Shown in pieces: positions 1-64,000 of a stretch of 64,000 nt of DNA. The stretch's first letter is position 1; the number at the start of each line of letters is the position of its first letter. A program made the position numbers and the translations under genes. The notes beneath the pieces were generated by a model. That model had not been told where the DNA came from, ran no database searches, and saw only the letters and a program-made list of their open reading frames with translations. This stretch comes from Macrostomum lignano (taxonomy: Eukaryota): positions 124,001 to 188,000 of the forward strand of contig NIVC01001769.1 in NCBI GenBank assembly GCA_002269645.1. The letters run 5' to 3'.

Positions 1-189
1 AGCTGAGTGTCTGTTGAGTGTCCAAGGGTGAGTTAAGTGAGTGTTCAAGGGTGAGTTTTGAGATGTGAATGAGTGTCCATTGTTGAGTATCCTCTACCGC
101 ATGTGGTGACACGCAACACAGAGTTTCAATGTGATCGGTCAACGGGTAGAGGGTCCGATTGCTTGGAATTTCCGAGTAGAGAGGGGAAG

Positions 190-351
190 GGATTCTATTG
201 GTCGAGCAAGCATTTGAAGTGATTTCCGAGTATAATGTGGGGAAAGAATTCTATTGGTCGAGAAGGAATTCTATTGGTCGAGTGGTCCCTGATGCACGAT
301 TTGGTTGGTCAACACAACCCGCAGGAGCCGGGGTCCAGTACCCTTTATAAA
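190..351 (+). promoter_or_regulatory. Putative Pol II promoter of the pPolB gene: three inverted CCAAT boxes plus TATA
   Basis: TTCTATTGGTCGAG repeated, with ATTGG at 197, 253 and 273. TATAAA at 346-351, about 70 bp upstream of ATG 421. Confidence 0.55.
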
Positions 352-420
352 CAAAGCACCCGGGACTCAGTAGACCCCATAGATTTTTTTATTTTATATC
401 AAATTTAACATACAACAAAA

Positions 421-1135
421 ATGCAAATAACTTGCGACTTCTGCGAGTCATCAGTAACCGGGGGCATTGAGGAGCACTATGCGGTATGCCCTGCGATACC
501 AGCACTGTTTGAGTCAGATGACTCCCCAACGATTCATTTTCAACTGATCAAGGAGGCGTTTAATGGCAGGTCCCGACTTTACCGGGCCAGTGCATGCGGC
601 GACCCGAGGAATTTTTTGGAAAGCACTCGTCAAGCTTTCATTGACTTGATCACCCAGCATCAACTTCAGCCAGGAACCGCCATCAAGGTTCAGCTGCGCC
701 TCGGGGTCCTGATGCAGCGCATCATTAATGGCCGCTGCGCCGCCGAGAACACCGCCTGGTTTGCTGCCAAGGTCCACTCTCTTATTCGGAGTGAGGAGGA
801 GCAATACTTCTCTGACGACATGCAGACTATCCTCAACCGGATAGAGAAGTACCTACGCAATGCCAGTTGCTGGGAAATCAGGACCACTCGGTGTGTTGAC
901 GTGTCGACCGCTGTTTATTATCTACCGCATGGAGCGTCGTGCAAAAGGCCAAGAATGAGTTCAAGAAAGACAACGGGCCGCTAAACAACTCCCTGTAGAC
1001 CCTAGAGAATGTTCGCAAGCAAGTGAGCTACCGACTGGTCAATTCAAAGCCTGTGGCCAAGTCAGCATTCCGCGACCAGAAGATTTTCAACCGGGATTTA
1101 GTTCTGGTGCACGTTCTCAAGATGACAAGCCAGTG
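421..1135 (+). pseudogene. Protein-primed DNA polymerase B (Polinton pPolB) remnant with large internal deletion
   Basis: ORF 421-984 resembles the Polinton PolB N-terminal region (EAFNGRSRLYR; IEKYLRNASCWEI like the GSGW motif). Frame +3 from 948 reads AKNEFKKDNGPLNNSL*TLENVRKQVSYRLVNSKPVAKSAFRDQKIFNRDLVLVH, matching pPolB motif B context ([28 protein letters not shown]...). Exonuclease domain and motifs A and C are absent. Confidence 0.8.
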
Positions 1136-1344
1136 TCGGCCAGTGCGATCTGGACACTAGCAAGCTCTTTTTCTCACAATAACATTCTTTTCACATATCT
1201 TTAATTTTTAACTATGTGCATGTGAATTTAATGCGAATATACTATATTTTGAATAATAATAAATCCATCCTTTACTTAATGATATTTGATACACTGCAGG
1301 AGAGAAAATTGTTCTTTCACATTAGTATTTTTACCATAATGAGT

Positions 1345-1665
1345 CATTTTTGTGCACATCTCTGGGTTAAAATTCTCATTGAAATGTTTGTATTTTGTAC
1401 ACGAGTATGTAAGTTTTCGTGCACAGTGATTAAAAGTGCGCAATATGACGTGACTTTTTTGACAACATGCGTCAATTTTCATGCACAGGTTCGAGTAAAA
1501 ATCCCTATTGAACAACATTTATTTTGTGCACAAGTATGCAAGTTTTCGTGCACAGTGTTAAAAAGTATGCAAAGTGTCGAGGTTTTTCGTGCACACATTC
1601 GGGTAAAAATTCCCATTGAAATGTATGTATTTTATGCAAAAATGCATGATTTTTCGTGCACAACA
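1345..1665. repeat. Three degenerate ~120-bp AT-rich tandem units
   Basis: Recurring TTTT(C)GTGCAC...GGGTAAAAATTCCCATTGAAATG...GTATGCAAGTTTTCGTGCACAG blocks near 1347, 1477 and 1583. Confidence 0.6.
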
Positions 1666-2013
1666 GAGGCTAGAAACGCTAAATCCGCAGAAATGGGTCG
1701 GGGTGGGTAGTTTTTTTTCAAGCCAGGTGTTTGGCATAAGAAAATGATAGGTACTAGAAATTTGGTAAAATGAAAAAGAAAAAGGCAATTTCCAAAATTC
1801 TGCCAGGTATTTATTTTGACTGCAGTAGACCGGGCAGCTATGGCGGCTATCAGGCATTAAAACGAGAGTTGCACAAACAGCACGGACCCAAGTTTAGTGT
1901 AGGGCAGGTATGCATATACGATATACTCCTGAACCAATGATTTTCTAGAAAATTCCAGCTTAGGCTTTTAGTTTTATCCACTAGCTAGCAATTTCCAGTT
2001 TTTACAATTAAAG

Positions 2014-2382
2014 GTAAAAACGTGGCTCCAAGACCAAGATGTCTACGCACTGCATAGAGATAAACGCAAAAACTTTCGTCGAGCACCGATTGTGGTGCGG
2101 GGCATGGATGACCAGTGGGAACTGGACCTTGTTGAAATGCTGCCGTTCGCCAAGTACAATGGCGGCATGCGATACATTTTATGCTGCATCGATGTGCTCA
2201 GCAAGATTGCCTGGGCTCAGCCGGTGCGCCGCAAGACAGCCGAGGAGGTTGCAGCCGGATTCGAAGCGATCCTAAATCGAGCTCACCCTCGATGCCCACG
2301 AGCAGTTCGGACCGACCGTGGAAAAGAGTTTTGCAACACGCAGTTCCAAGAGCTGCGTGAGTCATGGACATTCGACAAGTGA
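2014..2382 (+). pseudogene. Polinton retroviral-like (c-int) integrase, truncated fragment
   Basis: VKTWLQDQDVYALHRDKRKNFRRAPIVVRGMDDQWELDLVEM...YILCCIDVLSKIAWAQPV...RAVRTDRGKEF. The first two catalytic Asp of DDE are present; the Glu and the C-terminus are deleted. Confidence 0.88.
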
Positions 2383-2627
2383 CCGAGTTTTATCGAGGCA
2401 GTTGCTTCAAACTTCCTCATGGGCACGGATATCCCACATCGCTGCTATCTCGACTGCCCCCTGAGACTCATGAAAATGCAGTTCTCCTTTCCCGCATACC
2501 ACCTCCATCGCAGCAAAAACATAGGAAAACGCCAAAAATCAAACCAAAGAAGAGCAAGCCAGTGCCCACAAAAAAGCGCAAGATACCGTTAAAAACAGTC
2601 AACCGAGTGCTCGATTCACTCTCATAA
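2364..2627 (+). CDS. Basic Polinton core-like protein remnant preceding the capsid gene
   Basis: FYRGSCFKLPHGHG resembles the Y/FRG..QRGHG motifs of the gene that usually precedes the MCP. Lys-rich tail. Its stop overlaps the MCP ATG (TAATG). Confidence 0.45.
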   Translation: MDIRQVTEFYRGSCFKLPHGHGYPTSLLSRLPPETHENAVLLSRIPPPSQQKHRKTPKIKPKKSKPVPTKKRKIPLKTVNRVLDSLS

Positions 2628-2773
2628 TGTATCGGACAAATCCACGGCTCAACCTGTTTGAGCCAAAGACGCATGAAATTGGAGTGGATAGGTCTCACTT
2701 CATGGACTTTCATCCCATCGGCAGTCTCACGACTCCTGATGCAGCGATTGAATTCGACTGCCACGCCTCCTCT
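2627..2773 (+). pseudogene. Polinton major capsid protein (double jelly-roll) N-terminal fragment, frameshifted
   Basis: MYRTNPRLNLFEPKTHEIGVDRSH / +1 shift / FMDFHPIGSLTTPDAAIEFDCHAS, similar to the MCP start ELDLF..PTQ.SI...EYHPISSL...PIEF. Confidence 0.7.
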
Positions 2774-2775
2774 GA

Positions 2776-2988
2776 GGCGGCTAGGAGTGCAAGTATGTGA
2801 AGGATTCTCGAGACTCTGCGGCGGCTAGGAGTGCAAGTATGTGAAGGATTCTCGAGACTCTGCGGCGGCTAGGAGTGCAAGTATGTGAAGGATTATCGAG
2901 ACTCTGCGGCGGCTAGGAGTGCAAGTATTTGAAGGATTATCGAGACTCTGCGGCGGCTAGGAGTGCAAGTATGTGAAGGATTATCGAA
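2776..2988 (+). repeat. 44-bp tandem repeat (~5 copies) derived from ATPase coding sequence
   Basis: CTAGGAGTGCAAGTATGTGAAGGATT(C/A)TCGAGACTCTGCGGCGG with anchors at 2781, 2825, 2869, 2913 and 2957. The last copy is in frame with the ATPase. Confidence 0.9.
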
Positions 2989-3397
2989 TTTGGATCTGCA
3001 GCCTCATGACCTGATTGTGATTGACGATTTACTGGATTAAGCAGCTGCAAGTCGAGAGCTACGACATCTGTTCACCCGTGAGGCCCACCACAAGCCCTGC
3101 ATTGTCATTCTCATCACGCAAAATTTATTTTTCAAAGGCAAAGAGTGGCGCACAATTAGCATAAATTGCACCTACATGGTGTTGTTCAATAACCCCAGAG
3201 ACGCCTCTGCGGTCCAAGCTTTAAGTCAGCAATGCTTTCCCAAACGGCGCACTCTGCTAGTAGAACTGATGGATCGATTGGTGCGAGATGGAGATCAGCG
3301 CTATCTGCTGCTTGATTTTCACCCCGCTTCACCCCATGAACTGCGCCTGAGAGCCAATTTTCTCCCCGATGAGGCCCCGCAGCGAGTTTATCTATAA
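2942..3397 (+). pseudogene. Polinton packaging ATPase (FtsK/A32-like), C-terminal half with premature stop
   Basis: Walker B LIVIDDLLD, then TAA at 3038-3040, then HLFTREAHH...IVILITQNLFFKGKEWRTISINCTYMVLFNNPRD...YLLLDF...LRLRANFLP. Walker A is missing. Confidence 0.9.
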
Positions 3398-3427
3398 GAA
3401 TGGCTCAGTCTCTGCACTGAGTTAAAC

Positions 3428-3760
3428 ATGGATAAACACATTGCACTAATAACTGTCTTTTGTGAGGGCACTATATCCTTGCGTCGCTGCATACTTACCT
3501 ATGCAAATAAAAGCACCATTTGCTGTTTGGTCGAGTGTATTATCAACTTACTAGCAGGAAAAGTTGGCTGTGAAGATAGCTTGAAGCGGAGACTCAGGCG
3601 ATATCGAAATACTCTCCGGCTTGTTGCACAAAGCAAAAGTGTGAAAAAGGCTCGGCGCAATCTCTCACACCCGCATATCCTTCGTTGTCTTCCTCTGATT
3701 CTCACCTGTATAAAAAGACATGTACAAGGAAATGATACTGGTACCCCGGTTGCAGTATGA
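3428..3760 (+). CDS. Conserved small basic Polinton protein that follows the ATPase
   Basis: RRCILTYANKSTICCLVECIINLLAGKV...LKRRLRRYRNTLRLVA matches the recurrent Polinton family pattern (R.AIL..A...LI..LCECALN.L.GN.P....K..L..YK..LR.LA). Confidence 0.7.
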   Translation: MDKHIALITVFCEGTISLRRCILTYANKSTICCLVECIINLLAGKVGCEDSLKRRLRRYRNTLRLVAQSKSVKKARRNLSHPHILRCLPLILTCIKRHVQGNDTGTPVAV

Positions 3761-4318
3761 GGCACTTGTGAATCAGAGGGGTATGGAGACAGTCTGTGAA
3801 CCCGAGCTAGAGGCGGAAAAACAGTTGCGCAAGATTAGGGACGAGCGTTGCGTGCAGCAGCTGCAGGCAAGTGCGACCCAAGAACAGCCTCCAGTAATTC
3901 ACAAAGAACCGCAGTGGAAGGAGGTTTTATATCTGACGGTGAATCAGAAATGGCATCATCGTCTGCAGGCATTGATTAGCTTCATAACCGTAAAGTGCAA
4001 GTCGATTAGCATAGATGATACGTATGGAGTTTCTGTCAATGGTAAACCGTTGTACAACTCAAATATCGTGGACCTGCTGCATTTCATAGTTAAAGATACG
4101 TACTCTAAGTACCTTCAGCCACCGAATGGGATTAATGAGTTTTTGTTACGTGTCTTCAAGAAAACCACGTGCCTCTGTCTGCAGTTGGTCTGAACACTAC
4201 AAAATTGCTGGAAAAGCCTCGGGAAGAAAAGTCCAGTCCTAAAAAACCTCGACTGCAAGGCTATAAGAAGACTCAGTCTCAGAAAGGATACGGCAAGTGG
4301 ATCAAGTGGCCAAGATGA
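3720..4318 (+). pseudogene. Conserved Polinton accessory protein, frameshifted near 4165
   Basis: KEMILVP...GVSVNGKPLYNSNIVDLLHFIV...PPNGINEFL (family pattern G.++.G+.+PGSNI.DL...P.G...F). Continues in another frame as HVPLSAVG...QKGYGKWIKWPR*, with the stop overlapping the next ATG. Confidence 0.65.
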
Positions 4319-4388
4319 TTGTCATTGATTTTGAAGGATTTCCGCACCTCTACAAAACAGAGGACTTTGTGATTAAGAAATTGCATGG

Positions 4389-5964
4389 TGTAATGCCACT
4401 CTGGCCAGTACTAGCTTGAACATTGTATTAGCACGTACATGTCGCTACTCAACTTATGTACGTAAGGCACGCGGCTCAATTGTGCACGTTGCAATCAGAT
4501 CGCTTCCAAATATAAACATCGTCTCACCCTACTTGGAGGGTTAAGGCTTTTTCTCGCACGCCACAAACACTGCCTGACTCCCGAGTCATTACATGGACCG
4601 CTGGACCGCCTACAACCGAAGGTTTGGTGGCCCGGCATGCGAGCATCCGTAGAAGCGCACATGGCAGCCTGCATCAGCTGCCAGGCCTGCACCCGCGAGA
4701 CCGCGCCGAAATCCACGCCACTCAAGCCGACCGAACTACCGGAGGGCCCCTGGCTCGAGCTGGGGCTGGACTTCCTCGGACCAGTAAGCGGCAAGTCGCT
4801 GCTCGTCTGCACGGACCACTTCTCCAGGTTCCCGCTCGTGGAGGTCATGCCCAGCACCACCGCCTCCGCCGTCACCAAGGTGCTGCGCCGGTGGTTCAGC
4901 ATCTTCGGGCAGCCGACAAAGGTAACTACAGACAACGGCCCGCCCTTCGCATCGGCCGAGTTCAGCAGCTTCCTGGCGGACCAGGGCGCCCGGCACCATC
5001 GAATCACGCCTCTCTACCCTCAGGCCAACGGCGCAACGGAGCGGTGCAACCAGGGGCTGAACAAGGCTATTCGCGCGGGCGGTCCTCGAAGGTCGGGACT
5101 GGACGCTGGCCTTGGACGAATACCTGGCAGCGTACAGGCGCACTCCACACTGCGCCACAGGCGTCGCACCGGCTAGTCTGCTATTTGGCAGGCAAATCAA
5201 CGACGTGATCCCGAGCCTCCAACACTCGCAGCCCATCGACGCGACAAGAGCGGCCATCGCCGACCGCGACCGCCAGGCCAAAGAGGAGATGAAGCGGCTC
5301 GCCGACCAACGCTCCAGGGCAGCAGACAACGCCATCCGTCCGGGCGACCGCGTCCTGAGGCGTCTGCAATCCCGGCAGAAGACCGACGCCTTCTACGAGC
5401 CAGTGCCATGGACCGTGGCCGAGGTCCAGGGCGACTCCCTGCTCATGCAGCGCGACGAGGTCGTCTGCCGCAGGCACGCTACGCAGGTCAAGCGGCTGTC
5501 CGAGCAGCCTAAGCAGTCCGAAGGGCAGCCGCTCCAGCCGCCTGGCCCCCCTGAGCCCACGGAGCCGATCGCTGCCCGGCCGCATCCCCGGCAAGCAAAG
5601 GACCCGGAGAGGAACTACAAAGAGCCCGACCTGCGCAGAAGCTGATTGACTTGATTGATTGACTGTCTCTCAAATGGACTGCACATGCATGAACTGTTAG
5701 TCACTTTTTATGGTTCCCTTTGTGTTTTCACCGTTACTTTTAATCCACTCGAGGAGGAATGTAATGCCACTCTGGCCAGTACTAGCTTGAACATTGTATT
5801 AGCACGTACATGTCGCTACTCAACTTATGTACGTAAGGCACGCGGCTCAATTGTGCACGTTGCAATCAGATCGCTTCCAAATATAAACATCGTCTCACCC
5901 TACTTGGAGGGTTAAGGCTTTTTCTCGCACGCCACAAACACTGCTTGACTCCTGAGTCATTACA
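4389..5964 (+). mobile_element. Non-autonomous Ty3/gypsy LTR element carrying only integrase
   Basis: LTRs at 4389-4593 and 5760-5964 (205 bp each, 2 mismatches). TGTAATG...CATTACA termini. 5-bp target duplication CATGG (4384-4388 and 5965-5969). Polypurine tract GAGGAGGAA at 5751-5759. No gag, protease, RT or RNase H. Confidence 0.95.
4619..5645 (+). pseudogene. Ty3/gypsy integrase, frameshifted near 5077
   Basis: KVWWPGM...CISCQA (zinc finger end), LGLDFLGP, TTDNGPPF, YPQANGATER (complete DDE). One extra base, then AVLEGRDWTLALDEYLAAYRRTPHCATGVAPASLLFGR...RRHATQVKR. Confidence 0.92.
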
Positions 5965-6387
5965 CATGGGTTGAGTTTGCATGCGGTCAAACGACGGCTC
6001 ATTACTATTGCTACCGACCGCCGCACAGCTTTGAGCTCTTTGATCGAGGACAGCGACGAACCTGCTACTGGCTCACCAATAAGCGGCACGGTCTAGACTG
6101 GGACAGGAGTGGGTTCCGACCCTACTCTTGTCTCTGGAGCGATATCTCTCACTTGCAAGGCCCGATATTTAGCAAGGGGGATGTCAAGTGCCAGTTCCTG
6201 TCGCGTCTGCTGCTGCAGCCTGTCTACGACCTAGCACACCTGGCCTTTCCGAGTGCCTCAAAGTACGTGCTAACCTGCGCCCTGGCCAAAGTGGCGCTGT
6301 ACGCTGATTGGCTGCGGCCTCGCGGCTACGGGTCTATAAAAGTAGCGATCTGCAGCAGGCACTGGCGTTTCTCTCGATTGTCTAAAG

Positions 6388-6984
6388 ATGGTCGCAACAA
6401 TTTGCGTGACAAACATCGTGACAGGAGCCGACCTGGCGACCCGGGTGGGTCTGCCTCAACTATCGAATTTCCTGACTCTTCATCTGCCTCAGTATCACAC
6501 AATCCGCCATCGCCTGGTTCATCCTCGAACACTGGCAGTGGTGATGAAGAGCGGGCAGCATCGAGTAACCGCGCTGGTGTATCCGACCGGACAAGTGTCT
6601 GTCTGTGGAGCCAAAAGCATGGAGGAAGCTCTCGCAGAGACGGAGAATATTGCGATTGACCAGGACTTCTTGCGATTGACCAGTCTGCCCCAGATTCGCA
6701 TCAAGACTATTACCTCTGTGACGGCCTTTTTCGCGGGTCGGCATCCACTCCGGTTGGGGGAAGTCAAGTCTAAATGGCCGCATCGGGCCACCTACGAGCC
6801 GGAAATGTTTAACGGACTTGTGCTCAAGTTTAATGCCTCTGTAAAGTTGATTTTGTTTCATTCGTATCGTTGTATAATAGCTGGCGCTCGCAGCGTGGTT
6901 GAGGCTCAGACTGCAGCTGATGCCCTCTCCCGCATTTTGCATGCAGACCAAGCATCCGAACCTACTTTGCTGGACTCTGACTGA
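6388..6984 (+). CDS. Intronless TBP-fold (TATA-binding protein-like) protein carried by the Polinton
   Basis: Two TBP repeats: VTNIVTGADL...VTALVYPTGQVSVCGAKSMEEA and IKTITSV...ATYEPEMFNGLVLKF...KLILFHSYRCIIAGARSVVEAQTAADALSRIL. Open 198-aa ORF with downstream AATAAA at ~7097. Confidence 0.88.
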   Translation: MVATICVTNIVTGADLATRVGLPQLSNFLTLHLPQYHTIRHRLVHPRTLAVVMKSGQHRVTALVYPTGQVSVCGAKSMEEALAETENIAIDQDFLRLTSLPQIRIKTITSVTAFFAGRHPLRLGEVKSKWPHRATYEPEMFNGLVLKFNASVKLILFHSYRCIIAGARSVVEAQTAADALSRILHADQASEPTLLDSD

Positions 6985-7404
6985 GCTCCTCTACGGCATA
7001 ACAGTAGTAGTGAGATCTGCCTATGCACCGAGTAATAATAATAATATTTTTGCTGTAACTTTACTTCTGTATTTTTTGTGTACAAAATATAAGAAAAAAT
7101 AAACGCGAATGCGACTGTGTTTGTGCAATAATGCTTACGAAAATGAAACGTTTTTTTTTGTTTATTTTATTGGCAGGTCCATGGATTGCAAAGCATAAAA
7201 TTACATGTTAAAAGCTCGTATTAGCACAAAAAAGTTTATGAAGAATGGAAGGGCAGTATTAAGGCCCGTCGCGTGTATTTACAAAACAGTATTATCGCCA
7301 GGAATCAAAGCATGATGGGGCAATATTATGGCCAGTATTGACAAAGCAATATATACAACAGTGCATGATCAGTACTATGGTTCAAAACTATATTAAAAAA
7401 AAAG

Positions 7405-8100
7405 TTAATTGATGAAATGACCAGTTGTCGCTTCATGCATTGCGCGTCGCTTCATTGGTGGCTGGTGGAATGAAGGCTGTTGGTTCTTCTCAGCTGTTGG
7501 TGGCTCTTCCAGAGTTTCGAATGTAAATCTCTTTCTAAATTCAGCCTGAACTGCTTGGAAGGCCCCCCAGTGGTCGTCCCAATCTGCCGACTGCCTGTCA
7601 GGTACTTGCATCAGTTGGTCAAATGTAAGCTTTGCTGCCCATGCTGCACACTCTTCAGATTCCGTAGGGTGGTATCCCATCCACCATGGATCGCCGATCG
7701 GCGGCTCGACCGGAGGCTCTCGCTTGTCAATTTTGTCTAGGACCCATTGCTTTTGAGCCCAGACTTCGCGCCAAAGTTTAGTAGGAAGCGGTAAGGCATG
7801 CCTTAGGTGCACCGGCGGTCCGAGTACAGTTGGAAGGCGCCAGAGTGTGATTACGCCATTTTGCAAAACCACTTGCCTGTTGCCGCCCAGAAGGCATTGC
7901 TCGTCGATACACTTTCTTGCAAACTCTTTCAGTCGTTCCTTCAGGCTGCCCAAGTGGCAAAACTGGTGGACGGTGAGCTCCATGCCAGGCAGACCTGGTC
8001 GATACTCTTCGGCAAATTTGTACCACTTTCTGAAGCTGATGCACTTCGAGTGCGACCTGACGCCGATTCGAAATCTGTTCGATAATGTCTTGAACTCCAT
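7405..8100 (-). CDS. PC4/Sub1-like ssDNA-binding / transcription coactivator domain protein (ATG at 8100)
   Basis: MEFKTLSNRFRIGVRSHSKCISFRKWYKFAEEYRPGLPGMELTVHQFCHL aligns by eye to PC4 (IDIREYW...EMKPGRKGISLNPEQWSQL). A possible second degenerate unit starts LGGNRQVV. Minus-strand AATAAA at ~7165-7170. Confidence 0.6.
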   Translation of the reverse strand: MEFKTLSNRFRIGVRSHSKCISFRKWYKFAEEYRPGLPGMELTVHQFCHLGSLKERLKEFARKCIDEQCLLGGNRQVVLQNGVITLWRLPTVLGPPVHLRHALPLPTKLWREVWAQKQWVLDKIDKREPPVEPPIGDPWWMGYHPTESEECAAWAAKLTFDQLMQVPDRQSADWDDHWGAFQAVQAEFRKRFTFETLEEPPTAEKNQQPSFHQPPMKRRAMHEATTGHFIN

Positions 8101-8177
8101 TTTGTTCACTGTCAAAAACTGTGAGCTTTCCTTCCGGCTGTGCGCGAGATTAAATATGACTGGAATTGGTAAGTAAC

Positions 8178-8360
8178 ACCAGCTCCCGCTCCATAGCAAT
8201 AACCAATCCGAACCCCGAATCCAGCCCCACACAACAGCCCTCCCGCGGGAACTATTGGCAAATCAAGAGCCCTTCCGGGGACCACTCAGCCATTTATAAA
8301 TCAGCTCCCGTTCCATAGCAATAACCAATCTGAACCCCGAATCCAACCCCACACAACAGG
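8178..8360 (-). promoter_or_regulatory. Putative promoter of the PC4-like gene: duplicated ~58-bp CCAAT-containing unit around a TATA box
   Basis: CAGCTCCCG(C/T)TCCATAGCAATAACCAATC(C/T)GAACCCCGAATCCA at ~8180 and ~8302. TTTATAAA at ~8293-8300 lies between them. Confidence 0.45.
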
Positions 8361-8539
8361 AGGTGGCGGGACCTTCTTGCGGCCCTCTGGCCACCAAGAA
8401 GTAGCGGTCTAGGTCTAACGACCTCCCGCTGTACCCGCCACAGCAAGAAAAGAGTAGAGCCAAAGCATTGAATGCGGCTTTTGCCTTGGCTAGAGCCTTA
8501 AAAGCGGTAAGTGAGACGGGGAATAAGATTGGGGTTTAG

Positions 8540-9059
8540 AAATTAGGAGGGGGCATTGGTTTTGGATAGGGTACTGGATAGAAGGACCGTGTTATATGGG
8601 ATGGGGTGCAGGATAAGAGGGAGCCTTGGTTTGGGATGGGGTGCAGGATAGGAGCAGGCCTTGGTATGGGATGTACGGGGTGTAGAACACGAGGGGGCCT
8701 TGGTATGGGATGGGGTACAGGACAGGCAGGGCCTTGGTTTGGGAAGGGGTGCAGGATAGGAGGAGGCCTTGGTATGGGATGTACGGGGTGTAGGACACGA
8801 GGGGGCCTTGGTATGAGATGGGGTGCAGGACAGGAGGGGCCTTGGTTTGTGATGGGGTGCAGGATAGGAGGGGGCCCGGTTTGGGGGCTCGGTTTGGGTC
8901 GGGGGTGGGTGCGTGGCGGCGTTGGGTCGGGGGTGGGTGCGGCGGTGGTGGGTCTGGGGTCGGGGGTGGGCCTCTTTGGGGGGGCCTTCTCGCCTGATTG
9001 GCCGGGTGCCCCGGCCAATCCGGTGCGATGGCGGTGGAGGGTACCACTTTCCTACTACT
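8540..9059. repeat. Right terminal inverted-repeat region of the Polinton: G-rich subterminal repeats and terminal hairpin
   Basis: GCCTTGGT(A/T)TGGGA units every 33-40 bp (8624-8850), dense GGG runs, perfect stem GATTGGCCGG/CCGGCCAATC at 8996-9020, terminal CTACTACT. Confidence 0.7.
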
Positions 9060-11590
9060 GCTCTCTTGTAAGTATCTGTGCTAACACCCCCCGACTGCCG
9101 GAAATTTCCCGCGAGGCTGTTCCCGTTCATCCCCCCGGACTTCCATTAGAGCTCTGCTTGGACTCAAACGCAGGGACATCGTCGTTTCTTTGCTGTTTTG
9201 CCCGACATCGGCCCTCTTTTTTACTCAGCGGTAAAAAACACACCCGTTTTTACTCAGGACAGGCTCATCTAAGTCGGCTCAAACCCGACGCAATTACAGT
9301 CCCAAAAATTCAGCCAACTCGTCCACACTACCTCAGGATGTATACAGCGGGTGAGCGACCATCCACCTTCTGGACTCTCAAGAGGGGACGGCGCTGCGGA
9401 CACCGGCACCACCGGGTCTCCCTGCGCGACACCGCAGCACTGTAGCTGCCCAGGTATATTATATCTTTGAACTGAAAATATTTTTAATAACTGAACTGAT
9501 CTGGTTTGATAAACTTACTCACAATTATAATTGACTCACCCCATACAGAAGATCAAAGTTCGCACATAGCTACAACAGATCCTTAATTGTACACGCAATT
9601 TCAAAATAATCGAAAGCTTCCTACTTGAAGTTCTCCACTTTAAAATAACACAAATTATTATGTAATTTAACATTACTACGATTGAGATCGAGTTCACCGA
9701 ACACAATGCGTAAAAATGCGTAAAAAATCTTGTGCTTAAAATGCGTGAAATAGGATCATCTGCTGTCAGTCTTTGATCCTCATAATACGAGTATGTAATT
9801 ATTTTGTTTGGCTTAGGGCCTTGGGCAAATAAAAAAAAATCGGGAGTTACGCGTACCCAGGTAATCTTGCGGCGTATACATAGCGCGGTTTCCACTCGAT
9901 ATTTAATCCGAAAGCACAATCAGTGCAGGCGTACATGTATAGGGAGGGGGATCGGGAGATGTGTACCCCCGGCCAAAAGGTTTTTTTTGAAGTCTTTTTT
10001 CTCTTTAGGGGTGTGTCCCATCCCCCCCCCTTGAAAGAAAATTATACTCTTAATTCTGAGGGGTATATAGCCTTCCCTCAGCAAAATTGAGCAAATTCAT
10101 TTATTTAAATATTTTGCTGTGTCTCTCATGATAAGTCTAATAATCTAGCAGTATGTACCATGCTCGTAAACCTAGCTGGAGAACGTACCATATACTCAGA
10201 AGACATTGAAAATTCGCCATCACGGAGAATTCCGTATATGGTCGCCACATTGCGAGTGCAACTCAAAACTCTCTCAATCTGTGCAAGTGGCGAAACTTAG
10301 CTATATGCCGCGGCAGAGTGAACATGTACATGCAGTGTACCGTACGGTTACATGCATTATTAATTATATAGACACTTGTGGCTATACACACGTGTGACTT
10401 TTATATACCGTAACAATATCATTCCGATCACTCTGAGAGCTGCGTATTTACTTACATGTTCTAACTGAAAATAAAAATTGTTACTAATGACCAGAGCAAC
10501 TTAGAAAAACATAAAAAAATGGGATCGGACCAAGCAACTAACTACGCATTCAAGCACCCTGATGACTGACTGAACGATTCAAGTACTGTATTTTAAAGCT
10601 AGCGTGCCCTAATTGTTTAATTTTTTTACTTTTTTGTAAAAAAAACAGTTTTACGTTTTTTGTTTAAAGAATGTTACGTAGTTTGTTCTATTAATTTGTT
10701 AAACTGTACTAAATAGGTTCTAAACGATTTCTAAGAAAATGAGTTTTCCGGTCTGCACACGGCTCACAGAATTCCACTTTAGTAGTATTGCTTCAGCCTT
10801 GATCTACGTATGTGAGCATTCTTCTGTATTGCGAGTGTCAGGCTTTAGCAAATTTTATAGCTAGGCCTCGCCTCATTTTTTGGACCTTTGAACTAGGCGG
10901 TCTAAAAAACAACAGTTGTTGCAGTTTTTGTTTCTAACTCTAGTCAGTCACTAAGTTAAGTAGTAAAGTAAGTAGGGCCTACTACAGCACAGGCTACAGC
11001 CTACTACAGCCACAGGCATCTGAAAGAAATAAGTCCAGGCCAAGGACAATCAAACAGTTCTATGCCAGACACTGTCTTCTATTTTGGCCTATTTAACACA
11101 AAGTTATTAAGAATTTGTCTCCTTTGCTTGGCTTGCTATTGTTAGGTTTTGTCTTGCCCTGGGCCTAATCTTTTTATAGAAACTGGATCTTAAAAGTTAA
11201 ATAAAAATTCAAGAATGTTGCAACAAATAAACCCACAACTAAATAGAAGTTTTCGAAATAAGAAAGATGTTCTTATTGACTTTGAATCTAAGACTAAAGG
11301 TAAGTGATATCATTTTTAGTATCATTTTTCATACTAGTAACTAAATAAATTTTTTAGGACTTCTTGAACTTTAGGTATGTAAAATACTTCTGATTTTCCC
11401 ATTTTTCTAAAACTTTTGCCAGAGTCTAAGAGACTGATCCTAGTCAAATCGTCAACTGGCATTTCATCAACTGGGAAGCATTTGCCCTCAGGTCACTTTG
11501 TCAACTGGCCAATCAGTGACCTCTAAACATAGTCACTTCGACAACTGTGCATTATGTACATACTCATATTTTACAATGCATTAGTATATA

Positions 11591-11815
11591 CAGGGTGTTC
11601 TATAAGTAACTTTACAACTTGTTTCATGAATAACTTTGTGATTAATGCTTGGATCCCAACCAGATTTTAGCATAAGAAAATATATAGAAAAGGGGTTTTT
11701 TGACATCAAAAGCATGTTCATATCAGGCCCAGATTTTGTCTAAGACAATTACCAAAGCCCTGCTGGACTTTCCGCGGCGGCTGGAGGCCTGTCTTACAAA
11801 CGGCCACACTCAGGA
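11591..11815 (+). mobile_element. Tc1/mariner transposon remnant
   Basis: TA-CAGGGTGTTC terminal-repeat-like start at 11591. ITKALLDFPRRLEACLTNGH (11748-11807) resembles the transposase C-terminus (...F..RL.AC....GGH). No right terminus found. Confidence 0.5.
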
Positions 11816-13768
11816 AGGTGTCACGTGTGCGCGGGAATATATTTCAGCATATTTTTGGAGTGTGTGCTGTGCGCAAAGCTAAAATATGAATTTTTGCGCC
11901 GAGGTCTACATTCATTTATTGACAAATACATAGCTAGAGTACTAATGCGCTATATCACTAAAAACTTGGTAAAAGTCCAATTAAAACAAAACTAAAAAAC
12001 GGATAAATTTTTGTACATTATGCAGGGTTTTTTCAACTTAAAACTATTGCTTTATTTTAGCTTATGTAAAGAAACATCAAAAGAAATAGCTCTAACTTTA
12101 CATTAAAATCCAATTTTGAATTTTATTATTTGTTTTATTTACCAAGAAACAATTTTTTTATTGATATGCTTGGAAAAAATGTAATCTTAAAGCATATTTT
12201 ACGTACTGCATATGCAGATTATACATTTAGGTGACTCAATGTGAGCTAAATTTTTCTGATCAGGTTTTGCTGTGCGCCACTGTGCGCTAAAAACTTCTGC
12301 TAAGCCTTTGTTGTGCGCCGTGTGCGCCACTTCGCGCATATTTTTCGTTGATGTGCGCAGGAATTTTCTGCCATAATGTACACCTTCCTGAATGTGGACA
12401 AACGGCAATGGCCACATCGAAGGACCCTGAACAAACTGTATTTTTTAATATATGAAGATTATATTTCATCTTTTTTAGAGCAATAATACTTAATCGTTAT
12501 TGAAAGTACTAATGCTGAAGTTTTTCATTTTAATAAAAATTAGAATTTGCTAGTGTTTTATTGTACTATTTTAGGTATATTTTATAAGTTTCTAGGTTGA
12601 TAATACATTTTACTAAAAGTATCTTTGTTTTACTCTACCTGTTTCTAATATTTTTTCAATTTTTAACATTAATAATGAGGTGGAAGCACAGAAAGAAAAA
12701 TATAAGGGCAAGGGGATGGAGAATTTGGTGAAAAATTTTTTTTGCTGGTTTGCTGACACCAATGAGGTAGGGTGGTTTTACTTTGAATTAAATCCGGAAA
12801 TATTGCGCAGACCAATTGCAATGGAATCTTCCTCCTGTTTTACTCCGACTGCTGGGGTCCTCAAATTCTAGGGGGAGGGTAGTCTTAGTTATAGGCAAGT
12901 AGTCTTCGTTAAGCGCGAGCATTCAGTGCGGGTCCTCAGACACCATAATTACTGTTCTCCGAATGCTTGACTATTGAATGCCTCTATTGAAGTTTAAGTA
13001 GGTAAAATCAATCCCTATAAAGATTCTCCCCACCCTAAAACCCCCCCCCCATTCCCTATGTCCCAGTGGTTGGCTTTAAGCTATGAAAAAATGAACTCAA
13101 ATTTGAAATCAGCACCATCAAAAACCCCTATAGAGACAAAATTATGATCCTATCAATACTGCAACTATTTTATCTATATCTACCTAAAGTTCAAGAAGTC
13201 CAATTTTTAGCTACTTATATTATGACTAAATATTAGGCCCTATATTAGATATTAGCTCTCAGTCTAGATAGGCCTCCAAGGGTACTAGTCCAAATTGAAG
13301 TTTAAAAAATTTTCAAGAGGTACTGCTCTAATAATCAAGAGGATTCTAAAATGTTTTTCAAACAATTATAATCCAGAATTTATTAAAAACAAGAAAAAGT
13401 TGGCTTTTTTAAAGAAAATGTATAGTTTCTTAGAATTTTTAATAGTGGTGGTGTATGCCACTAGTGTACTTTGATTTCATTGTATTGGCCAATGTTGCCA
13501 ATGTTGCATTGGCATAGTATCTAAAAGTCATTTAATTTTTTCATGGCTTTCATTCTTTACTGTGGCATGATTTAGAAAAATAGATAAGACAGAACTATTG
13601 CCTTGCCCTCCACACTCCAGATCATGTAGATGTAATATAGTACATGCCCAAAAATTTGGGTGTGCATTGGCCTTGCATGCCAAAAGTAGGTGTGTGCAGT
13701 TGTCATGCACCATACTTCTAAGAAAATAGTATGCGTGCAAACCTGGCATGCACTTTATAGAATTGGTA

Positions 13769-14054
13769 ATGGCTAGAGTTCTGGCACTGGAACCCATTTT
13801 CTAACAGCTATGGATCTAGCAATGCCATATAGAAGCATATATAAAAAGACTACTAAGAACATATCTTTAGAAATATGAACATTAGAAGCATCTTGTTTCA
13901 AATCTTATCATATTGTCTTGAATTTTATCTAGAACAAAATATCAACATCAGCCACCTGTAGAAAGAAAAAATATAATGTTCTGTATATATTATAATGGCA
14001 CTGCCAGATCCATAGCCATTAAAAAATGGGTTCTAGTGCCAGAACTCTAGCCAT
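13769..14054. repeat. Palindromic MITE-like element with ~62-bp inverted arms
   Basis: ATGGCTAGAGTTCTGGCACTGGAACCCATTTT...GCTATGGATCTAGCAATGCCAT versus its reverse complement at ~13993-14054. Confidence 0.75.
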
Positions 14055-14229
14055 AGCCTTATGGAATCATGCGAAAGAGTTTGTTTAAAGTGAAAAAAAG
14101 ATAAAAGACGTTTTTTTAAGCATAAATTTCAAGCTTTCTAGGTTTTAAAACTAATTAAAGCTCATAATAGGGAATTTATAGAAATCTCTGCATGCATCAA
14201 TTTTCGGCTATAAATATTATTGGTGAAAA

Positions 14230-14720
14230 AGCAAAAATGTCAACCAAATTATGAGTATTAAGCCAAAAATGGTCTTTTATGTATTTTAAAAAAAGGAAAT
14301 TTATTGTCGCAATGTAAAAAAGATCATTTATTGTTGTAACACCAGCGTGGATTTGAGAGTGGGCATGCACTCAATTTTTTTGCCGTGCATTTGTAGTTAT
14401 TCAATTTGTGTTCAGGCATTCACCTAGCATGATCTGGACTATGGCTTGCCCTTAGTCCGGATTGTGCCATGACACAGTAAAATGACTATAACAAATAGTC
14501 CAGCAAATAAATTCGTGGATCCCAATGGTTTCTAGCCAGGCATAATCCATATCATGCCAATTGCATGCCCAGACAAAAATTGAATAGTTACAAACGTACA
14601 CCAAAAAATTAATGCACACCAACTCTCTCAAATCTAGGGCAGTGTTGCAACAATAAATGACATTTTTGCATTGTGTAAAAAACTATTTTTGGCTAATAAT
14701 TTGGTTGATTTTTTTTGTTT
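14230..14720. repeat. Degenerate palindromic MITE-like element with ~170-bp inverted arms
   Basis: 14308-14420 (CAATGTAAAAAGATCATTTATTGTTGTAACAC...GATTTGAGAG...) is reverse-complementary to 14560-14685. The outer CAACCAAATT...AGCCAAAAAT segments also pair. Confidence 0.6.
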
Positions 14721-14792
14721 TTGTTTATATAACAATAATAGTATATAAATAAAAATGTAATTTTATTTTACAATTATAAAAAACACTCACAG

Positions 14793-17700
14793 AATTGCGA
14801 GTTCAATTCACTGAGCAGCTGCGCCTCATGGACACCCGACTAGAGTGGGAGAGCGCAGTCTTATTGGAGTTGAACGAATTTTACCGCCGCCGAGCCGAAA
14901 TTGAGGAGCAATATTCGAAGGATTTGAAGAAACTGTTCAGCTCTCGAGTAGAGAAACTTCACATGCTCGAGCGGCATCGTTCAGTGCCTGGTGCCAGCAG
15001 TTATTCGCTGTTTAAATTTTACAAAACAGTCCTCGGCATCACTCACAGCCAGAGTGTCAATCATGGAGTTGTGGCGAAAATTTTTAGCACCAAGATGGCG
15101 CCAAGATTCACCGATATTCGTGAGAATTCTGCTAAACTGTTTCAAAAATGCAAAGAGATGTGTATCGCCGGCCAAGATGAAGTGATGGAGAATGTCAGGC
15201 AAATTGGTCAGAGTTTGAGAACTTATCAGATTGCTTACGGACAGGCTGCTCAAGCTGAGGCCAAGCTGCTGGCGGCCAAGGATGATCGAAGACGACTGGA
15301 GGAGGCTGGCCAGTCTGGCAGTGCCAGCGGTGTGGAGAAACGGCTCAAGCAGGTTTGTGCTCAGTTGCTGGGACAATAGCCTCCCAGATCCTCAGTTGCT
15401 GGGACAATAGCCTCCCAGATTCTCAGTTGCTGGGACAATAGCCTCCCAGATCCTCAGTTGCTGGGCCACCGGCCTCCCTGATCCTCAGTTGCTGGGACAA
15501 TAGCCTCCCAGATTCTCAGTTGCTGGGACAATAGCCTCCCAGATTCTCAGTTGCTGGGACAATAGCCTCCCAGATTCTCAGTTGCTGGGACAATAGCCTC
15601 CCAGATCCTCAGTTGCTGGGACAATAGCCTCCCAGATCCTCAGTTGCTGGGCCACCGGCCTCCCAGATCCTCAGTTGCTAGGCCAGCCTCCCAGATCCTC
15701 AGTTGCTAGGCCAGCCTCCCAGATCCTCAGTTGCTAGGCCAGCCTCCCAGATCCTCAGTTGCTGGGACAATAGCCTCCCAGATCCTCAGTTGCTGGGACA
15801 ATAGCCTCCCCAGATTCTCAGTTGCTGGGACAATAGCCTCCCAGATTCTCAGTTGCTGGGACAATAGCCTCCCAGATTCTCAGTTGCTGGGACAATAGCC
15901 TCCCAGATTCTCAGTTGCTGGGACAATAGCCTCCCAGATTCTCAGTTGCTGGGACAATAGCCTCCCAGATCCTCAGTTGCTGGGACAATAGCCTCCCAGA
16001 TTCTCAGTTGCTGGGACAATAGCCTCCCAGATCCTCAGTTGCTGGGACAATAGCCTCCCAGATTCTCAGTTGCTGGGACAATAGCCTCCCAGATCCTCAG
16101 TTGCTGGGACAATAGCCTCCCAGATCCTCAGTTGCTGGGCCACCGGCCTCCCAGATTCTCAGTTGCTGGGAAAATAGCCTCCCAGATCCTCAGTTGCTGG
16201 AACAATAGCCTCCTAGATCCTCAGTTGCTGGACAATAGCCTCCCAGATCCTCAGTTGCTAGGCCAGCCTCCCAGATCCTCAGTTGCTAGGCCAGCCTCCC
16301 AGATCCTCAGTTGCTAGGCCAGCCTCCCTGAGGCTCCTTCTAATCTGCATAGAAGGAACTGAAGGATCAGGAGAGGGTATAGATAGGATCTCGGTGTTAA
16401 GCTGAGGTGCAGGGTGTGGCAATACTTTGGACTTTCTGAAGGAAGGATAGCCATATATAATTTAAATGCTAAGCGATTTACACTACTGTGAATCGCGTGT
16501 ATTTTTTTTCTGTGTGATTAAATCGTTAAATTTATCTGTTTCTTACTAATGCTTAACTGCTATCTACGAGCGACTGTATATCTGTTTTAACTCCCATTTA
16601 TCTGAAAGTTTTCTAGCAAGTAGATCTGATACAATATCATGCTCCAGGTACTCTATTTTTAACGCATACAAACTTCTGAGTAAATCTGCATGGTTGGTCA
16701 AGTTTGCCAGTAAAAAATAATTGTTGTGTAGTTAACTCTGCAGATATTTTTTTCTATTTTGATTTCCAAAAACACACTTAAATTTCCGACTTCTAAGTCT
16801 TTACTTCCGGTTTCTAAATCTTATCTTCACTTCCGGTTTCTAAATCTTATCTTCTCACTTCCGGTTTTTAAATCTTGTCTTCACTTCCGGTTTATATATT
16901 TTATTTTCAGTTTTGGTTTATGAATTGTAAATTCACTTCCGGTTTATAAATCTTATCTTCACTTCCGGTTTTTTAATCTTGTCTTCACTTCCGGTTTTTT
17001 AATCTTATCTTCTCACTTCCGGTTTTTAAATCTTGTCTTCACTTCCGGTTTATATGTTTTATTTTCAGTTTTGGTTTATGAATTGTAAATTCACTTCCGG
17101 TTTATAAATCTTATCTTCACTTCCGGTTTTTTAATCTTGTCTTCACTTCCGGTTTTTTAATCTTGTCTTCACTTCCTGTTTATTTATCTTATTGTCAGTT
17201 TTGGTTTTTGAATCGTATATTCACTTCCGGTTTATAAATCTTGTCTTCACTTCCGGTTTTTTAATCTTGTCTTCACTTCCGGTTTTTTTAATCTTGTCTT
17301 CACTTCCTGTTTATTTATCTTATCGTCAGTTTTGGTTTTTGAATCGTATATTCACTTCTGGTTTCTAAATATTATCTTCACTTCGGGTTTATATATCTAA
17401 TCTTGACTTCCGGTTTTTAAATGTTCAACTTCCGGTGCCTCCCGCAGTTGGACAAAACCGTGGAGAGGCGCCGCGAAAAGTACGACTCTACCAAGCATAA
17501 AGCATTGCGCGAACGCAATGACTACCTGCTACAGTTGGAGAGCGCCAACGCCTGCCTGCGGAAGTATTTCTCTGATGACATGCCGGACATTTTAGACTGC
17601 ATGGCCTGCGGCTTTCACAATTCCCTGGCTAGAGCCGCCATGATGCATTTGAATACGGAGGACACTATGAAGCAGAGACAGGAGAGCTTTGTGAGACTGT

Positions 17701-20700
17701 TTATGGACACCATGAGTCAGCTGGATGCCAAGTGAGTGAAAATGTTGCTATTGGTTTCATTATCATTGCTTTAACAGCAATGATAGATGATTAAAAGTAA
17801 TTGCTTTTAATCACCTTGCTAACAAAAATATTGTTACCTAAGAATCGCTCTCAAACAGGTCTAAGAATCGCTCTCAAACAGGTCTAAGAATCGCTCTCAA
17901 ACAGGTCTAAGAATCGCCCTCAAACAGGTCTAAGAATCGCCCTCAAACAGGTCTAAGAATCACCCTCAAACAGGTCTAAGTATCGCCCTCAAACAGGTCT
18001 AAGAATCACCCTCAAACAGGTCTAAGAATCACCCTCAAACAGGTCTAAGAATCGCCCTCAAACAGGTCCAAGTATCGCCCTCAAACAGGTCTAAGAATCA
18101 CCCTCAAACAGGTCTAAGTATCGTCCTCAAACAGGTCTAAGAATCACCCTCAAACAGGTCTAAGTATCGCCCTCAAACAGGTCTAAGAATCGCCCTCAAA
18201 CAGGTCTAAGAATCACCCTCAAACAGGTCTAAGAATCGCCCTCAAACAGGTCTAAGTATCGTCCTCAAACAGGTCTAAGAATCACCCTCAAACAGGTCTA
18301 AGTATCGCCCTCAAACAGGTCTAAGAATCGCCCTCAAACAGGTCTAAGAATCACCCTCAAACAGGTCTAAGAATCGCCCTGAAAAGTTATTTAACAGACA
18401 TATTTTAGTAAGCCTTGGTGGACTGATACAAAACTGTTGTTATCTGTTGTTAATTCAAAAATATATAAATTATTTTCAGCAAGCGTATTATGTTATTTTG
18501 AAGTCTTCTGGGCAAGTGGAACTATCTTATACTTTTCTTATCCTTAGAAATACTGGATCAGCATGTTATCACATATCAGCAGTATTTTTAGCATTCTTTT
18601 TGACGCCCTTAATTCGTATCTAGCAAGATTTCGTTAGTCAGTTATAAGTTTCTCTTGTTTCATTTTATACGTTATACATTAAAAAACCTTTTCCAATTAG
18701 TTCAGTATGCTAGGAATTTTTTTTCTTCATCATTATATGCTTTTTATTATGTATGCAGTACTTGACTTTATTTTTTAAAGAATTGAATTATAATTACTCG
18801 TACATTTATGTCTATGTACATGAGGGACTGAGATGCTAGTCTAAATGTATGTGCGTTAGCAGATGGGGTGGTAGTCTATGTACATTGGGGAGTGAGGTGG
18901 TAGTCTATGCTCATTGGAGAGTGAGGTGGTAGTCTATGTACATTGGGGAGTGAGGTGGTAGTCTATACTCATTGGAGAGTGAGGTGGTAGTCTATACATT
19001 GGAGAGTGAGGTGGTAGTCTATACTCATTGGAGAGTGAGGTGGTAGTCTATACATTGGAGAGTGAGGTGGTAGTCTATGTACATTGGGGAGTGAGGTGGT
19101 AGTCTATGTACATTGGGGAGTTAGGTGGCAGTCTATAAATTAAGGAATGAGGTGGTAGTCTGTGTACATTGGGGAGTGAGGTGGTAGTCTATGTACATTG
19201 GGAAGAGAGGTGGCAGTCTATGTACATTGGGGAGTGAGGTGGTCGTCTATGTACAAATCGACGCACGTATGTAATGTATGCAGTAACAGTCTGACTGTTT
19301 AAGATGCCGTTTATCTACTTAATCTCAACAGGCAAGACAAGCTGCACTTCTTGCAAACATCGCAGTTAGCATTCACCGAGCCTAAGGCGTTAAAATTCGT
19401 AGCGCACAAAGGCGATCCAATAAATCAGGTTTGCGCAAATCAGTCTGACGTGCTTAACGAACTGGAGAGTCGTTACAACAATTTGCAAACACTTATTAAA
19501 AACACCGGCCTTGAGTCTGACGAACTGTGGAAGACTCTGGAAGCTGCTGAACAGTCCTGGCTGTCTGAAATCAGCGTCTCTGACTATTACGTGAACGAGA
19601 TGTTCTGTCAGGCTATGAAAGAATCGCAGTCTGGCATCTCTGGTGAGTCTTGCGGTTACTTCTTGCCCACATAGACTACCACCTCACTCCCCATTGTACA
19701 TAGACTACCACCTCACTCCCTAATGTACATAGACTACCACCTCACTCCCCAATGTACATAGACTACCACCTCACTCTCTAATGTACATAGACTACCACCT
19801 CACTCCCCAATGTACATAGACTACCACCTCACTCTCCAATGTATAGACTACCACCTCACTCTCCAATGAGCATAGACTACCACCTCACTCTCTAATGTAC
19901 ATAGACTACCACCTCACTCCCCAATGTACATAGACTACCACCTCACTCCCCATGTACATAAACTACCACGTCACTCCTCAATGTACATAGACTACCACCT
20001 CACTCCCCATGTACATAGACCACCACCTCACTCCCCTTGTGCATAGACTAACACGTCACTCCCAAAGTACAATCGCTTCTTATTTATCGCAAAACCCCAG
20101 GTGACTTTGCCGCGGATTCAAGTCAACAGCCGGAGCAGCGCAACGCGGACACTGACAAGAAGCGAGCCTGGGAGAATGGCGAATTCTACCTGGGCAAATT
20201 TGCCGAATACATGCGCAAGAACTGCCAGCTGACTCGCTCTCGAGCCAGAGCTGCCGCCATCTCCAGAGCACTCGGTAGGGAGAGCGGCATGGCGCCGCCC
20301 CCGCTGCCAACTAAGCCTCGAAAGAAGTCCATCATCAAAGTTAACGCCCAGCTCATTGGCAGCGGGAAGCCGAAATTATTTGGCGGTTCGGTTGACGATC
20401 TGCAAGAATTTCCCACTATTGTGCTGTCCTGCGTCAAGCTTATTCATCAGTATGGGCTGCACAATCAGGGAGTGTTCAGGTAGAGTTTTTCCTGTTTTTT
20501 CACTCTAATCTTCCCCTGTTTGTCTTGCTTTGGGATAAATATCCCAATTCTCAGTCAGCTCACTAATCTCTCAATATATTAAGTATCTAATTTGGGATAA
20601 ATATCCCAACTCTCAATCGGATTGCTAAACTCCCAGTTACATAGTGTCTCTAATTCGGGATAAAAATCCCTATCTCACTCTGCCACCTCCCTGAATCCAG

Positions 20701-23700
20701 AATCCCTGGCTCCCAGTCGGAGGTCAACCGACTCAAAGAAGCATTCGAACGTGGCGAAGATCCGTTTGCCAACGCAACAGACGGCCGAGACGTGAATGCG
20801 GCAGCTGGTGTGCTCAAATTCTACCTGCGGGGCCTGGAGGAGCCTGTGCTGCCATCCAGGCTATTTGACGATATGTTGGAATGCACCAAGAAAGACTCAA
20901 TTGCAGATACTATTGTTAGACTGAGGGAGATTTTCCAGCAGCTCAGTCCGAATGTTTATCGAGTGCTCAGGTGATTTTTTGGATGGTCTTGTTTGTCTAA
21001 CAGCAGGAAATAAATCGTTTGGCAATAGTAGATAAATGTCACGTCAGGTTAAATAAATGCTGTCAGAAATATCAAGTAGGAGTCAGATTCGGTTGAGGTG
21101 AGAGTCAGGTGAGGTTGATGTGAGAGTCTGGTGAGGTTGAGGTGAGAGTCAGGTGAGGTTAAGTTGAGAGTCAGGTGAGGTTAAGTTGAGAGTCAGGTGA
21201 GGTTGAGATGAGAGTCAGGTGATGTTAAGATGAGAGTCAGGTGAGAGTCAGGTGAGATTGAGGTGAGATTCAGGTGAGATTGAGGTGAGAATCAGGTGAT
21301 GTTGATGTGAGAATCAGGTGAGGTTAAGGTGAGAGTCAGGTGAGGTTAAGTTGAGAGTCAGGTGAGGTTGAGATGAGTGTCAGGTGAGATTGAGGTGAGA
21401 GTCAGGTGAGATTGAGTGAGGTGAGAGCAGGTGAGATTGAGGTGAGAGTTAGCTGTTGGAAAGTCGAGCGAGAGTCGATTTAAGTTGATGGTCGACACTT
21501 AATATTAACTTCTAAAATTAGGTTTAGGATTAAATTAAGGTTAAGATGATTGCGACAAAAAATCCAACAATTTCACTTTCAGATTCCTATTTGCCTTCCT
21601 GAACCACCTGTCCTCATTTTCGGACGAGAATCTCATGGACTCGTACAATCTGTCAATCTGTTTAGCTCCGTCCTTCATGCCGGTGCCTCAGGGCCGCGAT
21701 CCTGTAGTGTTTCAAAGCTCGCTATCGCACCTGATGAAGCTAATTATCGAGCACGAGTCCGAGATTTTCAATAGGAAGGACGTGTCCGGCCCAGTGTATC
21801 ACAAGATGATGGACGATGACTTTGAGAATGAGGACGAGGAAGACCAATCGCTGTCTTCGGAGATTGGTGAGCGCTTGAATTGTAGTTGAATAACGATTAC
21901 CTGTGAGAGTCAGGTAGGATTACCGGTGAGAGTCAGGTGGGATTACCTGTGAGAGTCAGGTGGGATTACCTGTGAGAGTCAGGTGGGATTACCGGTGAAA
22001 GTCAGGTGGGATTACCGGTGAGAGTCCAATGAGATTACCGGTGAGAGTCCGGTGAGATTACCGGTGAGAGTCAGGTGGGATTACCGGTGAGAGTCAGGTG
22101 GGATTACCGGTGAAAGTCAGGTGGGATTACCGGTGAAAGTCAGGTGAGATTACCGGTGAAAGTCAGGTGGGATTACCGGTGAAAGTCAGGTGAGATTACC
22201 GGTGGGAGTCAGGTGAGATTACCGGTGAGAGTCAGGTAGGATTACCGGTGAGAGTCCGGTGGGATTACCGGTGAGAGTCCAATGAGATTACCGGTGAGAG
22301 TCCGGTGAGATTACCGGTGAGAGTCAGGTGGGATTACCGGTGAGAGTCAGGTGGGATTACCGGTGAAAGTCAGGTGGGATTACCGGTGAAAGTCAGGTGA
22401 GATTACCGGTGAAAGTCAGGTGGGATTACCGGTGAAAGTCAGGTGAGATTACCGGTGGGAGTCAGGTGAGATTACCGGTGAGAGTCAGGTAGGATTACCG
22501 GTGAGAGTCCGGTGGGATTACCGGTGAGAGTCCAATGAGATTACCGGTGAGAGTCCGGTGAGATTACCGGTGAGAGTCAGGTGGGATTACCGGTGAGAGT
22601 CAGGTGGGATTACCGGTGAAAGTCAGGTGGGATTACCGGTGAAAGTCAGGTGAGATTACCGGTGAAAGTCAGGTGGGATTACCGGTGAAAGTCAGGTGAG
22701 ATTACCGGTGAGAGTCGGGTAGGATTACCGGTGAGAGTCAGGTAGAATTACCGGTGAGAGTCCGGCGAGATTACCGGTGAGAGTCAGGTGGGATTACCGG
22801 TAAGAGTCAGGTAGGATTACCGGTGAGAGTCAGGTGGGATTACCTGTTAAAGTCAGGTTGGATTACCTGTGAGAGTCAGGTGGGATTACCAGTGAGAGTC
22901 CGTTGAGAGTCAGGTGGGATTACCGGTAAGAGTCAGGTAGGATTACCGGTGAGAGTCAGGTTGGATTACCTGTGAGAGTCAGGTTGGATTACCTGTGAGA
23001 GTCAGGTAGGATTACCGGTGAGAGTCAGGTGAGATTACCGGTGAGAGTCAGGTGGGATTACCGGTGAGAGTCAGGTGGGATTACCGGTAAGAGTCAGGTG
23101 GGATTACCGGTGGGAGTCAGGTAGGATTACCGGTGAGAGTCAGGTAAGATTACCTGTGAGAGTCAGGTGGGAAAACCGGTGAGAGTCACGTGGGGTTACT
23201 GGTGAAAGTCAGGTAGGATTACCGGTGAGAGTCAGGTAGGATTATCGGTGAGAGTCAGGTAGGATTACCGGTGAGAGTCAGGTGGGATTATCGGTGAGAG
23301 TCAGGTAGGATTACCGGTGAGAGTCCGGTGGGATTACCGGTGAGAGTCAAGTGGGATTACCGGTGAGAGTCAGGTAGGATTACCGGTGAGAGTCCGGTGG
23401 GATTACCGGTGAGAGTCAAGTGGGATTACCGGTGACAGTCAAGGTGACATTACCTGAGAGCTACTAGATGTATGAGCGAGTTTATCCAATTAGCTAAATT
23501 TCCAAAACGGTGCTACAATGCTTCACACACCGCAGACCTGTCCGAGTGCAACTACATGGTCACCGCCAAGTATTCGTTCCAAGCTCGAACGCCACGGGAG
23601 TTGAGCTTCTCCAGAGGCGACGTGCTCACCATACTGAGCCGGATCACCTCCGAGTGGCTGCACGGCTGCAACTCAGCTGGCAAAGAGGGCTACCTGCCCG

Positions 23701-24386
23701 ACGCCTACGTCACCAGACTGTTGCCATCATCATCCGAATCTATTGAAGCTGATCAAGTATCCATGTCGGTGTTCTCCACCGCCTCAACGCCAACTGCCTC
23801 CTCAAACTTGGCTGCAGTTGACGTGGACGAAGGCGCCGGCGATGCAGCTGCAGCCAGCTCGTCGCCTTCATCAATATCCAGCATCACTGCTGCCGCTAAT
23901 ACTGTTGCTGCCAAAGACAGTCCAACCAAATCTGAGCCAACTCAGTCTAGCCGCGGATTAGATGAAAGCGATATATCCGTATCAATGCCGGCTAAGCTAA
24001 ATAAGAATACTACTACTAGCAGTAGTAGTAGTGCTAATGCTACAGCTGGCGGCGCCAAAGCTGGTTCGGAAGCGTCAACGGAAAGCATCGACCAAGCGTT
24101 GCAAGACGTTATCGCCGGTCTGGAGTCCCTGACCTACGACACCGAGTCGCCCTACGCCAATCCGCAGGAGCTGCTAAATGCCAAGATGCATCTGCCTGCA
24201 TCGAAGCGAGCTCCGGATCTTGTTTCCGACCTGCCGAATCCTGCGCAGTCTGGCGAAATTGCTGAAGGTGGCGCAACCACCGCCGCAGACCAGTTCGCTT
24301 TGGAGGGCCATGCGGACACCCTGCTGCGAGCGCATCGGCCTACGCCGCCTAAGGTTGGACCCAAGCCTGTTAAACTGGCTAAGTGA
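14793..24386 (+). CDS. SRGAP: SLIT-ROBO Rho GTPase-activating protein-like (F-BAR, RhoGAP, SH3); 5' exon not identified
   Basis: Exons 14793-15352, 17448-17731, 19332-19642, 20101-20479, 20701-20970, 21583-21866 and 23536-24386; all GT-AG and phase-consistent. F-BAR LRVQFTEQ...EFYRRRAEIE...RNDYLLQLESAN. Arginine finger GVFRIPGSQSEVNRLKEAFERGEDP. FLFAFLNHLSSFSDENLMDSYNL. SH3 AKYSFQARTPRELSFSRGD...YLPDAYV. AATAAA at 24482. Confidence 0.93.
15357..16330 (+). repeat. 31-bp minisatellite (srGAP intron)
   Basis: CTCAGTTGCTGGGACAATAGCCTCCCAGAT(C/T), starting a few nt after the splice donor. Confidence 0.95.
16790..17435 (+). repeat. ~26-28-bp minisatellite with CACTTCCGGT core
   Basis: TCTTCACTTCCGGTTTTT(T)AATCTTG repeated up to the acceptor at 17447. 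Confidence 0.9.
17837..18381 (+). repeat. 23-bp minisatellite
   Basis: CTAAGAATCGCCCTCAAACAGGT tandem copies. Confidence 0.95.
18868..19255 (+). repeat. ~28-29-bp minisatellite, left arm of an inverted pair around srGAP exon 19332-19642
   Basis: TCTATGTACATTGGGGAGTGAGGTGGTAG. Confidence 0.93.
19669..20070 (-). repeat. Same ~29-bp minisatellite in reverse orientation, right arm
   Basis: CATAGACTACCACCTCACTCCCCAATGTA is the reverse complement of the 18868-19255 unit. Confidence 0.93.
21090..21450 (+). repeat. ~22-bp minisatellite
   Basis: GAGGTGAGAGTCAGGTGAGGTT and variants. Confidence 0.9.
21896..23455 (+). repeat. 23-bp minisatellite with 253-bp higher-order repeat
   Basis: GATTACCGGTGAGAGTCAGGTGG. 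Variant GTCCAATGAG recurs at 22026, 22279 and 22532 (11 x 23). Confidence 0.95.
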
Positions 24387-24599
24387 ATAAGACTTAAATG
24401 CATGGTATCAATGCAATGCATTGTGTAGACCAATAGTAGTTAATCATTTTCTTCCATCCGTAGCGTCGTTATTCTTGTGCTAATAAATCAATTTTCATTT
24501 GGTTACATAATCATTGCCCTTGTAACGAATGAGCATTCATTTGACTTCCAGGTGAGTGTTATAATGACACTCTTGAGGTAATCCCTAATAATGCCATGT

Positions 24600-25520
24600 A
24601 CCCTATTAGGTACCCTAAGAGATGGCAGATACCCCACAAGGTACCCTGGGAGATGACATACCCTATGCTATGAGGTTACCCTAGGAGATGATAGATACCC
24701 CACAAGGTACCCTAGGAGATGATAGATACCCCACAAGGTACCCTAGGAGATGATAGATACCCCACAAGGTACCCTAGGAGATGACAGATACCCAAGGTAC
24801 CATAGGAGATGACAGATACCCAAAGTACCCTATTTATTATTTATTAGAGGCAGGGGGGTTGTGTGCACCCTGGCGCACTTTAAGCGGCATAGGCACACAA
24901 CCGGCGAGAGGCATTACTGCCCATTCCGCCGACTCCCCTGAGCAGGCATACAAGCGCGCGGATACGTACGCAGGCACACACTCACACAGGAGTGTACAGC
25001 GGCCCTAACTTTATTTTATCGTTAGGCATGTACACTTCACTGCGCCTTGGGGGGGTTGACTCTCAAGGCCGTTAATTGCACGAGCAGAGCCAAGCCGAGA
25101 TTCCAATTCAGCCCCAAATTAATGTGACTGCACTTGGAATCGAGCCTGGGTCGCTGGCACACCAGAGCAGCTGCGCTACCGCTGGGCTACGGCCCCCCTT
25201 GCCAAAGTACCCTAGGAGATGACGGATACCCAAGGTACCTTAGAAGATGACAGATACCCAAGGTACCCTAGGAGATGACAGATACCCAAGGTACCCTAGG
25301 AGATGACAGATACCCAAGGTACCCTAGGAGATGACAGATACCCAAGGCACCCTAGGAGATGACAGATACCCAAGGTACCCTAGGAGATGACAGATACCCA
25401 AGGTACCCTAGGAGAAAACAGATACCCCACAAGGTACCCCAGTAGATGACATACCCTATAAGGTACCCTAGGTGATGACGGATACCCCATTAAGTGCCCT
25501 AGGAGATGACAGATACCCTT
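24600..25520 (+). repeat. 28-bp minisatellite interrupted by a SINE
   Basis: GTACCCTAGGAGATGACAGATACCCAAG on both sides of 24833-25201. Confidence 0.9.
24833..25201 (-). mobile_element. tRNA-derived SINE
   Basis: Minus strand starts GGGGGGCCGTAGCCCAGCGGTAGCGC (A box, 25179-25189), has B box GGCTCGATTCC (25136-25146) and ends in AATAAAATAATAAA. 13-bp target duplication CCAAAGTACCCTA at 24820-24832 and 25202-25214. Confidence 0.9.
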
Positions 25521-26249
25521 GGATGATGCCTACCCCCGTGTGTCTCCAGTGCTAAAGTGCTAAAACAAATTTCATAGCCTAGATTGAATTAGTAAATTAA
25601 AATACAATGCTCATTTTCCTAAGCGATTTGGCCAATTTGATTCAAATGTTTATTTTGTTTGTTTATCTTAAAACAGAACATAAGAATCATAGCGCCAGTG
25701 TTTTAACAAAATTTATTTGTCCTGGCTTATTTTGCCTCAGCATTCCTAGTTTTCCACTTGATAAAATCGCTATATGTTAACCGCTCAACTCTGTTTTGTT
25801 AGCGATATGTTGCGAAATCAATTTCATAGAAATTTCACGTTGGTTTTTGCGACTAAATTATTTCACTAATTTCTACTACTTTTAGTAGGTCAAAAGAACA
25901 AAAGTTCTTCCGAATTTTCATATTTATTAGTTTCCCGGTTTTTTAATTCAAATCAGCTTGTAAGCAAAACTTTTTTGCTGTTGAAATTTATTGTTTATCG
26001 GTGTATACAATAAGCATATCAGTCTGTTAATATAATTATTCAAGCCTTGCCCAGTAAAACTATTTATTGTTTTTTGTATTTGCATATCAACGGTCATTGT
26101 TGGTTATGTTTTTATCTAATGATATTTTTCGTTTACACTCGGTTGTAATTTCACTTTTTGACTCTGTGTTCTTTTGGTGTTTTGTGTCTTTTATTATCAA
26201 ACCGATTAACTTCAGGCTCAATTCATAAATCCAAGCTCAAATTAAATTC

Positions 26250-27065
26250 TTTCTGACCAACCCTGCCCCCAACGTACAATCTCTCTGACCAACCCTACCC
26301 CAATGTACAATCTCTCTGACTAACCCTACCCCAATGTACAATCTCTCTGACTAACCCTACCCCCAATGTACAATCTCTCTGACTAACCCTACCCCCAATG
26401 TACAATCTCTCTGACTAACCCTACCCCCAATGTACAATCTCTCTCTCTGACTAACCCTTCCCCCAATGTACAATCTCTTACCAACTCTACCCCCAATGTA
26501 CAATCTCTCTCTCTGACTAACCCTTCCCCCAATGTACATTCTCTCCGAGCAACCCTACCCCAATGTACATTCTCTCCGAGCAACCCTACCCCAATGTACA
26601 TTCTCTCCGAGCAACCCTACCCCAATGTACATTCTCTCCGAGCAACCCTACCCCAATGTACATTCTCTCCGAGCAACCCTACCCCAATGTACATTCTCTC
26701 CGAGCAACCCTACCCCAATGTACATTCTCTCCAAGCAACCCTACCCCGATGTACATTCTCTCCGAGCAACCCTACCCCAATGTACATTCTCTCCGAGCAA
26801 CCCTACCCCAATGTACATTCTCTCCGAGCAACCCTACCCCAATGTACATTCTCTCCGAGCAACCCTACCCCAATGTACATTCTCTCCAAGCAACCCTACC
26901 CCAATGTACATTCTCTCCGAGCAACCCTACCCCAATGTACATTCTCTCCGAGCAATCCTACCCCCAATGTACATTCTCTCCAAGCAACCCTACCCCAATG
27001 TACATTCTCTCCGAGCAACCCTACCCCAATGTACATTCTCTCCGAGCAATCCTACCCCCAATGTA
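26250..27065 (+). repeat. 31-bp minisatellite
   Basis: CAACCCTACCCCAATGTACATTCTCTCCGAG; the left part is the variant CAATCTCTCTGACTAACC. Confidence 0.95.
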
Positions 27066-27804
27066 CATTATCTTGCACCTGAACTCCAGAACAAAAATAA
27101 CTTTTCATTTTATTTATTTTATCACATTTATACTTGAAAACCTTACTAATTGCACATATCCTGATTATGACACGTTTAAGGCAATTTTATTTTATAAATT
27201 AAACTAATAAGGTAAATGCAAGCTGATAAGCATGCGTGCGATTATCAGTGTGCTTAGCATTCCGACTTCATGTTTTCCAGTAAGACTTTAGGATCGAATT
27301 CAATGTCCTAATGTGTTTTATGACTGCATGATTGTAATTTTTGTTTATATCTTAATCGATTTTGTTTTAACAAAGTGACCAGTTTGATTTTTTTATCATT
27401 AACTATCCTCTTTCAGGATCGTATTGAGTTTGTTATAATTTTTTCAACACTAAACTTTCAATTTTTTCATGCATGCTTTTTAGCTTTTTAGTGTTTTATT
27501 AAAATTTGCACGATGGTGTAATATTGATGTAGTTATGTATACATTTATTTTTTTAATTGTGAAGCAAATTTTTGCTTTTATAATTTATTAAAACGATAAC
27601 ATATTTATGTATAATTTAAAGTGCGATCTATCCATATAATATACTCGTCATATATTTACAGTCGCGCTTTTTAAAGAACAAAAGCATGTTTGGAAAGAGA
27701 TTTTTATAAAATTTGCTGCGTGCAGTTCTCGCTTATTGGTCGTGTGTTTTTCAGTACCTGACGTATTGATTTGGTATATCGTCAGATATAATGTCCTATT
27801 ATGT

Positions 27805-28300
27805 TGGTCAGGTCATCTGACCCAATGGCCTATAAATATAGTTGGTCATCTAACCCAATGACCTATCAATTTCGTTGGTCTTCTGACCCAATGACCTATT
27901 TAATTGGGTAGGTCATCTGACCCAGTGACCTATTCGATTGGGTAGGTCATCTGACCCAGTGACCTATTAATTTCGTTGGTGTTCTGACCAATGATCTATA
28001 AATATAGTTGGTCATCTGACCAAATGACCTATTAATTGGGCAGGTCATCTGACCCAGTGACCTATTAATTTCGTTGGTCTTCTTACCCAATGACCTATAA
28101 ATATGGTTGCTCATCTGACTCAATAACCTTTTAAATTTGGTAGGTCATCTGACCTAATAACCTTTTAATTTGGTGGGTCATCTGACCCAGTGACCTATTA
28201 ATTTCGTTGATCTTCTAACCCAATGACCTAAAAAATATAGTTGGTCATCTGACCCAATGAGCTATTAATAATTGGGTAGGTCATCTGACAGGTCATATAA
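27805..28300 (+). repeat. Degenerate ~30-35-bp minisatellite
   Basis: GGTCATCTGACCCA(A/G)TGACCTAT(T)AA units. Confidence 0.85.
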
Positions 28301-28795
28301 AAGCTATTTCACCTGGTTGTTGATAGCTTATTAAATCATCTTACAGTTCATCTTCAGCGACTGTATTTGTATAAATAAAGTATCTTATAGTTTGCATCTT
28401 AATGTATTCAAGCTATCCTACTTACGCTGGCACTGATCAGTAGTATCATCAGCTGACTATAGTAAACGCATTTATATGATGAAATCAGTTCATTGGCTCT
28501 CCCACCAGCCAATCGGACGAAACCAGCGCAGAGTAGAAGACAGGCGGCAGTCCCACGCACAAGCAGCAAGAGCTGGCATTTCTTCTACCCTAGAAACTGA
28601 TTAGAATGCCAGATCCCGGATCCTAGTAATTCATTCAAAGACAAATACCGGTTCGCCCAAATGAAAGATTCCCAGTGGCCTTCAACTGGCACATCCATTG
28701 TTAGTCAGCAGTTGCAGCCGCAGGTGGGCGCGCACCAGGAGCAGAGTCGGAGATCTTCTAGTAGCAGAAGACCGCGCCAGCCTCTAGTGAAGAAA

Positions 28796-31700
28796 ATGCT
28801 GAGTCCAATCAGTTTCCTTTGGTGCCTGTTGTCGATTCTGTGCGCCGGTGTGTCGTTCTTCTGCTTCCTGCAGCCGTTCTGGATTGTGGAGCCCCGCCGG
28901 CCCCACTGTCTGGGGGTGTTCAGCTTCTGCGTCAACGCCATCGACTTGCCGCATTTGCGCAGGCAGAACTCCGGCGAGGATGGCGGCACCGTGTGCGGCG
29001 TGTACTCCGGAGAGTTCTCGTTTGCTAATCTGCCGTCAGATGCTTGGAGGGCGACCTGCGTTCTGTTCGGAGGCGGCTGCCTGCTGCAGTCGCTCTGCGC
29101 TTTGGTTGCCGTGGCGGCGTTGTTCCTGCGACCCGGAGCTGACAGGCTGGCGGCCAGGGTGGCCGGCTGTGTCCAGGGCGTGGCCGGTGAGTTTGCTGAC
29201 TCGGCTGAATAAGTGTCAGGGAGGGTGGCTCAATAAGTGTCAGATAGGGTGGCTCACTAAGTGTCAGGGAGGGTGACTCACTAAGTGTCAGGGAGGATGG
29301 CTCACTAAGTGTCAGGGGGGGGGGTAGTTCAATAAGTGTCAGGGAGGATGGCTCACCAAGTGTCAGGGAGGATGGCTCAATAAGTGTCAGATAGGGTGGC
29401 TCAATAAGTGTGAGGGAGGATGGCTCAATAAGTGTCAGATAGGGTGGCTCAATAAGTGTCAGGGAGGATGACTCAATAAGTGTCAGGGAGGATGGCTCAA
29501 TAAGTCTCAGGGAGGGTGGCTCAATAAGTGTCCGGGAGGATGGCTCAATAAGTGTCAGATAGGGTGGCTCAATAAGTGTGAGGGAGGATGGCTTAATAAG
29601 TGTCAGATAGGGTGGCTCAATAAGTGTCAGGGAGGATGTCTCAATAAGTGTCAGAGAGGATGGCTCAATAAGTCTCAGGGAGGGTGGCTCAATAAGTGTC
29701 AGGGAGAATATCTCAATAAGTGTCGGAGGATGGCTCAATAAGTCTCAGGGAGGATGGCTCAATAAGTGTCAGGGAGAATATCTCAATAAGTGTCGGAGGA
29801 TGGCTCAATAAGTCTCAGGGAGGATGGCTCAATAAGTGTCAGGGAGAATATCTCAATAAGTGTCGGAGGATGGCTCAATAAGTCTCAGGGAGGGTGGCTC
29901 AATAAGTGTCAGGGAGAATATCTCAATAAGTGTCGGAGGATGGCTCAATAAGTCTCAGGGAGGGTGGCTCAATAAGTGTCAGGGAGAATATCTCAATAAG
30001 TGTCAGGGAGGATGGCTCAATAAGTCTCAGGGAGGGTGGCTCAATAAGTGTCAGAGAAGGTTTCTCAATAAGTGTCAGATAAAGTGGCTCAATAAGTGTC
30101 AGAGAGGGTTGCTCAATAAGTGTCAGGGAGGTTGACTCAATATCTAGGTGTCAGGGGGAGATAACTAGAAGTTGTTACTGTTGCGATGCAGTTTAGTTTA
30201 AGTGTCAGGGCAGGGTTGGCCGTGATTGTATCCTAGCTTATTTTCTGAAACTAAAATATACCTTAAACGAATGCAATGCTTCTAAACCATTTCGCATGAG
30301 GACTATATTGCAGGTGTGCTCCATTTACCAGTTAAATGCGGGTGAATATTGCATTATTGAACGTGGATCTCCGTCTCATATCCATAATTGGCCCTTCTAA
30401 ATGTCAATTATATAAGAATTTACTGAGCAGCAGGTCACCGCAGGCAGGAGAAAGATCTACCAATTTGATTAGCACCTCAAAGCTCAGCCGAGAAGGGTCT
30501 CGTGCGTGTAGTCTGACTCAAGTGACTTGCATTGCATTCATAACCAAGCCATGCAGGCTATTGTTAACCCCTTTCAGAGTGGAGCGTAAGGGTTCAAGGG
30601 TCTGACTGCGCAATAGAAAATTCTAGACTATACTATAGACGTATCAAAATTATCAATTTTCGTGATCTCATTGTGACTGCTGGGCCAGTAAGGATAGTCT
30701 ATGGTTTAACGTGACAATGCCTGCCTGTGATACTTTGACTTCGTGCTTAAGGAGGGGGGTTCGACTCGATTTTAGAATTCGATTGTGCAAGCTGGTTGCG
30801 CAACATCTTAATGCCCGCATCTTTGACTTTGAATTCCCAATGAGCCTCTTCAACCCTAACGATGCCATTTTGTTATAACCATGCCCATAAAATAACACCG
30901 GAAATTTACTTTCCTAAACAAAGAGCTGTTTAAGAGCCGTTCCTAAACAATCTACCAAGTTCATCAACCATGCAATTGTAGCCAAATGCATCGCTATGAG
31001 ACGCCTATAGTTTGAGCAATTTGTAGAATGTAACAAAAATTGGAATTGAACGAAAAATGTTAATAGAAAATGTCTTTAAAATCGAACACTTACCAATGAT
31101 TTGTTTACGCGGCTTGCAAAAGGCTGCTTTTTTCGATACATTCTTTTATATGCATCTTCATTTGAACTGTAACTTTAAGGTCGGCATTTTTTTTAATTAA
31201 TGGGCAGATAGAGAATCTCGCACATGACCGCGGGACAGGGAGAGGAGGGAGGGGAGATGAGAGAGAAGAGGTGAGAGACAGGATAGAGAAAAGAAGTGAG
31301 AGAAGGAAAAGAGAGAAGAGGAGAGAGGAGGGGAGAGAGGAGAGGTGAGATAAGGGGGGAGAGGAGAGGTGAGAGGATGGGAGAGAGAGGAGATGAGAGA
31401 CGAGAGGTGAAAGGCAAAGTGAGAGGAGATTTGAGAGGAGAGGTGAGAGGAGGGGTGAGAGGAAGGCAGAGAGTAGAGGGGGGATGAGAAAGGAGAGGTA
31501 AGAGGAGGGGAGGGATTGAGATCGAGATGAGAGAAGAGGGGAGAGAAGAGAAGAGAGCTGAACAGGGACACAAACTTTGAGCGGGGCCGGATTGCTGGAT
31601 CGGATTGTAGCTCGTAAAGAATGAATTCGAAACTTTCCCTTTTTGGCGGCACCAGCGGCCATAAGAGGATGTGGTCTGTAAGAAGAGAGTTTCTGGTCAG

Positions 31701-34700
31701 GAATATGGAGCAAGCCCGGTGTTTTGGTGTTCCCAAAGCTCCGCGACCTCAAGCTAGAGGCTGCAAGATGTCACTCAGAAACACAGAAAATTTACCTGGT
31801 GGTTCCTTACTACAATTCAGTTCTGTTATATCGTGTTATTTTTTGCTTTTCAAAAAACCGTCGCACACACCGGTGAGTCACTGCATTCTTTCCCCGCTAA
31901 TGAGCCGCACCTTTCGGCCTGACATCCCCCCCCCCTGTTTCTCTTCTCGCCTTTCGCCGTCGGCAACCAACTTCTGCTTTCGCTCTCCCAGACCTGGTGG
32001 GCGATTATTTTTCAAACTACAAGTTTTTTTCACAGCGTTCCAGCGCGCGTATGCAAGTCTGCAAGCGAAAGTTTCCGTATTGTGAAGGAAAAGTTAACTA
32101 GTTGTAGTGGCTGACCTCATTGCCTTCAGTTCACCTCCCCTGCTGGCAGTTTAACAAGGTCCCGACCTTGCAAAACCACCTTATATCCCTGGCCTCTTAT
32201 AACCTAATCATGCGCATTTTTGCAAGTCCATTCGGACTCCTCTCTGACCCTGTGCTGCCTCTGTACCCCTCGCATCTTTCTTCCCGAAATTCCCGAAGTG
32301 GGAAAAGTTAACAAGTCTAATATGCACTGGGCACAATTAGAACTGTATAAGACATAAGTGTATCCATACACATGTGTTGATACTAGCATTGAAAATCATA
32401 TTTCTTTGAAGTCCAGATGTCTGTTAGGATTTCTTTCGGATATTTAAATCTGTCACAAGATTACCTGTGTCAGATGCTTCAATCTGTGTCAGATGCTTCA
32501 ATCTGTGTCAGACGATGCTTCAATCTGTGTCAGATGCTTCAATCTGTGTCAGATGCTTCAATCTGTGTCAGATGCTTCAATCTGTGTCAGATGCTTCAAT
32601 CTGTGTCAGATGCTTCAATCTGTGTCAGATGCTTCAATCTGTGTCAGATGCTTCAATCTGTGTCAGATGCTTCAATCTGTGTCAGATGCTTCAATCTGTG
32701 TCAGATGCTTCAATCTGTGTCAGACGATGCTTCAATCTGTGTCAGATGCTTCAATCTGTGTCAGATGCTTCAATCTGTGTCAGACGATGCTTCAATCTGT
32801 GTCAGATGCTTCAATCTGTGTCAGATGCTTCAATCTGTGTCAGATGCTTCAATCTGTGTCAGATGCTTCAATCTGTGTCAGATGCTTCAATCTGTGTCAG
32901 GAGACTTTTAATCTGGCAATTAGGGAAGCTAAGATAGTCAGTTTAGTTTAATAAGGTGTTTACAGTCCAGATGTGTCAAAGACCCTTCAAGCTCTTACGG
33001 CAGAGAAAAGTCAACAAATTTTTAGATTCGCCCTTTCAGACAAGTTCTGACTTGCTGTACTTTGACCCAAGCCAATGCAGCCATGGTAGGCTGGACGAGA
33101 TGCCCCATCGCATCACTTTCAATCTTCCTGATCCTGCCTGTTCCGCCCCTGGATATTGTTCGACGGTCTGCAAGTTGTTAGACATGATGATGAATGAAAG
33201 CCCCCTCCCCGCGAAGCTGCAGGTGCTGCCACTTGCACCAGAGGGAAGAGAATAGAGCAGTAGAAAAAGAACACAGACCCGTTCACTCCTTGACAGGCTA
33301 AAAGAGAAACGGCGAGGCCTCAGACTCCAGTAGATCCCGTGTGCAATCCGAAAAAATGCAGATTACAGAGGCTGGGGCGAAACTAATTGGAATCTGCAGC
33401 CTCATCGCGCTTCATCTTAACTTTTTCTCACCTTTTCGGTTCCGCCGCTGATACCGCGGGATTTCATTTCGTGTTTCTTGGCATCTGCGCCCTTTGCCTC
33501 GCCACGCGAAATGGGATCCACTCTCGGGTCGCGAGGATGTGCAGTGGCTCGATTGAATTATAGTGCACCGCCTTCTGAATCCATGTGGGTTTTTTTTACA
33601 ATCCTTTGAACTTTGCCGATGTTGCCCAGGTGTGCGCGAGTTTCTTAGTTTGCGGATCTTCAGTTCTGGCTTTGTCAGCTCGCTTTTATAGTTGTGGCAA
33701 TATTAAGCTGCCTTGTGGCTTCTTCTTTCGTCTTCTCCGACTTCTGGCTCCTTCTTGTGGCTTCATCTTGTGGCTTCTTCTTTCGTCGTCTCCGACTTCT
33801 GGCTCCTTCATCTTCTGGCTTCTTCTTCTCGCTTCTTCTTCTGGCTTTTTCTTCTGGCTTCTCCTTCTGGCTTCATCTTGTGGCTTCTTCTTCTGGCTTC
33901 TTCTTCTGGCTTCTTTTTCTGGCTTCTTCTTCTGGCTTCTTCTTGTGGCTTGATCTTCTGGCTTCTTCTTCTGGCTTCTTCTTCTGGCTTCTTCTTCTGG
34001 CTTCTTCTTGTGGCTTCATCTTGTGGCTTCTTCTTCTGGCTTCATCTTGTGGCTTCTTCTTCTGGCCTCATCTTGTGGCTTCATCTTCTGGCTTCATCTC
34101 GTGGCTTCTTCTTGTGGCTTCAACTTGTGGCTTCTTCTTGTGGCTTCATCTTCTGGCTTCATCTCGTGGCTTCTTCTTGTGGCTTCAACTTGTGGCTTCT
34201 TCTTCTGGCTTCTTCTTCTGGCTTCTTCTTGTGGCTTCATCTTGTGGCTTCATCTTGTGGCTTCTTCTTCTGGCTTCATCTTGTGGCTTCTTCTTCTGGC
34301 TTCATCTTGTGGCTTCATCTTCTGGCTTCATCTCGTGGCTTCATCTTCAGGCTCCCTATTCCGGCATTTGGACTTCTTAAGATGCCTTCTTCAAGTATAT
34401 TTATAACTTTTATAATACTTCAGCATGCGCATAAATTGCGAAGAAACGATAGCTAATCTTTTAACTGTCTGCTTTTAAAAGAAAAACGCAACACATCCGG
34501 TCGCAATGGGGATGACTCAGCTGCCACAATTTTTTCCAAACAAAAATGTTGTCATCAAAGCCAGAAATGTCAGATTGCTTTGTTCGCCGCTGATAATTGA
34601 CAAATTCTGAAATGTTTTCAAGACCATGGGGCTATCGCAGGTAAAAAGGGGGATTTGCTTGCGAAAGGAAAGAATATTGATGGGGCTGTTTACCTGTATA

Positions 34701-37700
34701 AGATTGCTTGTTATAATTCCTTACCGCGGGGGGGGGGGAACGAGCCATTAGGGCGTGACGCCTCTCTTCCCTCCTCCATCGCTCATCTACCTGCCTCTTA
34801 AATTTTGCCTCGGACCATTCAGTCACTCCGGTCTTTGTCTGTTCGGAAATGGCTCGACAATAAATTCTTGCTGTTCTGGCCTTTTTAGCCACAAGTCAGC
34901 TGCTTGCCTTCAAGCCGTTTAGCACTGTCTGCGCGTAATTTTGGCGGTGTCTGTTATCCTGAAATGAAGCCACGGAAGGTTAACTGAAAAAATGTAAAAC
35001 TATATTTTGGGCGGGTGGTGCTGTGTCCGGCCCGGCTGCCTGCTGTGGCTGGGAACCACAGGTGTTTTTGTTGGGCATCTAGGGACTGCGGTTTCCCCTT
35101 TCGCTTCAACCTGTGCCCCCTACACTCAACCAGTGCCCCCTACACCTCAACCAGTGCCCCCTACACTCAACCAGTGCCCCCTACACCTCAGCCAGTGCCC
35201 CTACACCTCAACCAGTGCCCCCTACACCTCAACCAGTGCCCCCTACACCTCAACCAGTGCCCCCTACACCTCAACCAGTGCCCCCTACACCTCAGCCAGT
35301 GCCCCTACACCTCAACCAGTGCCCCCTACACTCAACCAGTGCCCCCTACACCTCAGCCAGTGCCCCCTACACTCAACCAGTGCCCCCTACACCTCAGCCA
35401 GTGCCCCTACACCTCAACCAGTGCCCCCTACACCTCAACCAGTGCCCCCTACACCTCAACCAGTGCCCCCTACACCTCAACCAGTGCCCCTACACCTCAA
35501 CCAGTGCCCCCTACACCTCAGCCAGTGCCCCTACACCTCAACCAGTGCCCCCTACACCTCAACCAGTGCCCCCTACACCTCAACCAGTGCCCCCTACACT
35601 CAACCAGTGCCCCTACACCTCAGCCAGTGCCCCTACACCTCAGCCAGTGCCCCTACACCTCAGCCAGTGCCCCTACACCTCAGCCAGTGCCCCTACACCT
35701 CAACCAGTGCCCCCTACACCTCAGCCAGTGCCCCTACACCTCAGCCAGTGCCCCCTACACCTCAGCCAGTGCCCCCTACACTCAGCCAGTGCCCCTACAC
35801 CTCAACCAGTGCCCCCTACACCTCAGCCAGTGCCCCTACACCTCAGCCAGTGCCCCCTACACCTCAGCCAGTGCCCCCTACACTCAGCCAGTGCCCCTAC
35901 ACCTCAGCCAGTGCCCCCTACACCTCAGCCAGTGCCTCCTGTCCTGCACCTCAGCCAGTGCCTCCTGCACCTCAGCCAGTGCCAAAATATGAATAGAAGC
36001 CAAGAAATAGTCAAACAGCTCTTATCCAAAGATTAATTTCTACTTATAATTTAGTTGCTAAGGGCTCTCTACTAGCTCTGTCTTCACTGAGCCACTATTG
36101 CCAATGCAAACAAGTTTTCAGCTCTGTGTATGTTGTGTGTCCAATATTAAACAATAGCCAAGTTGGTACGAATTGTGTACAGCAAATTTACCGAATATTT
36201 CATTTAGCTGGGCTGTAGACGAAGACCCACTCTTGACCTAGGTGGTTTTCTCTCAAAATATTCGAACTCGCCTTCGCTACACGTCTGCGAGCGTCATTTT
36301 TATGTACTTCTAAAACTGAGTTTTTGCCTGCAAATAAGTCTTTTAAGTCTGAATCTGAGATTCTTTAACTATAGTTTCTATTCCACGTAATATTGTAACT
36401 CGTTCATGGACTGCAAACCTATATTAGTAGTCTGGTCTGGACCTTAGTGTAGTAATTGAAAGATTCCTAGATCCTAGATCCTAGATCCTAGATCCCAGAT
36501 CCTAGATCCCAGATCCTAGATCCCAGATCCTAGATCCCAGATCCTAGATCCCAGATCCTAGATCCCAGATCCTAGATCCCAGATCCTAGATCCCAGATCC
36601 TAGATCCCAGATCCTAGATCCCAGATCCTAGATCCCAGATCCTAGATCCCAGATCCTAGATCCCAGATCCTAGATCCCAGATCCTAGATCCCAGATCCTA
36701 GATCCCAGATCCTAGATCCCAGATCCTAGATCCCAGATCCTAGATCCCAGATCCTAGATCCCAGATCCTAGATCCCAGATCCTAGATCCCAGATCCTAGA
36801 TCCCAGATCCTAGATCCCAGATCCTAGATCCCAGATCCTAGATCCCAGATCCTAGATCCCAGATCCTAGATCCCAGATCCTAGATCCCAGATCCTAGATC
36901 CCAGATCCTAGATCCCAGATCCTAGATCCCAGATCCTAGATCCCAGATCCTAGATCCCAGATCCTAGATCCCAGATCCTAGATCCCAGATCCTAGATCCC
37001 AGATCCTAGATCCCAGATCCTAGATCCCAGATCCTAGATCCCAGATCCTAGATCCCAGATCCTAGATCCCAGATCCTAGATCCCAGATCCTAGATCCCAG
37101 ATCCTAGATCCCAGATCCTAGATCCCAGATCCTAGATCCCAGATCCTAGATCCCAGATCCTAGATCCCAATCCTAGATCCCAGATCCTAGATCCCAGATC
37201 CTAGATCCCAGATCCTAGATCCCAGATCCTAGATCCCAGATCCTAGATCCCAGATCCTAGATCCCAGATCCTAGATCCCAGATCCTAGATCCCAGATCCT
37301 AGATCCCAGATCCTAGATCCCAGATCCTAGATCCCAGATCCTAGATCCCAGATCCTAGATCCCAGATCCTAGATCCCAGATCCTAGATCCCAGATCCTAG
37401 ATCCCAGATCCTAGATCCCAGATCCTAGATCCCAGATCCTAGATCCCAGATCCTAGATCCCAGATCCTAGATCCCAGATCCTAGATCCCAGATCCTAGAT
37501 CCCAGATCCTAGATCCCAGATCCTAGATCCCAGATCCTAGATCCCAGATCCTAGATCCCAGATCCTAGATCCCAGATCCTAGATCCCAGATCCTAGATCC
37601 CAGATCCTAGATCCCAGATCCTAGATCCCAGATCCTAGATCCCAGATCCTAGATCCCAGATCCTAGATCCCAGATCCTAGATCCCAGATCCTAGATCCCA

Positions 37701-39268
37701 GATCCTAGATCCCAGATCCTAGATCCCAGATCCTAGATCCCAGATCCTAGATCCCAGATCCTAGATCCCAGATCCTAGATCCCAGATCCTAGATCCCAGA
37801 TCCTAGATCCCAGATCCTAGATCCCAGATCCTAGATCCCAGATCCTAGATCCCAGATCCTAGATCCCAGATCCTAGATCCCAGATCCTAGATCCCAGATC
37901 CTAGATCCCAGATCCTAGATCCCAGATCCTAGATCCCAGATCCTAGATCCCAGATCCTAGATCCCAGATCCTAGATCCCAGATCCTAGATCCCAGATCCT
38001 AGATCCCAGATCCTAGATCCCAGATCCTAGATCCCAGATCCTAGATCCCAGATCCTAGATCCCAGATCCTAGATCCCAGATCCTAGATCCCAGATCCTAG
38101 ATCCCAGATCCTAGATCCCAGATCCTAGATCCCAGATCCTAGATCCCAGATCCTAGATCCCAGATCCTAGATCCCAGATCCTAGATCCCAGATCCTAGAT
38201 CCCAGATCCTAGATCCCAGATCCTAGATCCCAGATCCTAGATCCCAGATCCTAGATCCCAGATCCTAGATCCCAGATCCTAGATCCCAGATCCTAGATCC
38301 CAGATCCTAGATCCCAGATCCTAGATCCCAGATCCTAGATCCCAGATCCTAGATCCCAAGCAACGTATCAGAAACTCTAGATCCACTAACATCAATTTGT
38401 TACTGATATTTTCTGAGACAGCAGTCATAGATCATATCTCTATTGAAGCCACACATCCCGGACACTGAACCCACTGTTTGACTTCCACTTGACCCTCCGA
38501 GAGCCTCGTTTATCTCCCAAAGTTTGGTAAGCTTTGCAAAGTCACTAAGACTAAACTTGATTTGCGTATCGCATAGCCCCAAGGCCCTATGACGCAACAG
38601 TTCCCAATCAGTGTTTCTGATATTTTCATGGGTTTAACAGCAAATTTCTTAGCTTTTTTGTGTCCCAAAATCCGCTTGTTGGATTTTTCATATCGACATG
38701 GATGAAGCATGCGGAATTCCCAGAGTGGACAGAGATGAGGCTTGAGCTGCTGGCTGCCCGGGTGGCGGTGGGAATTACACCATTTGATAAATCGATTTTG
38801 CCCATTCCATAACTGAACATCAGCCTGGGTAGCTGGTTATCTATAGAAAATCCAACACGAAAATGCATACTCGGTGCTGCCTTGCATCGAGTGATTGACA
38901 AGATATTTGGGGTTGGCTAAATTGCCAGATTAGCCGGCTCTAAGGTCCGCATGCCATGGGCGAACATGTGCTCATCTCGAATAGCGGGGAAAATATTTCT
39001 AAATCTTTTTTTCTCGAGTTTCTTTTCAAAGTTTTCTGCGTTTATATTGCGCTTTTTTAGATACAGTAAATGTTGCAGAAGTGAATTGGGACTAAAATTT
39101 GTATTGGGAATAAAATCATCAGTGCGCAGTAAAGAGACTCATTGAATTTGAAGTGCCGTCTGCTTGCAAGTTTCAGTCAGTTGGCTTGGCATTCTGGTTA
39201 GATGGTTGGGATATTTTCAGCTATGGAACTTGGCTGTCTAAACTCTAATGCCTCATCTTCCCAAGATT

Positions 39269-39347
<79 letters not shown>

Positions 39348-40907
39348 TAGATCTCTCGCCTCTCTACCCTTAGAAGTTCATATGCTCTTCCCTAGATGTC
39401 TCTCCTTTCTCCCTTAGATCTCTCTCATCTCTGCCTTAGATCTCTCTCCTCTCTCCCTTAGATCTCTCTTATCTCTCCCTTGGATCACTCTCATCTCTCC
39501 CTTGGATCTCTCTCCTCTCTCCCTAGATCTCTGTCATCTCTCCCTTAGATCTCTCTCCTCTCTCCCTTAGATCTCTCTCCTCTCTCCATTAGATCTCTCT
39601 CATCTCTCCCTTAGATCTCTCTCATCTCTCCCTTAGATCTCTCTCCTCTCTCCCTTGGATCTCTCTCCTCTCTCCCTTGGATCTCTCTCCTCTCTCCCTA
39701 GATCTCTGTCATCTCTCCCTTAGATCTCTCTCCTCTCTCCCTTAGATCTCTCTCCTCTCTCCCATAGATCTTTCTCATCTCTCCCTCAGATCTCTCTCCT
39801 CTCTCCCTTGGATCTCTCTCCTCTCTCCCTTGGATCTCTCTCCTCTCTCCCTTGGATCTCTCTCCTCTCTCCCTAGATCTCTGTCATCTCTCCCTTAGAT
39901 CTCTCCCTCTCTCCCTTAGATCTCTCTCCTCTCTCCCATAGATCTTTCTCATCTCTCCCTCAGATCTCTCTCCTCTCTCCCTTGGATCTCTCTCCTCTCT
40001 CCCTTGGATCTCTCTCCTCTCTCCCTTGGATCTCTCTCCTCTCTCCCTTGGATCTCTCTCCTCTCTCCCTAGATCTCTGTCATCTCTCCCTTAGATCTCT
40101 CTCCTCTCTCCCTTAGATCTCTCTCCTCTCTCCCATAGATCTTTCTCATCTCTCCCTCAGATCTCTCTCATCTCTCCCTTAGATCTCTATTCTCTCTCCC
40201 TTAAATCTCTCCTTTCTCCCCTAGATCTCTATTCCTTTTTCACAATCAGCCTAAATCATCATTCTCCTAGACCTTTATCTACCCTGTTTGTTTTTAAACC
40301 TTGACGCTATAAATGACCACAACAAGGACAAACGCCAAACAGTCTAACACTAACCCACAATCCCATCCACCCAGTGCTGCTCTGCATCGGCGGCCTGCTC
40401 ACGTATCCTGTCGGCTTCGGATCTCCGGTAGTTCGGCACTTCTGCCATCGCCAATCTGCACCCAGCGGCGTGTTTCGCACTGGCATCTGCGAGCTGGGCT
40501 GGAGCTACCTGCTGGCTGCCATGGTGACCTCCCTGGCTCTGTTCTGCCCCATCCTGGCCAGCCTCTACGACATCCACGTCTGCCTTCAACTTGCCGATAG
40601 CTCGGCGGGCGAGGGCAGCCCGACCAGCGGGTTCTACTCAGACACGGAGAGATCAGTGGAACGAATCTCTCACCGACCGTCCATTGTGTCAACGTCGAAC
40701 AAGCAGCCTCCAGGAGCCGCGTCCTCGGCAGTGCCGGCGGCGCCTCGCGTCGAGGCACATTCGGCAACAAGCACAGCAACAACAATAACAACTGGTCTCC
40801 GCTGTCCTCGCACTCGCACTCTCAGTCGCAGCTGCACTCGCATCAGCAGTCATCGAACTCGCACTCGCACTCGCACTCGCACTCGCACTCGCACTCGCAC
40901 TCAGTGA
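28796..40907 (+). CDS. LHFPL: LHFPL / TMEM211-like tetraspan membrane protein, two exons (upstream in-frame ATG at 28661 also possible)
   Basis: Exon 1 28796-29186 (FLWCLLSIL...QPFWI...LGVFSFC...C..Y...FANLPSDAWRATCVLFGGG...GCVQGVA) and exon 2 40375-40907 (VLLCIGGLLTYPVGFGSPVVRHFC...FRTGICELGWSYLLA). Phase-1 GT-AG intron 29187-40374. Confidence 0.85.
29205..30145 (+). repeat. 24-bp minisatellite
   Basis: CTCAATAAGTGTCAGGGAGG(A/G)TGG. Confidence 0.95.
32464..32899 (+). repeat. 19-bp minisatellite
   Basis: TGCTTCAATCTGTGTCAGA. Confidence 0.97.
33700..34350 (+). repeat. ~13-bp low-complexity tandem repeat
   Basis: TGGCTTCTTCTTC / TGGCTTCATCTTG. Confidence 0.9.
35108..35985 (+). repeat. 20-21-bp minisatellite
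   Basis: CCTCA(A/G)CCAGTGCCCC(C)TACA. Confidence 0.95.
36468..38358 (+). repeat. Near-perfect 14-bp tandem array (~1.9 kb)
   Basis: (AGATCCTAGATCCC)n with only one visible variant, near 37168. Confidence 0.98.
39268..40230 (+). repeat. (CT)n microsatellite plus CT-rich ~22-bp satellite with TAGATCT core
   Basis: (CT)n at 39268-39342, then TAGATCTCTCTCCTCTCTCCCT units. Confidence 0.93.
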
Positions 40908-40994
40908 CCGGAGCTCCTGTAGCGCATCTGTGAATTTGATTGCTGTTTAATTGGACTGCAGATCAGCTTCGTCATGTAACTCGTTGTGGTATTA

Positions 40995-41455
40995 GGGGCC
41001 ATTGTATTGTAGAGGGCTGCCATTGTATTGTAGAGGGGCGCCATTTTATTGTAGATGGGTGCCACTTTATTGTAAATGGGTGCCACTTTATTGTAGAGGG
41101 GTGCCACTTTATTGTAGAGGGGTGCCACTTTATTGTAGAGGGGTGCCACTTTATTGTAGAGGGGTGCCACTTTATTTTAGATGGGGTGCCACTTTATTGT
41201 AGAGGGGTGCCACTTTATTGTAGATGGGGTGCCACTTTATTGTAGATGGGGTGCCACTTAATTGTAGATGGGGTGCCACTTTATTGTATTGGGTGCCACT
41301 TTATTGTAGACGGGTGCCACTTTATTGTTGAGGGGTGCCACTTTATTGTAGATGGGGTGCCACTTTATTGTATTGGGTGCCACTTTATTGTAGAGGGGTG
41401 CCACTTTATTGTAGATGGGTGCCACTTTATTGTAGTGGGGTGCCACTTTATTTTA
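40995..41455 (+). repeat. 20-21-bp minisatellite just 3' of the LHFPL stop
   Basis: GTGCCACTTTATTGTAGAGGG; AATAAA further downstream at 41886. Confidence 0.93.
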
Positions 41456-41984
41456 GAATTCTACATAATATTAAGCTTTTTTGTTGCACAATTTTCTCTA
41501 AACTTGTATGCTCAAGAACTTTTATATTTTAATCATTGATGCTGTCTGTAAAATGTAACGTTTGTGTCGGTTGGCATTGTCAGTGACAGATATGGCTAAA
41601 ATTACAAGCGTATTGCCTGATCGGAAATAGCTTCCTAAATTTTTTCCCAGAAAAGGATATTTTTCTGGCAATCTCATCTGACCCTGAATGATTTATGATG
41701 CGAATATTGCAACTCATATTTCAACTCAATTTTGTAAATACTGGCATGAACTTCAGGCTAGACAGTGGGATTCATTAATCGAGTTTTTATATGTAGCATC
41801 AAATTTTGTGCTTTAAATTTTCATTAAAAAAATTCTCATTGATCAGCACCAGTCCTGAGCTACTGTGTATTGTATATCAGCTTTGAATAAAGTACTTGTT
41901 TATACATGCGTAAGATTTTGTCTTTTGTTTAACAACAGACATATCATTGATGCTGGTTTGGAATTCCAAAAGCCATCGCTCGAT

Positions 41985-44900
41985 CTCTGTTCCCTCTCCC
42001 TTAGATCTCTCTTTCCTCTCCCTTAGATCTCTCTTCGCTCTCCCTTAGATTTCTCTTCGCTCTCCCTTAGATCTCTCTTTCCTCTCCCTTAGATCTCTCT
42101 TTCCTCTCCCTTAGATCTCTCTTTCCTCTCCCTTAGATCTCTCTTTCCTCTCCCTTAGATCTCTCTTTCCTCTCCCTTAGATCTCTCTTTCCTCTCCCTT
42201 AGATCTCTCTTCGCTCTCCCTTAGATCTCTCTTCGCTCTCCCTTAGATCTCTCTTCGCTCTCCCTTAGATCTCTCTTCGCTCTCCCTTAGATCTCTCTCC
42301 TCTCTACTAGATCTCTCCTCTCTTCCCTAGATCTCTCCTCTTTCCCTAGATCTCGCTTCTCTGCTACCACTAGATCTCTCTCTCCCCTCTCCCCTCTAGA
42401 TCTCTCTCCTCTCTCTGTCTTAAATCTCTCTCCTCTCTGCCCTAGATCTTTCTCCTCTCCCCTCTAGATCTCTCTCCTCTCTCCCTTAGATCTCTCTCCT
42501 CTCCCCTCTAGATCTCTCTCCTCTCTCTGTCTTAAATCTCTCTCCTCTCTGCCCTAGATCTTTCTCCTCTCCCTTCTAGATCTCTCTCCTCTCCCCACTA
42601 AATCTCTCTCTTCTCCCCACTAGATCTCTCTCCTCTCCCCACTAGATCTCTCTCCTCTCTACACTAGATCTCTCTCCTCTCTACACTAGATCTCTCTCCT
42701 CTCCCCACTAGATCTCTCTCCTCTCTCCCTTAGATCTCTCTCCTCTTCCCTCTAGATCTCTCTCCTCTCTCTGTCTTAAATCTCTCTCCTCTCTGCCCTA
42801 GATCTTTCTCCTCTCCCTTCTAGATCTCTCTCCTCTCCCCACTAGATCTCTCTCTTCTCCTCACTAGATCTCTCTCCTCTCCCCACTAGATCTCTCTCCT
42901 CTCTACACTAGATCTCTCTCCTCTCCCCACTAGATCTCTCTCCTCTCCCTTCTAGATCTCCCTCCTCTCCTCACTAGATCTCTCTCCTCTCCCCACTAGA
43001 TCTCTCTCCTCTCTACACTAGATCTCTCTCCTCTCCCCATTAGATCTCTCTCCTCTTTCTTCTAGATCTCTCTCCTCTCCCCACTAGATCTCTCTCCTCT
43101 CTACACTAGATCTCTCTCCTCTCCCCACTAGATCTCTCTCCTCTCCCCACTAGATCTCTCTCCTCTCTACACTAGATCTCTCTCCTCTCCCCACTAGATC
43201 TCTCTCCTCTTCCTTCTAGATCTCTCTCCTCTCCTCACTAGATCTCTCTCCTCTCCCCACTAGATCTCTCTCCTCTCTACACTAGATCTCTCTCCTCTCC
43301 CCACTAGATCTCTCTCCTCTCCTCACTAGATCTCTCTCCTCTCCCCACTAGATCTCTCTCCTCTCTACACTAGATCTCTCTCCTCTCCCCACTAGATCTC
43401 TCTCCTCTCCCCACTAGATCTCTCTCCTCTCTACACTAGATCTCTCTCCTCTCCCCACTAGATCTCTCTCCTCTTCCTTCTAGATCTCTCTCCTCTCCTC
43501 ACTAGATCTCTCTCCTCTCCCCACTAGATCTCTCTCCTCTCCTCACTAGATCTCTCTCCTCTCCCCACTAGATCTCTCTCCTCTCCCCACTAGATCTCTC
43601 TCCTCTCCCCACTAGATCTCTCTCCTCTCCCCACTAGATCTCTCTCCTCTCTACACTAGATCTCTCTCCTCTCCCCACTAGATCTCTCTCCTCTTCCTTC
43701 TAGATCTCTCTCCTCTCCTCACTAGATCTCTCTCCTCTCCCCACTAGATCTCTCTCCTCTCTCTGTCTTAAATCTCTCTCCTCTCTGCCCTAGATCTTTC
43801 TCCTCTCCCTTCTAGATCTCTCTCCTCTCCCCACTAAATCTCTCTCTTCTCCCCACTAGATCTCTCTCCTCTCCCCACTAGATCTCTCTCCTCTCTACAC
43901 TAGATCTCTCTCTCCCCACTAGATCTCTCTCCTCTCCCTTCTAGATCTCTCTCCTCTCCTCACTAGATCTCTCTCCTCTCCCCACTAGATCTCTCTCCTC
44001 TCCCCACTAGATCTCTCTCCTCTCTACACTAGATCTCTCTCCTCTCCCCACTAGATCTCTCTCCTTTTCCTTCTAGATCTCTCTCCTCTCCTCACTAGAT
44101 CTCTCTCCTCTCCCCACTAGATCTCTCTCCTCTCTACACTAGATCTCTCTCCTCTCCCCACTAGATCTCTCTCCTCTCCCCACTAGATCTCTCTCCTCTC
44201 CTCACTAGATCTCTCTCCTCTCCCCACTAGATCTCCCTCCTCTTCCTTCTAGATCTCTCTCCTCTCCTCACTAGATCTTTCTCCTCTCCCTTCTAGATCT
44301 CTCTCCTCTCCCCACTAGATCTCTCTCTTCTCCCCACTAGATCTCTCTCCTCTCCCCACTAGATCTCTCTCCTCTCTACACTAGATCTCTCTTCTCTCCC
44401 CACTAGATCTCTCTCCTCTCCCTTCTAGATCTCCCTCCTCTCCTCACTAGATCTCTCTCCTCTCCCCACTAGATCTCTCTCCTCTCTACACTAGATCTCT
44501 CTCCTCTCCCCATTAGATCTCTCTCCTCTTTCTTCTAGATCTCTCTCCTCTCCTCACTAGATCTCTCTCCTCTCCCCACTAGATCTCTCTCCTCTCTACA
44601 CTAGATCTCTCTCCTCTCCCCACTAGATCTCTCTCCTCTCCCCACTAGATCTCTCTCCTCTCTACACTAGATCTCTCTCCTCTCCCCACTAGATCTCTCT
44701 CCTCTTCCTTCTAGATCTCTCTCCTCTCCTCACTAGATCTCTCTCCTCTCTACACTAGATCTCTCTTCTCTCCTCACTAGATCTCTCTCCTCTCCCCACT
44801 AGATCTCTCTCCTCTCCTCACTAGATCTCTCTCCTCTCCCCACTAGATCTCTCTCCTCTCTACACTAGATCTCTCTCCTCTCTACACTAGATCTCTCTCC

Positions 44901-45010
44901 TCTCTACACTAGATCTCTCTCCTCTCCCCACTAGATCTCTCTCCTCTCTACACTAGATCTCTCTCCTCTCCCCACTAGATCTCTCTCCTCTCCCTTCTAG
45001 ATCTCTCTCC
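41985..45010 (+). repeat. 3-kb CT-rich 22-bp satellite
   Basis: ACTAGATCTCTCTCCTCTCCCC and variants. Confidence 0.97.
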
Positions 45011-45534
45011 TCTCCTCACTATAAAACGTCGCTCTTTTCTCCCTACTTCTCTCTCCTCTCTCTCTCTCCTAAATCTATTCCTTTCGATCGGTCTTCCGGT
45101 TCGATTTGAACTACTCGCAAGCATATAATTACCACATTATTATCTACACTTATTATAGTTAACTTCAAACCAGCGAATGCACTTTTGCGGATTATCGCCG
45201 TTAGTCCATGGACAGAGCGAGCCCCAGCAACCCCAACCGCCTTCGCCCAGAAGCCGCCCCGGCACCCCTAAATTCATTTGTCAAAGTCTGCTTCTGTCAG
45301 AACTACCCACTGGGTGCTGTGTGGAAGGCGCGCAAAGCAATTTGTTCGGGTCTGGGAATTTTATGAGCGCAAACTTGCAGAACTTGAGCACCAGAGCATG
45401 CCACACTGTGCTCGCAAGGGTACCCGCCATTCCAGTCTTAACTTGTGGCCTGCCTCAGATGAGAGAAATGAGAAACTGAGAAGGAACAAAATTACTCGAA
45501 AAATATTTCTTGCGTCCCTAGAGAAAGCCAAGAG

Positions 45535-46010
45535 ATCTAGTGTAGAGAGGAGAGAGATCTAGTGGGGAGAGGAGAGAGATCTAGTGTAGAGAGGAGAGAG
45601 ATCTAGTGGGGAGAGGAGAGAGATCTAGTGTAGAGAGGAGAGAGATCTAGTGGGGAGAGGAGAGAGATCTACTGTAGAGAGGAGAGAGATCTAGTGGGAA
45701 GAGGAGAGAGATCTAGTGTAGAGAGGAGAGAGATCTAGTGGGGAGAGGAGTAAGATCTAGTGGGGAGAGGAGAGAGATCTAGTGGGGAGAGGAGAGAAAT
45801 GTTGGGGAGAGAGGAGAGAGAGATGTAGGGGAGAGAGGAGAGAGATGTAGGGGAGAGAGGAGAGAGATGTAGGGGAGAGAGGAGAGAGATGTAGGGGAGA
45901 GAGGAGAGAGATGTAGAGAAGAGATTAGAGAGATGTAGGGGAGAGAGGAGAGAGATGTAGGGGAGAGAGGAGAGAGATGTAGAGAAGAGATTAGAGAGAT
46001 GTAGGGGAGA
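45535..46010 (-). repeat. Same 22-bp satellite in inverted orientation
   Basis: GAGAGGAGAGAGATCTAGTGGG is the reverse complement of the 41985-45010 unit. Confidence 0.93.
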
Positions 46011-46263
46011 GAGTGGCAGAGGAGCTGGGAGCCTAAGGAGCGGAGACCAGAAGTGATAAATCATACCGAACCAGATGGATGTCAGGCAGATGCCCCCCAG
46101 CAACAGAGCAGGGAGTTCCCCCTGACCCCCAGAATCACCCCGCAGGCCGTCAAGTGAAACTTTGCTCAACCGCTCACACAACATCGGCCTGAGCACAGGC
46201 AGCTCATAATAGTTGGCGAAAAAAATCAATGGATGACCCGTTGTAGGTTATGCTAGTGCATAG

Positions 46264-46367
<104 letters not shown>

Positions 46368-46649
46368 TGCACTTCATAAGCTTAACTAGCTCTGTCCAAT
46401 TTCGATTCGTATCGCATTCTGTTCGGGCATAAATCATACCCCGCGAAAGGGATACGCATACACGAGCTTATTGTATAACAAAGCGATTAAAAGATTAGCA
46501 AGGCCAGACAAGCATGCGGAAGTTTTTCGGTTGGAAAAATTCTGGTTATCAGGCTGCAAGGGCGACTGCACTAACAGTTGGGATGCAGCTGGTTAAGCGC
46601 GCATAGCATTTGCGCGCATTTTAAATCTAGTACGGATAGTGCTTTAGGC

Positions 46650-47500
46650 GCTTACCGCTTTAAGCGCGCAGCTTGATAAGCGCGCACTGAGACAAACGCA
46701 CAATTTGATAAGCGCGCAGTTTGATAAGAGCGCACTGAGACAAGTGCGCAGTTTGATAAGCGTGCACTGAGACAAGCGCGCAGTTTTATAAGCGTGCACT
46801 GAGACGAACGCAAAATTTGATAAGCGCGCAGTTTGATAAGAGCGCACTGAGACAAGCGCGCAGTTTGATAAGAGCGCACTGAGACAAGCGCGCAGTTTTA
46901 TAAGAGCGCACTGAGACAAGCGCGCAGTTGATAAGAGCGCACTGAGACAAGCGCGCAGTTTGATAAGAGCGCACTGAGACAAGCGCGCAGTTTGATAAGC
47001 GCGCAGTTTGATAAGAGCGCACTGAGACAAGCGCGCAGTTTGATAAGAGCGCACTGAGACAAGCGCGCAGTTTGATAAGAGCGCACTGAGACAAGCGCGC
47101 AGTTTTATAAGAGCGCACTGAGACAAGCGCGCAGTTTGATAAGAGCGCACTGAGACAAGCGCGCAGTTTGATAAGAGCGCACTGAGACAAGCGCGCAGTT
47201 TGATAAGCGCGCAGTTTGATAAGAGCGCACTGAGACAAGCGCGCAGTTTGATAAGAGCGCACTGAGACAAGCGCGCAGTTTGATAAGAGCGCACTGAGAC
47301 AAGCGCGCAGTTTGATAAGCGTGCACTTACACAAGCGCGCAGTTTAATAAGCGGGCTGCGAAAAGCGCGCAGCTTGATAAGCGCGCACTGAGACAAACGC
47401 ACAATTTGATAAGCGCGCAGTTTGATAAGAGCGCACTGAGACAAGCGCGCAGTTTGATAAGCGCGCACTGAGACAAACGCTCAGTTTAATAAGCGCGCAC
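46650..47500 (+). repeat. 32-bp minisatellite
   Basis: TTGATAAGAGCGCACTGAGACAAGCGCGCAGT. Confidence 0.95.
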
Positions 47501-48029
47501 TTTCACAATCGCTCGTGTTGAAAATTTGGTTCAAGGTGCAACTCATCTTTCATATTTCAACTCATCTTTTGTCCGGAACATTTAACCATCAACTTCATAT
47601 GCATCTGTTGGCATATCAGTGCATTGTGAACACACCAAATGAGCAGTGCAAAATAGATAGGAAACCAGCTAATTCCTTAATCCCTAGAAATACGATATCT
47701 AGCTTTATGCAATTGTTAATCGGTCACTTTTTATGAGCACACGGCGCCAGTGCGAAAAGTATAGGCAATAAAAAATTCCGACTGCATTTGTGGCGCCAGT
47801 GGAACAAAATGCCTTATTAACAGATCCACTGGAGGATATAAATTAAGGAAACCTGATATTCTGATTATGCATGTAGTTTAAAGCAGCCCTTTATGCTGTA
47901 ATATTTAATTAATAGTATTAGTAACATTATATGTCATTTTCTTTTTTGTAGCTTTCATTTTGTTTTATCCAAAGAGTACAATAGTTGTGTGTCCGGGTTT
48001 TGCTTAATGAGTGAATTTTTCCGAGTTTC

Positions 48030-49140
48030 ACTGATTTGTGTCAGGGTTTTTATTGGTATGTGTTCAGGTTTTCATTGATTTATTCCGGGTTTTTATTGGT
48101 ATGTGTTCAGGTTTTCATTGATTTATTCCGGGTTTTCATTGGTTTGTGTCCAGGGTTTGTATTGATTTGTGTCCGGGGTTTCATTGGTTTGTGTCCAGGG
48201 TTTCTATTGATTTATTCCGGGTTTTCATTGGTTTGTGTCCAGGTTTTCATTGATTTGTGTCCGGGGTTTCTATTGATTTGTCTCAGGGTTTTCATTGATT
48301 TGTTTCCGGGTTTTCATTGATTTGTGTCCAGGTTTTCAATGATTTTTGTCCGCGTTTTCAATTATTTTTGTCCGGGTTTTCAGTGATTTTTGTCCGGGTT
48401 TTCAATGATTTTTGTCCAGGTTTTCAATGGTTTTTGTCGGGGTTTTCAATTATTTTTGTCCGGGTTTACAATGATTTTTGTCCGGGTTTTCAATGATTTT
48501 TGTCCAGGTTTTCAATGGTTTTTGTCCGGGTTTTCAATTATTTTTGTCCGGGTTTTCAGTGTTTGTGTCCAGGTTTTCACTGATTTGTGTCCGGGTTTTC
48601 ATTGATTTGTGTCCGGGCTTTCATTGATTTGTGTCCGGGTTTCCATTGATTTGTGTCCGGGCTTTCATTGATTTTTGTCCGGGTTTTCAGTGTTTGTGTC
48701 CAGGTTTTCACTGATTTGTGTCCGGGTTTTCATTGATTTGTGTCCGGGCTTTCATTGATTTGTGTCCGGGTTTCCATTGATTTGTGTCCGGACTTTCATT
48801 GATTTTTGTCCGGGTTTTCAGTGTTTGTGTCCAGGTTTTCACTGATTTGTGTCCGGGTTTTCATTGATTTGTGTCCAGGTTTTGACTGATTTGTGTCCGG
48901 GTTTTCATTGATTTGTGTCCGGGCTTTCATTGATTTGTGTCCGGGTTTCCATTGATTTGTGTCCGGGCTTTCATTGATTTTTGTCCGGGTTTTCAGTGTT
49001 TGTAGCCGGGTTTTTATTGATTTGTTTCTGGGTTTTCATTGATTTGTGTCCAGGTTTTCAATGATTTGTGTCCGGGTTTTCAGTGATTTTTTGTCCAGGT
49101 TTTCAGTGATTTTTGTCCAGGTTTTCAGCAAATACTGTCC
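48030..49140 (+). repeat. 22-bp minisatellite
   Basis: CCGGGTTTTCATTGATTTGTGT. Confidence 0.95.
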
Positions 49141-49689
49141 AGGTTTCCACTAATTAGTGTCCGACTTTTTCATTACTCGACAATTCGAGTCTCCCTAACA
49201 CACTAAAACACCACATCTTGATTTTAATTGGATGACATACTGTCCAAGAATTTTGAATTTTATCTGCCCGATCATTCTCTGCAACGCAAGCAGCAAAATT
49301 ACTTAATCGATCAGATACAATGAGTCATTTTGGCAATTCCCAGAGTCTCAAAGCAGCGAGTTGCGCCACTTTGCTTTGGTCAACAAAGGTTATCATGGCG
49401 ACAATCTGTTGAAAGAAACAGGGGTCGATTCTTTTGCTAGAGGAAATCAAAGGGCAACAGATGTTGAAATCCCCCCGAAATGGAGGAGTTCTGCATCCTA
49501 AAATATCTTCTTATCGTTGAGCTATGACTAAATTTTTCTCTTTGGCTGGGATTGTTGCGTAACGCAACTGGGAGCTGCAGCTAACCAGACGGTGGTGAGA
49601 TCCTAAACACAGATTCCAATATTAAAGTTTGTTTAAATCGCTTTTAGAGGCTTTTTCAGTTAAATTGAAGGAATGACGGATCAGAGGAG

Positions 49690-51965
49690 AGAAAAGACAG
49701 GAGAGTGTTGAGAGTAGACAGGTGAGAGTAGCTACACTAGTAAAGAGAGAGTAAAGAGGGTAGAGGAGAGAGGGAGCGGAAAGAGTAGATATTGGGGAGG
49801 AGAGGTAAGAGGAGAGAGGGTAAAAGAGAGAGAGAAAAGAGAAGAGAGGAGAGAGGAGAGAGGAGAGAGGAGAGAAGAAAGGGGAGAGAGAAGAGATGAG
49901 AGGAGAGAGATGAGAGGAGAGAGGAGAGAGGAGGGATAGAGGAGAGAGAAGAGATAAGAGGAGAGAGGAGAGATGAGAGGAGAGAGAAGAGATGAGAGGA
50001 GAGAGAAGAGAAGAAAGGAGAGAGGAGAGATGAGAGGAGAGAGAAGAGAAGAAAGGAGAGAGAAGAGAAGAAAGGAGAGAGAAGATATGAGAGGAGAGAG
50101 AAGAGATGAGAGGAGAGAGAAGAGATGAGAGGAGAGAGAAGAGATGAGAGGAGAGAGAAGATATGAGAGGAGAGAGAAGAGATGAGAGGAGAGAGAAGAT
50201 ATGAGAGGAGAGAGAAGAGAAGAAAGGAGAGAGGTGGGAGGAGAGAATTAGAGGCGAAGACAGTTAGCAACTGCAGTCACAGTAGCGGCACACCCGGCAG
50301 CAGTCCAGAGAAGCAGCTCTGTTTTGATTGCAGGCAACTTGGCAAGATTCAAGAAACAATCCAAAAGGCACCGCAGCACGCGCTCTGATAGCAGCCCCAG
50401 CGCAAAATTAATTGCTGCTATAGCAGTGCTTTTAATTTTTGCGATCGCTCGAACATCCGTGAACCGTCCACCCCCATATAATTGTTCACCGGCCTGGCAT
50501 CGGCCTCAGTTTCACGCCATAAGCGGCTGCGGCGGTTTTGATTTACCGTGTTTGGGGCGCGGAAATCCCAGCTGGTGACTAATCTGAACCCTGCGCTCGT
50601 ATAAGGGTTTTTTAAGTTGCGTGGATTTTTTAATTTAGAATCTGGACGCGAGAGCGAAAGCTTCTTTATGCATGATGAGAGAATATTACATGATAAAGAC
50701 AGCAAAGAGAAGTGCGAGAGAGTGAACGAGGGATAGGAAGAGAGGGAGAGAGAAAAGATGGAAATAGAAAAAATGGAGAGAGAGAAGAGATGGAGAGAAG
50801 AAAGATGGAGAGAGAGAAGAGATAAATAGGAAATAGAAGAGGAAGGGAAAGAGAGGGAGATAAGAAGAGAGGGAGACAGGGGGAGAAGGAGAGGGAGAGT
50901 GAAAGAGGGAGAGGAAAGGGAGGGAAAGAGGGAGAGGGAGAGAGGCAGAGAGAGAGAGGGAAAGAGGGAGAGGGAAAGAGGGAGAGGGAGAGAGGGAGAG
51001 GGAGAGAGGGAGAGGGAGAGAGGGAGAGGGAGAGAGGGAGAGGGAGAGAGGCAGAGAGAGAGAGGGAAAGAGGGAGAGGGAAAGAGGGAGAGGGAGAGAG
51101 GGAGAGGGAGAGAGGGAGAGGGAGAGAGGGAGAAGGAGAGAGGCAGAGAGGGAGAGGGAGAGAGGGAGAGGGAGAGAGGGAGAGGGAGAGAGGGAGAGGG
51201 AGAGAGGGAGAGGGAGAGAGGCAGAGAGAGAGAGGGAAAGAGGGAGAGGGAGAGAGGGAGAGGGAGAGAGGGAGAGGGAGAGAGGGAGAGGGAGAGAGGG
51301 AGAGGGAGAGAGGGAGAGGGAGAGAGGCAGAGAGAGAGAGGAAAGAGGGAGAGGGAAAGAGGGAGAGGGAGAGAGGGAGAGGGAGAGAGGGAGAGGGAGA
51401 GAGGGAGAAGGAGAGAGGCAGAGAGGGAGAGGGAGAGAGGGAGAGGGAGAGAGGGAGAGGGAGAGAGGGAGAGGGAGAGAGGGAGAGGGAGAGAGGCAGA
51501 GAGAGAGAGGGAAAGAGGGAGAGGGAGAGAGGGAGAGGGAGAGAGGGAGAGGGAGAGAGGGAGAGGGAGAGAGGGAGAGGGAGAGAGGCAGAGAGAGAGA
51601 GGGAAAGAGGGAGAGGGAAAGAGGGAGAGGGAGAGAGGGAGAGGGAGAGAGGCAGAGAGAGAGAGGGAAAGAGGGAGAGGGAAAGAGGGAGAGGGAGAGA
51701 GGGAGAGGGAGAGAGGGAGAGGGAGAGAGGGAGAGGGAGAGAGGCAGAGAGAGAGAGGGAAAGAGGGAGAGGGAAAGAGGGAGAGGGAGAGAGGGAGAGG
51801 GAGAGAGGGAGAGGGAGAGAGGGAGAGGGAGAGAGGGAGAGGGAGAGAGGGAGAGGGAGAGAGGGAGAGGGAGAGATGGAGAAGGAGAGAGGCAGAGAGA
51901 GAGGAGGAAAGAGGGAGAGGGAAAGAGGGAGAGGGAGAGAGGGAGAGAGAGAGGGAGAGGGAAGG
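49690..51965 (+). repeat. Purine-only tracts (GA-rich 49690-50250; (GAGAGG/GGGAGA)n 50700-51965) separated by a unique island
   Basis: Sequence is almost exclusively G and A in both tracts. Confidence 0.93.
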
Positions 51966-52759
51966 TGAGAAAAGCTAAAAAAACGTACAAAGTACAAAGC
52001 CTTTCCTAGCAGATGGAGTCGTCAATTCAGGCCTTGAAAATCCAGAACTCCATGAATCTTCGGTGAAAGAAAAAAAAGCAGATATTGACAACTTCATCCT
52101 CAGAAAAAATAATGCGAGTTTATGACTTCTAAATGATTACGGGGTTGCTCGGCTGATAAATAAAACACGGATTTTACAGCCCTGCCCCTGGCTTCCCCCG
52201 AAACCCCCCCCCCCATTCTCCGATCCCGTGTTTTCTGTATCAACTTCTGAGGCTGCAAACTTACTGGTTGCCGCTTTGCAGAGGATTTTAATTGCGACTC
52301 GACTTGCTAACACCTCATTTATTCCCATCTGTATTCGATTTCCCCCCTCGATTAATTATTCGTTTGTTACCAAGCGGAATCAGCTTTGGGTGCTTCCTGG
52401 CTTTTTTATTGATCGCCTGTTAGATCAAATATCCGCGACTTTTACAGCCTATGGGCCTGAAGTGTTCGGCCGGGCCCGTCCGTCCAATTCTGTGCCATCG
52501 ACGACTCCCGAGGCTTTTCGTTGACTTCGTTTCGAGAGAGCAGTCATTTGTTGATGCTGCTGTTCAGCCTCCCTTTTCACAATCTCCATCCTCTTACAGA
52601 ACTGCTCTCTTATAGTTCGTTTGCGAGTTGCAAATATGACCGGGTCTCTTTAGTAAAAAAATACAAATAAAAGTCTGCATTTTTGTAACTGTTTACTTGA
52701 ATACTGATTGCGATGACAGATTTCCAGGTATTATTGCCCGACCCGACTTAGCGAAAACT

Positions 52760-53229
52760 CAATCTCTACCTCTCTCCCTCTCTCCTTATGTTCTTCTCTC
52801 CCACTCTCTACTCTCCCAGTCTCCCAGTCTCCCAATCTCCCAGTATCCCTCTCTCTCTCTCTTCCACTCTCCCCCTCAACCTCTCTCCCCCTCTCTCCCT
52901 CCCTCTCTCCCACTCTCCCTCTCTCCCTCTCTCCCTCCCTCTCTCCCACTCTCCCTCTCTCCCCCTCTCTCCCTCCCTCTCTCCCCCTCAACCTCTCTCC
53001 CCTCTCTCCCTCCCTCTCTCCCACTCTCCCTCTCTCCCTCTCTCCCTCTCTCCCTCTCTCCCTCTCTCCCTCTCTCCCTCTCTCCCTCTCTCCCACTATC
53101 CCTATATCCCTCTCTATATCCCTCCTATGCCCTGACTAAGAACATACAATATTCGAAATATCGGCAAATTTAACTTATTTGACTTTTATCAGTCCTTTCA
53201 CCGTGTCAGCGTCTGAGATTGGAGGTACC

Positions 53230-53271
<42 letters not shown>

Positions 53272-53294
53272 TCTCTACCTCTCACAACCTCTCT

Positions 53295-53331
<37 letters not shown>

Positions 53332-53420
53332 TCTCTCTCTCTCTCTACCTCTCACAACCTCTCTCCCTCTCTCCCACTCTCCCTCTCTCCCTATCTCCGC
53401 CTCTCTCTTTCCCTCTGTCT
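52760..53420 (+). repeat. Pyrimidine-rich (CT/CCCT) low-complexity tracts
   Basis: CTCTCCCT repeats and (CT)n. Confidence 0.9.
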
Positions 53421-53799
53421 GAGTCGTATCGTGTTTTGTATGTTGAAATTTTGATGCTTAATCTTCGAACAATTTCAAATTTAATAATCATTAAAAGCTT
53501 ACAAGTTCGAAAATACTCAGCCCAAAATCAGAAATCTTCAGATCAATTTCATTATTGCATCAGCCAGAATTCCGGCCATAAGTTTGGCCTCTTAAAATCT
53601 TTTTAGCATTTTTATTTGACACAGAGCAGACATCATAACTACTGATAACAGTAGTGTTGTGAAGTGTAGCACTGTGCTGCATTGTTGAAATTTTATTTGT
53701 CAGCAGTTGGTTATGATTCAGAAAATGTGAAACCGAATGAGATTTATATCTAAACTAAATTTCACATCAAAAATAATCATGCATCTCCCAACCAGGTCA

Positions 53800-54740
53800 C
53801 ATGACACTCTATCACACCTCATGACACACACTTCATCACACCTCGTGACAGCCTAGCAGACCTCATGACACCCTAGCAGACTTCATGACACCCTAGCAGA
53901 CCTCATGACACCCTAGCAGACCTCATGACACCCTAGCAGACCTCATGACACCCTAGCAGACCTCATGACACCCTAGCAGACCTCATGACACTCTAGCAGA
54001 CCTCATGACACCCTAGCAGACCTCATGACACCCTAGCAGACCTCATGACACTCTAGCAGACCTCATGACACCCTAGCAGACCTCATGACACCCTAGCACA
54101 CTTTATGACACCCTAGCAAACATTCTGATACCCTAGCAGACTCCATGACACCCTAGCAGACCTCATGACACCCTAGCACACTTTATGACACTCTAGCAAA
54201 CATCATGACACCCTAGCAAACATCATGACACCCTAGCAAACATCATGACACCCTAGCAGACTCCATGACACCCTAGCAGACCTCATGACACCCTAGCAGA
54301 CCTCATGACACTCTAGCAGACCTCATGACACCCTAGCAGACCTCATGACACTCTAGCAGACCTCATGACACCCTAGCAGACCTCGTGACACCCTAGCAGA
54401 CCTCATGACACTCTAGCAAACCTCATGACACCCTAGCACACTTTATGAAACCCTAGCAGACCTCATGACACTCTAGCAAACCTCATGACACCCTAGCAAA
54501 CATCATGATACCCTAGCAAACATCCTGATACCCTAGCAAACATCAGGACACCCTAGCAAACATCCTGATACCCTAGCAAACATCAGGACACCCTAGCAAA
54601 CATCCTGATACCCTATCACATCCTGATACCCTAGCAAACATCAGGACACCCTAGCAAACATCCTGATACCCTATCACATCCTATGACACCCTAGCAAACA
54701 TCCAGACACCCTAGCAAACCTCATAACACCCTAGCAACCT
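53800..54740 (+). repeat. 20-bp minisatellite
   Basis: CATGACACCCTAGCAGACCT. Confidence 0.95.
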
Positions 54741-54851
54741 TTCTGAACTTGACAACTCCATCAAAAACTAGGCCTCTAACAAAGAACTAAGCCCAAGGCA
54801 ACCAGTTTCATCCAGGTAACAACAAATTCCAGTCCCATAGCGACTAACAAG

Positions 54852-57800
54852 CTACAGTTCCTCACGGACAAAGGAGTACCGCGATTCACTCGGCGCCAAT
54901 CGTCGAAACACGCTGACCGGCGGCTCCGTGGCCATGCTCGCCGACGCCCTGCCGCCCTCCTTGGCCTCGTGATACCGCCGGTGCAACTCGCCGCTCAGCA
55001 GGTCCTCGATGAACGTCACCAAACGGCTATTGAATCCGTCAAGCGTGTCTCTAACATCGTGCGGAAACGCATAGATGTGCTGGAAGCTGTCGATGGCAAT
55101 CAGTGGCAGGTCGTCCAACGATTTTCCCATTTGACGAATTGCTCGAACGAACAAGGCGCCAGGACCGTACAAAAAATTGATCTTGTCTGGGTAGGGGGGA
55201 GTACATGGATTTGTACACTTATAGTTAATTCGTTTTAGACCTGTTAGGGTTAGGATAAATTTGACAGTCAAAGAGTTGTTGACCCAGCTGAGGTCAGAAG
55301 CTACATGTTGTTTATTAAAAAATTGGATTACATTCTTTATTGTAAAACAAAGAAGCGTCAGGGGCGTCGCCAACGAGGGGACTGGGGGGACGATTGTAAT
55401 AGGGTCGATCTTTTATTCTTACTAATAGTAGTTTTAAGCGGGTTTAATGAGCTATTTTTACTCAGCCAATCAGTAAATTTCCTTGTTTAAATCCCTTAAT
55501 TATTTTGTTTTAACTAACTTCAGCCAATGGAGTTTAATAATTTGTTATAATTTCGTAAGCTATTTTTGTTATAATTAATTTCATCCAATCAAATTAAGTT
55601 TTATCCTCTATATAAACGGAACGATTTACCAAGAATAAAATTAACTTGCTCTTCCGCGAATTTTCGCGAGCTCGCTCTCAACCGGAGAAGAAGCGTTTTT
55701 GCCATCCAAACCAAAACGTGAGTTGAAACTTGCGAGTCTTAGTTCTTTGTAGGAATAGGGAGAAATCAGAGGTCGTGGAGACCCAGAACTAGGGATCTGA
55801 ATAGGGAGAAACCAGAGGTCGTGGAGACCCAGAACTAGGATCTAAATAGGGAGAAATCAGAGGTCGTGGAGACCCAGAACTAGGATCTAAATAGGGAGAA
55901 ATCAGAGGTCGTGGAGACCCAGAACTAGGGATCTGAATAGGGAGAAATCAGAGGTCGTGGAGACCCAGAACTAGGGATCTGAATAGGGAGAAACCAGAGG
56001 TCGTGGAGACCCAGAACTAGGATCTAAATAGGGAGAAATCAGAGGTCGTGGAGACCCAGAACTAGGATCTAAATAGGGGGAAATCAGAGGTCGTGGAGAC
56101 CCAAGACAGAGGTCTAAAATTAAGGAGAAATTTAAGGTCGTGCAGACTCTAAGGAAGCCGTACTGGCTAATAATAGGTATTAAGCGCTAGGAAATTAGGC
56201 ATTAGAGGAGTGAATTAGCTACTGCTGGACACCCTTGATCCTCGGAAAACGCTAGACTTTCGGACTAAAATTAGGAAATTAGACAGTGTCTTACCGCTCG
56301 GGCACTACACGCTATCACAAGGTTTCCAAGAAATCGTGTGAAATTAGAGAAGGGTCATAGTTCAGAGGCAGCCAATACTACTAGAAGTAGACAGCTTAGG
56401 GACAGGAACCAGAAAGTCTGTGAAAGGCTCAGTAGCTTTAAGGTGGAATTGCAGTTAGAACGAGTACGTCTGTTATAATTGGTGACATCTAGAGGTCAGC
56501 TGAAGAAGGAGGAGACAGTCGGTAACACGATCTTTAAAGTTAAAGATCTGGGGGGACATGCCAACGCTTTGTTCCCCCACCCCACCTTGCGACCCGTTAT
56601 GGAAATCAATAAATTTGCTGCAGGGCGAGAAAACATAGTGCCTGAGGCGCTAAAATGAGTGCCTGAGGCGCTAAAATGAGTGCCTGAGGCGCTAAAATGA
56701 ATGCCTGCGGCGCTAAAATGGTGCCTGCGGCGCCAAAATGAGTGCCTTCGGCGCTAAAATGAGTGCCTGCGGCGCTAAAATGAGTGCCTTCGGCGCTAAA
56801 ATGAGTGCCTGCGGCGCTAAAATGAGTGCCTGCGGCGCTAAAATGAGTGCTTTCGGCGCTAAAATGAGTGCTTTCGGCGCTAAAATGAGTGCCTGAGGCG
56901 CTAAAATGAGTGCCTTCGGCGCTAAAATGAGTGCTTTCGGCGCTAAAATGAGTGCCTGAGGCGCTAAAATGAGTGCCTGAGGCGCTAAAATGAGTGCCCG
57001 TGGCGCTAAAATGAGTGCCCGTGGCGCTAAAATGAGTGCCTGAGGCGCTAAAATGAGTGCCCGTGGCGCTAAAATGAGTGCTCGTGGCGCTAAAATGAGT
57101 GCCTGAGGCGCTAAAATGAGTGCCTGAGGCGCTAAAATGAGTGCCTGCGGCGCTAAAATGAGTGCCCGTGGCGCTAAAATGAGTGCCTGAGGCGCTAAAA
57201 TGAGTACCTGCGGCGCTAAAATGAGTGCTTTCGGCGCTAAAATGAGTGCCTGAGGCGCTAAAATGAGTGCCCGTGGCGCTAAAATGAGTGCTTTCGGCGC
57301 TAAAATGAGTGCTTTCGGCGCTAAAATGAGTGCCTGAGGCGCTAAAATGAGTGCCTTCGGCTCTAAAATGAGTGCCTTCGGCGCTAAAATGAGTGCCTGA
57401 GGCGCTAAAATGAGTACCTGAGGCGCTAAAATGAGTGTCTGAGGCGCTAAAATGAGTGCCTGCGGCGCTAAAATGAGTGCCTGAGGCGGTAAAATGAGTG
57501 CCTGCGGCGCTAAAATGGTGCCTGCGGCGCCAAAATGAGTGCCTTCGTCGCTAAAATAAGTGCCTGAGGCGCTAAAATGAGTGCCTTCGGCGCTAAAATG
57601 AGTGCCTGCGGCGCTAAAATGAGTGCCTTCGGCGCTAAAATGAGTGCCTGCGGCGCTAAAATGAGTGCCTGCGGCGCTAAAATGAGTGCTTTCGGCGCTA
57701 AAATGAGTGCCTGAGGCGCTAAAATGAGTGCCTTCGGCGCTAAAATGAGTGCTTTCGGCGCTAAAATGAGTGCCTGAGGCGCTAAAATGAGTGCCTGAGG

Positions 57801-60800
57801 CGCTAAAATGAGTGCCCGTGGCGCTAAAATGAGTGCCCGTGGCGCTAAAATGAGTGCCTGAGGCGCTAAAATGAGTGCCCGTGGCGCTAAAATGAGTGCT
57901 CGTGGCGCTAAAATGAGTGCCTGAGGCGCTAAAATGAGTGCCTGAGGCGCTAAAATGAGTGCCTGCGGCGCTAAAATGAGTGCCTGCGGCGCTAAAATGA
58001 GTGCCCGTGGCGCTAAAATGAGTGCCTGAGGCGCTAAAATGAGTACCTGCGGCGCTAAAATGAGTGCTTTCGGCGCTAAAATGAGTGCCTGAGGCGCTAA
58101 AATGAGTGCCCGTGGCGCTAAAATGAGTGCTTTCGGCGCTAAAATGAGTGCTTTCGGCGCTAAAATGAGTGCCTGAGGCGCTAAAATGAGTGCCTTCGGC
58201 TCTAAAATGAGTGCCTTCGGCGCTAAAATGAGTGCCTGAGGCGCTAAAATGAGTACCTGAGGCGCTAAAATGAGTGTCTGAGGCGCTAAAATGAGTGCCT
58301 GCGGCGCTAAAATGAGTGCCTGAGGCGGTAAAATGAGTGCCTGCGGCGCTAAAATGGTGCCTGCGGCGCCAAAATGAGTGCCTTCGTCGCTAAAATGAGT
58401 GCCTGAGGCGCTAAAATGAGTGCCTGAGGCGCTAAAATGAGTGCCTGAGGCGCTAAAATGAATGCCTGCGGCGCTAAAATGGTGCCTGCGGCGCCAAAAT
58501 GAGTGCCTTCGGCGCTAAAATGAGTGCCTGCGGCGCTAAAATGAGTGCCTTCGGCGCTAAAATGAGTGCCTGAGGCGCTAAAATGAGTGCCTGCGACGCT
58601 AAAATGAGTGCCCGTGGCGCTAAAATGAGTGCTCGTGGCGCTAAAATGAGTGCCCGTGGCGCTAAAATGAGTGCCCGTGGCGCTAAAATGAGTGCCTGAG
58701 GCGCTAAAATGAGTGCCTGAGGCGCTAAAATGAGTGCCTGAGGCGCTAAAATGAGTGCCTGAGGCGGTAAAATGAGTGCCTGCGGCGCTAAAATGAGTGC
58801 CTGCGGCGCTAAAATGAGTGCTTTCGGCGCTAAAATGAGTGCCTGAGGCGCTAAAATGAGTGCCTGAGGCGCTAAAATGAGTGCCTGAGGCGCTAAAATG
58901 AGTGCCTTCGGCGCTAAAATGAGTGCCTTCGGCGCTAAAATGAGTGCCTGCGGCGCTAAAATGAGTGCCTGAGGCGCTAAAATGAGTGCCTGCGGCGCTA
59001 AAATGAGTGCCTTCGGCGCTAAAATGAGTGCCTTCGGCGCTAAAATGAGTGCCTGAGGCGCTAAAATGAGTACCTGAGGCGCTAAAATGAGTGCCTGAGG
59101 CGCTAAAATAAGTGCCTTCGGCGCTAAAATGAGTGCCTGAGGCGGTAAAATGAGTGCCTGCGGCGCTAAAATGGTGCCTGCGGCGCCAAAATGAGTGCCT
59201 TCGTCGCTAAAATGAGTGCCTGAGGCGCTAAAATGAGTGCCTGCGGCGCTAAAATGAGTGCCCGTGGCGCTAAAATGAGTGCCTGTGGCGCTAAAATGAG
59301 TGCCCGTGGCGCTAAAATGAGTGCCTTCGGCGCTAAAATGAATGCCTGCGGCGCCAAAATGAGTGCCCGTGGCGCTAAATTGTGTGCTTACAACACCGAT
59401 TCTGAAAATAATGTTAAGGTAGGAACTTAGTTATGTACATGCATAATTGTTGGCTTCGCACCCCCCGCCCCACCATAAAATCAATGGCGATGCCCTGAGA
59501 AGCGCAATGTCGAACATAGAAGATTCATTTGGGAATTGCTACAATGCCAAGGCTTGGTGTGAATCGCTATAATGCTGTGACTCTTGGGGAGAATTACTGA
59601 AATTTCTAGGCTTACGGTGAAAGAATTGCTGATCGATGTCACGGATTTAGGGTTAGGGTTAGGAGTATTGCTGAGATGTCAAGGCTCACGGGGGATTGTT
59701 GAGATGTCAAAGCTCATGGGGGGTATAGCTGAGCTGTCAAGACTGTCAAGAAGCTACGAGCGTACATGTAGTTTATACAAAAATTCGTATTCCATTCATT
59801 GTTGGCTCCCAAACAGGGGGCGCTGATTGCTAGTCCTATATACTAAAAATTTTTGTGTCGAAAAGTGAGCTTCGAACTTTAAATAAGCCAGAGCCGAGGT
59901 TTCTGAGTATTCGTTATCAAGGACAATAACTTCACCCGTGATCTGGCTTCGGCGTAAAAAATCCCTACTCTGACTACAGTGTTCTAAATAAATCTTGTTT
60001 AATTAGTTCTCAAACTTGGACTTAATTTATCAACATACCTGTATATTTTTTTCAGTTCATTTTCAACCGCAGATTTATATTTGTCAACAACAGTCGAGCC
60101 GTCGTCTCGATAGAACAGCACAAACAATGGCAGGCCTTCCTCAGTGATCGCTTCAGCATTTTCGAAGGTTAATTCTCGAACAATGGGCATGCATTTTTGA
60201 AAGGCCAAACGTTTCAAAGCGATTTCTTCTATGTAGTCTAGACTGATCTGCGTAGCCATGTCTGTCTGCAGGTTTTTAGGGTGGTTTTATTGCGACTTCA
60301 GAATAGGGGCTGATTAATGGGGTGAGTTTTTTTGCAACCCCAGAATAGGGGCTGATTAATGGGTGAGTTTTATTGCAACCCCAGAATAGGGGCTGATTAA
60401 TGGGGTGAGTTTTATTGCAACCCCAGAATAGGGCCTGATTATTGGGGTGAATTTTATTGCAACCCCAGAATAGGGGCTGATTAATGGGGTGAGTTTTATT
60501 GCGACCCAAGAATAGGGGCTGATTAATGGGGTGAGTTTTATTGCGACCCCAGAATAGGAGGCTTATAAAAAAACTGCTTGATTGAGGTTGATTTATTGCA
60601 ACGCCATATAATGGGGGTTGATTACCAAAAAAGGATCAAACGATACAAGCAAGTTGCTTTCATTAAAAAAGGATTCACTCACCCCTCTCTGATAGACAAC
60701 ACTTTCTGGTTCATCTTTTTCTCTGTAATTAAAACAGAAAGTCTGGTTTGTCTATTGTCTATACTACTTCAAATGAGTAAGCAGTATGGAATTTAAAACA

Positions 60801-63800
60801 CCGACTAGAACCTACCCAATGAAAAGAGTTCTGGAAAATTCTTAGTGTTTACGATTGGCTTTTTTAAACAGTAAGAAAATATAATGCGCTATTTTATATA
60901 AACAGTTAACGCAGGCCCCGACCAACTTCCTGAGTCATGTTTGAATCAAACTGATCGATACTCAGGCTAATAAAAACTGCCTTACATCCGGCCTCTTCGA
61001 TTTACGACTCAAATCTGTTTCAAGGCTTGGACTCGAAAAATGACAAGCAGCTACAAACAGAATGCAATGGGGAATAGAAGGGCTGAGGTTTCTACGGCTG
61101 CTGTCTTTTTATCGCTTGCTCTCCTCTCCCTGATCTCTCTCCTCTTTCTCCTAGATCTCTCTCCTCTCTCTCCTAGATCTCTCTCCTCTCTCTTCTAGAT
61201 CTCTCTCCTCTTTCTCCTAGATCTCTCTCCTCTCTCTCCTAGATCTCTCTCCTCTCTCTCCTAGATCTCTCTTCTCTCTCTTCTAGATCTCTCTTCTAGA
61301 TCTCTCTCCTCTCTCGTCTAGATCTCTCTTCTCTCTCTTCTAGATCTCTCTTCTAGATCTCTCTTCTCTCTCTTCTAGATCTCTCTCCTCTCTCTCCTAG
61401 ATCTCTCTTCTCTCTCTTCTAGATCTCTCTCCTCTCTCTCCTAGATCTCTCTTCTCTCTCTTCTAGATCTCTCTTCTCTCTCTCCTAGATCTCTCTCCTC
61501 TCTCTCCTAGATCTCTCCTCTCTTCACTAGATTTCTCCTCTCACTTCTAGATCTCTCTCCTCTCTCTCTCCTAGATCTCTCCTCTCTCCCCTAGATCTCT
61601 CCTCTCTCTCCTAAATCTCTCTCCTCTTTCCCCTAGATCTCTCTCCTCTCTCCCCTAGATCTCTCCTCTCTCCCCTAGATCTCTCTTCTCTCTCTTCTAG
61701 ATCTTTCTCCTCTCTCCCCTAAATCTCTTTCCTCTTTCCCCTAGATGTCTCTCCTCTCTCCCTTAGATCTCTCTCCTCTCTCCCTTAGATCTCTCTCCTC
61801 TCTCTCTTAGATCTCTCTCCTCTCTCTTCTAGATCTCTCCTTTCTCGACTAAATCTCTCTTCTCTCTCCCCCGAACATATTGCTATTGCAGTGATGTTTC
61901 CTAGCCCTGACATTTCTACTGTCAGTAATGTATATAATTATAATAATTTGTTTCTTTAAAAATCACTGCAACTCAATAAAGTCCGGCCAATAGCTAGTCG
62001 CGCACCCAACAATGGCCAAGAAGACGCATTCCTCATCACGGAGCAGTTCGGCCACTCGCAGGAAGGTGTCCAGACCGGCGGAATCGTTGCTGCGGAAACG
62101 GCCAATCATGGCTTTCTGCCGAGGTTCCACAGGAACCTGACTGTCCGAGACAGGAGCTGCGAGCCGAGTCAGAGAATCGGACAGCTGAGCTCGGACAAAT
62201 TCTTTGATTGCGTCCACTGAGCGTTGGCCGCGGTATTCAAGGCGCACTGATGCACCGTAGCTGCGGTTTGGGTGGAATCGTATTTAGCGAGGGTTTTGAC
62301 GAGTTGCGAGAACTTGAAGGTTGGGATCTGGGGATCTTTATTGTGGGATCTGTTGACTTAGGGATCTTTATTGTGGGATCTGTTGACTTGGGGATCTTTA
62401 TTGTGGGATCTGTAGACCTGGGGATCTGGATTGTGGGATCTGTAGACCTGGGGATCTGGATTGTGGGATCTGTAGACCTGGGGATCTGGATTGTGGGATC
62501 TGTAGACCTGGGGATCTTGATTGTGGGATCTGTAGACCTGGGGATCTGGATGGTGGGATCTGTAGACCTGGGGATCTGGATTGTGGGATCTGCAGACCTG
62601 GGGATCTGGATTGTGGGATCTGTAGACCTGGGGATCTTGATTGTGGGATCTGTAGACCTGGGGATCTGGATGGTGGGATCTGTAGACCTGGGGATCTGGA
62701 TTGTGGGATCTGCAGACCTGGGGATCTGGATTGTGGGATCTGTAGACCTGGGGATCTGGATTGTGGGATCTGTAGACCTAAGATCTGGATTGTGGGATCT
62801 GTAGACCTGGGGATCTGGATTGTAGGATATGTAGATCTAGGGTTCAGGAATCAGGATCTGGGAGGATTTGGGATCCGGGATCTGGGCTCCGTAATCTAGA
62901 TTCCCAATACAACGCACCGGAAAATCTTCATAGTCGGATACTTCATCACCCCGTGCCGCTTTGCCAGCTCCGGCTCTGCGTCACCGTCCACCCTGGCGAA
63001 GGTGAGTAGGCTGGGATCCGGGTACTCGGTCTCCAACTCCTTAGCTGCCCGATCAATTATCGGCTTCAGCGATTGACTGTGCGGGCACCAGTCCACGTGG
63101 AAACTCACGAATGACAGCCTGGGGGTGGCTTTTAAAGGGGATTTTTGTTCGGTTGCTAGGGCGTTCAGAGTTAAGGACTTTAATCCCAATGGGATCAAAT
63201 ATATTGAGGATTCAAATCCCAATGGGATCAAATATATTAAGGACTCTAATCCCAATGGGATCAAATATGTTGAGGATTCTAATCCCAATGGGATCAAATA
63301 TGTTGAGGATTCTAATCCCAATGGGATCAAATATATTGAAGATTCTAATCCCAATGGGATCAAATATGTTGAGGATTCTAATCCCAATGGGATCAAATAT
63401 GTTGAGGATTCTAATCCCAATGGGATCAAATATATTGAGGATTCTAATCCCAATGGGATCAAATATGTTGAGGATTCTAATCCCAATGGGATCAAATATA
63501 TTGAGGATTATAATCCCAATGGGATCAAATATATTGAGGATTATAATCCCAATGGGATCAAATATATTGAGGATTATAATCCCAATGGGATCAAATATAT
63601 TGAGGACTCTAATCCCAATGGGATCAAATATGTTGAGGATTCTAATCCCAATAGGCTAGAATATTGAGAAATTGGAATCACGAATCACGGATTACACCCA
63701 AAATGGAACATACAGCATCAAACTTCTCAAAGTATTAGCTGAAGTTATTGCCAGATAAATTTTTTGTCTCACCCAAGGTGCGCTTAAAATTGGATTCAGT

Positions 63801-63881
63801 CAGCTCCAAAATCGCGGCAGATGTACTAGAAAATGCTACACTTAAAGACAGCAACATAACGACCAACAATGCTTGACTCAT
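54852..63881 (-). CDS. ERP44: ERp44-like ER thioredoxin-domain protein (signal peptide, CxxS, C-terminal REEL); one apparent extra base at 60046-60052
   Basis: Exons (-) 63773-63881, 62918-63128, 62006-62260, 60683-60722, 60039-60265 and 54852-55186. Motifs: MSQALLVVMLLSL signal; FHVDWCPHSQSL; FARVDGD; KYPTMKIFR-YGASVRLEYRGQRSV; KCMPIVRELTFENAEAITEEGLPLFVLF; INFL...PLIAIDSFQHIYAF...FIEDLLSGELHR...FRRLAPSESRYSFVREEL. Summed length 1177 nt = 3n+1. Confidence 0.92.
55395..56527 (+). mobile_element. Solo LTR (1133 bp)
   Basis: TGTAAT...GTAACA termini; 4-bp duplication CGAT at 55391-55394 and 56528-56531. CCAAT at 55466, 55524 and 55585, TATAAA at 55611, AATAAA at 55634. Internal 45-46-bp tandem repeat at ~55755-56105. 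Confidence 0.72.
56637..59385 (+). repeat. 21-bp minisatellite (2.75 kb) with 839-bp higher-order duplication
   Basis: GCGCTAAAATGAGTGCCTGAG; rare variants recur exactly 839 bp apart. Confidence 0.97.
60278..60555 (+). repeat. 42-bp minisatellite (ERp44 intron)
   Basis: GCAACCCCAGAATAGGGGCTGATTAATGGGGTGAGTTTTATT. Confidence 0.93.
61130..61865 (+). repeat. CT-rich TAGATCT-core satellite (ERp44 intron)
   Basis: CTAGATCTCTCTCCTCTCTCTC units, same family as 39345-40230 and 41985-45010. Confidence 0.93.
62322..62830 (+). repeat. 30-bp minisatellite (ERp44 intron)
   Basis: GGGATCTGGATTGTGGGATCTGTAGACCTG. Confidence 0.95.
63180..63655 (+). repeat. 33-bp minisatellite (ERp44 intron 1)
   Basis: AATCCCAATGGGATCAAATATATTGAGGATTCT, with internal palindrome ATCCCA-A-TGGGAT. 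Confidence 0.95.
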
Positions 63882-64000
63882 CTTCACAGCTCGTCACAAA
63901 TTTGTTTTGGGGAGCAGAAAAGTCTGAACGTAAGAAATCGCAACTCCCTAATTATTTGAATTGCCGCCTTACTGATTTATCAATTAAGTGTATTAAAACA

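Follow-up and report, generated by a model that had tools for sequence, protein, structure and literature searches.

Polintons carry no RNA polymerase, and how the expression of their capsid and packaging genes is controlled is the question raised by a locus of the flatworm Macrostomum lignano. No transcription programme for animal Polintons was found in the literature covered. The window considered here (64,000 nucleotides of contig NIVC01001769.1) contains a Polinton copy, belonging to what is called here family A, in which an open frame without intron (6388..6984, forward strand) encodes a 198-aa protein with two lobes, similar to the TATA-binding protein (TBP). The fold and residues of this protein, its recurrence in the genome, its relatives, and a box found ahead of the element genes are described below, together with the mechanism that they suggest.

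Fold and Residues of the TBP-Like Protein

The Pfam family TBP (PF00352) matches the ORF in two stretches with an E value of 1.3e-19 (70.2 bits, cut-off 22.9), and all 35 PDB sequences matched by the 198-aa protein are TBP chains or TBP fusions. An AlphaFold2 model, calculated from a 42-row alignment with canonical TBPs among its rows, reached a pLDDT of 87.7 and superimposes on human TBP with a Z of 19.0 and an rmsd of 2.6 Å over 176 residues (VIA-align). Against human, yeast and archaeal TBP the Z values range from 15 to 19, the next unrelated fold scoring 8.3. The saddle of two TBP repeats, typical of the superfamily, is present in the ORF, and Pfam, PDB sequences and the structural model all agree with the first-pass annotation of this DNA, which had recognized both repeats from the letters alone. 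Cellular TBPs of the PDB match the model at 19–25% identity and viral TBPs of BFVD at no more than 18%, the structural comparison with BFVD returning distant viral TBPs only; the closest ESM Atlas clusters are mostly viral TBP clusters.

In yeast numbering, the YEPEMF motif of the C-terminal repeat retains E186, E188 and F190, and F207 is also kept, as had been claimed for the motif and both phenylalanines of this repeat. N69 is retained, F116 is replaced by Tyr65, and N159 aligns to Thr107, the threonine suspected at the second conserved asparagine. Leu and Tyr had also been proposed at the Phe positions of the N-terminal repeat: the tyrosine is borne out by Tyr65, whereas Leu49 never falls at F99. 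This last position is occupied by Thr48 according to phmmer and one hhalign run, and by Pro46 (or its family-B equivalent) according to two other hhalign runs and one MAFFT alignment; a Phe is absent from it whatever the alignment register. Of the four intercalating phenylalanines of canonical TBP (99, 116, 190 and 207) only F190 and F207 remain, and the N69/N159 pair is broken, N69 being kept in families A and B and N159 being Thr or Ser in all 18 element TBPs aligned (six from family C, five from A, seven from B).

The same 18 rows have Y116, P117, S/T122, T/S159 and T/S161 in common. Judging from TBP-TATA structures, four of these five shared changes are on the DNA-facing saddle, and three of the shared saddle changes replace Val or Asn by Ser or Thr. 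E/D186 (Asp in family C), E188, F190 and F207 are retained in 18 of 18, the acidic TFIIB stirrup of canonical TBP (E186/E188) being present throughout. Helix H2 of the window protein shows an in-frame local rearrangement near residues 88–95, common to this copy and the C1978 copy only among the 30 loci read. Like cellular TBP and TRF2/TBPL1, the element proteins possess the fold, N69, V71, T112 and L114 (A and B), a YEPE-type stirrup, F190 and F207; unlike them, in families A and B they have lost F99 and carry F116Y, N159T, V161T, V122S/T, T124C, V203K and P191N/S. They also lack an N-terminal extension, and are multicopy and mobile.

The Polinton Copy in the Window

Comparison with copies C460 and C114 identifies the element of the window (1..9059, forward strand) as an internally deleted Polinton, with its left end outside the window, 534 bp upstream of it (L031:7467). 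Its right terminal inverted repeat (8810..9059) is 70–82% alike to the left one and ends in CTACTACT (9052-9059), which pairs with the left end AGTAGTAG. Such AGT-type inverted ends, typical of Polintons/Mavericks, are found in this copy and in C460. A 6-bp target-site duplication is present at C460, and a matching one is absent at the ends of the window copy. The flanking hexamers at its two ends are different (window 9052-9065, L031:7461-7474); since they differ and the repeats are only 70–82% alike, the copy may be a recombinant of two insertions.

The genes lie on the forward strand except for the last one. A TTTATAAAC box at about 345 precedes a remnant of the N-terminus of the protein-primed DNA polymerase, pPolB (421..984; 49% identity to the N-terminal region of the C114 pPolB, E 5e-49), and a CATAAGAA box (1735..1742), found at the same site in C114, precedes an integrase remnant (2104..2382; Pfam rve, E 3.3e-11), which a deletion has joined to the end of the region of the putative minor capsid. 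The ORF remnant at 2627..2777, which has a longer frame in C460 and no Pfam match, is presumably the N-terminus of the major capsid gene. A 44-bp tandem array (2770..2989) sits at the deletion junction and is followed by the C-terminal remnant of a packaging-ATPase-like gene (2990..3395), whose family-B counterpart resembles Pox_A32 weakly (E 0.011). A TATAAGAA box (3393..3400) is located 35 nt ahead of the first of two conserved element ORFs (3428-3760 and 3720-4193; together 3428..4193), which have no Pfam family above cut-off and which may resemble adintovirus accessory genes. A second TATAAGAA box (4262..4269), identical in all 21 family-A loci with an anchor match (30 scanned), lies 53 nt ahead of an ORF (4315..6400) without Pfam match, presumably a DEDD-type exonuclease judging from its motif, which is found immediately 5' of TBP in all A and B copies read. 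Next comes the TBP gene, its start codon 53 nt behind a canonical TATAAAAG box (6335..6342) kept in 25 of the 26 family-A loci with a flanking-anchor match (30 scanned). A PC4/p15-like ORF on the reverse strand (7405..8100), convergent with TBP, matches Pfam PC4 under cut-off (E 0.016), its family-B counterpart above it (E 4.8e-7). Gene labels other than TBP, rve, pPolB, PC4, dUTPase and deoxynucleoside kinase (dNK) are our assumption from the usual Polinton gene content.

Deletions relative to C460 and C114 have removed most of the polymerase from the window copy, together with about 1.4 kb from the integrase and putative minor-capsid part and about 1.75 kb from the part with putative major capsid, protease and ATPase. 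The copy has gained, within the exonuclease-like ORF, a short LTR retroelement (4389..5964, forward strand) with 205-bp LTRs 99% alike and a 5-bp target duplication (CATGG). This 1.6-kb, non-autonomous passenger, with an rve fragment as its sole coding content, was not seen in the 29 other family-A loci; since its LTRs are nearly identical, it was inserted recently. The Polinton copy is itself non-autonomous and could at most provide TBP in trans.

Subterminal repeat arrays are found at 183-290, 1328-1662, 8180-8359 and 8544-8990, with units of about 108–129 bp, a 58-bp pair, 34/74-bp units, and CCAAT-like ATTGG boxes upstream of the pPolB remnant; they are possibly enhancer-like. Host exons with FCH and SH3 domains, which we take to be srGAP-like, adjoin the element (14828-24386), an LHFPL-like host gene lies near it (28661-29212), and long simple tandem arrays (14-, 22- and ~31-bp units, some inverted) occupy 26500-27200 and about 31000-63000. 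The database protein P0005 (1196 aa), in which element pieces including most of TBP are fused to ABC-transporter-like sequence, looks like an artefact of gene prediction.

Polinton Families, Gene Order and Selection

The window gene is not a one-off: at least 151 genome matches to its protein were found (150 of 192 candidates scored). Among the 150 matches listed, 45 are 70–100% identical and constitute family A, pieces of broken copies being counted separately; 16 of them are full length without stops. The other 105 are 36–44% identical and belong nearly all to family B. The TBPs of A and B are 31–36% identical, with open frames in both, and differ in the charge of helix H2, most of whose basic charge is gone in family A.

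The order of genes in the family-B copy C1297 is PC4-like, integrase-chromo, putative minor capsid, basic ORF, putative major capsid, protease, ATPase, two ORFs, exonuclease-like and TBP, and then pPolB on the opposite strand; the last (PF03175, E 3.6e-7) and rve (E 2.1e-12) are both recognized, as in Polintons. Peptidase_C5 (E 0.003) and Pox_A32 are matched by family-B ORFs under cut-off, and the capsids have no Pfam match. Four A copies have pPolB matches upstream. The central block from integrase to TBP is common to A and B, its orientation being flipped relative to the terminal pPolB and PC4-like genes (window 421-8100 versus L034/L035).

All of the 29 other family-A loci fetched have the same Polinton flanks as the window. 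For family B, after removal of 15 A rows and 4 second pieces, 131 TBP rows were analysed for context, and at least 99 of them have a capsid or polymerase match at the corresponding position; the true number may be higher, as scores were obtained for 124 of 405 and 86 of 1119 candidates only. Conversely, of 75 B-type capsid rows and 82 B-type polymerase rows, 62 and 73, respectively, have a TBP match where one is expected. In families A and B the TBP-like gene is close to fixation, and the earlier reading of a divergent, element-encoded TBP stands, with an altered saddle, the TFIIB stirrup kept, and Polinton flanks.

The dN/dS ratio is 0.27 in 18 B copies (pooled pN/pS 0.36, 95% interval 0.29–0.44) and 0.51 in 13 A copies (0.52, 0.29–0.90), in sets picked for intact frames and from pairs that are not independent. 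The element TBP is under purifying selection, and is real and recurrent. In family B, the N-lobe half of the gene has diverged much less than the C-lobe half, synonymous sites included (dS 0.30 versus 1.6; L034, L036-L055), which suggests recombination within the TBP gene and exchange of the polymerase-side module.

A third family, C, carries a much more diverged TBP-like gene in the Polinton C4619 (L112:2315-2932; HMM E 4e-8; hhalign 93.6% versus alignment A2), with 67 genome matches. Its protein has no Pfam match and no PDB sequence match; the structural model (pLDDT 89.9) reaches a Z of 16.6 to TBP, and ESM Atlas gives 0.95 to TBP clusters. Genes of this kind have probably been missed in standard annotation, since they lack any Pfam match. 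Directly in front of several family-C TBP frames (L117, L119-L130) is a site resembling a splice acceptor, a hint that they have a short first exon, and the neighbours of the C4619 gene encode deoxynucleoside kinase and dUTPase. Family C had been considered as a TBP-less control and was dropped for carrying this gene; the pPolB locus C558 was dropped as too degraded. Family D was used instead (C2506; L113:4228 to L114:9307), AT-rich and bounded by inverted ends, in which no TBP match was found. Three of its 14 genes have TATAAA no more than 7 nt from the start codon, an arrangement that recalls poxvirus-type late promoters. Family D is perhaps helper-dependent.

Origin and Relatives

The window ORF is 28% identical to host TBP. 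Host TBP loci (C713, C1301, C70), whose TBP core is intronless, and TRF2-like loci (C3090, C350, C3513) are separate from the elements. In trees that took 36 and 33 of 143 plus 5 rows and in which long branches meet, A, B and five relatives form one branch (support 97/88, and 99/98 in the second set), and a clade of element TBP with host TBP is rejected (AU p 0.030). A single retrocopy grouping with host TBP, which would have undone the first reading, is at odds with this result and with the copy number, and the phylogeny proposed as a check places A and B apart from host TBP. In three trees with long branches the element TBPs do not group with host TRF2 either, a tentative placement, and family C is not placed with A and B.

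Three divergent TBPs (P0099, P0043 and P0130) branch beside A and B with support of 85/89-92, and are possibly TBPs of other Polintons or viruses. Relatives at 48–58% identity occur in assemblies, and the profile search returned only Macrostomum-labelled and Logan/JGI proteins (8 of 2800 candidates). A metagenome scan gave 46 loci at 20–39% identity, none with a match to six family-B core proteins; two IMG/VR scans gave no relatives, only two spurious antisense phage frames.

A Candidate Promoter Box

Many genes of A, B and C elements are preceded by a sense-strand 8-bp box, YWTAAGAA in A and B and TATAAGCA-like in C. In the B copy C1297, YWTAAGA occurs 10 times in sense and never in antisense (shuffles 2.5 ± 1.6, maximum 10), seven of the ten at -20 to -160 of a start and ahead of 7 of 11 genes; the p value is circular here, because the motif was chosen by eye on this copy. 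In C130, a B copy of a subfamily orthologous to C1297 and not independent of it, 8 sense and 2 antisense sites were counted, all 8 sense sites within the same interval (8 of 11 genes, p 5e-5). In the A copy C114, 7 sense and no antisense sites were found, four of them in the windows ahead of starts (p 0.012), or five when the downstream ATPase start is included (p 0.001).

YWTAAGA has one site in family C, none at a gene start. A TAAGC variant, recognized post hoc on C4619 (16 sense, 3 antisense; 7 in windows; 6 of 9 genes; p 0.003), was then fixed before the test on C4072 (window from -15), where it gave 10 sense and 4 antisense sites, with 7 of 10 in windows and 6 of 6 genes (p 8e-4). TAAG is followed by A at 25 of 28 sites in A/B and by C at 16 of 21 sites in C. 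Information is highest over the TAAG core together with two bases on either side of it, equal to 8 bp, some upstream positions in A/B also being biased, and the box occurs in all three codon phases of the preceding gene. Host DNA at 9.1–30 kb of the window contains 3 plus 5 sites. The box is absent in the TBP-less family D, where TAAG is found 4 times in the windows versus 6.3 expected (3 of 14 genes); this family is the only negative control, is AT-rich and may live differently.

The window copy has its boxes at 1735, 3393 and 4262, its TBP gene standing behind the canonical one at 6335. The family-B TBP gene is itself behind CTTAAGAA in 20 of 21 stretches. Aligned to TATAAAAG, the boxes carry G as their sixth base, and those of B additionally C1 and T2, so that CTTAAGAA deviates from the consensus at three positions; TATAAGAA and TATAAGCA deviate by one or two bases only, and some sites are plain TATATAAG, readable by host TBP. 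Departures from the consensus at T3-A6 were the most damaging changes in a yeast system of purified components (PMC2396422). Protease and 'Gas' genes are mostly without a box, three sites lying 100–150 nt upstream; canonical TATA boxes precede the PC4-like genes, and TATA[AT]A[AT] is enriched at starts in one of three blocks. A scheme in which early genes have canonical TATA and late genes all have CTTAAG was considered and holds only in part, the B TBP being behind a variant box.

From its position and sequence, we infer that the box is a candidate core promoter of element genes. Half-site DNA specificity, which the first-pass annotation had offered beside altered specificity, is disfavoured, because the conservation around TAAG spans 8 bp, the full TBP footprint. 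The pairing of a sense-strand 8-bp box with an element TBP is new here.

TFIIB and the Host Machinery

A predicted, DNA-free model of element TBP with host TFIIB scored 0.40, versus 0.00 for the best of three controls; the runs agree in at least 91% of contacts, and the partner pLDDT is at least 69. Of the benchmark pairs, 51 of 78 solved and 2 of 108 mismatched ones attained the mark for a complex, and scores of 0.60 or under comprised only 5 solved pairs and all 4 passing mismatches. Since TBP-TFIIB is a solved pair, the score may reflect likeness, and the model lends weak support to TFIIB docking by the element TBP.

Among 17 plus 6 element ORFs scanned, no element-encoded TFIIB of recognizable form was seen, nor was a viral polymerase gene for RNA in the elements read. 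PF00382 matches 15 times in the genome, on 7 contigs; the two of these loci that were read are intron-split host TFIIB- and BRF-like genes, and a host TFIIB exon is 100% identical to a UniRef entry carrying the label Macrostomum lignano. Of 20 data sets with the ORF, none is listed as RNA and 14 are presumed to be so. Contigs of four presumed-RNA runs cover the ORF at depth 3–14; they cover its flanks too, and for this reason are no evidence either way on expression.

Proposed Mechanism and Alternatives

With a rough probability of 0.6, the element TBP is an initiation factor of altered specificity, by which host TFIIB and Pol II are recruited to element promoters. It would bind, in the minor groove, an 8-bp variant of TATA whose sixth base is G and which is present ahead of many core element genes in the two forms given above; its acidic stirrup, being kept, would dock host TFIIB and through it host RNA polymerase II, which would be brought in this way to promoters poorly read by host TBP. 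In family A, host TBP could start an early-to-late cascade, because the TBP gene is behind a canonical TATA box. The variant box ahead of the family-B TBP is a misfit with a simple early-TBP cascade, and the sharing of one box by A and B, despite TBPs only 31–36% identical and unlike in the charge of helix H2, counts against this explanation, as do the near-consensus boxes of A and C and the separate placement of family C in the tree.

The first-pass annotation had named a private initiation factor and a TFIIB decoy as options; the candidate promoter box favours the former and makes the decoy less attractive. As a decoy or repressor, the element TBP would titrate host TFIIB/BRF or occupy promoters, damping host or own transcription, and host TBP/TFIID would read the boxes weakly. 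The stirrup is indeed the best-kept surface, F99, N159, V161, T124, P191 (A, B) and V203 being changed, the A and C boxes are near-canonical, and family A is without most of the basic charge of H2. A decoy would need no invariant new saddle residues common to three families, the B box is off consensus at three positions, and three families possess box and TBP together and a fourth has neither, which leaves this alternative unlikely.

Baculovirus late promoters use a TAAG-type initiator. By analogy, TAAG could serve here as the initiator at which a co-infecting large DNA virus starts transcription with its own RNA polymerase, TBP having a separate job; the invariant core located 25–60 nt ahead of most start codons would suit this, and helper dependence is known for other Polinton-like viruses. 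Such an initiator is improbable in view of the family-specific flanks limited to 8 bp and of the canonical TATA boxes ahead of PC4-like genes, and what look like splice acceptors ahead of the TBP frames of family C point to transcription by nuclear Pol II. Equally improbable is a role outside transcription, in which the TBP fold bends DNA in replication, integration or packaging: the gene adjoins the exonuclease-like gene and the PC4-like or polymerase gene, but the boxes follow gene starts and not element ends, and the acidic stirrup is without known use beyond adaptor binding. The reading as neutral cargo, a hitchhiking retrocopy of host TBP or TRF2, is largely refuted: the A and B genes are intronless like the host TBP core and recent A copies are only modestly constrained (upper bound 0.90), but against it stand the 28% identity to host TBP with the AU result, the dN/dS of 0.27 in B, frames open across families at 31–36% identity, and the relatives at 48–58% identity in assemblies.

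Relation to Known Systems

The best reading of the initiation-factor proposal is by analogy with the TBP mimics of beta- and gammaherpesviruses, in whose manner the element TBP and its box would work. KSHV ORF24 (10.1101/2025.08.25.672222) is described as having a polar-rich saddle and as acting with host Pol II at a non-canonical TATTWAA box of late genes; it is large and multi-domain, binds Pol II directly, needs five more viral factors, and keeps the four Phe while missing the acidic TFIIB residues. Common to both systems would be a viral TBP-like protein, a polar saddle and a non-canonical box, with use of host Pol II. The element TBP, unlike ORF24/BcRF1/UL87, is a bare core of 190–200 aa with the stirrup kept, and is not a member of that group.

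The TBPs of nucleocytoplasmic large DNA viruses share the two lobes with the element TBPs, and an eroded N-lobe regulatory surface with family A; as described for these viruses (PMC7221094), E186/E188 are TFIIB contacts that vary in giant-virus TBPs, which usually pair with a viral TFIIB, whereas the element TBPs have the stirrup kept and no TFIIB seen. With Polintons/Mavericks/adintoviruses the elements share AGT-type inverted ends, the 6-bp target duplication of C460, pPolB, rve integrase, and protease-, ATPase- and capsid-like genes, TBP not being a described core gene (PMC8502044).

Whether Polinton TBP genes had already been catalogued has a divided answer. In the legend of Fig. 5 of PMC8502044, within a part on non-animal data sets, a TBP-like gene is mentioned for at least one MELD virus whose PolB is adintovirus-like, and preprint 10.1101/697771 has the same wording; a description of TBP recurring among Polinton genes, or of a TBP-box pairing, was not found in the literature covered, and figures, preprint supplements, Repbase and subscription papers may already list Polinton TBP genes. 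The word promoter is absent from the main text of PMC8502044, and TBP/TATA from one of its supplements as well as from the main texts of 10.64898/2026.06.19.733378, 10.64898/2026.10.13.758929, PMC11161782, 10.1101/2023.08.22.554363, PMC11131425 and PMC8097293. Coral Polintons have been reported with VLTF3 (PMC11131425).

Implications for Polinton Biology

The element TBP appears to be a viral TBP-like late factor in minimal form, carried by an animal virus-like transposon with a candidate family-specific promoter code. At slightly less than even odds, animal Polintons widely run an orthogonal core-promoter code, in which each family has a minimal TBP co-evolved with its own TATA variant and uses host TFIIB and Pol II. 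If true, this code would represent the smallest viral switch to late transcription known so far, made of one 190-aa protein with neither a viral polymerase nor a viral TFIIB; it would account for integrated Polintons staying quiet until triggered, and would supply natural pairs of altered-specificity TBP and promoter. TBPs that change F116, V122, N159 and V161 with the stirrup kept offer a natural test of which saddle residues set TATA specificity. A dedicated TBP with an 8-bp box is directly testable in a laboratory flatworm, and the three families predict a matrix of cross-specificity.
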